Positions 1-64,000 of a stretch of DNA of 64,000 bases are shown one piece after another. Below the pieces are notes generated by a model that ran no database searches, had not been told where the DNA came from, and saw only the letters and a program-made list of their open reading frames with translations. Location of the stretch: assembly GCA_036504095.1 (NCBI GenBank), contig DASXVS010000069.1:14887-78886 (forward strand). Direction: 5' to 3'. A program made the position numbers and the translations under genes. Every line of letters begins with the position of its first letter. Position 1 is the stretch's first letter. Source of the DNA: Armatimonadota bacterium. GTDB taxonomy: Bacteria; Armatimonadota; DTGP01; JAKQQT01.

Positions 1-186
1 GCAGCAGCGGCTTCGGAAGCTCCAGCGGCTTTGGCAACTCCAGCGGGTTCGGAAGCAGCAGCGGATTCGGCAGCTCCAGCGGCTTCGGAAGCAGCAGCGG
101 ATTCGGCAGTTCCAGCGGCTTCGGAAGCAGCAGCTTTGGAAGCACGGGCTCCTCCTTCGGAAGCAGCAGCTTTGGAGGCAGTTCCT
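1..186. repeat. Imperfect 36-bp tandem repeat (about 5 units) at the window edge
   Basis: Units ggaagcagcagcggattcggcagctccagcggcttc at 51-86 and 87-122 are nearly identical. Degenerate copies lie on both sides. Confidence 0.8.
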
Positions 187-244
187 GGGGTCGTTGACCT
201 GAGCGCCCCGCGCCAAGCGGCGGGAAGGTCTGGAACACCGACAT
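1..244 (-). CDS. Partial CDS (N-terminus only, runs off the left edge): Pro/Leu-rich 12-aa repeat protein
   Basis: ATG at 244-242 is preceded by GGAAGGA. The frame reads [64 protein letters not shown]... with no stop to position 1. Third codon positions are GC-rich in this frame but not in the plus-strand frame. Confidence 0.35.
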
Positions 245-342
245 TCCGGTCCTTCCCGCAGGCGGCGGAATGCTGTTCAGTCGCCGTACCCACGGCGCTA
301 CGATTCGCCGACTGCAAAACGCGGCGCCACGATCGGAGAGAC

Positions 343-1230
343 ATGAGACGTACCCAACGAAGCCGGCGCGGCGGTTTCACCCTCATCGAACTGCTGGTGG
401 TAATCGCCATCATCGCGGTGCTTGCGGCGATGCTGTTCCCCGCCATCGCCAAGGCGCGGGAAAGCGCGAGGCGCTCACGGTCGCTCAGCAATGTCCGCCA
501 GCTGGGCCTCGCCATGCAGGCGTACGCCGGGGATTACGATGGGCGCCTCCCCGGCTGGATGGTCGATCCGGCGCGCAACGTTCTGGTCCACAACGTCTGG
601 GACGAGCAGATTGATTCGATGATCAAGGACAAGGGTGTCTTCTCGAACGGTGACAGGGGCATCGCATCGCCGTCGCAGCCGCGCCCCTGGGGGCGAACCC
701 TCACCTATGTGATGAATGGCGCGCTCATCGCCCCTTGGGTCTCCGGCAACGTGGATTTCAGCCAGGTGCGCGTCTCCACTTTGAGCAATGTGCGGGAGCC
801 TTCGCACACGATCCTGTTGGCAGAAGTCGCCACGAATGCGGGTTACGTTCCGGGCATGATTCTATCCTCCATCCCCACACACGTGAAAGGCGCGGGGGCG
901 GCATCACCGGAGTATTTGAAGGCCATCGGCGGTGGGAGCGGCCAGGGAGGCCCCATCGACGCCGATCCCAGGATCTGGGTTGAACAGGGCAAGGGCGCGG
1001 CCTCTTACTCCGACGAAGTGGTCTGGGGATACGGAATCCCGGCGAACAAGATGGGAATCGGGCGGGACCTCTATGGCTACGGAGCCTGCTACGCGTTCCT
1101 CGACGGCCACGTCGCAACCCTGAAAATCACCCGGACGGTTACTGACGGGCAAACCATACCCGGTGGACCCTCCGCCAACTGGGCAGAGACCGGCGCGACG
1201 ATCCGCAGCAACATGTGGTACCCCTGGTGA
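343..1230 (+). CDS. Prepilin-type N-terminal cleavage/methylation domain protein, DUF1559 (H-X9-DG) type pseudopilin
   Basis: Internal ATG at 343 gives [40 protein letters not shown], the classic type IV pilin leader. [22 protein letters not shown] and the C-terminal FLDGHVATL motif follow. The upstream 104 codons of the track ORF are repeat-derived. Confidence 0.85.
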
Positions 1231-1288
1231 GCGGACTGCGGCTGCGGCCACCGCCGCCCCCGGGGTGGCTCCGGCGCGCCGGCGGGAT

Positions 1289-2464
1289 TCAGCCGGCGGG
1301 GAGGCATTTGAGGACCACAATCGTCACGTCGTCCCCCAGTTCGCCCCAGAGATGCACTTCCTCCAGGAGAGCTTCGGCGATTCCGGCCGCGCTCAGCGAG
1401 GCGTTACCCGCGATGACGCCGGCGCACTGATCCAGCCCGAACTGCACCTCATCAGCGCCTCTCGCTTCGAGGTTACCGTCTGTGCAGAGAACGATCACAT
1501 CGCCGTCTTCCAGCGACCACGATTCCGCCGAACCATCCCACTCCGCGAGGACACCGAGTAGAGGATTGCCGACCCTTGAACGGCTGATCCGGGCCGTGCG
1601 GGCGGACCACCGGATCGCGGCGGGGTGCCCTGCGTTCCACAGCGACACGCGGCGGGAAACCGGGTTCACCTCCGCCACAACCAATGTCGCAAACTCCTCC
1701 GTGGGGAGAAGCGCTTTCAGGTCCTTGTTGAGGTCCACCAGGGCCGCGTGCGGAGAGTGCGTGCTAAGCAGCCACGGTAAAAGGTGGGTGATGCTCGTGG
1801 AAGTCAGCGCGGCGGGCACGCCCTTCCCGGAGACATCGCCCACCACAACGTTGAGCCGCTGTTCGTCTTCCACGAAGATGCAGAAATCCCCACCCACTTC
1901 GTGGGCGAACTCATACCTGAGCGCGATATCCCAGCCGGGCAGCGACGGAGCGGCAACCGGCAGTGCCGCGCGCTGGATCGCGTGGGCGATGTCCAGGTCA
2001 TGGGTCAGCGCCGCCATTGTTCTGGCCGCCCCTTGGTGGTAGGCCTGCATCTTCCGGTAGAAGTCCACGTAGGCGGCTATTTCGCGCTTCCGCTCGGTGA
2101 TATCGCGCATCTGGAGGAGGAACTCCGGCGCGGGCCCCGGTATCGGAAGCGCGAGCAGTTCGACGGTGATCTCCAACCCGTCCGAGCGTACCGAGGGGAC
2201 TTCCCGGACCTGCCCCACATAGTCGCTCGCGCCGGTTTTCAGATAGCGGGCGAAGTCCTCCTTGAGCACGCGTTCCGCCCCCGGGATGATCAGGCTGGCA
2301 ATGCTGCAGCCCAGCGCCTTGCTGCTCCTGTACCCGAAAATCCTCTCCGCGGACGCATTCCATTCGCGCACCCGGCACCTTGCGTCCAGCACCACCACGG
2401 CGTCCGGTGATGCGTCGCGAAGACTGCTCTCGATCGCGGCCCAGCGCTCCGGAGGCCTAAGCAC
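1289..2464 (-). CDS. PAS domain plus PP2C/SpoIIE-type serine phosphatase (RsbU/RsbP-like)
   Basis: N-terminal PAS (VVVLDARCRVREWNASAERIFGY). C-terminal SpoIIE signature HDLDIAHAIQRAALP...EVGGDFCIF...VVGDVSGKGVPAAL...LCTDG. GTG start lies 4 nt after the kinase stop. Confidence 0.85.
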   Translation of the reverse strand: MLRPPERWAAIESSLRDASPDAVVVLDARCRVREWNASAERIFGYRSSKALGCSIASLIIPGAERVLKEDFARYLKTGASDYVGQVREVPSVRSDGLEITVELLALPIPGPAPEFLLQMRDITERKREIAAYVDFYRKMQAYHQGAARTMAALTHDLDIAHAIQRAALPVAAPSLPGWDIALRYEFAHEVGGDFCIFVEDEQRLNVVVGDVSGKGVPAALTSTSITHLLPWLLSTHSPHAALVDLNKDLKALLPTEEFATLVVAEVNPVSRRVSLWNAGHPAAIRWSARTARISRSRVGNPLLGVLAEWDGSAESWSLEDGDVIVLCTDGNLEARGADEVQFGLDQCAGVIAGNASLSAAGIAEALLEEVHLWGELGDDVTIVVLKCLPAG

Positions 2465-2468
2465 GTGA

Positions 2469-3776
2469 TCAAACCCCCTGCGGGGAATGGCGCTCTTCTT
2501 GCGGGCGCGTCCCCGTGGAAATCGGGAACGTGAGGGTGGCGCGCGTGCCGTGCCCTTCGACGCTCTCCAGCGTCAGCGTACCGCCGTGCGCCTCCATCAG
2601 GCCCCGCGCGATGCGCAGCCCCAGTCCGCTGTGGTTGTCACCGGGCGTTCTGGCCACGTCCGCCCGATAGAACGGGTCGAAAACGAACGGGAGGTGCCTG
2701 GCCGCGATTCCGGCGCCCGTGTCCTCAACTACGAACCCCGGTGGCTGCGCCGTCACGATCACGCGAGCCTCGGCCCCGCGCCCGGAATACGAAATGGCAT
2801 TTTCCAGAAGGTTGTCCAGTACTTGCGACAGACGGAGCCTGTCCAACTCGACCATCACCGGCTCACCGTCGGCTACCGGCTCCAGCCGGATTCCCGCGGC
2901 CTCCGCCGCCTGCATGTGGGTGCTCACCGCATCGTCCGCCAACTCCCGCAGGTCCACCGTCGAGCGCACGAGCGGCACCTCGTTCAGATCCAGCCGCGCC
3001 ACTTCCAGCAGGTCATTCACGAGGCGGCGCATCCGTTCCGTTGAGCCACGCATGAAAGAGAGAGCCTCGGCGCGGCGGTCCGGCTGGTCGGCAAGTCCGT
3101 CCTGAAGCGCCGAGGTCATCGCCTCCAGTGTCGCCACGGGGCTCCTCAGTTCGTGGGCCACGTCCGCCAGAACCTGGCGCCGCCGGCGCGCATCATTTTC
3201 CAATGCCGCGATCTGGGCGCCCACTTCCTCGGCCATCTCATTCATCGTTGTGGCGACGTCGGCGAACTCGTCGGTTCCGGTGACCGGTATACGGTGAGAG
3301 AACTGCCGTCCGTGCAGAGCGCGCGCGCCCTCGGCGAGGGCCGCGAGCGGCCTGGAGAAGCGAAGGCTGACGTACCAGCCGGCCAGCAGCCCGAGGATGA
3401 CGGAGATGACGCTTTGAGCCCAGACGCTCTGGTATATAGGGCGCCAGGGCCCGGCGCCGGGACCCTGCGGACCCCTCGGACCGGGAGGTCCCGGAGGCCT
3501 CGGGAAGCCATCGCGGCCGTTTGGTCCGGGCGGCGGCCCGAGGGCCCCATCCGGCGGCGGCCCGAACGACAGGCTGCCCATCGGACCCATGTGAATCCTG
3601 GCCTGCGCGTCCCGCGCTTCCATCTCACGATTGAACCTCTGGAGGTCCTGCTGCATCAGGAACCTCAGCGTGAGAAAACCCAGCGCCCAGCTCAGAGTGG
3701 TCACCAGAAGGAACGCCAGCGTGAGACGCGTGCGCACGTTTACCTTGAGATTCCTAACCTTCGGGACGAAACGCAT
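2469..3776 (-). CDS. Sensor histidine kinase (TM-HAMP-HisKA-HATPase_c) with a Pro/Gly-rich periplasmic loop
   Basis: H-box ADVAHELRSPVATL, N-box LLENAISYS, G-boxes EDTGAGI / GLGLRIARGL. Overlaps the upstream response regulator gene. Confidence 0.9.
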   Translation of the reverse strand: MRFVPKVRNLKVNVRTRLTLAFLLVTTLSWALGFLTLRFLMQQDLQRFNREMEARDAQARIHMGPMGSLSFGPPPDGALGPPPGPNGRDGFPRPPGPPGPRGPQGPGAGPWRPIYQSVWAQSVISVILGLLAGWYVSLRFSRPLAALAEGARALHGRQFSHRIPVTGTDEFADVATTMNEMAEEVGAQIAALENDARRRRQVLADVAHELRSPVATLEAMTSALQDGLADQPDRRAEALSFMRGSTERMRRLVNDLLEVARLDLNEVPLVRSTVDLRELADDAVSTHMQAAEAAGIRLEPVADGEPVMVELDRLRLSQVLDNLLENAISYSGRGAEARVIVTAQPPGFVVEDTGAGIAARHLPFVFDPFYRADVARTPGDNHSGLGLRIARGLMEAHGGTLTLESVEGHGTRATLTFPISTGTRPQEERHSPQGV

Positions 3777-4431
3777 ATCCGGTACCTCGAACGGTCACGA
3801 TGGGGCAGGGCGTCAGGCCGGCCGCGATAAGTCGCTTGCGCAGCCGGTAGATGTGGGCATCCACGAGACGGTCGTCGCCGTAGAAGTCCTTCCACACCAG
3901 GGAGACGAGTTGGTCGCGGGACAAAACGCGCTGCGGCCGGCTCACCAGGGCGTCCAGGAGGTCGAATTCCAGCGCGGGCAGCTCCACTTCAACGCCGTTG
4001 ACGAAGACCTGCCTCTGCTCCTGCGCGATTTCCAGCGGACCGAACTGAAGGGATGGTCCCTCCAAGTACGAAGAGCGTCGCAACAGCGATTTGATTCGGG
4101 CAACCAGCTCCATGGGGCCGAACGGCTTTGTAACGTAGTCGTCCGCTCCGAGGTTCAGCGCCTGCACCTTATCCACTTCCGCGTCGCGTGCGGAGAGCAT
4201 CAGGATCGGCACCCTGGAATGCTGCCGTATCGACCGGCAGAGCTGAAAGCCGTCCATCCCCGGCATCATCACGTCGATAATCACGGCATCGGCCCCTTCC
4301 TTTTCGAAAGTTTCCCACGCGGCGCGGCCGTCGTGCTTCGCGGATACCCGGTAGCCTTCAGCTTCCAGATACCAAGTGACAGCCTTGGTAAGGCCTTCGT
4401 CATCGTCCGCGATCAATATGTGTCCCGCCAT
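3754..4431 (-). CDS. OmpR/PhoB-family response regulator
   Basis: MAGHILIADDDEGL...DVMMPGMDG receiver domain plus winged-helix C-terminus (RLRKRL...VRGTGYAF). ATG at 4431 has GGAGG 6 nt upstream. Confidence 0.9.
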   Translation of the reverse strand: MAGHILIADDDEGLTKAVTWYLEAEGYRVSAKHDGRAAWETFEKEGADAVIIDVMMPGMDGFQLCRSIRQHSRVPILMLSARDAEVDKVQALNLGADDYVTKPFGPMELVARIKSLLRRSSYLEGPSLQFGPLEIAQEQRQVFVNGVEVELPALEFDLLDALVSRPQRVLSRDQLVSLVWKDFYGDDRLVDAHIYRLRKRLIAAGLTPCPIVTVRGTGYAFRPEG

Positions 4432-4753
4432 TTGAGCCTCCAGAGAGGGATTGCTTCCACCTGCCCTCACGTGCCGGGGGAGCCTTCGCCAGTTCTAAGG
4501 TACACCAAGTTTATGAACTCTTAATGACCTCCGTGTGGAAGACCGATGGATTCTACGCCGATTTTCGCCGCAATGCCAACGCAAACAGGCGAGTTCACAG
4601 AGACGTCATCTTCGCGTCACGGCCTGTCCAAGCTGCTCCGGTATCCTTGGGATGTAGGCGTTCCCGGCCCGCGTGACTGGGCTTCAGGCGGGCCGGGCGC
4701 CACACGGAAGCGGATCGATTCCCCTTCCCCATTCTTGCCAAGGAGGCACGAGG

Positions 4754-5575
4754 ATGCACGTACACAGGATTCACAGATTGTATGCAGCCGCCGCGCTTGG
4801 CGCGGTGATCGCCGGCGCAGTGTCCGCCCAGACAGTTACGTTGAAGCCGCGCGGCGCCCGGGCAGCCGGCTCGGCCACCGTCACAGTAACGATGCAGGGC
4901 AAAGACGCTGTCGCCACGGTCAAATCCACCAACAGCGATACACGCTCTCTTTTCCGTGACATCGCGACGAAATCCGGCGCGAAGATCCTGCTCGGTTCCA
5001 CCGTGGCCGGAACCGTCACCTCCGCCGTGGATGCCCAGCCGCTTGAGACCGCCATCAGGACGGTGGCCGCTTCCGCCGGTCTGAGCGTCCGCAAGGTGTT
5101 GGTCGCCCCGGCCACAGCGGCCGCCCTCACCGAAGAGACGGTGGCGCCCCTGGCCGGCGCCCTGATCACCGCGGCGTCCGACGCCGTGGTGGTCGATCCC
5201 TCCACCGGGCGTTCGGTGACGCTGACCTTCGCGGATACGGCGCCCAAGGCGGATGCAGCTAAGGCCGTTGTCTACTACGTGATGAGGATTCCACCCGCGG
5301 GGCGCACGCCACAGGTGACCGGCGATGCGGCCAAAGACGCCGTCGCCAACGCCGCGGCAAGCCTGAGCGCCCTGTCAACCACCGAACGCATGCAGGCGGC
5401 CCGCGACCTTCAGCGTCAGATGTTCGAGAGCCTCACGCCTGAGGAACGCGATCAAATGCGGCAGCAGGGAGGTCCCGGCGGCTTCGGCGGCCCTCCCCCC
5501 GGCGGATTTGGCGGCGGCCCCGGCGGCCCGCCCCCGGGAGATGACGGCGGCGGCCCCCCGCCTCCGCCTCAGTAG
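4754..5575 (+). CDS. Secreted hypothetical protein with a Gly/Pro-rich C-terminal tail
   Basis: AGGAGG at 4741 then ATG at 4754. Signal peptide MHVHRIHRLYAAAALGAVIAGAVSAQT. Tail GGPGGFGGPPPGGFGGGPGGPPPGDDGGGPPPPPQ. An LTPEE motif precedes the tail. Confidence 0.6.
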   Translation: MHVHRIHRLYAAAALGAVIAGAVSAQTVTLKPRGARAAGSATVTVTMQGKDAVATVKSTNSDTRSLFRDIATKSGAKILLGSTVAGTVTSAVDAQPLETAIRTVAASAGLSVRKVLVAPATAAALTEETVAPLAGALITAASDAVVVDPSTGRSVTLTFADTAPKADAAKAVVYYVMRIPPAGRTPQVTGDAAKDAVANAAASLSALSTTERMQAARDLQRQMFESLTPEERDQMRQQGGPGGFGGPPPGGFGGGPGGPPPGDDGGGPPPPPQ

Positions 5576-5591
5576 GCCCACACGCAAACGC

Positions 5592-6926
5592 ATGACGAAA
5601 GGAACCGCTGGGACCATGTTAACCCGAATTACAACCACAATCGCCGTCCTTCTGTCCGCCGCACTGGCCGCGAGGGCAGGGCAAACATCCGACGCATCGC
5701 CGGTTGACATGTCCCAGCCTCTCACCCTGAGCGGCGCGATCAGGATCGCACTGGAGAATCAGAACCAGATCGGCATTGCTCGAAGCCAGCAGTCGGCGGC
5801 GGAGGCGGGGCTTGTGCAGGCGCGCTCGGCGTATTTCCCGACCGTGACGCCCGGCTACCTGAACACCTACCGGAGCGCAACGCGTGGCGCCACCGACACT
5901 CAGAACAGCGCCACCGTTGATCTCACGCAAACCCTCTACGATTCCGGCAAACGCGAGCAGACCGTGGCTCGCGGCCGGAACGCCGTCCGCGCCGCCGCGT
6001 ACAACGTCACCGACGTACGCCAGTCCGTGATCCTGAATGTGACGACCGACTGGTACGAACTGCTAAGGAGCAAGGAGTTGGTGCGCGTGGCCGAATCCGG
6101 TGTGGATCGGGCCAAATCGACCCTGGATGCCACACGTGCATTCGTCGAATCAGGCTCATCCGCGCGGAAGGACGTCCTGCAGGTTCAGGCCGATTACGAC
6201 AATTCGCAGGTTGCCGCCATCCAGGCGCGGAACAACGTGCGGCTTGCCGAGACGACGTTGAAACAGGCGATGGGCATCGTCACGAGCCAGCCGATCCTGA
6301 CGGTCGGCAACGGGGCCGCGGCGCCAGGCCCGACGACGGATGCGCTGGCCGACGATCTTGATCGGGCCTACAACAACCGTCCCGACCTCCGAAGGGCCCT
6401 TCAGGATGCCGATTCCACGCGCCGGGCGGTGACGATGGCCCGCATAGAGGCCGGACCGAAGGTCACGTCCACCGTTGGCGCCACATACAGCGCCCACCCG
6501 AACCCGGGGACGGACAGCGTGATCCTCACGAGCGTAACGTATCCGCTGTTCGATGCGGGAGCTTCCCGGGCGGCGGTCCGCGAGGCGAGGGAGTCGGCGC
6601 GCCAGTCCGCAATGCAGATCGAACTGATGCGGCAGGAGATCGCCGCCGGCGTGGAAACGGCGTTCCTGCAGCGCGAGGAAGCGCGCACAAGGATAGCGGC
6701 CTCGCAGACGGCCCTGGTCGCGGCCAGGGAAAACTACGCCGCGGCCTCCGAGTCGCACCAGGAAGGAAGCGGCACCATCCTGGACGTCATCGCGGCCCAG
6801 AACCAGTTGGTCACCGCCGAAACCAACGCTGTGCAGGCCATCTATGACTATTTCACTGCCGCGGCGCGATTGGAGCGCGCTGTCGGAGCCAATGAGCCCG
6901 GCGGAGCAGAAGGAGAAACCAGATGA
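5592..6926 (+). CDS. TolC-family outer membrane efflux protein
   Basis: Signal peptide, then LTLSGAIRIALENQNQIGIARSQ, the typical TolC/OEP repeat start. Two OEP repeats. The start could instead be 5616. Confidence 0.85.
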   Translation: MTKGTAGTMLTRITTTIAVLLSAALAARAGQTSDASPVDMSQPLTLSGAIRIALENQNQIGIARSQQSAAEAGLVQARSAYFPTVTPGYLNTYRSATRGATDTQNSATVDLTQTLYDSGKREQTVARGRNAVRAAAYNVTDVRQSVILNVTTDWYELLRSKELVRVAESGVDRAKSTLDATRAFVESGSSARKDVLQVQADYDNSQVAAIQARNNVRLAETTLKQAMGIVTSQPILTVGNGAAAPGPTTDALADDLDRAYNNRPDLRRALQDADSTRRAVTMARIEAGPKVTSTVGATYSAHPNPGTDSVILTSVTYPLFDAGASRAAVREARESARQSAMQIELMRQEIAAGVETAFLQREEARTRIAASQTALVAARENYAAASESHQEGSGTILDVIAAQNQLVTAETNAVQAIYDYFTAAARLERAVGANEPGGAEGETR

Positions 6927-8728
6927 GACGGACCAAACCATCATTCGCCATTGCGACCGTGGTGGTCCTGGCTGCGGCGCTGTATATGGCGCTCGGACGG
7001 CGGGATCCCAACGCGGCGCAGATGACCCAGTACAAAGTCGCCGCCGCTCAGATCGGCTCGGTGCGAAAAACAGTCTCATCGACGGGAACTCTCCAGCCGT
7101 GGACCACGGTGGACATCAAGTCCAAGGCCGGCGGGCGCATCGTTCAGATGGCTGTTGACGTCGGCAGTGAGGTGAAGAAGGGGCAGATCATCGCCCGCAT
7201 CGATCCTTCGGACACTCTCTTGAGCGTGGACCAGGCCCGATCCGACATCTCCTCCTCGGACGCGAAGAAGGAACAGAGCCAGCGAACGTATCTGCTGCAG
7301 GTTCAGCAGACCGAGATCTCCATCGCCAATGCCGGGGCCGCCCTGATATCGGCACAGAAGGGGCGCACGGCGGCGGCCGTTCGGCTCGAGACCGCGAAGA
7401 TCCAGGCGGGCGTGCAGCCGGCTCTCACCAAAGCGAGCATCGCCCAGGCCCGGGCCAACTTCAATCAGGCCGTCAAACAGCGGGCGCAACTGAACGCCAC
7501 GAACGAACAGCAAAAGGCCAGCGCACAGTCGGCGTACGATCAGGCGATGGCGAATTCACGCAACAGCCAGTCCAATCTGAAGCGGCAGACCACCCTTCTG
7601 GCCAAGGGCTTCGTCTCCGAACAGAGCATGGAAAACGCCCGCGCCGCCAACGAGGTGTCACAGGCGCAAGTGGACACCGCGCGCGCAAAACTGCAGACGC
7701 TGGACGCCGAATTGAAAGCGGACGTGGACACAGCGGACGCGCGTGTGGAACAGGCGAAAGCGGCGCTGCAAAGCGCCGAAGCCGGCGGCGTTGAAGTGAA
7801 GACCCGTCAGGATGCCGTTCGTGAAGCGGCGGCCGCGCTGGAGCAGGCGGACGCTCAGGTAACCCAGGCGGAGCAGGCTCTGCGCCAGGCAAGGGCCGGC
7901 GTGGCCAATGACGCGATCCGCCGGCTGGATATCGCCAGCGCCGAGGCGAGCCACACGCGCAGCCAGGCGACCTTGAAGAATGCGGACGATACGCTCGCCC
8001 AGACAACGGTCCGCGCGCCGTCCGACGGCGTGATCCTTCAGAAGTACGTCGACCAGGGCACGATCATCACATCCGGCCTCTCCATGAACTCGACCGGTTC
8101 CAGCATCGTCCAGTTGGGGGATACGGCGCGGATGTTTGTGGACGTGACCGTGGACGAGACGGACATCGCCAGCGTGAACGTGGGCCAGCAGGTGGAGGTG
8201 AGCATGGACGCCTATCCCGGCGTCGCCTTCGAGGGCAAAGTGTCCCGCATCGATCCCCGCGCCGTCGCCGAACAGAACGTCACCCAGATCCACGTGCGCG
8301 TTGAGGTGGACAATTCGTCGGCCACGTTCCGCCTGTTGAAGCCGGGGATGAACGCCACGTGCGACTTTATCGTAGGCGAGAAGAGCAGCACCCTCATCGT
8401 GCCCTCCACCGCCGTTCGCTCCGACGACAACGGTTCCTACGTTCAGATCGCCGGCGGCGGTAAACCGGCCCCGGCGGACACGGGTTCCAGCCAGGCCGCC
8501 GATTCGGCCATCCTGGTCGGAGTGAAACTGGCCCGCAGATCGGTGGAAGTCGGTCTGCAGGGCGACGAGGCCACGGAGATCACTTCGGGGCTGAAGAACG
8601 GCGAGATCGTGGTCGTCCAGACCATCGAGCCCGCGACTTCAACAACGCAGAAGACGACCACGAGCGCCATCAAGAGCGGGATGCCCGGTGGCGGCGGCCC
8701 GCCCCCTGGTCCGCCCCCCGGACGGTAG
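6923..8728 (+). CDS. HlyD/MacA-family periplasmic adaptor (membrane fusion protein) with a long coiled coil
   Basis: ATGA overlap with the TolC stop and AAGGAG SD. VDIKSKAGGRIVQMAVDVGSEVKKGQIIARIDP lipoyl-like motif, long Ala/Gln coiled coil, beta-barrel domain. Ends GMPGGGGPPPGPPPGR. Confidence 0.9.
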   Translation: MRRTKPSFAIATVVVLAAALYMALGRRDPNAAQMTQYKVAAAQIGSVRKTVSSTGTLQPWTTVDIKSKAGGRIVQMAVDVGSEVKKGQIIARIDPSDTLLSVDQARSDISSSDAKKEQSQRTYLLQVQQTEISIANAGAALISAQKGRTAAAVRLETAKIQAGVQPALTKASIAQARANFNQAVKQRAQLNATNEQQKASAQSAYDQAMANSRNSQSNLKRQTTLLAKGFVSEQSMENARAANEVSQAQVDTARAKLQTLDAELKADVDTADARVEQAKAALQSAEAGGVEVKTRQDAVREAAAALEQADAQVTQAEQALRQARAGVANDAIRRLDIASAEASHTRSQATLKNADDTLAQTTVRAPSDGVILQKYVDQGTIITSGLSMNSTGSSIVQLGDTARMFVDVTVDETDIASVNVGQQVEVSMDAYPGVAFEGKVSRIDPRAVAEQNVTQIHVRVEVDNSSATFRLLKPGMNATCDFIVGEKSSTLIVPSTAVRSDDNGSYVQIAGGGKPAPADTGSSQAADSAILVGVKLARRSVEVGLQGDEATEITSGLKNGEIVVVQTIEPATSTTQKTTTSAIKSGMPGGGGPPPGPPPGR

Positions 8729-8749
8729 GAGCGCAAAGGAGAAACGACC

Positions 8750-10090
8750 ATGACATCACAACTTCCCAAACCAAAGCCGCTCGTGCCCGAACTGGAACCG
8801 CCTTGTCCACCCAACCGCGCGAACGGGAATGGAACGGCCACCGGGATTACCATCCCGAAGATCATCCTGGCCAAAGGCTTCAACACCGTCAGCCTCCTGA
8901 TGGCCATCCGCGGCCTCGGCGCGAACAAACTGCGCGCGATCCTGACGATGCTGGGTGTGATCATCGGCGTCGGCGCGGTGATCATCGCCATCGCGATCGG
9001 GCAGGGCTCGCGTGAGGCGGTCTCACAGAGCCTGCGTCAACTGGGCACGAACACCCTGAACGTGATGGCCGGCGCCCAGCGCAGCGGTGGCATCGGCTTC
9101 GGCTTCGGGTCCCGCAGCACGATGAAGCCCGCCGACGCGGCGGCGATATTGAAGGACTGTCCCAGCGTCATCCGAGTGTCGCCGCAGGTTCAAGGCGGGG
9201 CCCAGGTCAAATACCAGGACAAGAACGACAACGTCACCGTCTATGGACAGGGCGTGGACTACCCGGACATCAACAACCACCACGTCCGAATCGGGCAGTT
9301 CTTCGACGCGCAGGACGTGAAATCACGCCGCCGCGTGGCCGTGCTCGGCTCCACCACCTTCAAAGACCTGTTTGAGGAGCAGACCGCGGTCGGCAAGTAC
9401 GTGCGCGTGGCCGGACAGCGGTTCGAGGTGGTCGGCGTGTTCCAGTCCAAAGGCGGGACGGGGTTTCGGAATCCGGACAGCGGAGTCTACGTTCCCTACA
9501 CCACCGCCATGCGACGCCTTTTCGGGCAAACGAGCCTGCAGGGCATCACGTGCCAGGCGAGTTCCGACAGCGTCATGAAACGGGCCCAGCAGGAAATCAC
9601 GGAGACGCTGCGGCGCCAGCACGGCATCTTCACCGGGGCGGACGACGATTTCCTCGTGTTCAACCAGGCCGATCTCGCCGCGGCGCAGAACGAACAGCAG
9701 GATACCTTCTCCTCGCTCATCACCTACCTCGCCATCGTTTCGCTGGTTGTGGGCGGCGTGGGGATCATGAACATTATGCTTGTCTCCGTCACGGAACGGA
9801 CCCGCGAAATCGGTGTGCGCAAGGCCATCGGCGCCAAGCGCCGCGATATACTCGTCCAATTCCTGCTGGAGGCCCTCTTCCTGTCGCTGATCGGCGGGGT
9901 GCTGGGCGTCGCCCTCGGTATCGGCGGCGCGAAACTCGTCGAGTCCGTCAACAACTGGACCGTGCTTGTGGCGCCGTCCACGGTGCTTCTCGCGTTCAGT
10001 TTCTCCGCCCTCGTGGGGGCCTTCTTCGGGTTCTATCCCGCGTGGAAAGCCTCGCGCCTGAGCCCGATCGATGCGCTCCGCTATGAGTGA
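8750..10090 (+). CDS. ABC transporter permease, MacB/FtsX family
   Basis: LRGLGANKLRAILTMLGVIIGVGAVI N-terminal TM, periplasmic MacB_PCD-like region, and a C-terminal FtsX domain with ERTREIGVRKAIGAKRRDIL. Confidence 0.9.
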   Translation: MTSQLPKPKPLVPELEPPCPPNRANGNGTATGITIPKIILAKGFNTVSLLMAIRGLGANKLRAILTMLGVIIGVGAVIIAIAIGQGSREAVSQSLRQLGTNTLNVMAGAQRSGGIGFGFGSRSTMKPADAAAILKDCPSVIRVSPQVQGGAQVKYQDKNDNVTVYGQGVDYPDINNHHVRIGQFFDAQDVKSRRRVAVLGSTTFKDLFEEQTAVGKYVRVAGQRFEVVGVFQSKGGTGFRNPDSGVYVPYTTAMRRLFGQTSLQGITCQASSDSVMKRAQQEITETLRRQHGIFTGADDDFLVFNQADLAAAQNEQQDTFSSLITYLAIVSLVVGGVGIMNIMLVSVTERTREIGVRKAIGAKRRDILVQFLLEALFLSLIGGVLGVALGIGGAKLVESVNNWTVLVAPSTVLLAFSFSALVGAFFGFYPAWKASRLSPIDALRYE

Positions 10091-10111
10091 TACACAGAAA
10101 GGAAATCAACG

Positions 10112-10780
10112 ATGAAACGGATCCAATGGCTGCTGGCGGCTGGCATCGCCGCTACATCTCTGGCGCCGGGCCCCCTGGCGCAGGGACCGCCCAACGGGCA
10201 GATGCCCGCAGCGATGCGGACAAAGATGAAAGCGTGGGCGTCGTGGCGCAAGACCCACAAGAACTTCACGGCGCTGGAGCAGACGATTCGCGGGCTGGAG
10301 ATGATTCAGGAGGACCGAAGTACGCGGCTCTCAAAACCTCAGGCGAAGACGGTTGCCGGCGTGCTGAAGGCGTGGCGGCATAAAAAGGTGATGACCAACA
10401 CTCAGGCCGGGAAGGTCAACAAGCAGATCATCGCCACCCTCAACGTTCCGCAATTGAAGAAAATCGCCGCTGGGGCGCGCCCGAACGGGGGCGGCCCCGG
10501 GGGCCCTGGCGGTCCTCCTCCGGGCGGATTCGGCGGTCCTCCTCCAGGAGCGTTCGGCGGACCACCCCCAGGAGGACCCGGCGGACCACTCCCCCGAGGC
10601 ATGGGTGGACCACCCCCGGGAGGCCCAGGCGGACCGCCCCCTGGCGGACCTGGTGCTTTTCCCGGCCCGAAGGAGTACAACCCGCTGAACCCGGACACGC
10701 TGCCCTTTGCGCCGGAACGTCCGCGGATGAAGAACGTCGTCGATGGTCTGATCAAGACACTCGCGGCGCAGGGAAAGTAG
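10112..10780 (+). CDS. Secreted protein with LTXXQ-like motifs and a long GGPPPG repeat (possible Spy/CpxP-like periplasmic protein)
   Basis: Signal peptide MKRIQWLLAAGIAATSLAPGPLAQG. LSKPQ and MTNTQ motifs. GGPGGPGGPPPGGFGGPPPGAFGGPPPGGPGGPLPRGMGGPPPGGPGGPPPGGPG. Confidence 0.6.
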   Translation: MKRIQWLLAAGIAATSLAPGPLAQGPPNGQMPAAMRTKMKAWASWRKTHKNFTALEQTIRGLEMIQEDRSTRLSKPQAKTVAGVLKAWRHKKVMTNTQAGKVNKQIIATLNVPQLKKIAAGARPNGGGPGGPGGPPPGGFGGPPPGAFGGPPPGGPGGPLPRGMGGPPPGGPGGPPPGGPGAFPGPKEYNPLNPDTLPFAPERPRMKNVVDGLIKTLAAQGK

Positions 10781-10845
10781 CGGGTCTCCGCCCCCGGGGC
10801 GGCGTTTTCGCCGGCGCGATATGACGGCGCTGGAGGAGGTGGCAG

Positions 10846-11619
10846 ATGGCACTGATTGAAGTAGACAGACTGACCAAAACCTATCACCTGGGCTCCCAGG
10901 AGGTTCGCGCCCTGAGAGGGGTGAGCCTGGAAGTCCAACGCGGTGAGTTCCTCGCGATCATGGGCCCTTCAGGATCCGGTAAGTCTACGTTCATGAACCT
11001 CATAGGCTGCCTGGATACACCCACCAGCGGCTCATACACGCTCGACGGTATTCAGGTATCCGGAATGAACGAAGACGAGTTGGCTGAAATCCGCGGCTCC
11101 AGGATCGGGTTTGTGTATCAGACCTTCAACCTGCTGGCGCGAACCACCGCCCTGCAAAACGTGGAGCTGCCGCTCTTCTATGTCGGGGCGGCGAACCGCC
11201 GGGAAATCGCCATGCGGTGCCTGGAAGCCGTCGGCCTGGGCGACCGCATGCACCACAAGCCGAACGAGCTCTCCGGGGGCCAGCAGCAGCGGGTGGCCAT
11301 CGCGCGGGCGATGGTCAACGACCCGCCGATCATCTTCGGCGACGAGCCAACCGGTAATCTGGACACCAGCACCGGGGAAGAGATCATGTCCATCTTCGGG
11401 CAGTTCCACCGCGCCGGGAAAACGGTCGTCATCATCACCCACGAGGAGGACATCGCCGAGCACGCCCAGCGGATCATCCGGTTCAAGGACGGGGTGATCG
11501 TGGGTGACGAGCCGGTATCGCGACGCCGGGGAGACACATCGACGGTTCGTGCCGCCGGGCCGCTCACACGGGAGCCCCCGGCCCGCGTGATCGCAGGAGC
11601 GGTTTCCCCGACGACGTGA
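10846..11619 (+). CDS. ABC transporter ATP-binding protein (MacB/LolD type)
   Basis: Walker [10 protein letters not shown], signature [14 protein letters not shown], Walker [19 protein letters not shown]. Confidence 0.92.
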
Positions 11620-11628
11620 GCCCCCATC

Positions 11629-11669
11629 GGCTGAAGCCGACTTTGTGCCACCAGCCGTCGGTTTCAGCC
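11629..11669 (+). terminator. Stem-loop after the efflux operon (weak terminator candidate)
   Basis: ggctgaagccgac / gtcggtttcagcc forms a 13-bp stem (one G-U) with a 15-nt loop. No clear U tract follows. Confidence 0.4.
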
Positions 11670-11739
11670 CTTGGGGTCTCACGAGCCTTGCTTTGATTTG
11701 CCTCTGGATATTTGTCCGGCGGTCTGCTATCATCTTTGT

Positions 11740-11913
11740 AACATCAGGAGCGACCCTTCGGGGTCCGGCAACCGGGCAGGAGACGCCACGGTGCCAATGA
11801 GGACGCAAGCGTCCTCGATGAGCAAAGGGAGCGATCCCGTTTGAAGAAAAGTCTCCACGGATTGGCCATCCGCCACCGCTTGCTGATGCAACGGTGGCAA
11901 TTTTGCATTTTGG
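11740..11913 (+). promoter_or_regulatory. Candidate structured 5' leader (riboswitch/attenuator-like) or about 170-nt small RNA
   Basis: A series of short GC hairpins with stable loops on the plus strand: gaccc-UUCG-ggguc, ccgg-caa-ccgg, gaggacg-caag-cguccuc, ggga-GCGA-uccc. Possible long-range ggagac/gucucc pairing. Ends in an intrinsic terminator. A possible -10 TATCAT lies at 11728. Confidence 0.45.
11872..11913 (+). terminator. Intrinsic terminator inside the leader
   Basis: gccaccg...cggtggc stem with an inner ugc/gca extension, followed by AATTTTGCATTTTGG. Confidence 0.65.
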
Positions 11914-11970
11914 CCCTCCGGATTTGGTGGTCCCTCACGGTCCTCCTGAACACTGAAGGAGATACATATC

Positions 11971-13308
11971 ATGAGTGACCATTCAAATGCCCGAACCCCA
12001 TCCAGCGAGCTCCCGCAGCGCTTCGGCGCGATCCATGCAACCGTAACGCCCGGCGGCATGGCCCGGAATGGCGCTCCCGGTGATCTTGACGAACTCGCCG
12101 CAGCGGCCGTAAGGTTCTTCGCCCGAAGGGGATTGCCGATCGCGGCGGCCCCGAACACAATGGACGGCACGGTGACCCTGGCTGGCCGGTTCGACCCCTC
12201 GCGCCACCCCCTGTTCCGCAACGTATTGAGCCTGTGGACCGCCGAATCGGGCGACGAAACGCCCGGGTGCTTCGTAACCCCCGAGCCGGGTGCAGCCGAT
12301 GACGAGGGAGGATTCCGCAAAGCCTGGGCACGGGAAGAGCGCTGGCAGAACCGTCTCGACCGCATCGCATCGGACCTGGGCTTCCGCACCTGCTCCGGCG
12401 AGGGCGCCCGGTGGGCGCAGGCGGCGGGAGGTCCCGCCGAGCATATCCGGTCGCTCGAAGACGCATTCTCCTCGCTGAGGCAGGACGGACGGGTATCGCG
12501 GTTCCCCCGCAAGCAGATCACAGTCGCTCGCCAGGCCACCTGCGCGCCGTACGGATTGCCCGCCGTCATTCTGAAACTGAAGGGCACGTGCCGCGTGTTT
12601 TCCGAGAGGCTGGGGCGCGACCTGCTGGAGGCGAGCCCGCGTCTCATCTCGCTGACGGAGGTGGCGCCAAGCGTGGTCTTGGCGGAAAACACGCCGCCAC
12701 TGGACAACGTGTGGGACGACAGCCGCTTCTGGGCGGCCTGGCAGTCTTTGCCGCCTTCGGCGTGGGAGGTGGTAGACGCCTGGGCGGCGGTGCGCGTCCT
12801 GCGGTACGTGGAAACCCCGGACGGCGAGTGGCGCTTCTATGCGCAGACGCATCAGGCCCGCAACGTTGTGCAGGCGCCCGAAGACCTGCCGGCGGCGCCG
12901 GACCAGCCGCCGGCCATCGCCTCCGCCGAAGCGGAGCGCTGGCGACGGCGGCGCTGCTGCGAGATCGCGCTGGCGCTGCGCCTCAACGCCGCGGATGACG
13001 GCGGGCTGTGCCGGCACGCCATCGGCAACCTCGCAGCCCCCTATCCCTTCGTCCACCGGTTGAACAGCAACGCGCCCGGCGTACGCGCCGTCGAAACGTA
13101 TCTCGCGAAAGCCGCGACCGTGCTGCACTGGGAACTCCTGTGCCGCGAACAAGCCGCCGACGGGCCCGTCTTGACCGCCGAGTATGCCGGCATCGTCCGT
13201 AATGCGCGCACGGGTCTGCGGCAGGTTCAACAGCATCTGCTCTCGGCCGCGTGCGCCTACGAGGTTGTGGACGATGAGCCGGCGACCGTGGCGGCCCGCG
13301 CCCGGTAA
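11971..13308 (+). CDS. Hypothetical protein, 445 aa, no domain recognised
   Basis: GGAG SD before the ATG. Balanced composition (D/E/W-rich), unlike the Arg-rich antisense ORF 11983..13704. Confidence 0.6.
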   Translation: MSDHSNARTPSSELPQRFGAIHATVTPGGMARNGAPGDLDELAAAAVRFFARRGLPIAAAPNTMDGTVTLAGRFDPSRHPLFRNVLSLWTAESGDETPGCFVTPEPGAADDEGGFRKAWAREERWQNRLDRIASDLGFRTCSGEGARWAQAAGGPAEHIRSLEDAFSSLRQDGRVSRFPRKQITVARQATCAPYGLPAVILKLKGTCRVFSERLGRDLLEASPRLISLTEVAPSVVLAENTPPLDNVWDDSRFWAAWQSLPPSAWEVVDAWAAVRVLRYVETPDGEWRFYAQTHQARNVVQAPEDLPAAPDQPPAIASAEAERWRRRRCCEIALALRLNAADDGGLCRHAIGNLAAPYPFVHRLNSNAPGVRAVETYLAKAATVLHWELLCREQAADGPVLTAEYAGIVRNARTGLRQVQQHLLSAACAYEVVDDEPATVAARAR

Positions 13309-13500
13309 CCGGGCGGAGCCGATTCGAAACATCCGCGCCAATTTCACCCATTCCCATGGGAACGATAAACCGCCGGCGTTCGTTAGTGCCCTCTGGCCGC
13401 GGCGCGACCCGCATCGCGGTGTCGCCCGCGCCCGGGCACGGCGTCCAGCCGGTCCGAGGATGCCGGAGCCTCTCGGCGCTCCGGTCGGAAGGGAACTGGG

Positions 13501-14637
13501 ATGAATGTAATACACCTCCGCCATGCGGGTTGCCTGGCGGTCATACTTGCTTGCAGCGTGTCCGGAGCCAGTGCCGACAGCCGCCACGCGCCACGCCACA
13601 CCGCGTTTTATCTCCGTACGAATCTGGTCTCGGACATCGCCGGGGTCGCGCTTAATACCGACCCGAATCTTGTGAACCCCTGGGGCATCGCGGTGAACCC
13701 GCATGGCCCCATCTGGGTCGCCGATAACGGCACGGGGCTTTCCTCCGTATTCGATAACGGAGGCAACCCGCTCCCGTCCGAGGCGTCACCGCTGGTTGTC
13801 ACGATCGCGCCGCCCGCCGGCAGCCCGCCGGATGCCACCGCGGCGCCGACAGGAGTGGTGTTCAACGCATCCAGCTCGTTCGCCATCACCGCCGGGGCAA
13901 ACTCCGCGCCGGCGCGATTTATCTTCGCAACCGAGGATGGCACCGTCTCTGGCTGGAACCCGACCGTGGCCGCAACGAGTTCGGTGCTGGGCTTTGACAA
14001 CTCAAACGCGCCGGCCGGCGCCGTCTACAAAGGCCTGGCGCTGGGGCACAATGCCACCGGCGACCACATCTACCTGACCAACTTCCACACGGGGATGGTG
14101 GACGTCCTGGACGCCGCATTCCACCCGGTCGTACTGCCGGGCGGCTTCACGGATCCCAACATCCCGGTGGGTTTCGCGCCGTTCGGCATCCAGAACGTGG
14201 GCGGAATGCTGTACATCACCTACGCCAAACAGAACGCGGAACAGCATGACGACGTCAGCGGCCCGGGTAACGGCTATATCGATGTGTTCGATACCGATGG
14301 CCATCTTCTGCGTCGCTTCGCCTCGCAGGGCGCGCTCAATTCACCATGGGGAATGGCCGTTGCGCCCCACAGCTTTGGCCGGCTCGGCGGCGCTCTGCTC
14401 GTCGGCAACTTCGGCGACGGACGGATCAACGCCTACAATCTCGCGACCGGCGCCTGGGTGGGCGCCTTGATGGACTCCCGAAATCGGCCCATCGCCATCG
14501 ACGGACTCTGGGGCCTGGCATTCGGCGTTCCTGAAAGCGACCGGGACGACGACAACCCCGCGCCGCTCATCTTCACGGCGGGCATCGCCCACGAGGCCCA
14601 CGGCCTGTTCGGCAAGATCGAGGCCGCCAGGAAATGA
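13501..14637 (+). CDS. Secreted beta-propeller-like protein, TIGR03118-like family
   Basis: Signal peptide, then NLVSDIAGVALNTDPNLVNPWGIAVNPHGPIWVADNGTG and later NSPWGMAVAP / DGLWGLAFG repeats. Family assignment is from memory. Confidence 0.65.
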   Translation: MNVIHLRHAGCLAVILACSVSGASADSRHAPRHTAFYLRTNLVSDIAGVALNTDPNLVNPWGIAVNPHGPIWVADNGTGLSSVFDNGGNPLPSEASPLVVTIAPPAGSPPDATAAPTGVVFNASSSFAITAGANSAPARFIFATEDGTVSGWNPTVAATSSVLGFDNSNAPAGAVYKGLALGHNATGDHIYLTNFHTGMVDVLDAAFHPVVLPGGFTDPNIPVGFAPFGIQNVGGMLYITYAKQNAEQHDDVSGPGNGYIDVFDTDGHLLRRFASQGALNSPWGMAVAPHSFGRLGGALLVGNFGDGRINAYNLATGAWVGALMDSRNRPIAIDGLWGLAFGVPESDRDDDNPAPLIFTAGIAHEAHGLFGKIEAARK

Positions 14638-14664
14638 CCGCGGCACTCGTCGCATAACCTCACC

Positions 14665-14700
14665 GAGGCAGGAGCCACGCGGCCCCTGCCTCTCCTCTTG
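14665..14700 (+). terminator. Terminator hairpin after the TIGR03118-like gene
   Basis: gaggcagg / cctgcctc stem followed by a tcctctt tract. Confidence 0.5.
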
Positions 14701-14765
14701 GCCCGGCCGCCAAAGGGGCTACCGACATGTGGACCTGTGGACCGCATGTCGCCTCCGAAACGCAA

Positions 14766-14805
14766 GAGGGGGATATGACCTCGTTCGTTCGGTCATATCC
14801 CCCTC
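14766..14805. terminator. Perfect 15-bp inverted repeat between convergent genes
   Basis: gagggggatatgacc - 10 nt - ggtcatatccccctc. Confidence 0.6.
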
Positions 14806-14844
14806 TCGCGACCCTGCCCGATCGATTCCCGCGCTCGTTACGTG

Positions 14845-15570
14845 CTACGGACGATGCTGATCAACGCCGCCGGGGACATACGTCTGCTCCGGTCTGCGCC
14901 ACGCGGCCCGCCCGTCCGTGTATAGGTAGTTCGCTCCGCCTCCGTGCCGGCCGACGGCGAGGGCGGCATCCTGCCCCGTCGCGGTATCGCGGAACCAGAA
15001 TTCCTGCGCCTCGAACGGGTGGTAGTCGTCATCATTGGACCAGCCCAACTGCGAGAGCCGCCGGGTGTCACGCTCCGCGAACAGGACCGTGTCCGACGGG
15101 TGGGCTATGGAATGCAGCCCCGTCCGCCGTCCGTCCACGGAGTCGGTAAAATAGCCGTTGATGAGGTAACTGGTGTACGGCGCTTCCCGCTCGCCAATGA
15201 TGGAGTGATCGTAGCTTGGCACGCGCGGGGGGAGGCTGGCCCGTACGTCGGGGTCCGACGGGCAGCGCGCGATGTCATAGGTTGAGAGCAACGGTTTGAG
15301 CGCATCGAGCCAATAGGTTGGTTCGTCCGGCGCACCGTAGCCTACGGTAACCGTGTGTCCGAACGGCATATACCCGTCGTTGTCGTCCGCGTAAGTCTGC
15401 GCGGCGTCACCGAGCTGCCGAAGGTTGCTGAGGCATGTAGCCCGTTTGCCCCCCTCTCGCGCGCGGGCAAACACTGGAAGCAAGATCGCCGCCAGAAGGG
15501 CGATGATCGCGATGACAACAAGCAATTCCAGAAGCGTGAACCCGCTATCCGTACGGTCTTGATCGCTCAT
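14845..15570 (-). CDS. Prepilin-type N-terminal methylation domain protein, DUF1559-like pseudopilin
   Basis: [54 protein letters not shown]. Its ATG overlaps the anti-sigma stop (ATGA). Confidence 0.85.
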
Positions 15571-16319
15571 GGAGACCCCCCTAATAGCCCCGCCAGTCGA
15601 TCGGGCGGCAATTGTGCAACCAGCGCAAACGTCCGATCCTGTCGCGTCCATATAACTACGTTATACCCTCCATAAGTTCCGCTAACCACTTTTCCATCGG
15701 TGGAGGCCGGCGGCCAGCCGGGCGGGCGCTGCCGCGCGAGCACCTCTATCAACGTCACCGGCTGTGCGGCGCGGTACATCCAGATTGCCGCGGGCGTATC
15801 GCCCACGTGGCACGCGCCGATTCCGGCCAGCGGCAAGGGAAGCCTCGGGGCGGCCGAGCGCGCCGAGAGCGTCTGCTGCAGCCACGCGCGCGCCGCCGGG
15901 TCGCTCCCGGTGAGGAACGTCTTGCCGGCCGGCGGCTGGAACGCGTGGCGATGAACCGACACCAGCGCGGCGACATCCACGGGCTGCGGGCGCGTGCGGG
16001 CGAACCATAGCCCGGAGGAAACCACGATCGCGACGATGGAGATCGACAGAGGGCCTTTCCAGGCGCTCATGCGGCGCGCCACCGACGGCGCGGGAGGCGG
16101 CACGGTATCGAGTGTGGACGCGACTCGAGCGGCGAGCCCGGCGGGCGCCATGACGCCCATGGCGCTTGCCGCCAGCAGTCGCTTCACCGATTCCTGCTGG
16201 AAGACCGTGCGCCCGCAGTCCGGGCATTCGCCGACGTGGGCTTTGACCCGGGCGGCCTCCGAGTTTGTGCAGACGCCATCAACGTAGGCGATCAACTCGT
16301 CTGGAGTGCAGTGTTTCAT
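15567..16319 (-). CDS. Anti-sigma factor, zf-HC2 type, single-pass membrane protein
   Basis: N-terminal [12 protein letters not shown] zinc-finger motif, central TM ([17 protein letters not shown]). Overlaps the upstream ECF sigma stop. Confidence 0.75.
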
Positions 16320-16918
16320 AGACCTTCCTCCAGCAGCCCGCGACGGCGCGCGAAGCCGTCGAGGGACGCGCGCATCTGCGTCCGCCCGCGAAACAGGCGG
16401 CTGCGCACGGTCCCGATGGGGATCGCCAGGGCATGCGCGATCTCGTCGTACGGCATACCCTCCATGTCACTGAGCAGCACCACCGCGCGAAAACTGTCCG
16501 GCAGCGCGGCGAGGGCGTGCTGCAGTTCCTCATCCATTACGGTCTGTAGCAGATCCTCCTCCGGCGATGCCGATTTCGGGGTATTTGGGTCCTCGTTCAC
16601 GTCGTAATCCATCAGGGGAAGCATCATCGGGGCTCTCTGGCGGCTGCGGTACGTGTCCACGTACTGGTTCACACAGATCCGGAAGAGCCATGCTTTGAAA
16701 TTCGTGCCGTTCCGGAATGAACTGAACGCGCGGTAAGCGTGCACCACCGCGTCCTGAACCAGATCCTCCGCATCCTCGGCGTTGTGGGTCATTCCGCGGG
16801 CAAACCGGTACAGGGGGAGCAGGAGCGGCGAGAGGAGGGCGTCGAACCGGGCCCGGACGTCTTCCGCCGGCCTGATCCATGTTGTCGCCCTATGTAGACT
16901 GGGTAGTGCCATTTCCAT
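16316..16918 (-). CDS. ECF-type RNA polymerase sigma-70 family factor
   Basis: Region 2 (AEDAEDLVQDAVVHAYRAF) and region 4 (MPYDEIAHALAIPIGTVRSRLFRGR). The start was chosen at an internal ATG; the track ORF extends to 16981. Confidence 0.85.
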   Translation of the reverse strand: MEMALPSLHRATTWIRPAEDVRARFDALLSPLLLPLYRFARGMTHNAEDAEDLVQDAVVHAYRAFSSFRNGTNFKAWLFRICVNQYVDTYRSRQRAPMMLPLMDYDVNEDPNTPKSASPEEDLLQTVMDEELQHALAALPDSFRAVVLLSDMEGMPYDEIAHALAIPIGTVRSRLFRGRTQMRASLDGFARRRGLLEEGL

Positions 16919-17117
16919 AATTCCGTCGCCGCCGTCCCCCGCTGATGGGGCTCGCTGAGTGCAACGAATGGTCGGTCGCAATAGTTCCGTGTCCTCTTCA
17001 ATGCGCGAAAATCGTTGCTTCGAGCACTGGTCACGGCCTATCCTATGGGTAACGGAATGTTGTGTTTGTTTATAGTATTAGTCAGGTATAGCGATCGGAG
17101 CCTGGAGGCGGGAACCA

Positions 17118-18704
17118 ATGAACAAGGTTGAGCAGATCAAACAGGAGAAGGACGGTCTGGACGTCTGGGAAGACATCTTCCGGTATGCGGAACAGGGGTT
17201 CGACGCGATCACGGAAGACGATTTGACGCGTTTGCGCTGGTACGGGATCTACCAGCAGCGTCCGAACAACGGGCATTTCATGCTGCGCGTGAGGATTCCC
17301 GGCGGCGTGCTCACCTCGGCGCAGGCGGCGGAATTGGCGGCGCTGGCACGGGACAGGGGCCGCGGGTTCTGCGACATCACCACGCGCCAGGATATCCAGT
17401 TCCATTGGCTCACCATCGCGGACATGGCCGAAGTTCTCCCCCGCCTCGCCGGTGTGGGGCTCACCACCAAGGAAGCCTGCGGCGACGTGACCCGGAACAT
17501 CACCGGCTGCCCGCTTCACGGCGTGAACGCCGATGAGATTATCGACCCGACGCCGCTCATCGAGCGGATCGGCGCCCGAATCCTCAACGACGACGCATTC
17601 TCCAACCTCCCACGCAAATTCAAGATATGCATCTCGGGATGCCCCGCTCAATGCGCCAAGCCGGAGATCAACGACCTCGGCCTCCTGGCGGTGAAGCACC
17701 CGGAGACGGGCGTTGTCGGCTACAACGTGACCGTGGGCGGCGGCCTTTCCACACAACCGCGCTTTGCCCGGAACCTCGACGCGTGGGTGACGGAAGACCA
17801 GGCGGTTGATCTGGCGGTCGCCGTCACGGAGATCTTCCGCGACGACGGGTATCGCGTCTCGCGTCATCGCGCGCGGCTAAAATACCTTGTTGACGATTGG
17901 GGCCCGGAGGAATTCCGCGCGCGCCTGCAGGTGAAGCTGCCTTTCACGCTGTCCGCCGGCGTTCCGATGGAGTGGGAAGACACCTATGAGGACCACATAG
18001 GCATCCGCCCGCAGTCCCAGCGCGGCCTGTTCAGCCTCGGCATCACGGTGCTTGTCGGGCGCATCTCCGCCGAACAACTGGCGGCGGCCTCGGATGTGGC
18101 CGGCCGGTTCGGCCAGGGGCGGCTGCGGACCACGCTGGGGCAGAATTTGATCGTGCTGGACGTCGCCGGCGAGGACGTCGCCGAGGCCTCCCGCGTGCTG
18201 GCTGACGCCGGGCTGACCGTCGGCGCCGGTCCCGTTGAACGCGGCGCCGTCACCTGCACGGGCATCGAGTTCTGCAACCTGGCGGTTGTGGAGACGAAGG
18301 AACGCATGAGGGAGATCGTGTCGTTCGTCGGCGCGAACGCGGCGGTTGACAGCCCGTTCCGCATGCAGATGAACGGCTGCCCCAACTCCTGCGGGCAGCA
18401 CCACATCGCCGACATCGGCTTCCAGGGTGGGCGCGTCAAGATCGACGGGCAGGTTCACGAGTGCTTCGACATCTCCGTAGGCGGCGGACTGGGTAACGAC
18501 CGCGCCTTCACGCACACGATCCGGCGCAAGGTGCTGGCGGAAGACGCAAAGACGGTCGTTGCCAACCTGATGAACGCGTATACGGAGCGCCGGGAGACCG
18601 GTGAGTCGTTCAAAGCCTTCATCCGCCGCAACACGGACGAAGACCTGGCGGCGTACCTGGGCGGCACCGAGATCCCCGCGGACGCGGAGGTGATGGAGGG
18701 CTGA
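17118..18704 (+). CDS. sir: Assimilatory sulfite reductase, ferredoxin-dependent nitrite/sulfite reductase family
   Basis: NIR_SIR ferredoxin-like repeats. Siroheme/4Fe-4S cysteine motifs (TCTGIEFCNLAV...NGCPNSCGQHH). Sits in a sulfate assimilation neighbourhood. Confidence 0.85.
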   Translation: MNKVEQIKQEKDGLDVWEDIFRYAEQGFDAITEDDLTRLRWYGIYQQRPNNGHFMLRVRIPGGVLTSAQAAELAALARDRGRGFCDITTRQDIQFHWLTIADMAEVLPRLAGVGLTTKEACGDVTRNITGCPLHGVNADEIIDPTPLIERIGARILNDDAFSNLPRKFKICISGCPAQCAKPEINDLGLLAVKHPETGVVGYNVTVGGGLSTQPRFARNLDAWVTEDQAVDLAVAVTEIFRDDGYRVSRHRARLKYLVDDWGPEEFRARLQVKLPFTLSAGVPMEWEDTYEDHIGIRPQSQRGLFSLGITVLVGRISAEQLAAASDVAGRFGQGRLRTTLGQNLIVLDVAGEDVAEASRVLADAGLTVGAGPVERGAVTCTGIEFCNLAVVETKERMREIVSFVGANAAVDSPFRMQMNGCPNSCGQHHIADIGFQGGRVKIDGQVHECFDISVGGGLGNDRAFTHTIRRKVLAEDAKTVVANLMNAYTERRETGESFKAFIRRNTDEDLAAYLGGTEIPADAEVMEG

Positions 18705-18855
18705 GAAGTGAGGGCCTAGGGCTGAGGGTCCAGATGTGTCCCGGCGAATGAATTCGCGGCTGAGAAATGCACAAAGGCCGCCTTCGTGGCCTTGTCTTGG
18801 GCCGGGAGTGCCTCCAGGACAGCACGGTTGCTATGATTGCAGTGGAGGCACGACG

Positions 18856-19299
18856 ATGAAAACCGATCTGGCGACAAAGGCCCTGTTGGTATTTATGGGA
18901 AGCGGTATGTGGGCGCTGGCGCTGACACACTGGCAGGCGCCGGTGGTCACGGCACAGGCGGCGGCGCAGTCGGCGGTGCAAGACGTGGTGCGGACTCAGA
19001 GGTTGGAAGTCGTGGACGCGAACGGAAAAGTAAGAGTCTCGATCTCTCCTCAGACGTACGGGTATCTCCTTTCCATGGACGATGAGAAAGGAAAGAAGAG
19101 AGTCGGGCTTTTCGCGGGCAACGACGGCTCACTCCTGAGCCTGATGGACGAGACCGGAAAGACCAGAGCCGTGCTCGGTACCGCCGACAGCACCCCCACT
19201 ACGCTTCGCCTGACGAATGAGAAGGGCAAGACGGTCTTCGAACAGCCGCGCCCGGCCTGGATGGATGCGAAACCGAATCCGTACCGCGAGTACCGATAG
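18856..19299 (+). CDS. Small secreted hypothetical protein (147 aa)
   Basis: GGAGG at 18844 then ATG at 18856. Signal/TM MKTDLATKALLVFMGSGMWALALTHWQAPVVTAQ. Confidence 0.55.
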   Translation: MKTDLATKALLVFMGSGMWALALTHWQAPVVTAQAAAQSAVQDVVRTQRLEVVDANGKVRVSISPQTYGYLLSMDDEKGKKRVGLFAGNDGSLLSLMDETGKTRAVLGTADSTPTTLRLTNEKGKTVFEQPRPAWMDAKPNPYREYR

Positions 19300-19390
19300 C
19301 CATACATCCCTGCGAATAAATCCACGGCTATGACCAGCACGAAGCCCGCCTTCGCGGGCTGAGTCCGCAGTCGCCGCAGAGCGACCCTCA

Positions 19391-19428
19391 GCGGCACGCA
19401 GATCCCCGCGGACGCCGAGCTTGTGGAC
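19391..19428 (+). repeat. Displaced copy of the sir 3' end
   Basis: gcggcacgcagatccccgcggacgccgagcttgtgga versus 18661-18697 gcggcaccgagatccccgcggacgcggaggtgatgga, with a 16-nt exact core. Encodes SGTQIPADAELVD versus GGTEIPADAEVME. Confidence 0.6.
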
Positions 19429-19438
19429 CAGGTGTTCG

Positions 19439-20782
19439 TCAGGACGGCGTGGGGATAGGCATCCGTGGCATTTTACGCGGTTTCGGCTTCAGAGGGGGAT
19501 AGTGTATCTCGGCGTTGAGCCCTGCGCGCTCCGGAGACAGGTTCTCCGCGACCACGGGATTGGGTGTCGTAAAGACTACGAATCCCTTCCCATCCTTGCG
19601 GTAGCCAACGGGTTTTCCGGTTCGCGGATCGAGCGGGGCCGGTGAGCCTGTTTGGCCAAGCGATACAGGCCACCGTCCGTGGCGTGCACGGTAAGCCATC
19701 ACATCCGCCATCGCGACGACGGCTGCCCTGCGGGCGGCCAGGTCGACTTCCCGCTCATCTGCTCCGGAGAAGATGGGTAGCATCATCTTGGCCAGCTTGT
19801 ATGTCGGCATTTTGTCGGGCGTTTTCTCGAATTCGCGACCGAGCCGGGCAAGGTCCCGCAGCCGATCCGGGATCGGCTCCTGGCTCACCTTGATTCTCTC
19901 CGTCATCCAGTGCAAGTAGATCGCTTCGGCCGGGTCCATGAAGTACCACTTGAACAGGCCGGAGGGTTTGCGTCCCGAAGGCTTGAACGTTTCATCGGGC
20001 GATACCACAACGTTGTAGTCGTGCAACGAACTCACTTGATGGACTTCCGTGAGCCCCAACAGGATCTCGCCCTTCAAGCACCGCGCCAGGTCGTAACGGG
20101 GGTGGTACGTCGCTATTTCACGCCGCACGGCGTCTGCAACAACGGCGTTCGGCCCAGCTTCGGAGAGTATGTTCTCCAGGCCTTTCAACGTCATGTCTTC
20201 ACTCGCGAGGCCAACGAGGCACGCAATCAGATTCGGGACCTCGGACGCCTGGTTCGCGACCCGGAATCCCAGCGCCTGGTGCCTGACGGCCTCGACCGGC
20301 TGTCCCTCGCGGGAAAGCATAAGGCTCTCCCGCCGTATCCAAACTGCCGCCTCACGCATCGGCGCAAGATATCGGTATAGCTCAACGCTGTCCCCATCGT
20401 GCCTCACGAATACGTGCGGCTTCGCAACCGCTGCGTGGACGACGCGGCTAATGTCCGAGCGTGAGGCGACGAGATGCTTCAGAGCTTCTGTATTCGCTTT
20501 CGGGACAACGCCGGTTCCATCGGACGGTGAAGTCCAGATCTTCGTTTCGTCCGCCCTGTGTGCGTCCAGCAGTTTCCCCAACTCCAGGTAGGTCGAGACA
20601 GCGTTCTGGTTGGCTGGCGGCTCCACTTGTGAAAACTCCGCCGGGGTCAGCGGGATCCCAGCCGCCCGCGCCGCCGCCTGTTCGGTCCTGAGGTTGTATG
20701 GCCGAATCCAACCGGTGAACGCTATGAAAACGATGAAGAGTGCTGTAAGGACAACCAACGACACATAGTGGCGGAATTTCAC
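19439..20782 (-). CDS. Membrane-anchored hypothetical protein (448 aa)
   Basis: GGAGG plus 5 nt plus GTG at 20782. N-terminal TM KFRHYVSLVVLTALFIVFIAFTGW. Helical body. C-terminal DPRTGKPVGYRKDGKGFVVF motif. Confidence 0.6.
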   Translation of the reverse strand: MKFRHYVSLVVLTALFIVFIAFTGWIRPYNLRTEQAAARAAGIPLTPAEFSQVEPPANQNAVSTYLELGKLLDAHRADETKIWTSPSDGTGVVPKANTEALKHLVASRSDISRVVHAAVAKPHVFVRHDGDSVELYRYLAPMREAAVWIRRESLMLSREGQPVEAVRHQALGFRVANQASEVPNLIACLVGLASEDMTLKGLENILSEAGPNAVVADAVRREIATYHPRYDLARCLKGEILLGLTEVHQVSSLHDYNVVVSPDETFKPSGRKPSGLFKWYFMDPAEAIYLHWMTERIKVSQEPIPDRLRDLARLGREFEKTPDKMPTYKLAKMMLPIFSGADEREVDLAARRAAVVAMADVMAYRARHGRWPVSLGQTGSPAPLDPRTGKPVGYRKDGKGFVVFTTPNPVVAENLSPERAGLNAEIHYPPLKPKPRKMPRMPIPTPS

Positions 20783-20940
20783 GACGACCTCCTGACAAGC
20801 AGATTTGCTTTCAGGATATGTCGCTCGCTGGGCAGCGCGGCGAGAGGAATGCCACGTTGAGCACTGCGCCGTTCGAGGGCGCGATTCCTCGCCGCGCTCC
20901 ACTCTAAACCTCAGCCCTCAGCCCTCATCCCTCAGCCCCT

Positions 20941-22197
20941 CTAGATGCTATATGTCGGCGGCAATTCGGCGGTGGGGATGATACCGCCGCCGGCGACGTC
21001 GTAACCATCCACGATCACGAAACGGCCGGTTTCCACGATGTTCGACGTCTCGTCGAACGCGACCGGCTTCTTGAGGTCGAACGCCACCGTAGCGACCTCG
21101 TTCTTGGCCACGTCGCCGGTCCCGACCGGCGCGTTCACCAGCGTGGCGGTGTTCAGCACACCGCTGACGGCGCTCACGGTGGCTTCGATTTCCTGCGTCG
21201 CGAGCTTCATCGTGTAACGTTTGCCGGTTGACAGCGGGCGCTGGCCGAGCCAGAAGAGGTTCGTCTGTATGCTGTCCGTCACAAGCGGCGCGTCGTGTAC
21301 GTGCGAAACAATGGCGCCGCGCTCCACGAAGATCTGCTCGTCCAGCGTGATCCCGATCGACTCGCCCGCCTCGGCAGGGCCTTCGCGGGGGCTGCTCCAG
21401 CGCTCAACGGATTGTACAACGGCCGTGTGACCGGACGGCGAGAACAACACCGTGTCGCCCGCGGCGATCGTGCCCGATTCCACGCGCCCCGCTACGATGC
21501 GGCGCTTGTCGAATTTGTACACATCCTGGACCGGCAGGCGCAGCGGGGCGCCTTCCTTCGAAACGCGCGCGTCGAATCCGTCCAGCGCTTCCAAAACAGT
21601 GGGGCCGTCGTACCACGCCATGCGGTCGGAGCGGTTGGCGATGTTGTCGCCGTCCCGCGCGGAAACCGGTATCACGTGGCGCGCGACCACGCCAAGGTCG
21701 TTCAGAAACGCCACGTAGTCCTTGCGCACGCGCACATATTCCGTCTCGGAGAAGCCAACGAGGTCCATCTTGTTGATGACGACCGCCACCTGCCGGATCC
21801 CCAGCAACTGAAGCAGATAGCCGTGCCGGCGCGACTGCTCCTGCACGCCTTCCTCGGCGTCGATGAGCAGCAGGGCGGCCTCGGCAGAGGCGGCGCCCGT
21901 GATCATGTTCTTCAGGAACTCCTTGTGGCCGGGGGCATCGATAATCACGTAACCGCGCTTCTCCGTCTCGAACCGAATCTGCGCGTTGTCGATGGTGATC
22001 CCCTGGTCGCGCTCCTCTTCCAGCGCGTCGAGCAGGAACGCGAATTCGAAAGCCTTGCCGGTGTCCTCGCAGACTCGGGCCACGGCGTCGTATCTTCCCT
22101 CGGGGAGGCTCCCCGTATCGTGCAGCAACCGCCCGACGAGCGTGGACTTGCCGTGGTCCACGTGCCCGACGATCACGATGTTCACTTTCTGTTTCAA
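20941..22197 (-). CDS. cysN: Sulfate adenylyltransferase subunit 1 (GTPase), without an APS kinase domain
   Basis: [17 protein letters not shown] and NKMD GTPase motifs. Lies downstream of cysD. TTG start at 22197 follows GGAG. The track N-terminal extension is repeat-derived. Confidence 0.88.
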
Positions 22198-22230
22198 GGA
22201 CTTACTCCAACCTCTCGAATCACGGGCGAC

Positions 22231-22459
22231 CCGGGGGATGAATCCCCCGGCTTCTTTCGTTCCGTCGCTACGCGACGAGGTCAGGTTGCCTCGCCGCGTA
22301 GCGGCAGAATGACAGGAGCCCGGCAGTTCACTGCCGGGTGAACCGGTGTCGGGCACGGAGGCCCGACCTACCATAACGGGCGGCGTCGGGCACAGAGGCC
22401 CGACCTACCTCGCGAATACGGGCGAGGCGCCCGCGCTACATTGCGGGCGAGGCGCCCGC
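22231..22459. repeat. Cluster of REP-like hairpins and short direct repeats in the cysD-cysN spacer
   Basis: ccggggga/tcccccgg (22231-22250). 15-bp arm hairpin at 22266-22303. ccggcag/ctgccgg. gtcgggcac(g/a)gaggcccgacctacc twice (22348, 22385). cgggcgaggcgcccgc twice (22419, 22444). Confidence 0.8.
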
Positions 22460-22460
22460 A

Positions 22461-23261
22461 CTACATATATCCCTTGGCCCGCAGCTTCTGCATAGCGTAC
22501 GTGTCTTCCTGGTCCTGCGCTCGTGTCGACCGTTCGTTGATCGTGGTGTGCTTCAACTCCTCGATGATCTCCGGGACCGTGGTGGCGTTCGATTTGATGC
22601 GTGCCGTGCAGGGCGCGCAGCCCAGCGAGCGGTACCGCTCGCCGTCTCGGGCGAAGTAGAGGTCCACGATGGGGATCTGTTCGCGCAGGATGTACTCCCA
22701 GACGTCGATCTCGGTCCACTGGAGCAGGGGATGGACGCGGATATGGGTGTCCTTGTCGAAATCGGTCTTGAACTGGTCCCACAGCTCGGGCGGCTGGTCC
22801 TTGTAGTTCCACTCGAAATTGCGGTCGCGCGGCGAGAAGAATCGTTCTTTGGCCCGTGTGCCTTCCTCGTCCCGGCGGATGCCCAGGATTAGGCCCGTGA
22901 AGTTGTGTTCAGCCATCACCTGCTGAAGCGCTTCCGTCTTCAGCGAGCCGCAGCACGTGATACGCCCTTTGTCCGGCCCCATCCCGTTGGCAAGCGCCTC
23001 GGTATTCGTGCCGACGATGAGCCGCAGGTTCCACTCGGCAGCAAAGCGGTCACGGAACTCGATCATCTCAGGGATCTTCTTGGTTGTGTCGATGTGAACG
23101 AGCGGGATCGGGCAGTGCCCCAGGAACGCCTTGCGCGCCAGCCAAAGGAGGACCGTGGAGTCCTTGCCGATGCTCCAGAGCATCGCGAGCTTCTTGAATT
23201 TGCGGTAAGCCTCCCGCAATATGTAAATGCTCTGGCTTTCCAAAGCATCGAGATGATCCAT
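22461..23261 (-). CDS. cysD: Sulfate adenylyltransferase subunit 2
   Basis: [46 protein letters not shown], a PAPS-reductase-fold ATP pyrophosphatase typical of CysD. Confidence 0.92.
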
Positions 23262-23293
23262 CTGTTACCTGCTTCCCAATCTCATTCAGTGGG

Positions 23294-23342
23294 GCCGGCC
23301 TCCGTGCCGGCCATTAGCCCCAAGGCCGGCACGGAGGCCGGC
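23294..23342. other. Perfect 19-bp-arm hairpin between cysH and cysD
   Basis: gccggcctccgtgccggcc - 11 nt - ggccggcacggaggccggc. Confidence 0.8.
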
Positions 23343-23360
23343 TCCACGTTGTGTCCCCCG

Positions 23361-24092
23361 TTACGCCGTCAAGTGCAGCCCGCATTCCTTACCTTCCGGG
23401 TTCTCCCACCACCAGCGACCGGATCGCAAGTCCTGACCCGGCAGTACCGGCCGCGTACACGGCTCGCATCCGATCGACGGGTAGCCCTGGTCGTGAAGCC
23501 GGTGGTATGGGACGTTGTTCGCCCGGATATACTCCCAGACCCGCTCTTCCGGCCATTCGGCCAGCGGGTTGATCTTGACGATCCCGCCGTGCGCCTCATC
23601 GGACTCGACGATATCCAGCGCGGTCCGGGTGACCGATTGCGCGCGCCGCAATCCGGTCATCCAGGCATCGAGCCCCGCCAAGGCGCGTCCGAGCGGTTCC
23701 ACTTTGCGGATATGGCAGCACTCTTTGCGATTGTCCACCGACTCGTAGAAGCTGTTGGGCCCCTTCACGCGGATCAGCTCTTCCACGCTTGCCGTCCGCG
23801 GGAAATACGTGCGAAATTCGAGCGGATACCGCTCGCGGGCGCGCTGCATCAGGTCGTACGTTGCTTGGTGCAGCCGGCCGGTGTCCAGCACAAACACATG
23901 GGCGGCCGGAGCCACGCGCGCGAGGATATCCACGAGCACCATATCCTCGGCGCCGAAGCTGCACGCAAGCGCGAGGCGCTCCCCAAAGCGCCCGGCGGCC
24001 CAAGCTACAATCTCGTCCGCCGACGCGCCTTCAAAGGAGGCGACGACCGGCTCCCGAGCAACAACTCCCAACTCGGAACTCCCAACTCCCAC
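23361..24092 (-). CDS. cysH: Adenylylsulfate (APS) reductase, thioredoxin-dependent, Fe-S type CysH
   Basis: PAPS_reduct fold. Cys pairs KECCHIRKVEPL and IGCEPCT typical of the 4Fe-4S APS reductases. C-terminal ECGLH. GTG start shares 1 nt with the cysK stop. Confidence 0.85.
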   Translation of the reverse strand: MGVGSSELGVVAREPVVASFEGASADEIVAWAAGRFGERLALACSFGAEDMVLVDILARVAPAAHVFVLDTGRLHQATYDLMQRARERYPLEFRTYFPRTASVEELIRVKGPNSFYESVDNRKECCHIRKVEPLGRALAGLDAWMTGLRRAQSVTRTALDIVESDEAHGGIVKINPLAEWPEERVWEYIRANNVPYHRLHDQGYPSIGCEPCTRPVLPGQDLRSGRWWWENPEGKECGLHLTA

Positions 24093-25075
24093 TATCCGGC
24101 GGGCTCCGTATTGAACACGGGCGTGCTCAGGTAGCGCTCGCCGCTGTCCGGCAGCACCACGACGATCTGCTTCCCGGCGTTTTCCGGACGTTTGGCTATC
24201 TGAACCGCCGCGTGAACGGCCGCTCCGCTGGAAATCCCCGCCAGGATCGCCTCTTCCTTGCCGAGGCGCCGCGCCATCGTGAACGATTCCTCGTTCGTCA
24301 CCTGGAAAACCTCGTCGATGACGCTCATGTCGAGCACCTCCGGCACGAAACCCGCCCCGATGCCCTGGATCTTGTGCGGGCCCGGCTGGCCGCCGGACAG
24401 CACCGGCGAATCGGTCGGCTCAACGGCCACGATCTTGAACCCCGGCTTCAGCGGCTTGATGATCTGCCCGACTCCGGTGATGGTGCCGCCCGTGCCGACG
24501 CCGCCGACCAGGATGTCCACCCGCCCGTCCGTGTCTTCCCAGATCTCCAGCGCCGTCGTCTCGCGGTGCGCCTTGGGGTTCGCCAGGTTCTTGAACTGCT
24601 GCGGTACAAATGAGTTCGTGTGCTGCGACGCGAGTTCCTCGGCCTTGGCGATGGCGCCTTTCATGCCCAGCGGGCCCGGCGTGAGGACCAGTTCGGCGCC
24701 GAGCGCCCTCAGGAGGTTGCGGCGCTCCACGCTCATCGTTTCCGGCATCGCCAGGATCAGGCGATACCCCTTCGCGGCGGCCGCTCCGGCCAACGCGATG
24801 CCCGTGTTGCCGCTGGTGGGCTCAATGATGACGGTCCCGGCGTTGATCAGGCCGAGGCGCTCCGCCTCGCTCAGCAGATAGACGCCGATCCGGCACTTGA
24901 CGCTGCCCCACGGATTGGATTTCTCCAATTTCGCCAGCACCTCGGCGCCGGCGCCATCCGTGACGCGATGCAGCCGGACCAGCGGCGTGTTGCCGATCAG
25001 CTCCGACATCGAATCCGCAATCTTCGGCTGGTGATGCCGAACCAGCGCCTGTCCCTCAAATTCCACGGTACTCAT
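24092..25075 (-). CDS. cysK: Cysteine synthase A (O-acetylserine sulfhydrylase)
   Basis: [20 protein letters not shown] (PLP lysine), [16 protein letters not shown] 8 nt before the ATG. Confidence 0.92.
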
Positions 25076-25093
25076 CGTACGGTTCTCCTTGAT

Positions 25094-25151
25094 TACTTGA
25101 GTAATACAACCTGTTTACTCAACTATACCGGATACCCATGCATTCTGTCAA
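25094..25151 (-). promoter_or_regulatory. cysK operon promoter (TTGACA-18-TATAGT) with an inverted-repeat operator directly downstream of the -10
   Basis: Sense strand: TTGACA gaatgcatgggtatccgg TATAGT TGAGTAA acaggttgtat TACTCAAGTA. The same architecture occurs at 32611-32669. Confidence 0.6.
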
Positions 25152-25355
25152 TGGTTCACGGGGATTCAAATGAACATCGGCGCCATCAATCCGCGTGGGG
25201 ACGCCGGCCGACATGCGCGGGTTACGCCAGTCAGAATCGGATCTGTAAGGTTCACTCTTTCGGGCGAAGCGTTTCACAGTTCAAGTGATGCTGATACATC
25301 ACGGCCCCAGCCAGACCGTTTCATCCGTTGTGTCCGCTTTTCCGGAACGCTGAGG

Positions 25356-25964
25356 ATGTCGATCACTGTGAAAAACAGTACGCTGAACGAAATCGCCAAC
25401 CCGCTTCGCTACCGAGCCATGAAGGGCTATCAGTGCGTGTACGACATCCCCGGCACGTCAACCAACGGCCAGCATACCTTCTACACCGCCGGCGCCAGAA
25501 CCTACGATGCGGGAACCGGTCGCTGGCTGCAGGAAGACCCGATTGTGGGGATCACCGGCGATCCCATGTCCTTCAACCGGTACCTCTACTGCGACGCCAA
25601 CCCGGTGATGAACGACGATCCGACGGGGCTGGCGCTTATGCGGCACGGCCGACCGTGCCATGCACCCAAATGGTACGCAATCGATGGGGTGCTGTACGAC
25701 TACGTCTTTTGGATTGGAGTCACGGGGCCAGACTCCGGTGGGTTTCTCGCTTTCGTTGGGGGCGGATTGGCTTCAGCGGAAGCTACGAGTTGGCTGTACC
25801 CTGACGAGGAAGGTCAGACTGATGCAGACCGTGATTGGTGCCGCCTTTTGGACAAAAAGGACCGGATACTGAAGTGGTTCGACGATGCCAATGCTGGCGT
25901 GGGGCACGCCATTGATGACATACTGAAGTCCGGCGGAACCTATTCGGGTTACGGGACGGCATAA
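25356..25964 (+). CDS. Orphan RHS-repeat-associated core end plus C-terminal toxin-like tip (no RHS body)
   Basis: GTSTNGQHTFYTAGARTYDAGTGRWLQEDPIVGITGDPMSFNRYLYCDANPVMNDDPTGL matches the RHS core junction (YDxxxGRW/F...DP...N.Y.Y..NP....DPxGL). About 115 aa of unrelated tip follow. The region is lower in GC. Confidence 0.6.
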   Translation: MSITVKNSTLNEIANPLRYRAMKGYQCVYDIPGTSTNGQHTFYTAGARTYDAGTGRWLQEDPIVGITGDPMSFNRYLYCDANPVMNDDPTGLALMRHGRPCHAPKWYAIDGVLYDYVFWIGVTGPDSGGFLAFVGGGLASAEATSWLYPDEEGQTDADRDWCRLLDKKDRILKWFDDANAGVGHAIDDILKSGGTYSGYGTA

Positions 25965-26259
25965 CTAGCCCGACGCCTACGCCTTGTTGGCAAGGCGCAG
26001 ACGTCGCCCAAACCAGTGGCGAGGATCGGCTGTCGGCCGGGAGCCACGATTATCGCTAGGTTGCTGATGTGCGCCTCGCCGACCAGATATGCGGCAATCG
26101 GGGGGGGGCAATATGCCCGCGTCCTATCAGAAATGCCGCTGACCGACCATTCGTACCTGCTCCGAGGGGCAATGGGAGCCCTGATTGCAGTTACCCGGAT
26201 GGCGAATGGTACCGGAACATATAAGAGACCCTATATCCTATAAGTAGAGGTGTTTATCT

Positions 26260-26649
26260 ATGGAACCCATACAGAAGGTCGTCCTCGTTTTGAGAGAGCT
26301 CTGCGCTGGATCCATCGCCATTATCGGGTTTGGCGTTTATTGGCTAATCCTGTGTCGGGTATATGGCGTCCGATCCAAAGGTCTTCGCGCAACAGCTGAG
26401 TTGCACCTCGCGAAAGGTCGTGCCGGATTTCTCCGTCTCTTTTGTGGAAGCTTCGCGGCATGGTGCGCCGCACTGACGGTATTCTTCGGATGGTATCCAT
26501 CTCCTTCGTTTTCTACCCTCGCTGAGCGCGTTCAGTTGAGTATCCCGCCGTCTATCGTGGAGGGGTTGGTAATCGCCTTTTGGCTTTCTCGAGTGGCCGC
26601 CGCGCGATTGGACAGTGACGGCCCCAACGTATCGGATTCCAGTTGCTGA
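26260..26649 (+). CDS. Small multi-pass membrane protein, putative immunity protein
   Basis: GAGGTG SD. Hydrophobic segments (SIAIIGFGVYWLILC, FCGSFAAWCAALTVFFGW, GLVIAFWLSRVAAA). Lies downstream of the RHS tip. Confidence 0.5.
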   Translation: MEPIQKVVLVLRELCAGSIAIIGFGVYWLILCRVYGVRSKGLRATAELHLAKGRAGFLRLFCGSFAAWCAALTVFFGWYPSPSFSTLAERVQLSIPPSIVEGLVIAFWLSRVAAARLDSDGPNVSDSSC

Positions 26650-26656
26650 TTAGGTT

Positions 26657-26720
26657 GCCCCCGGCGCAAGAACCTACGACGCCGGTACGGGCCGCTGGCT
26701 GCAGGAAGACCCGATTGCGG
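26657..26720 (+). pseudogene. Second RHS core-junction fragment
   Basis: Encodes GARTYDAGTGRWLQEDPIA. About 90 percent identical in DNA to 25488-25550. A stop follows shortly after. Confidence 0.6.
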
Positions 26721-26843
26721 CTCGCCTGGCGTCCTCTCGGGCGGAGCGAACACGTTAGGACAACGCGGCCCGGAATGTACTCCGTGTTCTGTACAGACAG
26801 GCACGAGATCGATAGTCCTGCATTAACACAAAGGTCTCAAACA

Positions 26844-27161
26844 ATGAACTTCATTTGGGAATGGATCATCCTTCCACTGGTCATGGTGGTTACGTTATTC
26901 GTTATCCATGGTGGAGGCTACATCTTGTCCGGACGTTCGGGGTCTCGCACAATGCAGGGATACCTGCGTTCCCGCGTAGCACTCGTCGCATGGTGCCTGT
27001 ACGTTGCGATCGCGTTCGCGTCTGCTTCAACGCCCGTGTCGCGTTCACAAGGTGGGCTTGAAGTGTGTTTGCTCGTCTCCGCGGCAGTCGGCCTCACGAT
27101 GGGCTTTATTGCGTGGCGGATCGTCCCGAAGCTGATACGGAGAAGCCCGGGTGCGGGCTAG
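26844..27161 (+). CDS. Small membrane protein (105 aa), putative immunity protein
   Basis: MNFIWEWIILPLVMVVTLFVIHGGGYIL..., three hydrophobic helices. Follows the second RHS fragment. Confidence 0.5.
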   Translation: MNFIWEWIILPLVMVVTLFVIHGGGYILSGRSGSRTMQGYLRSRVALVAWCLYVAIAFASASTPVSRSQGGLEVCLLVSAAVGLTMGFIAWRIVPKLIRRSPGAG

Positions 27162-27185
27162 AGGTCTACACGAGCGTGGCCGTCA

Positions 27186-27280
27186 TCTCCGGCACGTCAA
27201 CCAACATCCAGCACCCTATCTACTCCGCCGGCGCAAGAACCTACGGCGCAGGTACCGGCCGTCGACAGCCTGCAAACAAG
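27186..27280 (+). pseudogene. Third, degenerate RHS core-junction fragment
   Basis: Encodes SGTSTNIQHPIYSAGARTYGAGTGRRQP, compare GTSTNGQHTFYTAGARTYDAGTGRWLQ at 25446. Confidence 0.55.
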
Positions 27281-27315
27281 CCGCCATCGGGGTCTGAGAG
27301 CCCGGAGACGGGCTC

Positions 27316-28386
27316 TCAGATCACGTAATCCTCGATGTACACCTGCACCCTGCGCGGGGTGACGTACACCGTCGCGCCGGTCCGGACGCCCAGTTCCTCA
27401 TAGCGCTCGCGGCCGATCTCGACCTCCAGGGCGCCCGCCGTGTCCGTCCGGGCGAGTTCGAGGCGCACCACCGGGCCGACGGCGTGGATGTGCCGGACGA
27501 CGGCCTCAACCGCCGCCGTCCCGTTGCGGCTGAGCGCGATGTCCAGGTCGTGGGGGCGGGCGTAACCCACCGCCGCCGTGTCCTGAACCCCGGCGTACTG
27601 CGGCGCGGCGATATCGACATCGCCCAGGCTGGCCTGCCCCTCGTGCACGCGGCCGTGGAAGAGGTTCACGTTGCCCAGGAACTGGTAGACGAACGGGTTG
27701 GCCGGATGCGCATACACGTCCTCCGGCGTGCCGATCTGCTCGACGCGCCCCTTGTTCATCACCACGATCCGGTCGGCCACCTCCATGGCCTCCTCCTGGT
27801 CGTGCGTTACGAAGACGCTCGTGATGTGGAGTTCGTCGTGAAGGCGTCGCAGCCAGCGGCGGAGGTCCTGGCGCACCCGCGCGTCCAAGGCGCCGAACGG
27901 CTCATCCAGCAGAAGCACCTTGGGCTCGACGGCCAATGCGCGCGCGAGGGCGACGCGCTGGCGCTGCCCGCCGGAGAGTTCCGCCGGATGCCGGTCCGAG
28001 AGGCCCTCCAACTGCACGAGCGAAAGGAGTTCGGTCACCTTCTCGCGGATTTCCGCGCGCGACGGGCGGGTCTTCCGCGGGCGCACCCGCAGCCCGAACG
28101 CCACGTTCTCGAACACCGTCATGTGGCGGAACAGGGCATAGTGCTGGAACACGAAGCCCACTCCGCGCTCGCGAACGCTCCGGGATGAGGCGTCTTCGCC
28201 GGCGAGGCTGATGGCGCCCGACGTCGGGGTCTCGAGGCCCGCGATCGTGCGCAACAGCGTCGTCTTGCCGGATCCCGACGGGCCCAGAAGCGCGACCAGT
28301 TCGCCCGTGCCGACTTCCAGAGAGACGTCGCGAAGGGCCTCAAACGCCCCGAACGACTTGCGGATATTTCTAATGTGGATGCTCAA
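27316..28386 (-). CDS. cysA: Sulfate/thiosulfate ABC transporter ATP-binding protein
   Basis: [35 protein letters not shown]-terminal TOBE-like domain. TTG start after GGGAGGG, overlapping the cysW stop (TTGA). Confidence 0.9.
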
Positions 28387-29267
28387 TGGTTTGTCCCTCC
28401 CGCCTTCCGCCTGATGCCGAACCGCCACTCCACGAGGCTCTTGAGGGCCAGAGTCACAAGCGCCAGGATGGTCAACAGCGATGCCACCGCGAAGGCAGCG
28501 GAAAACTGGTATTCGTTGTACAGGATTTCCACGTGCAGCGGCAGCGTGTTCGTGAGGCCGCGGATGTGGCCTGAAACCACCGACACCGCACCGAATTCCC
28601 CCATCGCCCGGGCGTTGCAGAGGATGATCCCATACAGCAGGCCCCAGCGGATGTTGGGAAGAGTCACGCGGCGAAACATCTGCCATCCGCTGGCGCCGAG
28701 GACGATGGCCGCCTCCTCGTCGTCACTGCCCTGGCTCTGCATCAGCGGAATCAGCTCCCTGGCGACGAACGGAAACGTGACGAACACGGTGGCCAGAACG
28801 ATTCCGGGCGTGGCGAACACGATCTGCCAGTCGTGCCTGTCCAGCCACGGGCCGAAGGTACCCTGGGCTCCGAACAGCAGCACGAACATCAGGCCCGCGA
28901 CGACCGGCGACACGGCGAACGGCAGATCGATCAGCGTCACGAGCACGCTCTTCCCCGGGAACTCGAACCGCGCAATCGCCCACGCCGCGGCAACGCCGAA
29001 CACGGCGTTCAGCGGGACCGAAATGAGCGCCACCAGTACGGTCAGCCGGACGGCGGACATCGCTTCCGGCTCGCGGATGGCGGCCAGATAGACCCTCCAC
29101 CCCTTGGCGAAGGCCTCCGTGAACACCGCCGCCAGCGGAACCACGAGGAACAACCCCAGGAACACCAGTGCGATGCTGATAAGGACGAACCGCGCCAGGA
29201 AAGGTTCCCGGGCGGCCTTCGCGCGGACCGCGGGACGTGACGCGGAAATCGTGGTTGAGGATTCCAT
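28383..29267 (-). CDS. cysW: Sulfate ABC transporter permease
   Basis: CysT/CysW-type BPD permease ([29 protein letters not shown]). ATG at 29267 with AAGGAG. Confidence 0.9.
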
Positions 29268-29284
29268 ATCTGCGTTCGACTCCT

Positions 29285-30127
29285 TCACGCCATCCCGTAG
29301 CGCTTGCGGCTCCAGCGCTGGAGCAGGTTCACCAGCAGGAGCAGCGCGAACGACACGACGAGCATCACCGAGGCGATCGCCGTCGCGCCGGCGTAGTCGT
29401 ACTGCTCGAGTTTCGTCATGATCAGCAGCGGCGCGATCTCCGTGCGCATCGGCATGTTCCCCGAGATGAAGACAACCGATCCGTACTCGCCGATGGCGCG
29501 CGCGAACGCCAGCGTGAATCCGGTCAGCAGCGACGGGACGACGGCCGGCGCGATAACGCGGCGGAATGTCTGCCATGCCGATGCGCCGAGGCTGGCGGCC
29601 GCTTCCTCGATATCGGATTCCAGGTCCTCCAGGACCGGCTGAACCGTGCGCACGACGAACGGCAGCCCGGTGAAGATGAGCGCGATCACGATTCCCAACG
29701 GAGCGAACGCCACCTTGATGCCGTGCGGCTCGAGGTAGCGCCCGATCCACCCGTTGCCGGCGTAAATGGCGGTGAGGCTGATCCCGGCGACCGCGGTCGG
29801 AAGCGCGAACGGAAGGTCAACGAGGCCGTCGACGATCTTCTTTCCGGGAAACGTGTAGCGGGCCAGCACCCAGGCGACGATGAACCCGAACACAGCGTTG
29901 GCGCCGGCGGCGAGGAGCGATGCTCCGAAAGTCAGCCGGTACGCCGCGCGTACGCGTTCGTCGGTCGCGGCCGACCAGAAGTGGGCCCAGCCCATCGAGC
30001 CCGCCTTGAAGAAGACCGCCGTGATGGGCACCAGCACGATCAGGCTCAGGTAGAGCACCGTGTACCCCAGACTCAGCCCGAATCCCGGAAGGACCCGCTT
30101 GTTTCGGTTTGTTCTTAACATCGGCAT
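29285..30127 (-). CDS. cysT: Sulfate ABC transporter permease
   Basis: [32 protein letters not shown] loop. Paralogous to cysW. Start is uncertain (30127 or 30121). Confidence 0.88.
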
Positions 30128-30139
30128 TCGGGAGGCCCG

Positions 30140-30176
30140 GGGCTGGGGGCTGTGATACGATCTCAGCCCCCAGCCC
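30140..30176. other. Intercistronic 13-bp-arm hairpin between sbp and cysT, built from tcagccc-type words
   Basis: gggctgggggctg - 11 nt - cagcccccagccc. Confidence 0.75.
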
Positions 30177-30191
30177 TCGGCCCTCAGGCCA

Positions 30192-31193
30192 CTAACGCGG
30201 GCGGTAGACCTGATCGAACACCCCGCCATCGGCGAAGTGGGTCTTCTGCGCGTTCCTCCAGCCTCCGAAGAAGCCGATGTTGAGCAGGCGCAGTTTGGGG
30301 AAGCGCGACGCGTAGCCCCCCGCCGCCTTCACGTTCCGCGGCCGGTAGTAGTGCTTCGCGGCGATCTTCTGTCCCTCGTTGGAGTAGAGGTATTTCAGAT
30401 ACGCGGTGGCGATCGCGGTTGTCTTGTGGCGCGCGGCGTACTTGTCCACAACGGCCACCGGCGGCTCGGCGAGGATGCTGATGGAGGGTACCACGATCTG
30501 GAACTTGTCCTTTCCGAGCTCGTTGACCGCCAGGAAGGCTTCGTTCTCCCACGCGAGGAGGACGTCGCCGATCCCGCGCTCAACGAAGGTTGTGGTGGAG
30601 CCCCTGGCGCCGGAATCGAGCACCGGCACGTTGTGGTAAAGGCGCGTCACGAAATCGCGCGCCTTCGCCTGGCTGCCCAGTTTCTTGTATGCGTACCCCC
30701 ACGCGGCGAGGTAGTTCCAGCGGGCGCCGCCGGAGGTCTTGGGGTTGGGCGTAATCACGGAGATGCCGGGTCGCACCAGGTCGTTCCAGTCCTTGATGTG
30801 CTTCGGGTTGCCCTTGCGTACGAGGAACACGATGGTGGATGTGTAGGGCGTGCTGTTGTATGGGAGGCGCTTCTCCCAGTTGGGGGCGATGACGCCCCTG
30901 TCGGCAATGGCGTCCACGTCGTAGGCCAGGGCGAGCGTCACCACGTCGCCTTGCAGGCCGTCGATGACCGCGCGCGCCTGCTTGCCTGAACCTCCGTGCG
31001 ACTGGTTGATCCGCAGGTTCTGCCCCGTCTTCCCTTTCCAGTAGCGGGCGAACGCCTGATTGAAGTCCTGGTACAGTTCGCGCGTCGGGTCGTAAGAGAC
31101 GTTAAGCAGCGTCTGCGCCCGCGCCGGCAACGCCGAGATTCCGATGGCCGCTAAGCTGGCGGCAAGTATAATCCGTTTGATGATTGGATTCAT
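30192..31193 (-). CDS. sbp: Periplasmic sulfate/thiosulfate-binding protein
   Basis: Signal peptide, then [61 protein letters not shown], typical of Sbp/CysP. Confidence 0.9.
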
Positions 31194-31264
31194 GGTTATT
31201 TCCAAGGAGACAGGACCAGCCTACCTACTGCACTAGCCCCTAGACCCCAGACCCTAGACCCTTC

Positions 31265-32446
31265 CTAGAACGCTCCCTGGTACTGCGCGAGGAACTGGTC
31301 TTCCTTCACGGTCGGACCCTGATCGCTGTGCCGTTCATAGTTGAGCTGCAAGCGGTTCAGCGTGTCTTTGCTCAAGAAGTGGTTGAGGCCGACAGTCGTG
31401 GTCTTTCCGGTGTTGCCGGCAACGGACGTATCGAGGTCGAGTTGCTCGTATCGCAGCACGGCCTGGGTTTCATGCGCGACGCCCAACAGCCCCGTCACGT
31501 AGTAGCCGCGCTTCTTGACGGCCGCATCTTTGCCCTGGATGTACTCGGCTTTGACGCCGTACCGGGGACGCACGAACGACGCCTCGAGTCCGGTTCTGTC
31601 GCGCTTGACGTACGGGGAGCCCTTTCGGCCCCAATACTGGGAGGCGCCGAGGGAAAGGCCCGCGACGGCCGGTTTCCACACGATGCGCGCGGCTACATCC
31701 TTGCTGCGGTTGTCGTCCACAATGTTGATACCGGACCCGTTGAACGCTCCGAGGGCGTACTCGAAGCGTCCGGAATCGGTAGCGGGTAGCATCTGGCCGC
31801 TCACCTGAATCCCAACGTCACGCCCGGACGATCCGTTGTCCCGCCCGGGCACGAGTTTATCCACAACCTGTGCCCGGTTGATGGTGTCCAGCAACGCGTC
31901 GCTGGCCAGGCTTTCCTGGCTGAACGGGACCTTGAACTGCCCCGCCGTGAGCTTTATCAGAGGCGCCGCCGTGTATCCAACCGCGGCATCGAGGAGCGTC
32001 GCCTTGCCCACGTTGCCCGTCTTGACCGTCGTTCCGCTCACGCTCGTAACCGCCGTCGATGACCCGGCCAGGTCGACCTGCAGGGCATAGTCCACCTTCG
32101 GCGCGGGGTTCCCGGCGAGGCTGAGCCGCAGCCTGCGAATCTCAAACGTGTCGCCCGTGGACGGTCCCGTGCTGCTGGTGTACCGCGCCTGGGCATAGCC
32201 GCTCAGTTTCACGGCGGTTTTCACGGTCACGGGCACAACGGTCGGAGCCGCCTTCGCCTTCTCGGCTTCGTCCTTCTGTATCTGGGCGATCTCCGACCGG
32301 ATGCTGTTGCCGTCCGCTTCTGTAATCACGCTGCGTTCCACCAGTTTCTGGATCAGGATGTCCACGGGGTCTTTCGCCGCGTGGGCGCCGCCCGCCACCC
32401 CGATCAGTGCCGCCGCCACCGCCACGAGGGATTTCGGTGTTCTCAT
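31265..32446 (-). CDS. Outer membrane porin, phosphate-selective porin O/P-like, first gene of the sulfate uptake operon
   Basis: Signal peptide, coiled N-terminal segment, FEIRRLRLSLAG motif, alternating beta-strand pattern, C-terminal ...AQYQGAF. Confidence 0.7.
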   Translation of the reverse strand: MRTPKSLVAVAAALIGVAGGAHAAKDPVDILIQKLVERSVITEADGNSIRSEIAQIQKDEAEKAKAAPTVVPVTVKTAVKLSGYAQARYTSSTGPSTGDTFEIRRLRLSLAGNPAPKVDYALQVDLAGSSTAVTSVSGTTVKTGNVGKATLLDAAVGYTAAPLIKLTAGQFKVPFSQESLASDALLDTINRAQVVDKLVPGRDNGSSGRDVGIQVSGQMLPATDSGRFEYALGAFNGSGINIVDDNRSKDVAARIVWKPAVAGLSLGASQYWGRKGSPYVKRDRTGLEASFVRPRYGVKAEYIQGKDAAVKKRGYYVTGLLGVAHETQAVLRYEQLDLDTSVAGNTGKTTTVGLNHFLSKDTLNRLQLNYERHSDQGPTVKEDQFLAQYQGAF

Positions 32447-32610
32447 TGTCTTTGTTCCTTTCAGATCTCAGCTCGTCAGTCTCCGCAATGCGCCTTCCGG
32501 CGCGTTGCCTCAACAACGCGGCGATCCTCCGGAACCAAGACCTCGCTGAACGATCCCCATGGCTGCACCCCTTTCCCGCGAAAACCGAACGATGCCGCTT
32601 CGAAGCGGCA

Positions 32611-32669
32611 TACTTGAGTATCTAAATCAAGTTACTAAGATACTATCGTGAAGCCACACCCGAGGTCAA
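32611..32669 (-). promoter_or_regulatory. Sulfate-uptake operon promoter (TTGACC-18-TAGTAT) with the same operator as cysK
   Basis: Sense strand: TTGACC tcgggtgtggcttcacga TAGTAT c TTAGTAA cttgatttaga TACTCAAGTA. Confidence 0.6.
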
Positions 32670-32811
32670 GGGTTCCGCAAAAATCGTCTACGGGGCGGCA
32701 ACCGGATGGGAAATCGCGGGCGGAACGTTCGCCGACGTTTGCTTGTCTAGAGTGAAGACGTCGGCGCCCACCGTGGCTCCGGCAAACTCTTCACTCGATA
32801 GGGGGAATCGG

Positions 32812-33483
32812 ATGGCGGATCAAGAGAGCAAAATCCAGGGTTATGACCGGTACATTGACGGGCTATTCGCTCCGGAGGACGAGGCGCTCCGTCTGGCCCG
32901 GGAGGATATGCAGCGGGAAGGGCTGCCCGCGATCAACGTGTCCGCCAGCGAAGGCAAACTGCTGCATGTCATCGCCCTCATCGCGGCGCCGCGCCGGATA
33001 CTGGAGATCGGCACGCTGGGAGGCTACAGCGCCATCTGGCTGGCGCGGGCGCTTCCGGCCGACGGCCGGCTCATCTCCCTGGAGATCGACCAGCACCACG
33101 CCGACGTTGCCCGCCGCAACGTAGAGCGCGCCGGACTGGCCGGGAGGGTGGAGATTCGCGTCGGCCCCGCCGCGGAGTCGCTGGCGCGGATGGCGGCATC
33201 GGGCGAGGCGCCGTTTGATCTGGTGTTCATCGACGCGGACAAGGACGCGTACGTCACCTATATGGAGATGGCGCTGCCCATGCTCCGCGAGGGGGGGATC
33301 CTGCTGGGCGACAACACACTGCCGGATGCGGTGCTGCACCACGACGGTGACAGTGGGACGAAGCGCTACAACGCCGCAGTGGCCGCGCACCCCGGGCTTG
33401 TTTCCATCAACATCCCCGTGCTCCGCGGCGAGCACATCGACGGCCTGTTGGTGTCCGTGAAGAGGGCGTCTTCAGCTGGCTGA
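32812..33483 (+). CDS. Class I SAM-dependent O-methyltransferase (family 3, caffeoyl-CoA OMT-like)
   Basis: ILEIGTLGGYSAIWLARAL SAM motif, FDLVFIDADKDAY, GGILLGDN. Confidence 0.85.
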   Translation: MADQESKIQGYDRYIDGLFAPEDEALRLAREDMQREGLPAINVSASEGKLLHVIALIAAPRRILEIGTLGGYSAIWLARALPADGRLISLEIDQHHADVARRNVERAGLAGRVEIRVGPAAESLARMAASGEAPFDLVFIDADKDAYVTYMEMALPMLREGGILLGDNTLPDAVLHHDGDSGTKRYNAAVAAHPGLVSINIPVLRGEHIDGLLVSVKRASSAG

Positions 33484-33492
33484 TCGACCGGC

Positions 33493-33549
33493 AGTAGAAC
33501 GGGCGTCCCGCCCGTTGTCGTCTGAAACGGGCGGGACGCCCGTTCTACT
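33493..33549. terminator. Perfect 24-bp-arm inverted repeat, bidirectional terminator between convergent genes
   Basis: agtagaacgggcgtcccgcccgtt - 9 nt - aacgggcgggacgcccgttctact. Confidence 0.8.
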
Positions 33550-33576
33550 CTCCTGCTATGGGGACTCGATGCTTCA

Positions 33577-35088
33577 CTAGTCGAGGAAGAAGCCGTACGC
33601 GGGGTTGTCGCCCTCGGCCACCCAGTGATAGCTCAGGCCGTCCAGGAACCGCCGGAATGCCGGGAGTTCGGGGGCGGGAACCTCGATGCCCGCGAGGACG
33701 CGGCCGAAATCGGCGCCGTGATTGCGATAGTGGAACAGGCTGATGTTCCACCGGCTGCCAAGGGTCTCCAGGAACAGCGGCAGCGCGCCGGGACGCTCCG
33801 GAAACTCGAACCGGTACAACCGCTCGTCGCGCGTTTCCGGCCCGCGTCCGCCGACCATATGGCGCACGTGGAGCTTGGCCATTTCGTTGTCGGACAGATC
33901 CAGGACCTGATGCCCCAGCGAGCGCAGACGGGCGGCCAGGCCATCCGCGTCCGCCTTGCCGGAGGTGGTAACGCCGACCAGAACGTGGGCGTGCTCACGG
34001 CCGTGCATGCGATAGTTGAATTCGGTGATGACGCGGCGCCCGAGCGCCGCGCAGAAGGAACGGAAGGCTCCTGGCCTCTCGTCGAGCGCCACCGCGAACA
34101 TCGCCTCGCGGTCTTCGCCCAGCTCAGCCCGTTCAACGACGAAGCCGAGGCGCTCGAAGTTCATGTTCGCGCCCGATACGATGGCCGCGTACCGTTTGCC
34201 GGTCCCGTCGTCGCGGGCGGCGTATTCCTTGAGGCCCGCCACCGACAGCGCGCCCGCGGGTTCGCAGATCGCGCGGGCGTCCTCGTAGACGTCCTTGATC
34301 GCCGCGCAGATGGCGTCGTTGCTCACCCGCACGATCTCGTCCACGCACTCGCGCACGATCGGGAAGGTCAGCCGGCCAACTTCGCGGACCGCCACGCCGT
34401 CCGCGAAGATGCCGACGTCGCGCAGTCGGACGCGCTTGCCCGCCGCCAGCGACTGGTACATCGCGTCCGCCTCCAGCGGCTCGACGCCGATGATGCGGAT
34501 CTCCGGCGCGACCGCCTTCAGGTAGCCGGCGATGCCAGCGATGAGGCCGCCGCCTCCCACCGGCACGAAAACCGCGTCCAGGCCGCCATGGCTCTGGCGC
34601 AGGATCTCGTCACCGATGGTCCCCTGCCCCGCGATCACGAGCGGATCGTCGAAGGGGTGTACCGGCGTAACACCGCGCTCCGCGACGATCTCGTCGCATC
34701 GCGCCTGGGCGTCCGAATAGCTCTCGCCGGCCAGGACGATCTCGGCGCCATAGCCCCGGACCGCCGCGACCTTAATCTCCGGCGTCGTGACCGGCATGAC
34801 GATGATGGCCGGGATGCCCAGTTCGCGCGCCGAAAAGGCCACGCCCTGCGCGTGATTCCCGGCGCTGGCCGCGATGACCCCCCGGCCGCGCTGCTCGTCG
34901 GAGAGGTTGGCGATCAGGTTGTAAGCGCCGCGCAGCTTGAAGCTGAAGACGGGCTGAAGGTCCTCCCGCTTGAGGAAGACCCGGTGGCCGAGACGGGCTG
35001 AGAGTTTGGGGGCCGGTTCGAGCGGCGTCTCACGGGCCACATCGTAGACCCGGCTGCGCAGCACATCGCGAAGGAGCTTGTTATTCAT
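33577..35088 (-). CDS. ilvA: Biosynthetic threonine ammonia-lyase (threonine dehydratase)
   Basis: PLP site FSFKLRGAYN, GAGNHAQG, two C-terminal ACT-like regulatory domains. 503 aa. Confidence 0.92.
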   Translation of the reverse strand: MNNKLLRDVLRSRVYDVARETPLEPAPKLSARLGHRVFLKREDLQPVFSFKLRGAYNLIANLSDEQRGRGVIAASAGNHAQGVAFSARELGIPAIIVMPVTTPEIKVAAVRGYGAEIVLAGESYSDAQARCDEIVAERGVTPVHPFDDPLVIAGQGTIGDEILRQSHGGLDAVFVPVGGGGLIAGIAGYLKAVAPEIRIIGVEPLEADAMYQSLAAGKRVRLRDVGIFADGVAVREVGRLTFPIVRECVDEIVRVSNDAICAAIKDVYEDARAICEPAGALSVAGLKEYAARDDGTGKRYAAIVSGANMNFERLGFVVERAELGEDREAMFAVALDERPGAFRSFCAALGRRVITEFNYRMHGREHAHVLVGVTTSGKADADGLAARLRSLGHQVLDLSDNEMAKLHVRHMVGGRGPETRDERLYRFEFPERPGALPLFLETLGSRWNISLFHYRNHGADFGRVLAGIEVPAPELPAFRRFLDGLSYHWVAEGDNPAYGFFLD

Positions 35089-35215
35089 ATCCCAGTCAGG
35101 ATAGCAGGGCGCGGGCGGGAGGCGGGGACGCAGTGAGAGGTCGGGGCGGCGAGCGCGTATCCCGACGAAACCTATGGGTTCGCCGGGTTTTGAGCAGGTC
35201 CCCGGAGGAACGCAC

Positions 35216-37081
35216 CTACCCGCCGGCCGGCGCCAGGTGAACCCATAGCAGTTTGAACAGTTCGTCCTTCACCAGGCCGACTGGATGGACGGTGATCGTG
35301 TAGGGGCCGGGCTTCGGGAAATCTATGGCGCCGACGTGCATGGGCCGGAACTCGCTCCAGTTGAGCTGCGTGGTTTCGGTTTGTGCTTTCAGTTCCAGAC
35401 CGGGGCCCGCGCTCACGGTGAAGCCCTGTCCGGCGACTGCCGCGGTGCAGGCGTACGAAACCGTGACGTCTCTCCGGCCGGCTTCCGGCACAAAGACCGT
35501 CCACGAGGCCGACGCATCCGGCGCCGTCCAGCCGCCCAGCTGCGATTCCAATTTCGTGCTGCCGTCGAGCGGCTTCTCGGCCTCGACGCCGGCCATCCTG
35601 GCCTGCATCGCATTCATGGCGATGCCTCCGCCGTTGATCTCCCCCAACGTCTCGTTGTCCACTTCCAGCGGGCCGGCGAGTTCCACGCGGATAACCGTGT
35701 CGTAGACGACCGGCTGCGAGCGATCGGCCTCGATGTGCACCGAAGTGCCCTGCTGCGTGAACTTCAGCGCCTTCCTGCCGCTGCACAGCGTGGCGGAGGT
35801 GACCGGTGTTTTGAGGCCGTTAACCCGGATGACGCCGTCCACCGGCCAGTCGAAAACGTGCAGATAGAGACGGTTGTGGCGCTCATCCATCGTTGTGAGG
35901 CCCCAGTCCTGCGTGCGTTCTTCCAACGGAGTGTAGCCGCATCCGTAGAAGCCCTCGCCGTTCGCGCGGAGGCATCGGCCGATGGCGCGCATGCGGTCCA
36001 ACGCCTCTTCCGGCGGGCGGCCGTCGGCCTGGGGGCCGAAATTGATTACCAGGTTGCCGCCCAGCGAGATGTTGCGGACGAGGTTGCGGATGAAATACGT
36101 GGTGGGGCGCCACTCCTGGTCGTCGCGGCTGTAGCCCCATGAGAGGCCGAACGTGACGGCGCTTTCCCAGGGGTGCGTGATGCGGTGGCGCGGGAAAGAG
36201 TTATCGCCCAGCGTCTCGTAATCGGTGCCGTCGGGCTGACCGACCTTTCCGATGCCCAATCGCGTGTTTACCAGCGTGTCCGGGCTTTCCCTGCGGATGA
36301 GCGAGAGCATGTCGTTCACCTGGAGCGGCGTCATGTTCGTGTCGCTTAGGCGGCGCCAGTTGTCGAACCACATGATGGCCGGGTGGTAGTTTTTCACCAG
36401 TTCCGCCACCTGCGGCATGGACTTTTCGCGCCAGTACCGGTCGAACTGCTCCGGCGTCAGATTGTCGCGATACCCTTCGCCGCCGTAGAAGAAGAAGTCC
36501 GGATGGCCTTCAAACTGCTTCGGGTCCTTGCTGTTGTAGTCCCAGAAGTTCCCCCAGCCGCCGGGGTGCTCCCAGTCCTGCCAGTGGGAGTAGTAGAAGC
36601 CGAGCTTGATACCGCGCGCATCGCATGCCTTCTTGAGGGTTCCGATGACGTCGAAGTTCACGCCCGCCACCCGGTTGAGCGTGTAATCCGACACCTTGGA
36701 GGGCCAGTACGCGAGGCCGTCGTGGTGCTTGGCGACGAAAATGATGTACTTCATGCCCGCGTCTTTCGCGGCTTCCGCCCATCCTTCGACCACCTCCGGC
36801 GTGACGTGCATCCGTTTCAATGCGGCGTCCCAATCGGCGCGGGGCACGCGGTTGCGGGCGCGCAGCCATTCGCCGTACTCGGTCTGACGCACAGGTTCGC
36901 CATCGAACCTGCCTTCCAGCGCGGCGGAGCCGTTCCAGTGGATAAACAGGCCGAACCGGGCGTCCTCGAACCAGGCGGTCCGGCGACCGGACGTTGACTG
37001 GTCGGCGGCTTCGGCCGCACGCGGAAGAACGGCGATAACAGCGGCAGCGGCAGCGAGCGCAAGAACAGGGGAAGCGAACAT
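35216..37081 (-). CDS. Secreted alpha-L-fucosidase (GH29) with a C-terminal beta-sandwich/CBM-like extension
   Basis: AWFEDARFGLFIHWN and AGMKYIIFVAKHHDGLAYWPS, hallmark GH29 motifs. Signal peptide. Confidence 0.85.
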   Translation of the reverse strand: MFASPVLALAAAAAVIAVLPRAAEAADQSTSGRRTAWFEDARFGLFIHWNGSAALEGRFDGEPVRQTEYGEWLRARNRVPRADWDAALKRMHVTPEVVEGWAEAAKDAGMKYIIFVAKHHDGLAYWPSKVSDYTLNRVAGVNFDVIGTLKKACDARGIKLGFYYSHWQDWEHPGGWGNFWDYNSKDPKQFEGHPDFFFYGGEGYRDNLTPEQFDRYWREKSMPQVAELVKNYHPAIMWFDNWRRLSDTNMTPLQVNDMLSLIRRESPDTLVNTRLGIGKVGQPDGTDYETLGDNSFPRHRITHPWESAVTFGLSWGYSRDDQEWRPTTYFIRNLVRNISLGGNLVINFGPQADGRPPEEALDRMRAIGRCLRANGEGFYGCGYTPLEERTQDWGLTTMDERHNRLYLHVFDWPVDGVIRVNGLKTPVTSATLCSGRKALKFTQQGTSVHIEADRSQPVVYDTVIRVELAGPLEVDNETLGEINGGGIAMNAMQARMAGVEAEKPLDGSTKLESQLGGWTAPDASASWTVFVPEAGRRDVTVSYACTAAVAGQGFTVSAGPGLELKAQTETTQLNWSEFRPMHVGAIDFPKPGPYTITVHPVGLVKDELFKLLWVHLAPAGG

Positions 37082-37229
37082 TGGTGGTCCTCAGATGTGC
37101 GTAAGATTTTCTACGCATCATTGTTGGTCCGAGGCTGGGCATCGGGTCCACCCTGCAAATCGCATTTCGTGGCGCCGGCCCTCCGTTCCGGCTGGCTCGC
37201 ACCCACGAAGCGCGCTCGTCATGCTGCGT

Positions 37230-38525
37230 TTATCGCCGCACCTCAGATGATCCCGGCGTCCGCGGCCTCTCCGGCCAGGCTTCCGTCACCGTGACATTGA
37301 AGTGGTTTCCAGCCAGGGCAAGGTGATTGTCGTCGATCCACCAGTGCCATAGATGGCCCCGTTCGGGGCTACGTAGGTACCGAACTCTGTGCCGCTCAAG
37401 GTCGATTACCGCGATCCGATATGGACCCGCTGTTGAGTGTTCGACCCGGTAGTCGTACATCTCCGCGGCCGCCCGCCGGCCGCCCGGCGAGAAATCAAGG
37501 CCACTCGAAATAAAGTAGTCTTCCAGCGTGCGCCGAACACCCTGTTCCTCCGGTCCCAGCGTACAGGCTGTCTCGGGATTCCAGCCGCCGGACTCCGAAA
37601 TGCTCCTCAGTTCCACCCGTCCGCGAACCACGGCCGTGTAGTAGTAGGTTCGCCCGTACGGCGTCCAGCCGATAGCCTCGGTCTCGTCGGCGCGATCAAC
37701 CTGCCTCCTGCCGTGCCTGGAGTCATCAATCCAAACCTCTCCTGGCGTGGTGTTGCCGACCAGCACGTTCACCTGCCGGTCAGGCGACTGGAATCTGTCC
37801 AGGCGCCTGGAGATCTGAGGGTCCCAGCCCATGTCCCGCAGGGTGTATGCCGATGCGAACATGGCGGCCATTCCCAAAGCGAAGCAGCGAGCCCACAGCC
37901 AGGCGCGGCGGCGCGGAGCGAGCGCGAGCGGCGGTCGAACGGCCAGAACCGCGGCGATCAGCAGAAAGACGATGGCCACCGCGGCGATCCACGGTTCGGA
38001 ATGTACGCGGGATGCCCGGTCAGACAAATCCACCCAGACGGTGAGACCTACCAGAACCACGGCAACCGTTAAAATAACGCCCGGCACGATGCTGGAGAGC
38101 AGAAGGCCGATCAGGTAAGCAGCACACAGCGCCATCCACAAGACAGTCATGCCCTCCGCAAGGCCGCTCGCGTTCAGAAACGGTCGGTAAACGGATGGCG
38201 CCCGGAGCAAGTAGACAGGTAACGAGATGATCGACACGCCGGCAAGAGCCATCGCCCCAGCGACGGCCTTTGCGAGGAGCAGCCACCACCACCGAATCGG
38301 GCGGCTGAAGATGAAGTCCATCGTGCCGCCTGAGGTCTCCCGCGAATACCCCGAAAGACCCATCAGGAACGTGGCGGCCATCGGTAGGAGGAACCACGAG
38401 GATGCAAAGCCCCCGGTCTGATACGCGACAGGGTCGCCCAGCAGGAGGATTGTGAGGACAATGGCAAGGATGCCCGCCGTATACCAGCGCGTCTCCAGGA
38501 GTTCCTTCGTAATCAGGCGTCTCAT
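37230..38525 (-). CDS. ABC-2 type permease-like membrane protein with a C-terminal extracytoplasmic beta-rich domain
   Basis: MRRLITKELLETRWY start, six hydrophobic helices, then about 190 aa of soluble beta-rich sequence. Confidence 0.6.
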   Translation of the reverse strand: MRRLITKELLETRWYTAGILAIVLTILLLGDPVAYQTGGFASSWFLLPMAATFLMGLSGYSRETSGGTMDFIFSRPIRWWWLLLAKAVAGAMALAGVSIISLPVYLLRAPSVYRPFLNASGLAEGMTVLWMALCAAYLIGLLLSSIVPGVILTVAVVLVGLTVWVDLSDRASRVHSEPWIAAVAIVFLLIAAVLAVRPPLALAPRRRAWLWARCFALGMAAMFASAYTLRDMGWDPQISRRLDRFQSPDRQVNVLVGNTTPGEVWIDDSRHGRRQVDRADETEAIGWTPYGRTYYYTAVVRGRVELRSISESGGWNPETACTLGPEEQGVRRTLEDYFISSGLDFSPGGRRAAAEMYDYRVEHSTAGPYRIAVIDLERHRVRYLRSPERGHLWHWWIDDNHLALAGNHFNVTVTEAWPERPRTPGSSEVRR

Positions 38526-39853
38526 CGGGAGTCCTCCTTGTCCGGCGACGGAAGCAGCGTTTCATCGCGCAAAGGACCGCCTGAGGGCGAGATGGATTTC
38601 AGACCGCTACCGGCGATGAAGATGCGGCCGCCCCGCCAGTAAACGGCGTCCGCGCTCACCGAGGGAGCGAGTAGCCTCGCCTTGCTGGTGGCCGCATCCA
38701 CGAGCCAAAGGTCGTATCGGTCGCTCTGCAGGCGAGATTGTGGCTTGCGGAACAAGGCGAACCGCGTCCCGTGCGGCTCGGTGGCGTACCAACTCGATCC
38801 GAGGCCCCGGTACAAGGAGAGCCAGGGCGGCCTGACGGTATCGTTCATTGGAGCTGACAGAACGAACCGCGAGCGTCCCGAACGCGGATTCCAGGCCATA
38901 AATCGATCCACCTGCGTCGCCGGCTTCCGTACCGCATAGAGCAGTTCACCTGTTCCCAGCCAGAGGACCGGCGCCGCCGATTCGTCGTTGATGAGGCGGC
39001 GGTTGCTGCCATCCAGGTGCATCACCCACAATCCGAGCGCGTAGGAACCGGGCTGTGGTGTCCGGGGATGGGGCAAGAAATCGGTATAAGCAATCCATCC
39101 GGTGTTACGAGACGCCAACAACGGATCGCCGGGGAATGGTGAGAATGACCGGGGATAGCAAAGGTAGGCACACATCGCTCCCGGGACAGTTACCAGCAGC
39201 GTAGCGAGCGCCACCGGCCAGCGCGCCTTTCGGGGCGACAGTAGACCTCCGCGCCACGCGACGGCGGCCAGCGCCGCCAGCAGCAGCACCGCTGTCTCGG
39301 CCCAGATCAGGCGCTCCCATCGAAGGGCGTCTACGCCCCGGAATCCCGTCCACGGCAGGCTCCTCGACGCCAGATTCACGGCGTACATGCCCAGAGTTAC
39401 CACGCCGCCGGCGAGAACGGCGGCCAATGGAGCGGACACCGCGGCGCCCATCAGAAACCCCGCGCTGAAACAGAAGGTGAATCCCGTAGCCATCACGCCT
39501 GGTTTGAAGACGTTGGTGGAATCGTAGAAGTGGATTTGCCCAATCTGCCAGGCAAGAGAAGCTGTCGCGAATGCAATCAGCACGGCTGGGAGTGTCTTCG
39601 CGACCCACACCTGCCAGCGGGGCACCGGGATCGTCGCGAGGGTCATGCGCGCCTGATCGCGTTCGCCGGGGAATGACCGCGCGCCCCATATCAGGAAGAC
39701 CGCGTAGATCAACAGCACCTCCGAATGCTCGGTGGGCCACCTCTGGGTGTTGGAGAAGTAGCTCATGTACGCGAGGGTGATGACCGGCGACGCAATGGCG
39801 GCGAGCGCAAACCAGAATTGTTCGTTGGCTTCCTTCCAGAAGAGGCGTATCAT
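38522..39853 (-). CDS. ABC-2 type permease-like membrane protein with a C-terminal TolB/PD40-like beta-propeller region
   Basis: MIRLFWKEANEQFWF start, multiple TM helices. The C-terminal part has GWIAYTD...LWVMHLDGSNRRL...LWLVDAATSKARLL repeats. Confidence 0.6.
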   Translation of the reverse strand: MIRLFWKEANEQFWFALAAIASPVITLAYMSYFSNTQRWPTEHSEVLLIYAVFLIWGARSFPGERDQARMTLATIPVPRWQVWVAKTLPAVLIAFATASLAWQIGQIHFYDSTNVFKPGVMATGFTFCFSAGFLMGAAVSAPLAAVLAGGVVTLGMYAVNLASRSLPWTGFRGVDALRWERLIWAETAVLLLAALAAVAWRGGLLSPRKARWPVALATLLVTVPGAMCAYLCYPRSFSPFPGDPLLASRNTGWIAYTDFLPHPRTPQPGSYALGLWVMHLDGSNRRLINDESAAPVLWLGTGELLYAVRKPATQVDRFMAWNPRSGRSRFVLSAPMNDTVRPPWLSLYRGLGSSWYATEPHGTRFALFRKPQSRLQSDRYDLWLVDAATSKARLLAPSVSADAVYWRGGRIFIAGSGLKSISPSGGPLRDETLLPSPDKEDSR

Positions 39854-40746
39854 CGCCCGCCTCCTTCACCCAGCAGCGCCACCAGCACATCCTCCAGCGG
39901 CAGGTCTTCCACGTCCACCTGCGGCGCGATGCGGTGCGCGGACTGGAGCACGGCCTCGGAATGGTTGCGGACCACGATGGTCGCCTGGCGACCGGAGATC
40001 CGGGTCGAAAGCGCGCCGTCGAGGCTCAGGCTTTGTGGAACGGAATCGGGGAAGGTAAGGACCAGTCGTTTGACGGATCGCTTCAAGTCGTCGAGGGGGC
40101 CGGACCAGATGAGCCGACCTTCATCCAACACGCCCACCCAGTCCGCCACGCGCTCGACCTCATGGACGATGTGCGATGAGAAGAAGACCGTTCTGCCCTC
40201 CTGCTGGATCATATCGATGACGCCTTCGAGGAACTCACGGCGAACGACCACATCCAGACCGGCGGTCGGCTCATCGAGGATCAGCAACTCCGGCCGGTGC
40301 GCCATCGCCAGCAGCAAGGCAACTTTCGCCTGTGTGCCGCGTGAGAGGTTCCGCAGCTTCTGTTTCGCCGGCAGTTCCATCTGCCGCGTCAGATCGGCGG
40401 CCAACGCGTCGTCCCACGTGGGGTAGAAACCCTTGCAGAACCAGACGATCTGGGCGACCGACATCCAATCGTACATCCGCTGGCCTTCCGCGACGTAGCC
40501 GATGCGCTTCTTCAATTCGAAGTCCCTGCGCTGGGGGTCCAGCCCGAGCACGCTGACGCCCCCGGAGGACCGGTCCAGCAGGTTGAGGAGCATGCGGATC
40601 GTGGTTGTCTTTCCGGCACCGTTGCGGCCGAGGAAGGCGTATACGCTGCCAGTTGGTACCTGCAGGTTCAAGTGGTCCACGGCGAGATGCTTTCGGTATC
40701 GCTTGGTGAGTTCCAGGGTTTGGATGGCATAGGTCGGTTCATTCAT
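39850..40746 (-). CDS. ABC transporter ATP-binding protein (ABC-2/YtrB type)
   Basis: GRNGAGKTTT, LSRGTQAKVALLLAM, LILDEPTAGLD. AGGAG SD before the ATG at 40746. The track ORF starts at 40767. Confidence 0.9.
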   Translation of the reverse strand: MNEPTYAIQTLELTKRYRKHLAVDHLNLQVPTGSVYAFLGRNGAGKTTTIRMLLNLLDRSSGGVSVLGLDPQRRDFELKKRIGYVAEGQRMYDWMSVAQIVWFCKGFYPTWDDALAADLTRQMELPAKQKLRNLSRGTQAKVALLLAMAHRPELLILDEPTAGLDVVVRREFLEGVIDMIQQEGRTVFFSSHIVHEVERVADWVGVLDEGRLIWSGPLDDLKRSVKRLVLTFPDSVPQSLSLDGALSTRISGRQATIVVRNHSEAVLQSAHRIAPQVDVEDLPLEDVLVALLGEGGGR

Positions 40747-41161
40747 GGGGTGTCTCCTGGCCGGCATCGCGGCTCTCGAACTGCGGCTTCAGGGCGCTGA
40801 GGGCGGATTGCAGGGCGGCGGCGATTTGGGCGGGGCTGGCGCCGAGGTGGTAGCCTTCCACGGCGAGCTGCCCGGCCAGCCGGGCCAGCTCGGCGGTGCG
40901 ATAGGCTGTGGTCGCGTCGGAGCCATTGTCCGTGATGACGCTTCCGCGGCCGTGGTCGGTCCGGATGACACCGTGGGTTTCCAGCTCGCGGTAGGCCTTA
41001 GCGACGGTGTTTGGGTTCACGCGCAGCACCAGCGACGCGTCGCGCAACGACGGCAGGTAGTCTCCGGGCCGCAACAGCCCGGCGGCCACGGCGTGCTTCA
41101 CCTGCGACACAATCTGCGCGTACACCGGCACCGAGCTTGCGGGGTCCACTTTGATGAGCAT
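40739..41161 (-). CDS. GntR-family (YtrA-like) transcriptional regulator
   Basis: PVYAQIVSQVKHAVAAGLLRPGDYLPSLRDASLVLRVNPNTVAKAYRELETHGVIRTDHGRGSVI winged HTH. Short C-terminal tail. Confidence 0.9.
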   Translation of the reverse strand: MLIKVDPASSVPVYAQIVSQVKHAVAAGLLRPGDYLPSLRDASLVLRVNPNTVAKAYRELETHGVIRTDHGRGSVITDNGSDATTAYRTAELARLAGQLAVEGYHLGASPAQIAAALQSALSALKPQFESRDAGQETPHE

Positions 41162-41177
41162 CGGCTTGCCTCCTCTG

Positions 41178-41213
41178 TACTACACATGTAGCACAGTGAT
41201 ACAGTTCTGTCAA
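41178..41213 (-). promoter_or_regulatory. Candidate autoregulated promoter/operator of the GntR operon
   Basis: TTGACA (plus-strand tgtcaa at 41208-41213) and a 16-bp near-palindrome tactacacatgtagca (41178-41193) between it and the start codon. The -10 is poor. Confidence 0.3.
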
Positions 41214-41399
41214 GCCCTTCTTGAAAAACGTGGACGCGAAATCTCGGGGTGGTGCGTCTGAGCGTCTCGCCCGCCGGTTGAACCCGACCGCTAAGCGCCA
41301 AGCCTGCAGCACAGGCAGGAACGCTTGCCCGGAGGGCAGGTTTCGTGTTCAGCCGTATGATTCATCCGGCGGGAAAGACGACGGGAAGTGCATGACAGG

Positions 41400-41903
41400 C
41401 TAGTGGCTGCCTCGCTGCACCATCAGTTCGAGGTCCTCTTTCAGGTTTTGAAGGTCCTCCTCGTGCTCGACCTCCTGTTCCAGGATGGTGAGAGCCATGT
41501 TGTACGTCACCATATCCTTGTCCTTGGTCGCATCCATGAGCGACTTGTAGGAGGAGATGGCGCACTGTTCGCCGGCGATGTTCTGGTCCAGCAGCACGGC
41601 GACATAGGGGTCTTCCGGCGCATCGTAGGCGCACGGGCTGAGGTCAAACCAGGCCCGGGGGCTGGTGACCGGCGTGCCGCCCAACTGGATGATGCGGTTG
41701 GCCACTAGAACGGCGTGATTGAGTTCCTCGGTGGCGTGAAGCGTCAGTTCGGCGACCACGGCGTCCTTCATCGGGCCTTTGATGACCTTCGCGCCCAGCC
41801 AGTACTGATAGTAAGCGAGCCATTCGCTCGCGTATGCGGCGTTGAGCAACCGAATCAGCTCATCGACGTCCATACCGACAATCTCGCGACCTCTGGTTCC
41901 CAT
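41400..41903 (-). CDS. Ferritin-like (Dps/bacterioferritin superfamily) protein
   Basis: GGGAGG SD. LNAAYASEWLAYYQYWLGAKV...HATEELNHAVLVANRIIQLGG...ILEQEVEHEEDL di-iron ligand pattern. Confidence 0.75.
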   Translation of the reverse strand: MGTRGREIVGMDVDELIRLLNAAYASEWLAYYQYWLGAKVIKGPMKDAVVAELTLHATEELNHAVLVANRIIQLGGTPVTSPRAWFDLSPCAYDAPEDPYVAVLLDQNIAGEQCAISSYKSLMDATKDKDMVTYNMALTILEQEVEHEEDLQNLKEDLELMVQRGSH

Positions 41904-42021
41904 AGTGTCCTCCCTTGGTGTGCTCTCTTGCACACTGGTGATCCGCCAACGGCATAGGGGGTCTTGAAACGCTCGAAGGCCTGCATAGTCTGGCGGACGG
42001 TGATAGGCGGATCGTCTGACA

Positions 42022-42282
42022 TCAAAACCCCATTATCTCCGGGTCCCAGCTGAACGCCTTGCGCATCAGGTCTGCGGGGATGGTGCGAGAGGCCACCCTG
42101 AGGGCGACCTCGCGTTCGTCGGCACCCGGGTGCATCTTCCGTACACTGCTTGCAGCCAATTCCCATACAGTGAAATTCAGTTGCTGCACGCAGCGCATCT
42201 TCTCCGCCGCGGACATGCGCCGGTAGCCTTCGATGAGAAGCCTCTCGATTTCTGGATGCGTATCGCGCGATTGTGTTCTCAT
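42022..42282 (-). CDS. Small helical hypothetical protein (86 aa)
   Basis: ORF with plausible composition. Weak SD. Confidence 0.4.
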   Translation of the reverse strand: MRTQSRDTHPEIERLLIEGYRRMSAAEKMRCVQQLNFTVWELAASSVRKMHPGADEREVALRVASRTIPADLMRKAFSWDPEIMGF

Positions 42283-42374
42283 GCTTTCGATCCCGGAGTT
42301 TCCCGATTTACCCCTTGCAGAATTGTAACACGGTCACACCCGCGAGGCCCGCACACTTCGCTCCCGCGCTCCCC

Positions 42375-42445
42375 CGCCACCAGCCGCTTCCTCGCGTACG
42401 GGATCAGCCCGCCGGCGCCGATTATGGCTTGGCGCGCGGGAGCGC
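42375..42445 (-). pseudogene. Displaced remnant of the leuD 3' end
   Basis: About 83 percent identical to 43226-43296. Encodes PARQAIIGAGGLIPYARKRLVA versus the leuD C-terminus PARQAIIDAGGLIPYARARLMAV. Confidence 0.65.
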
Positions 42446-42547
42446 TGTCACGCGTGCGGCGGTTGAGGGTCCTCTAACTCATGCCGTATGGACCGGCTTT
42501 CCGCGTACCGAGTCCGCCACCGAGGTGTCAGGAGGGCCGTGCATCCG

Positions 42548-43036
42548 CTATCTTGCGCTCCTGTGTTTCTCGCATTCAGAGACCATACGGTTGAAGGCCC
42601 ACTCAGGTATGCATGTAGTCGCGTTGGGATCAGGCGCTATGCCATCCGAATGCTCGGTCTCTCGAAGGGAAGGGTCGGCAGCCCACGGAGCAATCGTTCC
42701 GATGCCTTGTCGGCTAGGGGTGCGTACATAGCCGGGGGGAGGTGCGGAATCGGGCTCTATCGGAAGGCCGAATGCAGCGTCAATCTTGTCTCGCGCTCGG
42801 TTCCAAGCGTTGGTTAGCGCGACGCCCTCTGTCCGGACTCTTAAAGCCCGAACAGGATCGGGATCGATGGTACCGTCGGGTGCGAGAGGGTAGTATCCGG
42901 GTTGGAACAGAGGGTTGCTTAAGTCGAACGGTACCGACGCTCTTCGTTCCCGTCGATGAAACGGCCAGAAAGCGAAAAGTCGCTTTCGGCTCGGTTGCGG
43001 CAGGCCTGAAATCTGCTCAGTTTCCTTATCGTCCAT
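42548..43036 (-). CDS. Hypothetical protein (162 aa) inside the leuD-flanked insert
   Basis: AGGAGG 5 nt before the ATG at 43036. Lower-GC region. No domain recognised. Confidence 0.5.
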   Translation of the reverse strand: MDDKETEQISGLPQPSRKRLFAFWPFHRRERRASVPFDLSNPLFQPGYYPLAPDGTIDPDPVRALRVRTEGVALTNAWNRARDKIDAAFGLPIEPDSAPPPGYVRTPSRQGIGTIAPWAADPSLRETEHSDGIAPDPNATTCIPEWAFNRMVSECEKHRSAR

Positions 43037-43221
43037 ATATCCTCCTGGCACCCATCAGATCTGCGGTAGACGGGGCTACCGCCGAAGTGTCGTGCTTCGC
43101 TAGTTGCGACAAAACAGATTTCGATCTATGCCGTGTCGCGCCGAATCGGCAGTTAAGGTTCCGCCCCGTTCAGGTACCGGCGCTCTAGCCCATGGCTGGC
43201 TGTCGAGTGGAGAAACTCTTT

Positions 43222-43707
43222 TCACACCGCCATAAGCCGTGCCCTCGCGTACGGGATCAAGCCGCCGGCGTCGATAATGGCCTGGCGGGCGGGCGGCAGC
43301 GGGACGATGGGATAGGCCTTGCCGGTGGTCTTGTTCACCACCTTGTCCGCCCCGATATCCAGCTCATCGCCTTCGGACGCCTCGATCGCGGGGCAGATGA
43401 TCAGGCGCAGGCCCAGGTTGACCGCGTTCTGGAGGAAAATGCGCGCGAAATCCTTCGCAACGATCGTCAGTTCCCAGCCCTTGAGGCACGAAGCGGCCTG
43501 CTCCCGGGATGATCCGCACCCGAAATTACGGTCGGCCACGATGTAACTCCCCGGCGGCACTCCGCCGGCCTTGAGGGTGGCGTTGATCGGGTGGTCGGCG
43601 AACGCCAGTTGCGGTGTCTCGGTCGGCAGGACCGTGGCCATGAACCGGCCAGGGTAGATGATATCCGTCGATACATCCGGACCGAGTTTCAGCACGACTT
43701 TGCCCAT
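43222..43707 (-). CDS. leuD: 3-isopropylmalate dehydratase small subunit (short, archaeal-type)
   Basis: DVSTDIIYPGRF...NFGCGSSREQAASCL aconitase swivel domain. Immediately follows leuC. Confidence 0.9.
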   Translation of the reverse strand: MGKVVLKLGPDVSTDIIYPGRFMATVLPTETPQLAFADHPINATLKAGGVPPGSYIVADRNFGCGSSREQAASCLKGWELTIVAKDFARIFLQNAVNLGLRLIICPAIEASEGDELDIGADKVVNKTTGKAYPIVPLPPARQAIIDAGGLIPYARARLMAV

Positions 43708-43708
43708 C

Positions 43709-45001
43709 TCATACCCCTTCCTTCCGCGGGTCGGTGATCACGCCGGACACAGCGCTCGCTGCGGCGGTGGACGGCGAGCACAGGTAGACCCCTGCGTTCG
43801 GATTGCCCATGCGTCCCTTGAAATTGCGGTTGGTGGTGGCAAGGGCTACTTCGCCGTCGCCGAGCGCGCCCTGATGGACGCCCAGGCACGGGCCGCAGCC
43901 GGGGTTGCAGACCACGGCGCCGGCCTCAATGAGGTCCTTCAGAATCCCGGCCTCCATCGCCTGCATGTAGATTTTCCACGATGCGGGGAACACCAGAAGC
44001 CGGGTGCCCTCGGCCACCTTTCGGCCTTTAAGGATGCCCGCCGCGGCCAGCAGATCGTCGAGGCGGCCGTTGGTGCAGGAACCGATGACGATCTGATCGA
44101 TGTGCGTGCCCTCCACCGCGCCGACTCCCTTCACGTTGTCCACCGTGTGCGGGCACGCGATCTGCGGGGCGAGGGTCGAGGCGTCGACCCGTACGGTCTG
44201 TACGTATTGAGCGTCCGCGTCCGGCGTTACTAGGTCCAGTGCATCCATTACGCCGGCCTCTTCGCGCAGATAGCGGACCGTCTCGGCATCTCCCGGCACG
44301 ATGCCGGACGTGGCGCCGGCCTCGACGGACATGTTGCAGAGCGTGAGGCGGCCGGAGGTGGGCATCGCGTCGATGGCGCTGCCGTGGAACTCCAGCACGC
44401 GGAAATTGGCGCCCTCGGCGGTCAGAGTGCCGATAAGGTTCAGGATGATGTCCTTCGGCTCCACGCCGGGCGACAGCTTCCCGTCCACCTCCACGCGGAT
44501 CGTGCCGGGCACTTCCACGTTCAGCATGCGGCCCAGCGCCCAGACGGCGGCCATTTCGGTGGCGCCGATTCCGAATGCGAACGAGCCCAGCGCGCCGTGG
44601 CTGGTTGTATGGCTGTCGGTGCCGACCACCACGCCACCCGGCCGGATATAGCCGTACTCCGGCAGTATCTGGTGGCAGATACCGCCCTGGTCGGCGCGCA
44701 CGTCGTGGAATTTGGCGATGCCCTGCGCCTTCACGAACTCGCGGATCAGTTTCTGGTTCGTCGCGGTCTTAGCGCTTTCTGCGGGCACACGGTGGTCGAA
44801 AATGATAGCGATGCGGCTCGGATCCCACACCTTCGGCTCGCGACCGGTACCCTGGTAGATCTCGCAGAACTGGTTGATGACCAGCGCACCGTTTTCGTGC
44901 GACATCGCGAGGGAAACGTCGGGCTCCACAACCTCGCCAACTTCCACCTCGGCGCGCCCAACGGCCTTCGCCAGTATCTTCTGTACGGTTGTCTGCGCCA
45001 T
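43709..45001 (-). CDS. leuC: 3-isopropylmalate dehydratase large subunit
   Basis: Aconitase family: TDSHTTSHGALGSFAFGIG, IGSCTNGR, NPGCGPCLG Fe-S cysteines. Confidence 0.92.
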   Translation of the reverse strand: MAQTTVQKILAKAVGRAEVEVGEVVEPDVSLAMSHENGALVINQFCEIYQGTGREPKVWDPSRIAIIFDHRVPAESAKTATNQKLIREFVKAQGIAKFHDVRADQGGICHQILPEYGYIRPGGVVVGTDSHTTSHGALGSFAFGIGATEMAAVWALGRMLNVEVPGTIRVEVDGKLSPGVEPKDIILNLIGTLTAEGANFRVLEFHGSAIDAMPTSGRLTLCNMSVEAGATSGIVPGDAETVRYLREEAGVMDALDLVTPDADAQYVQTVRVDASTLAPQIACPHTVDNVKGVGAVEGTHIDQIVIGSCTNGRLDDLLAAAGILKGRKVAEGTRLLVFPASWKIYMQAMEAGILKDLIEAGAVVCNPGCGPCLGVHQGALGDGEVALATTNRNFKGRMGNPNAGVYLCSPSTAAASAVSGVITDPRKEGV

Positions 45002-45070
45002 GCGGCGCCTCCTTTCGAATTCCGGATTTTACCACGGAGGACACTGAGGGCACGGAGTATCACGGAGGTC
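44969..45070. repeat. Direct repeat copy 1: leuC first 11 codons plus upstream leader
   Basis: cgccagtatcttctgtacggttgtctgcgccat...ccacggaggacactgagggcacggagtatcacggaggtcc, repeated at 46653-46754. Confidence 0.85.
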
Positions 45071-45218
45071 CGGATAACGTCTCCCTGAGCGCAGCGAAGG
45101 ATACCAGCCTCTCCAGCCCGGTAGATCGCCCCGTTCGTTGTCGTTCAGATTCATTCCTCCGTGAACCTCTGCGCTCTTCTGCGTAGTCTGCGTTCTCTGC
45201 AGTAAGAATCCGGTCGAC

Positions 45219-46598
45219 TCATTCCCTTAACCTTTGACGTTCCGGCCAGTTTGGCTTCGGCGCCACTGCCTTGGACGACTTCCCGCGTCCCACCGGACTG
45301 AGCAGCGCGACAACGTGGTGCATCCCGATCGGGTCGGGCACTGAATCCGGTCCGATCCGTGATGCCTCAACGGCTATCTGGCCACGGTTATTGATGGCAA
45401 ATGCCCGGACAATGGTCCAATCTCCCTTTACGAGCTCGTTCAGTTTGTACATCCGGCCGTTTTCCCAAAGGAGAGGAACGTACTTACCTTGATATGAATG
45501 TGCCGCGTGCATGTAGAATACGTTGCCCACCACCTGACCGCTGTCGTTGATGCCCAACGCATAAGTTTTCGTCGCGTCGGGCAGAGTGCCGAGGGCATAT
45601 ATGTGGCCCTTGTTCCAAAGGAATGGCTGCTGGAAGGCATCTCCCCAGATCGCGCCCCCAACGTCCTGTTCGCCGGTCAGAGTACCAACTATCACTCCCC
45701 CCTTGTTTATCGCAGCTGGGCGCACCTGGTGGTATCCCGGCAGGACGCCCAGATCCTGGATGTTCCCGTGCTCCCACAAGAACGCCCGGTTACCCGATAT
45801 CGCGACAACTTGACCGGCGTCGTTCAAATCTATGCCGGCACTATCGGCGTTTTCGTCCGGCAGCGCGTTGAGGTCCGTCTTTGTGGCCTGGGAAAGCAGA
45901 GTGGCATGGTGAATCGGCCTTCGCATCGGTCCCACGTCACCACTATTCTCGACCCTGGTCCGCCCGGTATCCTCGGTACCGATCACCACTCCAAGATCGT
46001 TGAAACCGGCGCTGTTCAGCCAGTCTGCATGCAAATTCACGGGAAGGGTCTTGCCGTTGGACCAAAGAGCCAAGTCGTGGGCGGAAGCGGCCAGGAGCAC
46101 ATCGCCTTTTTCGTTCAAATCGACAGCGGTTGTGCGAGGGCCCACCGCCGCGGATAAGCTGAACAGCTTGCCGTTAGCCCATAGGTGAGAGGCGGCCCGT
46201 TGCGGTCCTGAGGGTGCGAGAAGCATATCGCCGTTGCTGTTCAAACGATACACGACATAGCCCTCAAGCGGTAGTGGGACAACCTCATACCTTGGAGGAG
46301 GCGTTTCATGTTCTGTCACCGGAAGCTTCGGGCCAGGGGCGGGCCGGTACAACAGGTCTACTGCCGGAGTATTGGCGTTACCTTGTGGTTGAGATTCGAG
46401 TCGCAGGTATTCCTGAATCCGCCGGCGGCGCTCTTCATCCGACAGGCGTCGCGTCGCCGTCTGGGAGTCGACGGGCGGTTGAACCTGATTGGAATGGTGT
46501 CCAAGCGATGGATCGGGTGGACGCCTGCAGCCTCCACTGAGGAGCGCCGCAGTGAGGGCGGAAATGCAGAGTTGGTTGTGAGTGATGTTGTAACGCAT
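45219..46598 (-). CDS. Secreted HAF-type repeat protein
   Basis: Signal/lipobox-like LTAALLSGGC. Repeats of the form INDSGQVVGN, LNDAGQVVAISGNRAFLWEHGNIQDLGVLPG, QPFLWNKGHIYALGTLP, INNRGQIAVEA. Confidence 0.7.
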   Translation of the reverse strand: MRYNITHNQLCISALTAALLSGGCRRPPDPSLGHHSNQVQPPVDSQTATRRLSDEERRRRIQEYLRLESQPQGNANTPAVDLLYRPAPGPKLPVTEHETPPPRYEVVPLPLEGYVVYRLNSNGDMLLAPSGPQRAASHLWANGKLFSLSAAVGPRTTAVDLNEKGDVLLAASAHDLALWSNGKTLPVNLHADWLNSAGFNDLGVVIGTEDTGRTRVENSGDVGPMRRPIHHATLLSQATKTDLNALPDENADSAGIDLNDAGQVVAISGNRAFLWEHGNIQDLGVLPGYHQVRPAAINKGGVIVGTLTGEQDVGGAIWGDAFQQPFLWNKGHIYALGTLPDATKTYALGINDSGQVVGNVFYMHAAHSYQGKYVPLLWENGRMYKLNELVKGDWTIVRAFAINNRGQIAVEASRIGPDSVPDPIGMHHVVALLSPVGRGKSSKAVAPKPNWPERQRLRE

Positions 46599-46652
46599 AG
46601 TTGAACGTCCTAACTATGAATAGTTGTTGACAGGGCCTATCGCAAGGGCGAT

Positions 46653-46754
46653 CGCCAGTATCTTCTGTACGGTTGTCTGCGCCATTCGGCGGATGCTTTC
46701 GATTTCCGGATTTCACCACGGAGGACACTGAGGGCACGGAGTATCACGGAGGTC
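46653..46754. repeat. Direct repeat copy 2 of the leuC 5' end plus leader, now upstream of the HAF gene
   Basis: About 90 percent identical to 44969-45070. Retains the ATG and MAQTTVQKILA, then diverges into a 23-codon ORF ending at 46614. Confidence 0.85.
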
Positions 46755-46945
46755 CAATCCGGACCGGGCACTGAAGCACCCGTCTGAGGGGCCTTTGGCC
46801 AATCGTCCTTCGGACGACTGACGTGGGTAGTAACTCGATCCCTCGCTACCAACTCGTGCGTCGGAATGACATGGTCGAACGCCTGCACTCTTTGAGCCTC
46901 TGCGCTCCTCTGCGCACTCTGCGTCCTCTGCGGTGAGAATCCCCC

Positions 46946-47893
46946 TTACTCCTTGCCTTCGCCTTTGACGATCCAGCCGGCGCCGTGGTACTTGGCATCC
47001 AGGTGCTGCTTCGGCAGGAAGGCGTCCTCCTTGGCCCGGTACTCCTTGAGGCCTACGAAATCCGTATACTCCTCGAACGACGCCAGCCACTGCGTCTGCC
47101 CCGGCAGGATTCCGTCCGGAGCCGCCTTCAACGCCATGAAGAAGTCGGTCAGCGCCTTCTGCGCGACCATGATGGAAGCGACCGGTATGGACACGCGGCC
47201 GACACCCATCTTCGCCAGCACCGGGATCGGAATCAGTTCGGTCTTCATGCCGGAGACGGCGTCCATGAGGTTCACGGACAGCGGTCCGCACACTTCCCTG
47301 ACCGCCTGCTCAACCTGCGCAACCGTACGGATGCCGTCGATGAACGCCAGGTCGGCGCCGGCCTCCAGGTAGAGGTTGCAACGGCGGATGGCCTCATCGA
47401 GGCCGCCGATGGCGAGGACGTCCGTCCGCGCGTTGATGATGAAATCCGGATCCAGTTTGTCGCGCACGGCGGCGCACGCGCCGATCTTGCCGGCCATTTC
47501 CTCGGCCGGAATCACCTCCTTGCCGGCCATGTGCCCGCACCGCTTCGGGAAGACCTGGTCCTCCATGTTCATTCCGGCGATGCCCATCGCGATGACGCGC
47601 TCCGCCAGCCACGCGGCGTTGACCGCGTTGCCTCCGCCGGTATCGAGATCGGCCATCACCGGGATATCCACGGCCTGAGCGATGTTCCACGCCGTGTCCA
47701 GTACGTCCTTCATCTGGACGAGGCCGACGTCCGGCATCCCCATGAGGGAGCCGGCGACCCCGTAGCCCGAGATCTGGATCGCCTCAAAACCGCATTTTTC
47801 GATGACGCGCGCCGAAAGCGCGTCGTGACACCCTGGCACCACCACCGCCCGGCGCTCCATGATTGCTTTTCTGAGTGTTGTTGTTCGTTTCAT
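46946..47893 (-). CDS. Isocitrate lyase/PEP mutase family enzyme (methylisocitrate lyase or related lyase/mutase)
   Basis: VVPGCHDALSARVIEKCGF, ADLDTGGGN, MEDQVFPKRCGHMAGKEV (KRCGH motif). Confidence 0.85.
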   Translation of the reverse strand: MKRTTTLRKAIMERRAVVVPGCHDALSARVIEKCGFEAIQISGYGVAGSLMGMPDVGLVQMKDVLDTAWNIAQAVDIPVMADLDTGGGNAVNAAWLAERVIAMGIAGMNMEDQVFPKRCGHMAGKEVIPAEEMAGKIGACAAVRDKLDPDFIINARTDVLAIGGLDEAIRRCNLYLEAGADLAFIDGIRTVAQVEQAVREVCGPLSVNLMDAVSGMKTELIPIPVLAKMGVGRVSIPVASIMVAQKALTDFFMALKAAPDGILPGQTQWLASFEEYTDFVGLKEYRAKEDAFLPKQHLDAKYHGAGWIVKGEGKE

Positions 47894-47940
47894 TGGAAGG
47901 CTCCTCTGTGATTGGCGACATGGGGCTGAGGACGCCCCTC

Positions 47941-48399
47941 TTACGGTCGCAACTGTATGCCTGGCTGGGACATTGCTTCGCCTAGAAGGTGCACAAACGG
48001 CAAGGCAGGGTGGACGGCCTTGTGGAATTGGGCGTCGGCGGTCCAGAACTCACAATCACGGAGATCAGCAAGCGCAGCGTAGAGCGAGTCGTAAACGAAC
48101 CGCTGATTGAACTGCTCCGCAATGGCGCGAGCGCGCTGTCGAAGATCAGGGTGGTCGACTATCTCCACGGGCGCCGCGTCCAAAAGGTGGTAAGCTACGA
48201 TGGCTTGATCCGGTAGTAGGTTCCCTTTATAGGCGTGCTTCCGAATAACGCTATCAGTTTCCGCCGTAAAGATATGTGGCGCAATCAGGCGGACGGACCC
48301 TTCGGCACTTTCGCGCAACAGCGCCATCGCCTCGGAGCGGTTAGTTTCGCTGTCGAGAGCCCACTTCACTGCAACGCTCGCATCGACGCAACGCTCCAT
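47941..48399 (-). CDS. vapC: PIN-domain toxin, VapC family
   Basis: N-terminal acidic residue context (CVDASVAVKW), YDSLYAALA and a distal TAD motif. Start overlaps the upstream small gene. Confidence 0.8.
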   Translation of the reverse strand: MERCVDASVAVKWALDSETNRSEAMALLRESAEGSVRLIAPHIFTAETDSVIRKHAYKGNLLPDQAIVAYHLLDAAPVEIVDHPDLRQRARAIAEQFNQRFVYDSLYAALADLRDCEFWTADAQFHKAVHPALPFVHLLGEAMSQPGIQLRP

Positions 48400-48635
48400 C
48401 AGAGCTGGCTCGCTCTCTCCTCACGTATTCCGCGGACGGTTTCCGCGGAATCCGTCACGCCTTGGGTGTGGGCAGGATCATTGAGACACATCCTGAGGAA
48501 TTCCTCCGGCCGGACTCCCCCAACCTGTCGGTTTACCCGAGCAAGCCGTTGGGAGACTCTCTCTATGAGTCCACGCTGATCTTCTTCGCTCATTTCCCGC
48601 ACCAACCAATCGACCTGGTCCAATGTCACCATCAC
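48399..48635 (-). CDS. Putative antitoxin of VapC (78 aa)
   Basis: Small ORF whose stop abuts or overlaps the vapC start. Charged, helical. Confidence 0.6.
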   Translation of the reverse strand: MMVTLDQVDWLVREMSEEDQRGLIERVSQRLARVNRQVGGVRPEEFLRMCLNDPAHTQGVTDSAETVRGIREERASQL

Positions 48636-48736
48636 TCTACCTCCGTCCCCCGTGATATCTCGATTCTACCATAACATCAATCCCCTCCGCCTCCTAGTGC
48701 CTTCTGCCTCCGATGCGGTTAGGACCCCTTGGAATA

Positions 48737-49858
48737 TCACGCCACCTTCCCCGCCACAGCCTCCGCCATCTCAGAAGTAGTGTTCGTGCCGCCCATGTCG
48801 TACGTGCGGACCTTGCCTTCGGCGATCACCGCGGCAACAGCCTCGTCTATGGCGGTTCCCTTCTCCGTCTCGCCCAGGTAGTCCAGCATCATTCGGGCGG
48901 CCAGGATCGTGGCGATGGGGTTCACCTTGTTCTGGCCCGTATACTTCGGGGCGGAGCCGTGGCTCGGCTCGAATACCGCCACCTTGTCACCGATGTTTCC
49001 GCTGCAGCCAAAGCCCAGGCCACCGACCATTTGCGCGCACAGGTCCGAGATGATGTCCCCGTACAGGTTCGGCGCCACGAGGACGTCGTAGTTGAAGGGG
49101 TCCTTCAGCAGCCACATACACATCGCGTCGATGTTGGCCTCGTCCATCGCGATCTCGGGGAAGTCCTTCGCCACCTCGCGCGCGCAATCCAGGAAAAGGC
49201 CGTCGGTCGCGCGGACCACGTTGGCCTTGTGCACCACCGTGACCTTCTTCCGCCCGAACTTGCGGGCGTACTCGAATGCGGCGCGAACGATACGCTCCGA
49301 CCCCTTGCGCGTGTTGACCTTGCAGGAAACGGCGTAGTCGTCCGGGTCCAGCCCGGCGAACGCGGAGAACGGTTTCGAGAGCGCGCTCAGTGTGGAAGCC
49401 AGCTCCGGAGGCACGGGCGAAAACTCAACGCCGGCGTAAAGGTCCTCGGTGTTCTCGCGGAATACCACAAGATCGATGCCTTCACGGTAGTTCAGCGGGT
49501 TGCCGGAATACGCCCGGCACGGTCGCAGGCACACGTAGAGCTCGAACATCTGGCGCATCCGGACGATGGGAGAACGGTACGCCAGGCCCTTTTCGCGAAG
49601 TTCAGGGGCGAGTTCGGCCATCGCGGCTTTGGCGGGCTTGGAGGTTATGGCGCCGAACATGGCGGCGTCCACGGACCGGAGGAGGTCGATCGTTCGCTGG
49701 GGAAGAGCGTCGCCCTCGCGACACCAGAACTCCCATCCGATATCGCCTTGGACGTAATCCGCGTCCAGTGCGACGGCGTCCAGCACAACGCGGGCGGCGT
49801 CCATCACGTCGGCGCCCACGCCGTCGCCGGGCAGCCAGGCAATGCGGTACTTAGCCAC
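48737..49858 (-). CDS. Isocitrate/isopropylmalate dehydrogenase family protein (LeuB-like)
   Basis: YRIAWLPGDGVGADV, FGAITSKP, RENTEDLYAG, NLYGDIISDL, GSAPKY. Confidence 0.88.
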   Translation of the reverse strand: MAKYRIAWLPGDGVGADVMDAARVVLDAVALDADYVQGDIGWEFWCREGDALPQRTIDLLRSVDAAMFGAITSKPAKAAMAELAPELREKGLAYRSPIVRMRQMFELYVCLRPCRAYSGNPLNYREGIDLVVFRENTEDLYAGVEFSPVPPELASTLSALSKPFSAFAGLDPDDYAVSCKVNTRKGSERIVRAAFEYARKFGRKKVTVVHKANVVRATDGLFLDCAREVAKDFPEIAMDEANIDAMCMWLLKDPFNYDVLVAPNLYGDIISDLCAQMVGGLGFGCSGNIGDKVAVFEPSHGSAPKYTGQNKVNPIATILAARMMLDYLGETEKGTAIDEAVAAVIAEGKVRTYDMGGTNTTSEMAEAVAGKVA

Positions 49859-50185
49859 AGTAACCTCCCTTTATCGGCGAGCGAGCCCCCTTGGTTGCAC
49901 GGGGCTGATAACAGTTTAGCAAGGATGCGGGCCGGACGCGTGCGTCCATTCAAACACGACTGAAGTCGGCGGGGCGCGCCCCCGTCGAGCCACACTGTCA
50001 CCAGTCCCGGCCCCACTTTGGCCTCCCGTCGCTGTTTGTAGTAATATAAACTAAGCGAACCGGCTTCTCTCGTTGATGCGGCCGCCGCGTTGACCGGAGT
50101 TGTCCTTTCGCCATGAGTCCTCCTCATCTCTCATAATTCGTGGGTTTCTCTTCTGGCCCTTTCTGGGCGGAAAGGGGCTGTACCT

Positions 50186-51316
50186 GTGAAAGACATCCGG
50201 TCACTGCTCGACATCTGCATCGATCGTGACGGCTCGGACCTCCATATCGAGGCGGGCGAACCTCCTGTACTGCGCTTGCACGGTCGTCTCGTGCGCCTGA
50301 GGGAACTCGGCGAGCTTACGGGGGATGACACCGAGCACCTGATGAAGGCCATCGCCTCCCCCCGCTCCCAACAGGAGATCGAAGAGCGCGGCGGGGCGGA
50401 TTTTGGATTCACCTATCCCGGGCGCGGGCGGTTCCGCGTATCGGTTTTTCAGCAGCGCAACTCCATCGCCATCAACATGCGCCTCATTCCGTTTCGCCTG
50501 CTGTCGTTCGAGCAGTTGGGCCTTTCCGCCAGCGTTCAGAAATTGCTGCACGCTCCGCGCGGCCTCATCCTCATCACGGGGCCAACCGGCAGCGGGAAGA
50601 CCACCACGCTGGCCACGATGATCGACTACATCAACGTTCATCGCGATGCTCATATCATTACCATCGAAGACCCTATCGAGTATTTCCATTCGCCGAAACA
50701 GAGCATCATCACGCAGCGCGAAGTGCATGTGGACGTGCCTTCATTTGAGGAGGGCGTTATCAAGGCTTTGCGCCAGGACCCGGACGTGATCCTGGTGGGC
50801 GAGATGCGCGACCTCAATACAATCGGCGCCGCCATCACCGCCGCGGAAACAGGCCACCTGGTGCTCTCCACTCTGCACACAACCGGCGCGGCGCGCACTG
50901 TGGACCGCATCACCGACGTTTTCCCGATGGAACAGCAGGAGCAGATCCGCGTGCAGTTGTCCGGCAACCTCACGGCGGTTATCTCACAGCTTCTGCTGCC
51001 CAAAAAGGACGGCAGCGGACGCATCCCGGCGTACGAGATCATGGTCTGCACGCCGGCCATCCAGCACATGATCCGCGACCACAAGACGCACAGCATCTTC
51101 AGCGCCATCCAGACGGGAAGCCAGCTGGGCATGATCGCGCTGGACGACCACCTGGTGCAGCTATACAAGCGCGGCGCGATCGGCAAGGACGAGATGATCC
51201 GTGTAGCGCAGAAGCAGGAAGAGATCTACGAGAAGATCGGCGAAGCGCCGCCGGCCGGCATGGTGAGCATCGCCAAGGCGAACGCGCAGACGCCGAACGC
51301 CGTGGGCAGACAGTAG
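50186..51316 (+). CDS. pilT: Type IV pilus twitching-motility ATPase
   Basis: DLHIEAGEPPVLRLHG, GPTGSGKTTTLA, ITIEDPIEY, ILVGEMRD, TGHLVLSTLHT. GTG start. Confidence 0.92.
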   Translation: MKDIRSLLDICIDRDGSDLHIEAGEPPVLRLHGRLVRLRELGELTGDDTEHLMKAIASPRSQQEIEERGGADFGFTYPGRGRFRVSVFQQRNSIAINMRLIPFRLLSFEQLGLSASVQKLLHAPRGLILITGPTGSGKTTTLATMIDYINVHRDAHIITIEDPIEYFHSPKQSIITQREVHVDVPSFEEGVIKALRQDPDVILVGEMRDLNTIGAAITAAETGHLVLSTLHTTGAARTVDRITDVFPMEQQEQIRVQLSGNLTAVISQLLLPKKDGSGRIPAYEIMVCTPAIQHMIRDHKTHSIFSAIQTGSQLGMIALDDHLVQLYKRGAIGKDEMIRVAQKQEEIYEKIGEAPPAGMVSIAKANAQTPNAVGRQ

Positions 51317-51611
51317 GCCGGAAACGAAGAGACGGAAACGATAAAGTATGAACGATGAATTCCGAATCGGCGTACTGAGTATTGAGTGTTGAGTATTGTG
51401 TATTGGGGGCCTTTGGGGGCGTCCGGGCATTGCCTGGGCGCCCCCTCCGCATTCGGTAGCGTGCCGGCGTTGGAACGACGTCGATTGCGTCTTCGGCCGA
51501 CGTCCGATTGAACCTATGATGTTTGTCACAGTGCGGGATGATGGCTTGACCAGCGCGTTTGGGGGGTGGCATCATATACGAACATACGTTTGTATTTCAC
51601 AGAAGAGCGCT

Positions 51612-52166
51612 ATGACCTCACACACTACCAACCTGCAGATCGACGGGTTCCTCCATCGCTGGGCGTTCGTCTCGTACGCCAACATCGAGCATTTCGCCGG
51701 GCGGTCGGCCCAGTGGATGCGTCTTCAGCCACCGCCGCGTTTCGCCGCCGGCGCCCTGCCGGACTGGGGCGTGGGCATCCGGCGGGATGCGCTGCCCGGC
51801 GGGGTGGATGCCGTTTGGAGCCTGGACGACGGGGCGTACGTGATACGCGTTTCGCCGTTCCTCGCCCCGGCGCGCGCGAATTTCACGCTGTGGCACGAGT
51901 GGTTCGAGGTGATGGCGTCGCGCCCCGCCTTTCCCGGCCGCTACACACCGCACCGGCTGGAGCGCCTGGCCGACCTCTACGCGGCCGCCATCACGATGCC
52001 CGCGGATACCGTCGCCCGTTCGCTTAAGGAGTTTCGGGACTCCGGCGATAAGGCGGATGTGATGGCGGCGCGCTTCGGCATCAGCGTGGCCGCCATGCGC
52101 CGGCGGATTCGCGAGTTGGCGCCGGACCGCCGCATCCGGCCGGCGGGATGGGACTCCATCCGCTGA
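51612..52166 (+). CDS. ImmA/IrrE (DUF955)-like protein with a degenerate metal motif
   Basis: NFTLWHEWFEVMAS (H-E-x-x-E in place of HExxH) and LADLYAAAITMPADTV, which match ImmA family landmarks. Confidence 0.5.
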   Translation: MTSHTTNLQIDGFLHRWAFVSYANIEHFAGRSAQWMRLQPPPRFAAGALPDWGVGIRRDALPGGVDAVWSLDDGAYVIRVSPFLAPARANFTLWHEWFEVMASRPAFPGRYTPHRLERLADLYAAAITMPADTVARSLKEFRDSGDKADVMAARFGISVAAMRRRIRELAPDRRIRPAGWDSIR

Positions 52167-52293
52167 GACGATCGGAAGCCCGATCCACGCTGCCGCATGT
52201 GGAGACGCCTGCGTTCCGTGGTTTGAGCACTCGCCGGGCGTGGGTATCTTAACGGTAATCCGGCTGAGGTGTCTTAAGGGGGGCGAAGCGCGC

Positions 52294-52581
52294 ATGGTGA
52301 ACCTGAATCAATTCGAGGTTGATCGCATTGGAGCCGTGATCCGCGCGGAAGAGGCCAACCGGATGAGCACGTGGATGTACATCTCCTGCCGGCTTCTGGC
52401 CGCCCGCGGCCTGCTGGAGTTCAAGGGCATGAGCACCCGGCTGGGCCAGCCCGACTATTTCGTGTACGGCGACCCGCAGACGGGCGCGATTTACGCGGTC
52501 CAGCGCCCCGCCATCGGCGCGGACGCGGAGGGCCTGCTGGTGGACCGCATGGTTACCCTCACCCGCGGCCTGCCGAACTGA
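52294..52581 (+). CDS. Hypothetical protein (95 aa)
   Basis: ATG at 52294. Follows the ImmA-like gene. No domain recognised. Confidence 0.4.
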   Translation: MVNLNQFEVDRIGAVIRAEEANRMSTWMYISCRLLAARGLLEFKGMSTRLGQPDYFVYGDPQTGAIYAVQRPAIGADAEGLLVDRMVTLTRGLPN

Positions 52582-52796
52582 CCAACCGGACAGGACACAC
52601 CATTTTCCGAGGCCACGGCCCGCCACCCGGCGGGCTGTGAACGTTTTTGGCGGGCAGACGCGTCATAATGGGGGCAGTGAAGGGTTCTTGGCAGGCCGCC
52701 GGCGCGAAAATCGGGAAATGGACGATGGAAGTTTGAGGTTGGACTTGGGAATTCCAACCTCTATCGTCTAGCTTCCAACGTCCACTTTGCGGAGTT

Positions 52797-53366
52797 AACC
52801 TGTACGGCTACGTGGGCGGGGACCCGGTGAACGGGAGCGATCCAAGCGGGCTGCGTGGAATACGGTTTGGCAGGTTCCACCTCTTCGACGACGGAAGGCC
52901 GTACCTTGAATTCACCGACGATTCGTTGGGCGACCTCGGGAAAGGCGCCGCAGCGACTGTGGACGGGATTATTCCTTTCGGAGATCCGTTGAAGGGCGTT
53001 TACGCTGACTCGTGCGGCAAGGTAGCTCCTGAGTACGAGGTTAGCCAGTTTCTGGGTGGCAGTTCGCGCGATATCCTGCTGTTGGCAGCCGGAATGCCAG
53101 GGACGCTGAAGCCGTTCACGCAAGCGGGTGCAACCGAGGAGACATCATTGGCTTCCATCGCGTTCAGGAAGCTGTTCAGGGGTGTCAAACTTCCTCCTGG
53201 CGTTAAGCTACCAGCCCCGACGTATTTGGATCTGACCATCAAAAGTTCAAAAGTCGGTACTGTCTTAGGCCGGGCTGCACCACTATACGCATGGATGCAA
53301 CTGAACTGGGATATTGGATGGTTCAGCGAACCGTACTTGCTAGGCGGTCTCGATGGAAAACATTGA
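52797..53366 (+). CDS. Orphan RHS core end (NLYGYVGGDPVNGSDPSGL) plus C-terminal toxin-like tip
   Basis: The frame opens only at 52737. The first start-like codon is GTG at 52812. The conserved RHS terminal motif is followed by about 170 aa of unique sequence. Confidence 0.55.
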   Translation, partial: NLYGYVGGDPVNGSDPSGLRGIRFGRFHLFDDGRPYLEFTDDSLGDLGKGAAATVDGIIPFGDPLKGVYADSCGKVAPEYEVSQFLGGSSRDILLLAAGMPGTLKPFTQAGATEETSLASIAFRKLFRGVKLPPGVKLPAPTYLDLTIKSSKVGTVLGRAAPLYAWMQLNWDIGWFSEPYLLGGLDGKH

Positions 53367-53784
53367 TGGCAGTGGCTATGGTTGCCTCAGTTTCCTGGCT
53401 TTGTTCGGTATTTGGGCGACTATGCTGAACATTCGGTTTCGGCGGTTCGCGCGTTCTCGGCACGGCATACAGGAGAGCCTGTATGAGCATCATTTCGCTT
53501 CCGATCCGGAGCTGCTCGAAGTTGCACTGGCGGTCCGTGCCGAGATCCGGGATCTTCTGGTGGATCCTGACTTTGTAGTGTATCCAGACGATGATCTGCA
53601 GGACACACTGGACCTATGTATTGACGACATTGAAGATTCATCCCTCAAACTGCTGAGCCAATTTGGGAGAACGAGCATACCGCAACGGGAAGAGATGGCT
53701 GGCTGGCCCGCGACCAGGACCGTTGAGGATTGGGTGCGCTTCATAGTCAGATTCAGGCATGAGGCAACGGATTCCGGTAGGTAG
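53353..53784 (+). CDS. Putative immunity protein (143 aa)
   Basis: The ATG overlaps the toxin-tip stop by 14 nt. N-terminal hydrophobic helix, then an acidic domain. Confidence 0.5.
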   Translation: MENIDGSGYGCLSFLALFGIWATMLNIRFRRFARSRHGIQESLYEHHFASDPELLEVALAVRAEIRDLLVDPDFVVYPDDDLQDTLDLCIDDIEDSSLKLLSQFGRTSIPQREEMAGWPATRTVEDWVRFIVRFRHEATDSGR

Positions 53785-53903
53785 GAGCAGGCCGGTGAGC
53801 CGTTCGGCTACCAGGGTCAGTGGGGTTACTGCACAGACGCGGAGACCACCACCGGCAGCTGGCAAACGTCGCCCGATGTTAGACACTCCTGGGATAAGCC
53901 AAA

Positions 53904-54242
53904 TTGACCGCACCAATCATCTTGTTGGAACTTGACGATCGGAGTGTCTGGGCGTTCAGAACGGTCGCCGAGGCATCGGCTTGGCCAGAGGCGGTAGATG
54001 TCGAAAATGGCGAATACGTCGCATGGGATAGCCAAGGCATTCGGCTCACCATGGCCGTGTTGGACGGGCGCGTCGTACTGGAGGAAGAGCGAAACGGGGT
54101 AAGCGAGGGTGCGGAACTGGAGGCTGCGCTCCGATCCCACCTGACGCGAGGCGGATCGCCCCTGTTTCCCCCAAACGCACCTGTTGAAGTGCTTATCGAT
54201 CTGGCACTGACCGATTGTGACGCAGAGAGGCAAAGAACGTAG
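53904..54242 (+). CDS. Hypothetical acidic protein (112 aa), possible second immunity gene
   Basis: ORF with a TTG start and weak SD. Composition is typical of small immunity proteins. Confidence 0.4.
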   Translation: MTAPIILLELDDRSVWAFRTVAEASAWPEAVDVENGEYVAWDSQGIRLTMAVLDGRVVLEEERNGVSEGAELEAALRSHLTRGGSPLFPPNAPVEVLIDLALTDCDAERQRT

Positions 54243-54479
54243 AATTCAGCCGTTAACCGGGTCTGCAAGGTCGTCCGGCGGGTGCTGAAGCCTTGGAGCC
54301 GGTAGCCGGGGGATGTCATGTCTCGGCTTCTTCGCCCGCTGCCCCAACCTCAGGTGGTAGCATTCCGCAAGCTGCCAATAAACGGTGGAAGTCGGACCGA
54401 ATGACCGGCGGGACCCATACGGGCGGGACGCCGGTCGTACCGGCGGCTCGCGGCATCCATCCACCCTCCAAAAAAAGAC

Positions 54480-54509
54480 TTGACAGCCGTTGCGGCCGCA
54501 GGCTATTAT
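54480..54509 (+). promoter_or_regulatory. Near-consensus sigma-70 promoter
   Basis: TTGACA (54480-54485), 18-nt spacer, TATTAT (54504-54509). Confidence 0.55.
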
Positions 54510-54562
54510 CTTTTTTCGGCGCCTCCTCGCGAGGCGACCACCATCTGAAAGGAGCGGTAAGC

Positions 54563-54673
54563 ATGCACAACCTGTTCAACACCATCGAATCGGCGCAATG
54601 GACCTGCCTTGTCGGCGGATCCGATTCGCCTCGCCTTGCCGCGCCCCCTGCCCCCATGGGAGGAGATGCCTGA
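54563..54673 (+). CDS. Small ORF, 36 aa (MHNLFNTIESAQWTCLVGGSDSPRLAAPPAPMGGDA)
   Basis: AAAGGAG lies 8 nt upstream of the ATG. Sits between the promoter at 54480 and the terminator at 54696. Confidence 0.4.
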   Translation: MHNLFNTIESAQWTCLVGGSDSPRLAAPPAPMGGDA

Positions 54674-54695
54674 CCGCGTCTCACCTAACCTTGCG

Positions 54696-54742
54696 GGTCC
54701 CGGGTCTCGGCGAAGAATCGCCGGGACCATTTTGGTTTTTGG
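54696..54742 (+). terminator. Intrinsic terminator
   Basis: ggtcccgg...ccgggacc with an inner cggcga/tcgccg stem, followed by ATTTTGGTTTTT. Confidence 0.6.
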
Positions 54743-54893
54743 GGCCGCAGGGCACGTAACCATGCGCTTTCCGCCTCCGTAAAGGACTCCGGAAAACGCA
54801 CCGCCAATCGGCGGATATTCATAAGGCCGAGATTAAGGCCGTTAGAAATCCGATGTCTCAGAAGCTGAGGCAACACTGCTGGAGGAGAGGAAA

Positions 54894-55208
54894 GTGGAAA
54901 TTCAGACCGTAAAAAGCCCGTACGCCGCGCCCGAAGCGCTCCGCACGCGCACGCGGCCATTCGCTCCGGCGAGTGCTCGCCGGCGTCCCGTGGCCACCTG
55001 GCAGGCACATGCCCAGGCGGCGCTCGGCGCCAAACTGGAAACCCGGACCGCAATTGTCATCACCGATGTGCCGGCGAAAGCCAGCCGGCTGAAGACCGCC
55101 CCGGCGCGCAGCCGAACTGCGCCGCGGGTGTGGGATTGGTGGCAGGTGATCGCGCCGGTCGCCATCGCACTTTGCGCCATCGCTCAGTTGGCGCAGAGCG
55201 TCCGATGA
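54894..55208 (+). CDS. Hypothetical tail-anchored membrane protein (104 aa)
   Basis: GGAGGAGAGG SD then GTG. C-terminal TM WDWWQVIAPVAIALCAIAQLA. Arg/Ala-rich body, so the coding status is uncertain. Confidence 0.35.
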   Translation: MEIQTVKSPYAAPEALRTRTRPFAPASARRRPVATWQAHAQAALGAKLETRTAIVITDVPAKASRLKTAPARSRTAPRVWDWWQVIAPVAIALCAIAQLAQSVR

Positions 55209-55285
55209 CACGCCGCGCACAAAAGCCCGGCCGGAAGAGATTGGGGGAACGAGACGATGAGTCCTGTTCCCCCATTCTCTGTTTC

Positions 55286-55530
55286 GGGGGTCAGGATTCA
55301 GGGGTCAGGATTCAGCATTCAGGATCCGGCATCCAGCATCCAGCATCCAGGGTCGGGATTCAGGGGTCAGGATTCAGAATTCAGGATCCGGCATCCAGCA
55401 TCCAGCATCCAGGGTCGGGATTCAGGGGTCAGGATTCAGAATTCAGAATTCAGGATCCAGCATCCGGCATCCAGCATCCAGGGTCAGGGTTCAGGGGGCA
55501 AGGGGCAGGGCTCAGGAGCCAGGGGACAGG
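55286..55530. repeat. Higher-order tandem repeat (62-bp period) built from 6-7 nt words (caggatt, cagcatc)
   Basis: ggtcgggattcagg recurs at 55351 and 55413. The flanks are degenerate. Confidence 0.85.
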
Positions 55531-55600
55531 AAACTCGATGGAGGCTGGATCAGCGGATGATTCAGCCTCCATCTTCATAGTTCCTGTTTCCCGCTTGCGG

Positions 55601-56434
55601 TCAGGGTGTTGTCGCTGCCGGTTCGGCGGGTTGCGACGAAGGGCTGGCGGCGTTCAAATCGGCAACTCCGGATTGGGCGCGGGAACGCCATTCCTTCAGG
55701 CGCGCGATGTGGTCGGGATCCTGTTCGGAGGCCAGCAGCGTATCGCACATCGAGATTTCGCGCTCGTACAGGGATTTGGCGCCGGTGGCGTCGGAGTTAT
55801 TGACGCGGATTTCGGCGGCGGCGTGGATGGCGCTGATAGATGCGTCCGCGGTGGGATCCGCGTCGGCCATCTGCACGAGCAGCCGGGTGACACCGTCCCA
55901 GTCGCCTTGATCGGCCTTGTTGCCGGCCAGGCGCACGAACTCCTGCTGATCCTTGGTGAGGGTTTCGTTCTGCAGCCACGCGAGGATGGTATTGCTGGAT
56001 TCGTTGGGCGGCGCGCCGGGGATCTCCTTGATCTTCATCCTGGGCTGGGGGACGCCCGGCTTCACCGGCGGCACGTACGTTGGGGTGATGTCATTGGCCG
56101 GGGTTTCGTTTCGCGCGATGGACGGGGGGTTGGCATGCAGGCGCGCCAGATTGACCCCGTTTCTAACACCGGCGTCGTACGCGATGATGGCGAGGATCAT
56201 GCCGGCGAGGGCGACGCTGGTTGTGGGGATCCACGCCCAGTTCCGCTGGTGCACCGGCTGGCGAAGGCGCAGGTCGTCGGCGATGACCGTCATCAGCCGG
56301 CGGTAGCTTTCATCTTCACCCGGCGCGGCCGGTTCAACCATTGCCGCGCGCAGGGTGGCTACTGTTCCGGGATCTTCGCAGATCCGCTCTTCCTGCCGCC
56401 TGCCATGCAGCATCCAGGACCATAGATTACCCAC
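55601..56434 (-). CDS. Single-pass membrane protein downstream of an ECF sigma, putative anti-sigma factor
   Basis: Position after the sigma gene. TM WIPTTSVALAGMILAIIAY. Helical C-terminal domain. No zf-HC2 motif. Confidence 0.5.
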   Translation of the reverse strand: MGNLWSWMLHGRRQEERICEDPGTVATLRAAMVEPAAPGEDESYRRLMTVIADDLRLRQPVHQRNWAWIPTTSVALAGMILAIIAYDAGVRNGVNLARLHANPPSIARNETPANDITPTYVPPVKPGVPQPRMKIKEIPGAPPNESSNTILAWLQNETLTKDQQEFVRLAGNKADQGDWDGVTRLLVQMADADPTADASISAIHAAAEIRVNNSDATGAKSLYEREISMCDTLLASEQDPDHIARLKEWRSRAQSGVADLNAASPSSQPAEPAATTP

Positions 56435-56485
56435 GATAAGAGCCTCCGAACGGGAGACGCGGCGCCAAACGGTGGTGGTGTAAGG

Positions 56486-57079
56486 TCATTGATCGACGTT
56501 GGGCCGTACATCTTCCGTAAAATACTCGTCCGCACGGATAAGACCGCGCAACTTGGAAATAGCCCGGTGCAGATGGCTTGTGACCGCCGATACCGACGGC
56601 TTGCCGGTCACCAGAGCGATTTCCTTGAGCGACAGTTCCTGCTGATAGGCGAGGGCCAGGATTTCGCGGTCCGCGTCGGAGAGTTGGTCCAGGGCCGCTT
56701 TCACGCGGTCCACGCGCTCCTCTTCGAGTATGCGGTCCAGCAGCGATGGTTCGCCCGAGGGCAGTTCCATCGTCTGGCCTTCTTCCGACTCCAGCGCGCT
56801 GAAAGTCCATGGCTTTCTTGAGCGCTGATGGTCGATCAGCAGATTCCGGGCGATTTTGAGCAGAAACGGGCCAAACCGGCCCTGTTCCCGCACCTCGTAG
56901 TGACCGATGGCGCGATACGCGTTCACGAACGTATCGGCGGCCAGGTCTTTTGACGTTTCCTCATCGCGTATGCACCGATGGAGATAGCCCCACACTCGCT
57001 TGTAGTAGCGTTTGTGGAGTTCGCCGAAGAGGGCAAGGTCGCCCGCCTGCACCTTCCGGATAATCACTTCATCGGTCAT
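56486..57079 (-). CDS. ECF-type sigma-70 family factor
   Basis: Region 2 (DLAADTFVNAYRAIGHYEV) and region 4 (LSLKEIALVTGKPSVSAVTSHLHRAISKL). Confidence 0.88.
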   Translation of the reverse strand: MTDEVIIRKVQAGDLALFGELHKRYYKRVWGYLHRCIRDEETSKDLAADTFVNAYRAIGHYEVREQGRFGPFLLKIARNLLIDHQRSRKPWTFSALESEEGQTMELPSGEPSLLDRILEEERVDRVKAALDQLSDADREILALAYQQELSLKEIALVTGKPSVSAVTSHLHRAISKLRGLIRADEYFTEDVRPNVDQ

Positions 57080-57430
57080 TGGGTGTATCGCACTTCCGCG
57101 TGTTTCATGATGCTAACGATAGCAGGCGGTGAAATGTCACGGACACGGGAGCCAGGGTTCAGGATTCAGGATTCGGGATTCAGGATGAAGTGGACGATTG
57201 GCCGACGGCGCTTCAGGCGGGTGTTTCAATGCCCGACGCCCGGAAAGGCCGATTGGCCGCCCCCAGCCCATCAGGCGCAAGCCGGGTAAGCCTTTCGTTG
57301 CACGGGAAATCGTCCTGCGTTTGGCCGTTCTAAAATCGATAATTGAGGTAGCTCGGTAAAGTGCGCGGGTCCCGCGGTCGAAAAGAAGAAATGACGAGCA
57401 CAGGACTGCTCGCAAGGGAGAGTGACGACG

Positions 57431-58744
57431 ATGGCTATAGCTAACCGTGCGGAGGTCGCCGAGCCGGTGCAGCAGTTCCGGAAGACCGTTACCGAGGAGG
57501 ACGTTCTGTGCCTCCTGAACAAATATCGCCTGGACCGCGACGAACGGGCGCGCGAAGCGCTGGTCGTTTACCACCGCCCCCTCGTAGAGAAAGTCGCCCG
57601 CCGGTTCGTCGATACCGGCGAGCCGATGGAGGACCTCGTGCAGGAGGGCTATCTGGGCATGCTCACAGCCATAGACCTCTTCGACACCACGTTCAGCGTC
57701 AAGTTCTCCACCTACGCCCACCATCTCATTACGGGTCAGATCCGCCATTATCTTCGGGACAAGGGCACCATCATCCGCGAGCCGGCGTGGAGCCAGGATT
57801 TGCGCCGCATCATCAAGAAGACATCCGCCGACCTGACGAGCCGGCAGCGGCGGGAGCCCACGGTCGCCGAATTGGCGGGCGCGTGCAACATCACGGAGGA
57901 GGCGCTGACGGAGGTCCTTCAGGCCGAACAGGTTTCCAAAGTGGTCTCGCTGGACGGCTTTACGGAAGACGACGCACCCGCCGTTGACCCGGACAAGATC
58001 CGCAGCCTGCGCCTCGTCTCGTTCCATATCCCGCTGGAAGAGCGCATCGTGCTGGAGGATATGGTCTCCAATCTCAAGCTGATCGAACAGCGCGTTGTGC
58101 ACGAGTTCTTTTTCCAGGACCTGTCTCAGACCGAAATCGCCAAGGCGCTCGGCGTATCGTGCAATTACGTGAGCCACCTGCTGAAATCGGCCGTGAAGAA
58201 GATGGGCAAGAGCCTGGCGTATACCGAACTCCAGGAGCGCCAGTTGCGGCAGAAGCAATCCGCGTCCGGCAGCGACTACGGCGAGGGCAGCATCGTGGAC
58301 CGTGTGACGGGCCTCTACACCCAGGACCACTACGTCCGGCGGATGGAAGAGGAAATCGTCCGGGCACAGCGCTATGTGCAGGAATTGTCCACGGTCTGGG
58401 TACGCTGCGTGAATTTCGATGAATATTCCAATCGCCTGGGAAGCGAATGGGGCGAACGAACGCTGTTCAGCATCGGCGCGGCTCTCCGCGATTGCGTGCG
58501 GCGCTGTGACGTCGGCGCGTACATCGGCGACGCGGTCTTCGCGGTGATTCTCCCTCACACCGGCGAAGGCGCGCGTATGGTGCGCGACCGCCTGCTCTCA
58601 ACCCTGAGCGAAGTCGAGTACACCCGCGGCGCCCGCCTGGAGTTCCGCGGCGCGTCACTCATCATCCCGCAGGACGGATCCTCCGCGCGCGAGATCTGCG
58701 ACAACGCCGAATACGAACTGAGCCGCCCACTGGTAGCGGGATAG
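57431..58744 (+). CDS. Group-3 (SigB/SigF/FliA-like) sigma factor fused to a degenerate GGDEF domain
   Basis: Sigma regions 2-4 (DLVQEGYLGMLTAIDLFD, FSTYAHHLITGQIRHYLR, LSQTEIAKALGVSCNYVSHLLKSAVKKM). Then DRVTGLYTQDHY...VNFDEYSNRLG...RRCDVGAYIGDAVFAVILP. GGGAGAG SD before the ATG at 57431. Confidence 0.85.
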   Translation: MAIANRAEVAEPVQQFRKTVTEEDVLCLLNKYRLDRDERAREALVVYHRPLVEKVARRFVDTGEPMEDLVQEGYLGMLTAIDLFDTTFSVKFSTYAHHLITGQIRHYLRDKGTIIREPAWSQDLRRIIKKTSADLTSRQRREPTVAELAGACNITEEALTEVLQAEQVSKVVSLDGFTEDDAPAVDPDKIRSLRLVSFHIPLEERIVLEDMVSNLKLIEQRVVHEFFFQDLSQTEIAKALGVSCNYVSHLLKSAVKKMGKSLAYTELQERQLRQKQSASGSDYGEGSIVDRVTGLYTQDHYVRRMEEEIVRAQRYVQELSTVWVRCVNFDEYSNRLGSEWGERTLFSIGAALRDCVRRCDVGAYIGDAVFAVILPHTGEGARMVRDRLLSTLSEVEYTRGARLEFRGASLIIPQDGSSAREICDNAEYELSRPLVAG

Positions 58745-58813
58745 AGTTTCGGTGACGGGTGACGGGTGTCAGGTTTCGGGTGGCGGGTTTCGGGTGGCGG
58801 GTTTCGGGTGGCG

Positions 58814-58846
58814 GGTGTCAGGTGGCGGGTCCTGCCACCTGACACC
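58814..58846. terminator. 13-bp-arm hairpin inside a gggtgnc-word repeat block, between convergent genes
   Basis: ggtgtcaggtggc - gggtcct - gccacctgacacc. Confidence 0.7.
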
Positions 58847-58857
58847 CGAAACCCTCC

Positions 58858-60039
58858 TCAGGGGCTGTCAAACCCCATGAGGTAAGAGATGCCGTCCGTC
58901 CCCTGGATTGTTCGCGCGAAGAAACGATCGGTGCTCGCGTCATACGTGGGGCGCTGCGGGCGTCCGACAACCGTATAGGACCGCATACCGCCTCCCGTCA
59001 CTGAGAACAGGTTCATTGTATTGCCGTCGCCGTAGGCAGCGATATTGCGCGAACTGACTACCATTCCGCCGGCGCCATAGGACCCATAATACAGGCCGCG
59101 AACGCTCCCGGATTCCGCGTCGATGGCAACGACCTCGGCGATATTGCTGCTTTGGACGGACGCATAGATGGTTCCGCCCGGATCCTGATCGGCGGAAGTT
59201 GGCGACGCGGAGATCTCAGTGTATGCACCCAAATCCGACGGGCCAAGCACGATCCGGCCGGGGTGGGTTGAGGGCCCGAACCGCGGGTCAGGAGCCAGAG
59301 TTGACGAGTTCAGTTTGACGACTGACGAGTTAAGCGACGCCGTTCCGTAGTATATCCCGTCGCCGCGAACATACGCTGGCGACCAGCCCTGTGGCGCCGG
59401 CATTGTTGCGGCCTTCACTGTCAGATCGCTCCGATTCAAAACAATGATGCTCAGATTATTGGGCGGACGCGTCACCGATGTATAGATGTTGTCTCCCACA
59501 ACGGCTGGCGAACCTGCCCAGTCATAATACGTACTTGAGAGCGGGGGAGAGGTCATCACGGTCGTTCCATCGGACTCCTTGAGTTTGACGATGAAGATGT
59601 TTGCGGAGGTCTTCCTCTCAACGATGACGGTGCCATCCGGAGTAACTGCCGGAGTCGCCGTGCCGCCGTAACTCGATGAACCGGCAAATGAATTAGTCCA
59701 AGCAATGGATCCATTTGGCCATATCTTGACGACTCCACCTTTGGACGTTGTCAAGTAGATCGCTTTTCCCAATGCACCGTAATACACGGAAGGCCGCGTG
59801 ATCGGGTAGCTGTTATCTCCAATTGCGGCTCGGACATCAAGTGGGAAACCGGATACGCTGGAACCATCCGTAGCGTTGACAGCATACAGCCTGCCGTCAG
59901 ACGTTCCGAAATACACGACGCCCTCGCTCGCTATGGGATCCATCAAGACGGCGTTGAAGCTCAGCTTGATCTGCTGGGCGCGGAGCGATGAAGTGAGCAG
60001 CAGCATACCGGCCAATGTCAAGAAGCACCTGATGTTCAC
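58858..60039 (-). CDS. Secreted PQQ-like beta-propeller repeat protein
   Basis: GGAGG then GTG at 60039. Signal peptide. GVVYFGTSDGRLYAVNATDGS and repeated similar blades. Confidence 0.7.
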   Translation of the reverse strand: MNIRCFLTLAGMLLLTSSLRAQQIKLSFNAVLMDPIASEGVVYFGTSDGRLYAVNATDGSSVSGFPLDVRAAIGDNSYPITRPSVYYGALGKAIYLTTSKGGVVKIWPNGSIAWTNSFAGSSSYGGTATPAVTPDGTVIVERKTSANIFIVKLKESDGTTVMTSPPLSSTYYDWAGSPAVVGDNIYTSVTRPPNNLSIIVLNRSDLTVKAATMPAPQGWSPAYVRGDGIYYGTASLNSSVVKLNSSTLAPDPRFGPSTHPGRIVLGPSDLGAYTEISASPTSADQDPGGTIYASVQSSNIAEVVAIDAESGSVRGLYYGSYGAGGMVVSSRNIAAYGDGNTMNLFSVTGGGMRSYTVVGRPQRPTYDASTDRFFARTIQGTDGISYLMGFDSP

Positions 60040-60194
60040 GTTCCCTCCGCAGCTATGCAGGTAGAATGAGCGGCGCACCGGAGTCACGTGACCACGGGGT
60101 GTACCGGGTAACGGGTGACAGGTGACGGGTGCCGGGTGGCGGTTTCCAGTCCCCGGCACCTGGCACCTGACACCCGACACTCGGCCCTCAGCCC

Positions 60195-60449
60195 TCAAGC
60201 CTCAGCCCTCACCTGCGCATCCGCTTCCTCCATCTGGCGGAGGTAGTCGAAGACTTCGTTGGCCTCCTGCTCGTCCAGTTTGCTGAGGGCGAAGCCAACG
60301 TGCACGATCACGTAGTCACCAACGTTGGCTTCGGGCACGAAACTGAGGTTGACGTCGCGCGAGACGCCGCCAAAATCCACTTTGCCCGCCCGCAGCACGG
60401 GGTCCGTGTTCTCGATGCTCTTTATCTTGCCTGGGACGGCGAGACACAT
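60195..60449 (-). CDS. hypC: [NiFe]-hydrogenase maturation chaperone HypC/HybG/HupF family
   Basis: MCLAVPGKI N-terminus, 84 aa, GDYVIVHVGFA. Confidence 0.9.
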   Translation of the reverse strand: MCLAVPGKIKSIENTDPVLRAGKVDFGGVSRDVNLSFVPEANVGDYVIVHVGFALSKLDEQEANEVFDYLRQMEEADAQVRAEA

Positions 60450-60560
60450 GGCGACGCCTCCTTTCTATTGCTTTCCGGCCCTATGCCGGAACAAACCCGG
60501 AATTCTCACCACAAAGACACAAAGGCACAGAGAGTGATGAACGCCGGGGGCTATTCGGGG

Positions 60561-60640
60561 ATTCATCGTTCATCGTTCAAGCTTCATCGTTTCCGCGTTC
60601 ATCGTTCATCGTTCAAGCTTCATCGTTCATCGCTCATCGT
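60561..60640. repeat. Tandem duplication of about 38 bp made of catcgtt words, overlapping the hypF stop
   Basis: ttcatcgttcatcgttcaagcttcatcgtt occurs twice. Confidence 0.8.
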
Positions 60641-62940
60641 TTCCGCTGCGCGGCCATCACCTGGCCGAGGGCGATGCCGCCATCGTTCGGCGGCACACTC
60701 CGATGCCAGTATGCGTGGAAGCCCTCGATCTCCAGCCGGCGCACGGCGTGCTCCAGCAGGTACGCGTTCTGGAAGCAACCTCCGCTGAGGACGACGTTTC
60801 TGATCCCGACCTTCGCGGCGATGGTCGCGACGGATTCGACCAGGGCGTTGTGGAAGCGCACCGAGACGACGCGCGGCCGCACGCCGCTCCGCACATCACT
60901 CAGCACGGCCTCGAGCACGGGTAACCAGTCCACAACGATGGGACCGTCCGGACCCTGCCGGTCGAATCCGAACTCATAGCCCTCGCCGGCGCTGGCGCCG
61001 TCCAGCGCGAATTCCAGTTCGATGGCGGCCTGGCCCTCGAATTTGTCCTCGTGGCGCACGCCGCAGAGGCTGGCCACCGCATCGAACAGCCGCCCGATGC
61101 TGGATGTCCTCTGCACGTTCACGCCGGAGCGCAGCATGGAGCAAAGCGTTTCGCGCTCGGTCATGTTGAACGAGCGGATCGCGGCGAGGTCGGTCCAGTC
61201 GACGATCCCGTCACCGAAGGCCTCGTACAGGAGCCCGAACGCGGAGCGGCGTGGTTCCCTGATCGCGGCGTCTCCGCCCGGGAGCGGGAAGGTGCGGAGA
61301 TGGGCGGCGCGGGTGAAAGACGCGTCGTCGATCGCCAGGTATTCGCCGCCCCAGATCGTTCCGTCCAGGCCGTAGCCCGTGCCGTCCCAAACCACACCCA
61401 GTGCCGGGGCGTCGAGGCCGTTATCCGCCATGCACGAGAGGGCGTGAGCGTAATGGTGCTGAACGGTGACGGCCGGAGTATCCATCGCCATCGCCGCCTG
61501 CGTGGACATGTAGTCGGGGTGGGCGTCGCACGCGACGACCTCGGGCGTGATCTCGTAAAGGCGCTGCAGATCGGCGACGACGCGATTGAACGCGGCGCCG
61601 GCCTGCACGGTTTCCAGATCGCCGATGTGCTGGCTGATGAACGCCTCGTGGCCCACGGCGACCGCCACCGCGTTCTTGAGATGTGCGCCGACGGCCAGGA
61701 TGGGACGCGTTTCCTCGGGGATCGGAACCGGCATTGGAGCGTACCCGCGCGCGCGCCGGAGGACGATTTCACGCCCCAGCAGGACGCGCACCACGGAGTC
61801 ATCCACGTGGCGGGTGATGGGCCGGTTGTGAATGAGGAAGCAGTCGGCGATGCCTTTCAGCCGCTCGACGGCCTCCGTTTCGTTCGTGCAGATCGGCTCG
61901 TCCGAGAGATTGCCGCTGGTCGCCACGACGGGGAACCCAAGCTCCGCCATCAGCAGATGGTGCAGCGGGGTGTACGGCAGCATCGCGCCGAGAAAGGGAT
62001 TCTTTGGCGCCACGGCGTCGGCGATGATGCTCCCGCCCGCCTGATGCCGGCGCAGCAGCACGATCGGCGATTCCGGCGCGAGCAGCAGGCGCTCCTCGGG
62101 ATCGGACACGTCGCATTCCGCGCGGATGTGCTCCACCGAGGGGAACATCAGCGCCAGCGGCTTCTCCTCGCGGCGCTTTCGACGGCGAAGGCGGCGCACC
62201 GCGGTCTGGTCGCACGCATCGACGATCAGGTGGAAACCGCCCAGCCCCTTCACCGCCACCACGTGGCCCTTCTGGATGGAGGCCGTGGCGGCGAGGAGCG
62301 CTTCGTCGTGGGTTGCGCGCACGATGCCCTTGGAATCCCAGAACTCCAGTTGCGGGCCACAGTCCGGGCAGGCGTTGGGCTGCGCGTGGAATCGGCGGTC
62401 GCGCGGATTCTCATACTCGGCCTGGCAGCGTTCGCACATTTCGAAGCCGCGCATCGTGGTGTTCCGGCGGTCGTACGGGAGCGCCTCGATGATGCTGAAG
62501 CGCGGGCCGCAGTTGGTGCAGTTCGTGAACGGGTAGCGGTAGCGGCGGTTCTCGGGGTCCAGAATTTCGTGCAGGCAATCCGGGCATGTGGCCATATCCG
62601 GCAGAACGAGCGCGGACTTGGCGCCCTGATGTGTGCTACGGCGGATTTCGAAACCCATATAGCCGGCGGCCTTGAGCACTTTCGGTTCCACGCTGCGGAT
62701 GGACGCGCGGGGCGGTTTGTCCGCCTCGAGGCGCGTGAGGAAATGGCGGACGGTCGCGTCCGGGCCTTCCACTTCGATGAAGACCCCCTGAGGCGAATTG
62801 TTCACCCATCCGGCGAGGCCCAATTCCGTGGCCAGGCGGTACACAAATGGCCGGAATCCTACCCCCTGCACGGCGCCGCGTACAGCGACGTGCATCCTCG
62901 TGGGGGAGACCCCGTTCTTCCTCGCGCGATCAACGGCCAT
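60634..62940 (-). CDS. hypF: Carbamoyltransferase HypF
   Basis: Acylphosphatase domain (VRGAVQGVGFRPFVYRLA), two CxxC-x18-CxxC zinc fingers, YrdC-like and Kae1-like domains. 768 aa. Confidence 0.95.
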   Translation of the reverse strand: MAVDRARKNGVSPTRMHVAVRGAVQGVGFRPFVYRLATELGLAGWVNNSPQGVFIEVEGPDATVRHFLTRLEADKPPRASIRSVEPKVLKAAGYMGFEIRRSTHQGAKSALVLPDMATCPDCLHEILDPENRRYRYPFTNCTNCGPRFSIIEALPYDRRNTTMRGFEMCERCQAEYENPRDRRFHAQPNACPDCGPQLEFWDSKGIVRATHDEALLAATASIQKGHVVAVKGLGGFHLIVDACDQTAVRRLRRRKRREEKPLALMFPSVEHIRAECDVSDPEERLLLAPESPIVLLRRHQAGGSIIADAVAPKNPFLGAMLPYTPLHHLLMAELGFPVVATSGNLSDEPICTNETEAVERLKGIADCFLIHNRPITRHVDDSVVRVLLGREIVLRRARGYAPMPVPIPEETRPILAVGAHLKNAVAVAVGHEAFISQHIGDLETVQAGAAFNRVVADLQRLYEITPEVVACDAHPDYMSTQAAMAMDTPAVTVQHHYAHALSCMADNGLDAPALGVVWDGTGYGLDGTIWGGEYLAIDDASFTRAAHLRTFPLPGGDAAIREPRRSAFGLLYEAFGDGIVDWTDLAAIRSFNMTERETLCSMLRSGVNVQRTSSIGRLFDAVASLCGVRHEDKFEGQAAIELEFALDGASAGEGYEFGFDRQGPDGPIVVDWLPVLEAVLSDVRSGVRPRVVSVRFHNALVESVATIAAKVGIRNVVLSGGCFQNAYLLEHAVRRLEIEGFHAYWHRSVPPNDGGIALGQVMAAQRKR

Positions 62941-63004
62941 GTGCGCGCCTGCCCCGACTTGTTCTATTGCATTCCATATCTATATGATAACGGTTTTTGG
63001 CGAA

Positions 63005-63135
63005 CCGGCGGCGGGTGTCAGGTGACGGGCGTGGGGTGCCAGGTGTCGGGTGCCAGGTAGCGGCATTGGGTATCGTTACCTGTCACCTGTCACCCGCCAC
63101 CCGCCACCCGCCACCTGTTTCCTGCCACCCGGCAC
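63005..63135. repeat. gggtgnc / gnCaccc word-repeat block with internal inverted symmetry, upstream of hypF
   Basis: ggcgggtgtcaggtgacgggcgtggggtgccaggtgtcgggtgccagg ... cctgtcacctgtcacccgccacccgccacccgccacc. Confidence 0.8.
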
Positions 63136-63142
63136 ACTATAC

Positions 63143-63577
63143 CTAGTCCCTGTAGCCGGTTCCCCTTCTGGTTTCCGCGAGGTAGACCTCCTGCCACCCC
63201 TCCGACCCTCGTCCCTCCGCCCGCGCGGCCGCCCTCAGCCGGCGTGCCGTTGTTTTGAGCGCCCGCTCCACGCGGCAGAGCTTCAGGCCGGTTCTGTCCG
63301 ATATCTCCCTGAGGGTGAATCCGGCCGCGCGCATCGCGGCGACGGCGCGGTCAACCGGGCTGAGCCGCAGCGCATCGAGATGGTCCAGCACCCGGCTTTC
63401 CGCCAGATAGGCCGTCACGACCGGCGGCAGCCCGGCCGCTTCTTCCGAGATGGACACGGTGCCGTGCCTGTCGTTTCGCCGTCTCAACTGTTCGTCCGTA
63501 TAGAATGGGTATTCGCCACCCTGGTGATTGTGCGATTGCAGCCATACCTCTACCTGTCCCGCGGTGATCCTTTGCAT
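63143..63577 (-). CDS. Hypothetical protein with a C-terminal sigma-70 region-4/LuxR-like HTH
   Basis: GGAGG 6 nt before the ATG at 63577. LSPVDRAVAAMRAAGFTLREISDRTGLKLCRVERALKTTARRL. Confidence 0.5.
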   Translation of the reverse strand: MQRITAGQVEVWLQSHNHQGGEYPFYTDEQLRRRNDRHGTVSISEEAAGLPPVVTAYLAESRVLDHLDALRLSPVDRAVAAMRAAGFTLREISDRTGLKLCRVERALKTTARRLRAAARAEGRGSEGWQEVYLAETRRGTGYRD

Positions 63578-63667
63578 GCCGGCCTCCACTCCGAACAAAT
63601 GTTCGTTATTCCCCGGCGTTATGATAACACACCGTTTGGAGGCCGTCAAGCGATACCCAACATTTGT

Positions 63668-63696
63668 TTGCCTTTTCTTTGCGCGCACGCTAGAAT
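63668..63696 (+). promoter_or_regulatory. Candidate promoter of the XRE gene
   Basis: TTGCCT, 17-nt spacer, TAGAAT. Confidence 0.45.
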
Positions 63697-63744
63697 CTTC
63701 GTGAGTCCCCGCAATGGGGCCTAACGTTATGTACGGAGACCGCC

Positions 63745-64000
63745 ATGGATCGGTATGATGAGATCGGACGCCGCATCCGCCAGGCCCGCGAAGCCGCCGG
63801 CCTCACACAGGAGGAACTGGGCCAACAGCTCGGCGTCTCCGGAGTCGCCGTGGGCCATTACGAGCGCGCCGCGCGCTCCATCGGCATCGCCGAACTGGAG
63901 GCCATCGCCAGGATCCTCAACCACCCGATCACCTGGTTCCTCCATCTGCCCCGCCCCTGGGCGCAAACCGTGGACGCCGCATACGAAACCGTGCGCAAGG
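63745..64000 (+). CDS. XRE-family HTH transcriptional regulator (partial, runs off the right edge)
   Basis: MDRYDEIGRRIRQAREAAGLTQEELGQQLGVSGVAVGHYERAARSIGIAELEAIARIL, an HTH_3 pattern. Absent from the ORF track because there is no stop in the window. Confidence 0.75.
   Translation, partial: MDRYDEIGRRIRQAREAAGLTQEELGQQLGVSGVAVGHYERAARSIGIAELEAIARILNHPITWFLHLPRPWAQTVDAAYETVRK

Follow-up and report, generated by a model that had tools for sequence, protein, structure and literature searches.

The window, a 64,000-nucleotide stretch of an Armatimonadota bacterium genome (contig DASXVS010000069.1), contains a gene for a sigma factor fused at its C terminus to a degenerate GGDEF domain (Table 1). 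The open reading frame is uninterrupted over 440 codons from a GTG at 57422 to 58744 on the forward strand, as the preliminary description had read it. An in-frame ATG at 57431 lies 9–10 nt downstream of a Shine-Dalgarno-like GGGAGAG that directly abuts the GTG, and the database copy of the protein (P0001) is 437 amino acids long. From this spacing and length, the ATG is the likely start codon and we assign the gene to 57431–58744, with residue numbers of the window protein counted from the GTG throughout (440-residue numbering). The sigma-GGDEF frame is overlapped by an even longer antisense open reading frame (57137–58558, 473 aa), which we rejected as an artifact of G+C-rich DNA.

Table 1. 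The sigma-GGDEF gene, its encoded domains and motifs, and selected genes in the window (positions are those of the window; aa numbers follow the 440-residue numbering)
Feature	Position	Strand	Details
Sigma-GGDEF fusion gene	57431..58744	+	437 aa from ATG 57431; open reading frame opens at GTG 57422; stop codon included
Sigma-70 region 2 (aa 47-115; core binding, -10 recognition)	57560..57766	+	Pfam Sigma70_r2, 65.5 bits
Sigma-70 region 3 (aa 128-185)	57803..57976	+	Pfam r3, 40.6 bits
Sigma-70 region 4 (aa 211-261)	58052..58204	+	Pfam r4 at 221-261, 28.9 bits
Linker (aa 262-290)	58205..58291	+	Initial part predicted to extend the last sigma-4 helix
Degenerate GGDEF domain (aa 291-431)	58292..58714	+	Pfam, NCBIfam, WspR alignment, AlphaFold, Foldseek
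First GGDEF helix with conserved R307, E310, E311, R314, R317	58340..58372	+	
RxxD inhibitory-site motif R360-R-C-D363	58499..58510	+	R and D invariant in 120/120 members
Degenerate signature G369-D-A-V-F373, replacing GG[DE]EF	58526..58540	+	
R390, invariant Arg in helix after signature strand	58589..58591	+	Aligns with WspR K273
ECF sigma factor gene, divergent from sigma-GGDEF gene	56486-57079	-	
Gene for 277-aa protein, presumed anti-sigma, next downstream of ECF sigma	55601-56434	-	No Pfam match
PQQ/BamB-like beta-propeller gene, convergent with sigma-GGDEF gene	58858-60198	-	
PAS-SpoIIE/PP2C protein gene	1289-2464	-	55 kb away, beside HAMP histidine kinase
PilT-like ATPase gene	50186-51316	+	48% identical to clustered PilT; 6 kb upstream, same strand

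The N-terminal part of the protein is a complete group-3 sigma factor, as had been read from the sequence. Beyond about 45 N-terminal residues, regions 2, 3 and 4 all match their Pfam profiles above the cut-offs, and region 1.1 and a large non-conserved insert are both missing; the presence of region 3 sets the protein apart from the group-4 ECF architecture of regions 2 and 4 only. Foldseek matched the N-terminal half of the AlphaFold model to structures of SigB, SigA and SigS. The top NCBIfam sigma matches were TIGR02980 (SigB/F/G), at 166.6 bits against a membership cut-off of 234.35, and the cyanobacterial-type SigF model NF005644, at 145.8 bits and likewise below its cut-off, and NCBIfam returned no model specific to the sigma-GGDEF family. 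Judged by these profile scores, the sigma half is a divergent relative of SigB, SigF and SigG and not a formal TIGR02980 member. Across the family, region 2 is strongly conserved and the residues S-C-N-Y in the recognition helix of region 4 are invariant.

The C-terminal part belongs to the GGDEF family by both profile and predicted fold. Residues 291–431 match Pfam GGDEF (PF00990) with 52.8 bits (E 5e-14) against a gathering cut-off of 23.8, and the same part matches the diguanylate-cyclase-type model TIGR00254 with 44.9 bits against a cut-off of 37.4. AlphaFold, given 28 family members as input, returned a model of the window protein with a mean pLDDT of 80.5 and block means of 91–97 across the GGDEF part (290–435), and Foldseek aligned this half to the isolated GGDEF domains 4urs, 4yme and 3ign with target TM-scores of 0.83–0.88 at 1.8–2.2 Å. 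The GGDEF assignment, made in the preliminary description from the order of landmark motifs, is thus upheld by profile and by fold, and the landmarks lie where they had been placed: DRVTGLY begins at residue 293, VNFDEYSNRLG spans residues 330–340, and nt 58499–58540 encode R360-R-C-D363, five residues, and G369-D-A-V-F373.

In the model of the window protein, a helix spanning residues 247–280 extends from region 4.2 toward the GGDEF domain. A distant member of the family (P0042) is predicted to have the same architecture, with a GGDEF pLDDT mostly about 90 and dips to 66–73, and its helical linker is again continuous with region 4.2. The distance from the region-4 motif to the GGDEF domain is 44–45 residues in 82 of 119 members, and linker length is therefore constrained across the family. 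Foldseek matches include GCN4-WspR, DgcB and DgcR together with the stalks of these proteins. For neither the window protein nor P0042 did AlphaFold give a confident inter-domain arrangement (pTM 0.39 and 0.41).

To compare the GGDEF domain with WspR residue by residue, we used a HMMER alignment. The degenerate signature GDAVF falls on the WspR signature GGEEF, V330 on the metal-binding aspartate D211, S336 on N217, and E345 on D226, and each of these positions departs from an active diguanylate cyclase (D211 to V, N217 to S and D226 to E). By these substitutions, the domain is predicted to be unable to make c-di-GMP. The inhibitory-site residues align in register, with R360 and D363 on WspR R242 and D245, and R317 on R198. 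R390, within the motif A-E-K-V-R, aligns with WspR K273, and we take it to occupy the position of PleD R390 (PleD motif A-E-R-I-R), the third residue of the PleD primary inhibitory site. The site accordingly reads as complete on alignment, with an RxxD motif, an arginine in the following helix and an arginine on the first helix. Intercalated c-di-GMP links two GGDEF domains in WspR, R198 is the arginine that the neighboring GGDEF domain donates to the bound c-di-GMP, and De et al. found that R242A and R198A mutants purify nucleotide-free (PMC2270323).

We then asked which residues are retained across the family, using an alignment of 120 members (119 listed relatives and the window protein, excluding P0001) to which the WspR GGDEF domain was added. 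The sigma halves share 62% pairwise identity on average, the GGDEF halves 35%. Complete invariance is limited to six of 145 GGDEF columns, R307, E310, E311, R360, D363 and R390, and a further five positions come close to it (R314 and T296, 99%; R317, 98%; D293 and Y299, 97%). The signature column, by comparison, has the composition G45% D41% x x F93% and reads GG[DE]EF in none of the 120 members; the metal-binding aspartate column (WspR D211) is E in 28% and D in 17%, and the guanine-binding asparagine column is unconstrained. The loss of the catalytic signature and the retention of RxxD, both noted for the window protein, thus hold in 120 of 120 members. Because R360, D363, R390 and R317 are kept while the catalytic columns vary, purifying selection has maintained the inhibitory-site pocket, and nothing catalytic, over the whole history of the family. 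An RxxD motif five residues upstream of a degenerate signature, with additional arginines that complete a c-di-GMP site (R390, 100%; R317, 98%), is by sequence the conservation pattern of the receptor-type degenerate GGDEF domains of PopA and PelD, the comparison that the preliminary description had drawn. R307, E310 and E311 are invariant but are not accounted for by the known inhibitory site. The frequency of RxxD among representative matches was rejected as a baseline, since the query itself contains RxxD and thereby biases the sample.

The fusion is widespread. Sigma regions and PF00990 are joined in one polypeptide in all 120 relatives listed, at 35–92% identity and mostly 405–515 aa in length, and a scan with one genome per species found a relative encoded in 235 species-representative genomes. 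Among the 80 loci listed, every one with a name more specific than "bacterium" is from Armatimonadota, with carriers in Chthonomonadales, Fimbriimonadales, Armatimonadaceae and Capsulimonadales that include Chthonomonas calidirosea and several megabase-scale contigs and chromosomes; one protein-search match (P0059) is labeled Chloroherpetonaceae. This distribution indicates an ancient and stable fusion conserved across the phylum Armatimonadota. Source annotations of the relatives read only "sigma-70 family RNA polymerase sigma factor" or "sigma-B factor". When the C-terminal domain alone was searched against 1.84 billion representatives, only the window's own subclade scored below 1e-30, and other family members ranked among generic GGDEF domains. 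Matches of similar length with a canonical GGEEF in this search are GAF- or REC-PAS-GGDEF proteins and not sigma fusions, and so no catalytically active sigma-GGDEF ancestor was found. PADLOC reported only a resemblance of the sigma domain to MzaA, and a role as a defense gene was rejected.

The gene neighborhood differs between the window and much of the family. The preliminary description had drawn attention to a divergent ECF sigma/anti-sigma pair and to a PAS-PP2C phosphatase elsewhere in the window. The ECF sigma factor is present and the protein encoded next to it, presumed to be the anti-sigma, has no Pfam match, but both of these window neighbors, like the convergent beta-propeller gene, are absent beside orthologues of 83–85% identity, which are flanked instead by a BNR/dockerin gene and by a gene for a protein without a Pfam match that reads from its sequence as a PP-loop ATPase. 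We therefore rejected the pair as functional partners of the sigma-GGDEF protein. The phosphatase gene also exists but is no conserved partner, and since it lies 55 kb away and the nearer genes change among close orthologues, the context pointed out there is incidental.

A different neighborhood recurs elsewhere. In about 26–28 of 76 loci, or roughly one third of species, genes for PilQ (secretin), PilB (T2SSE), PilT and PilC (T2SSF) immediately precede the sigma-GGDEF gene on the same strand; these 76 are the loci where ORF calling recovered the sigma-GGDEF gene, the window gene not being among the called ORFs, and only their most frequent neighbor clusters were annotated by Pfam. On a genome-scale contig of 5.37 Mb the cluster is complete (pilM-N-O-(P)-Q-B-T-C): the genes run pilM-pilN-pilO-(213 aa)-(738 aa)-pilB-pilT-pilC, and the sigma-GGDEF gene follows after 127 bp. 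In a second, smaller group of 6–9 loci the sigma-GGDEF gene is preceded by AAA ATPase, NHL-repeat and TPR/WD40 genes and, in some cases, followed by a polysaccharide deacetylase gene. Pilus synteny is lost in the window's own subclade, and the window contains no PilB, PilC or PilQ. None of the 24 PilB proteins encoded beside the gene has the MshEN motif that binds c-di-GMP, in either its strict or its relaxed form, and their Pfam MshEN match covers the generic N-terminal domain only; proximity to pilus genes is therefore no sign of c-di-GMP in itself. No RsbW/SpoIIAB-type anti-sigma or STAS partner-switching neighbor recurred among the 76 loci as assessed by clustering and partial Pfam annotation, and the Pfam-annotated neighborhoods (the 5.37-Mb contig locus and those of the 83–85% identical orthologues) contain no partner-switching gene. 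Canonical GGEEF proteins are absent from the window, and a single one was seen in the ~1 Mb of DNA flanking the loci (in locus L058).

Upstream regions of the orthologues contain conserved elements of two kinds. Motif A, CTAAAG-N15-(CT)GGCAATAAT, occurs 67–208 nt before the start codon in 32 orthologues, mostly of Chthonomonadales, with scores of at least 17 bits; the window has no site for CTAAAG-N15-GGCAATAAT that scores at least 9 bits. Synechocystis SigF, a related group-3 sigma factor that autoregulates and drives pilA1, recognizes a −12 element GGTAA (PMC2532724). The motif A core GGCAA is close to this element, and on that resemblance motif A is a candidate autoregulatory promoter. Within ~1 Mb of the loci the motif was found only upstream of the sigma gene, and no regulon can be derived from it for that reason. 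A separate conserved core, CGTACGATGGGAACGAAGGCG, lies ~35 nt before the ATG in 17 orthologues inside a hairpin whose stem shows compensatory changes, with both sides altered in four of seven predicted pairs. A search of Rfam matched this conserved 5′-UTR hairpin to no family; it may act as a cis-regulatory RNA. In the window, a small hairpin of a different kind (57394–57413) lies just before the ribosome-binding site. A further upstream element, "Motif C" (ATATTCAAGC), was rejected as a promoter because it belongs to the pilC coding sequence, whose 3′ end is conserved.

We favor, with confidence somewhat above even, the interpretation that the protein is an alternative sigma factor of SigB/SigF/SigG type with its own second-messenger sensor, which would detect c-di-GMP through the inhibitory site of the GGDEF domain. 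A more specific version, possible but less likely than not, is that the sigma polypeptide is itself the c-di-GMP receptor, the ligand cross-linking two GGDEF domains or clamping the GGDEF domain onto the sigma half and so steering promoter choice phylum-wide. We infer that c-di-GMP, probably as an intercalated dimer, would bind R360, D363 and R390 and, in the manner of WspR and PleD, would bridge to R317 on the first helix of another GGDEF domain to drive dimerization; alternatively, it could bridge the site to an arginine-rich sigma surface and form an intramolecular clamp. The helical linker, being of fixed length, would pass such a dimerization or locking on to region 4 and so alter binding of the RNA polymerase core or the −35 element. 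The GGDEF domain would then serve, under control of its ligand, as either an anti-sigma or a co-activator module built into the sigma factor. The regulon probably includes type IV pilus and other cell-surface functions, because the gene closes a pilus assembly cluster in many species and, as a further suggestion, because the group-3 factor SigF drives pilA1 in Synechocystis.

The invariance of R307, E310 and E311 outside the known inhibitory site can also be read in terms of a ligand-free pseudo-enzyme scaffold, a constitutive dimerization or partner-binding module in which the conserved arginines and acidic residues would form a protein–protein interface, for example with the pilus machinery, RNA polymerase or an anti-sigma factor. 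The spacing of these three residues with R314 and R317 would set all five on one helix face, as in a stripe for interaction, the linker is helical in the way of the dimerizing stalks of diguanylate cyclases recovered by Foldseek, and only one diguanylate cyclase was seen nearby, in ~1 Mb of flanks. We nonetheless consider a scaffold unlikely, since the exact triad that binds c-di-GMP in WspR is kept at 98–100% in a domain that otherwise falls to 35% identity. The same c-di-GMP-binding triad is found in PleD and PelD, and RxxD is dispensable for the GGDEF fold, being lost in many GGDEF domains without feedback inhibition.

A receptor for some other nucleotide (3′3′-cGAMP, c-di-AMP, GTP or (p)ppGpp), through which the sigma factor would report a different signal, is improbable. 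GGDEF domains that handle cGAMP exist, the Geobacter Hypr GGDEF 6d9m is among the structural matches, as are PleD entries in the PDB with ppGpp or pppGpp (9g85, 9g86), and the identity of a ligand is not readable from sequence; the RxxD sites characterized so far, however, bind c-di-GMP (PMC10333796, PMC12564702, PMC2270323). A GTP sensor of PdeA type is unlikely because the GTP-binding active-site residues are not conserved. There is very little chance that the domain is still a weak diguanylate cyclase that makes c-di-GMP locally at promoters: some non-canonical signatures such as AGDEF are reported to stay active (PMC3974145), but the window protein has GDAVF, the signature is hypervariable across the family, and the metal-binding aspartate, the guanine-binding asparagine and the C-terminal phosphate-binding motif are all lost. 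Least credible of all, to the point of being negligible, is an assembly or frameshift artifact joining two genes, for which we found no supporting point and which is excluded by orthologous fusions of the same architecture and length, seen in independent assemblies for 120 of 120 listed relatives and also in 235 species representatives, megabase-scale contigs and chromosomes among them. The profile, fold, orthologue and RxxD-conservation checks that the preliminary description had put forward as possible refutations thus all came out in its favor.

As a c-di-GMP-sensing sigma factor, the protein would join known modules in a new way. PopA of Caulobacter and PelD of Pseudomonas are established c-di-GMP receptors with a degenerate GGDEF domain and an intact RxxD (PMC10333796, PMC12564702), and the window protein resembles both in the loss of GG[DE]EF, the RxxD five residues upstream and the additional arginine. 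The partner domains are REC-REC or TM-GAF in PopA and PelD and a complete sigma factor here; PopA acts in polar localization and control of proteolysis and PelD in polysaccharide synthesis, whereas the sigma-GGDEF protein would select promoters. Post-translational control of a group-3 sigma factor by c-di-GMP, which we propose here, has a precedent in RsiG and sigma WhiG of Streptomyces (PMC7005675). RsiG is a separate anti-sigma factor that holds the nucleotide with helical motifs of its own and has no GGDEF domain, in contrast to a covalently fused sensor of GGDEF inhibitory-site type. WspR and PleD share with the window protein the residues equivalent to WspR R242, D245 and R198 and a helical stalk preceding the domain, but in these active cyclases the site serves to stop catalysis, of which the window domain has none to inhibit.

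Among sigma factors, SigB/F/G group-3 proteins are closest by best profile match (TIGR02980, NF005644) and by the likeness of GGCAA to the SigF element, and known members of this group lack a C-terminal sensor domain, unlike the window protein. ECF41 and ECF42 factors carry a regulatory domain fused after region 4 instead of a separate anti-sigma; they are group-4 proteins without region 3, with SnoaL-like or TPR extensions and no known nucleotide messenger, and the resemblance of ECF factors with C-terminal extensions to the sigma-GGDEF protein is one of logic only. Full-text literature searches, including explicit fusion phrases, found no prior description of a sigma-GGDEF fusion, and reviews of c-di-GMP receptors published in 2023 and 2025 count PopA and PelD among degenerate GGDEF receptors but name no sigma factor (PMC10333796, PMC12564702), in agreement with the initial impression that a sigma polypeptide with its own GGDEF-type sensor was undescribed. 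The combination thus seems undescribed, although both modules and the receptor principle are already known.

These comparisons define what the sigma-GGDEF family would add. c-di-GMP is known to act on transcription by way of dedicated transcription factors, riboswitches and one anti-sigma factor. If the proposed reading is correct, the family would represent the first sigma factor to sense a nucleotide second messenger with no other protein in between. No route from messenger to promoter selection could be shorter, and sigma activity would be regulated in a new way that dispenses with a separate anti-sigma. Nothing in the public label "sigma-70 family RNA polymerase sigma factor" reveals the sensor domain. 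Cultured members such as Chthonomonas calidirosea, a mutational handle in R360, D363, R390 and R317, and a candidate cognate promoter make the proposal directly testable, and the family would offer a first clue to how type IV pili are regulated in Armatimonadota, a poorly studied phylum.

Two conserved elements occur upstream of many of the sigma-GGDEF genes, which encode a group-3 sigma factor fused to a degenerate GGDEF domain. The first is a promoter-like two-block motif, CTAAAG-N15-(CT)GGCAATAAT, which lies 67–208 nt upstream of the sigma-GGDEF start at 32 loci (score of at least 17 bits), is missing in the window and in the related locus L001, and has no other occurrence across the approximately 1 Mb of loci searched. 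Because its GGCAA core is close to the GGTAA −12 element of Synechocystis SigF, we consider the motif a candidate autoregulatory promoter. The second element is a core, CGTACGATGGGAACGAAGGCG, conserved approximately 35 nt before the sigma-GGDEF ATG at 17 loci and enclosed by a stem whose sequence varies among loci with compensatory changes. No Rfam family matches this hairpin, a possible novel cis-regulatory RNA within the sigma-GGDEF 5′ UTR.

In the window, the intergenic stretches flanking the sigma-GGDEF gene are occupied by tandem arrays with a 7-nt period, one beginning 2 nt after the sigma-GGDEF stop codon and another located approximately 250 nt upstream of the start. The array units are TCAGGAT, CAGGATT, GGTGTCG and TTCATCG, with the GGTGTCG array also readable as the 14-mer GTTTCGGGTGGCGG, and we take these arrays to be similar to the STRR heptamer repeats of cyanobacteria. 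Array sequence gives rise to spurious ORFs, including one translated as GSGFRIQ repeats. Longest-ORF gene calling was misled at the sigma-GGDEF gene itself, where an antisense ORF exceeds the real gene in length; we rejected this ORF as an artefact of G+C-rich DNA. One of the four heptamer arrays sits between two genes that, judged from translation alone, resemble hypC (MCLAVPGKI...) and hypF of hydrogenase maturation.

Features of the window and examples of the upstream elements at related loci
Feature	Position	Strand	Remarks
Pseudopilin-like protein	31-1230	+	N-terminal methylation motif; DUF1559
PAS-SpoIIE/PP2C phosphatase gene	1289-2464	-	
HAMP-HisKA-HATPase histidine kinase gene	2469-3776	-	
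OEP-HlyD-MacB/FtsX efflux gene set	5508-10090	+	
SAM-I/IV riboswitch aptamer	11736-11859	+	49.8 bits vs gathering score 41.1
ORF	11971-13308	+	No Pfam match at E<=1e-4
PilT-like T2SSE ATPase	50186-51316	+	48% identical to PilT of pilQBTC-sigma clusters
M78/IrrE-like peptidase gene	51396-52166	+	Comes after PilT-like ATPase gene
Spurious ORF	55130-56425	+	GSGFRIQ repeats
Tandem heptamer arrays	55283-55530, 57153-57186, 58746-58830, 60562-60641		
Antisense ORF	57137-58558	-	473 aa; overlaps sigma-GGDEF gene
hypC-like gene (putative)	60195-60449	-	
hypF-like gene (putative)	60634-62940	-	
Two-block motif	L003 5881-5918; L021 5707-5744; L027 2348-2385; L060 2159-2196		
CGTACGATGGGAACGAAGGCG core	L022 1662-1715; L007 621-674; L052 2739-2792		

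Elsewhere in the window, the SAM-I/IV aptamer lies upstream of an ORF at a locus overlapped by a 573-aa opposite-strand ORF. The phosphatase gene is immediately downstream of the histidine kinase gene, and the pair has no identified neighbour of the STAS or RsbW type.

Across approximately 1 Mb of sequence flanking the sigma-GGDEF loci, the only other GGDEF protein is a partial canonical diguanylate cyclase (FGGEEF, without RxxD) encoded on the minus strand at the right end of the Capsulimonadales locus L058, at most 6 kb from the sigma-GGDEF gene. One family member, P0059, is labelled Chloroherpetonaceae, a family outside Armatimonadota, which points to mis-binning of the contig or, alternatively, to a rare transfer out of the phylum.

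The PilT-like ATPase gene of the window lies 6 kb upstream of the sigma-GGDEF gene on the same strand, and the window encodes no PilB, PilC or PilQ. In the pilQBTC-sigma clusters that supply the comparison PilT, the sigma-GGDEF gene directly follows pilQ-pilB-pilT-pilC. An HTH and M78 gene pair is also found near the sigma-GGDEF gene in close relatives (L082, L084), and the PilT-like ATPase and M78 region of the window may be a rearranged remnant of pilus synteny.
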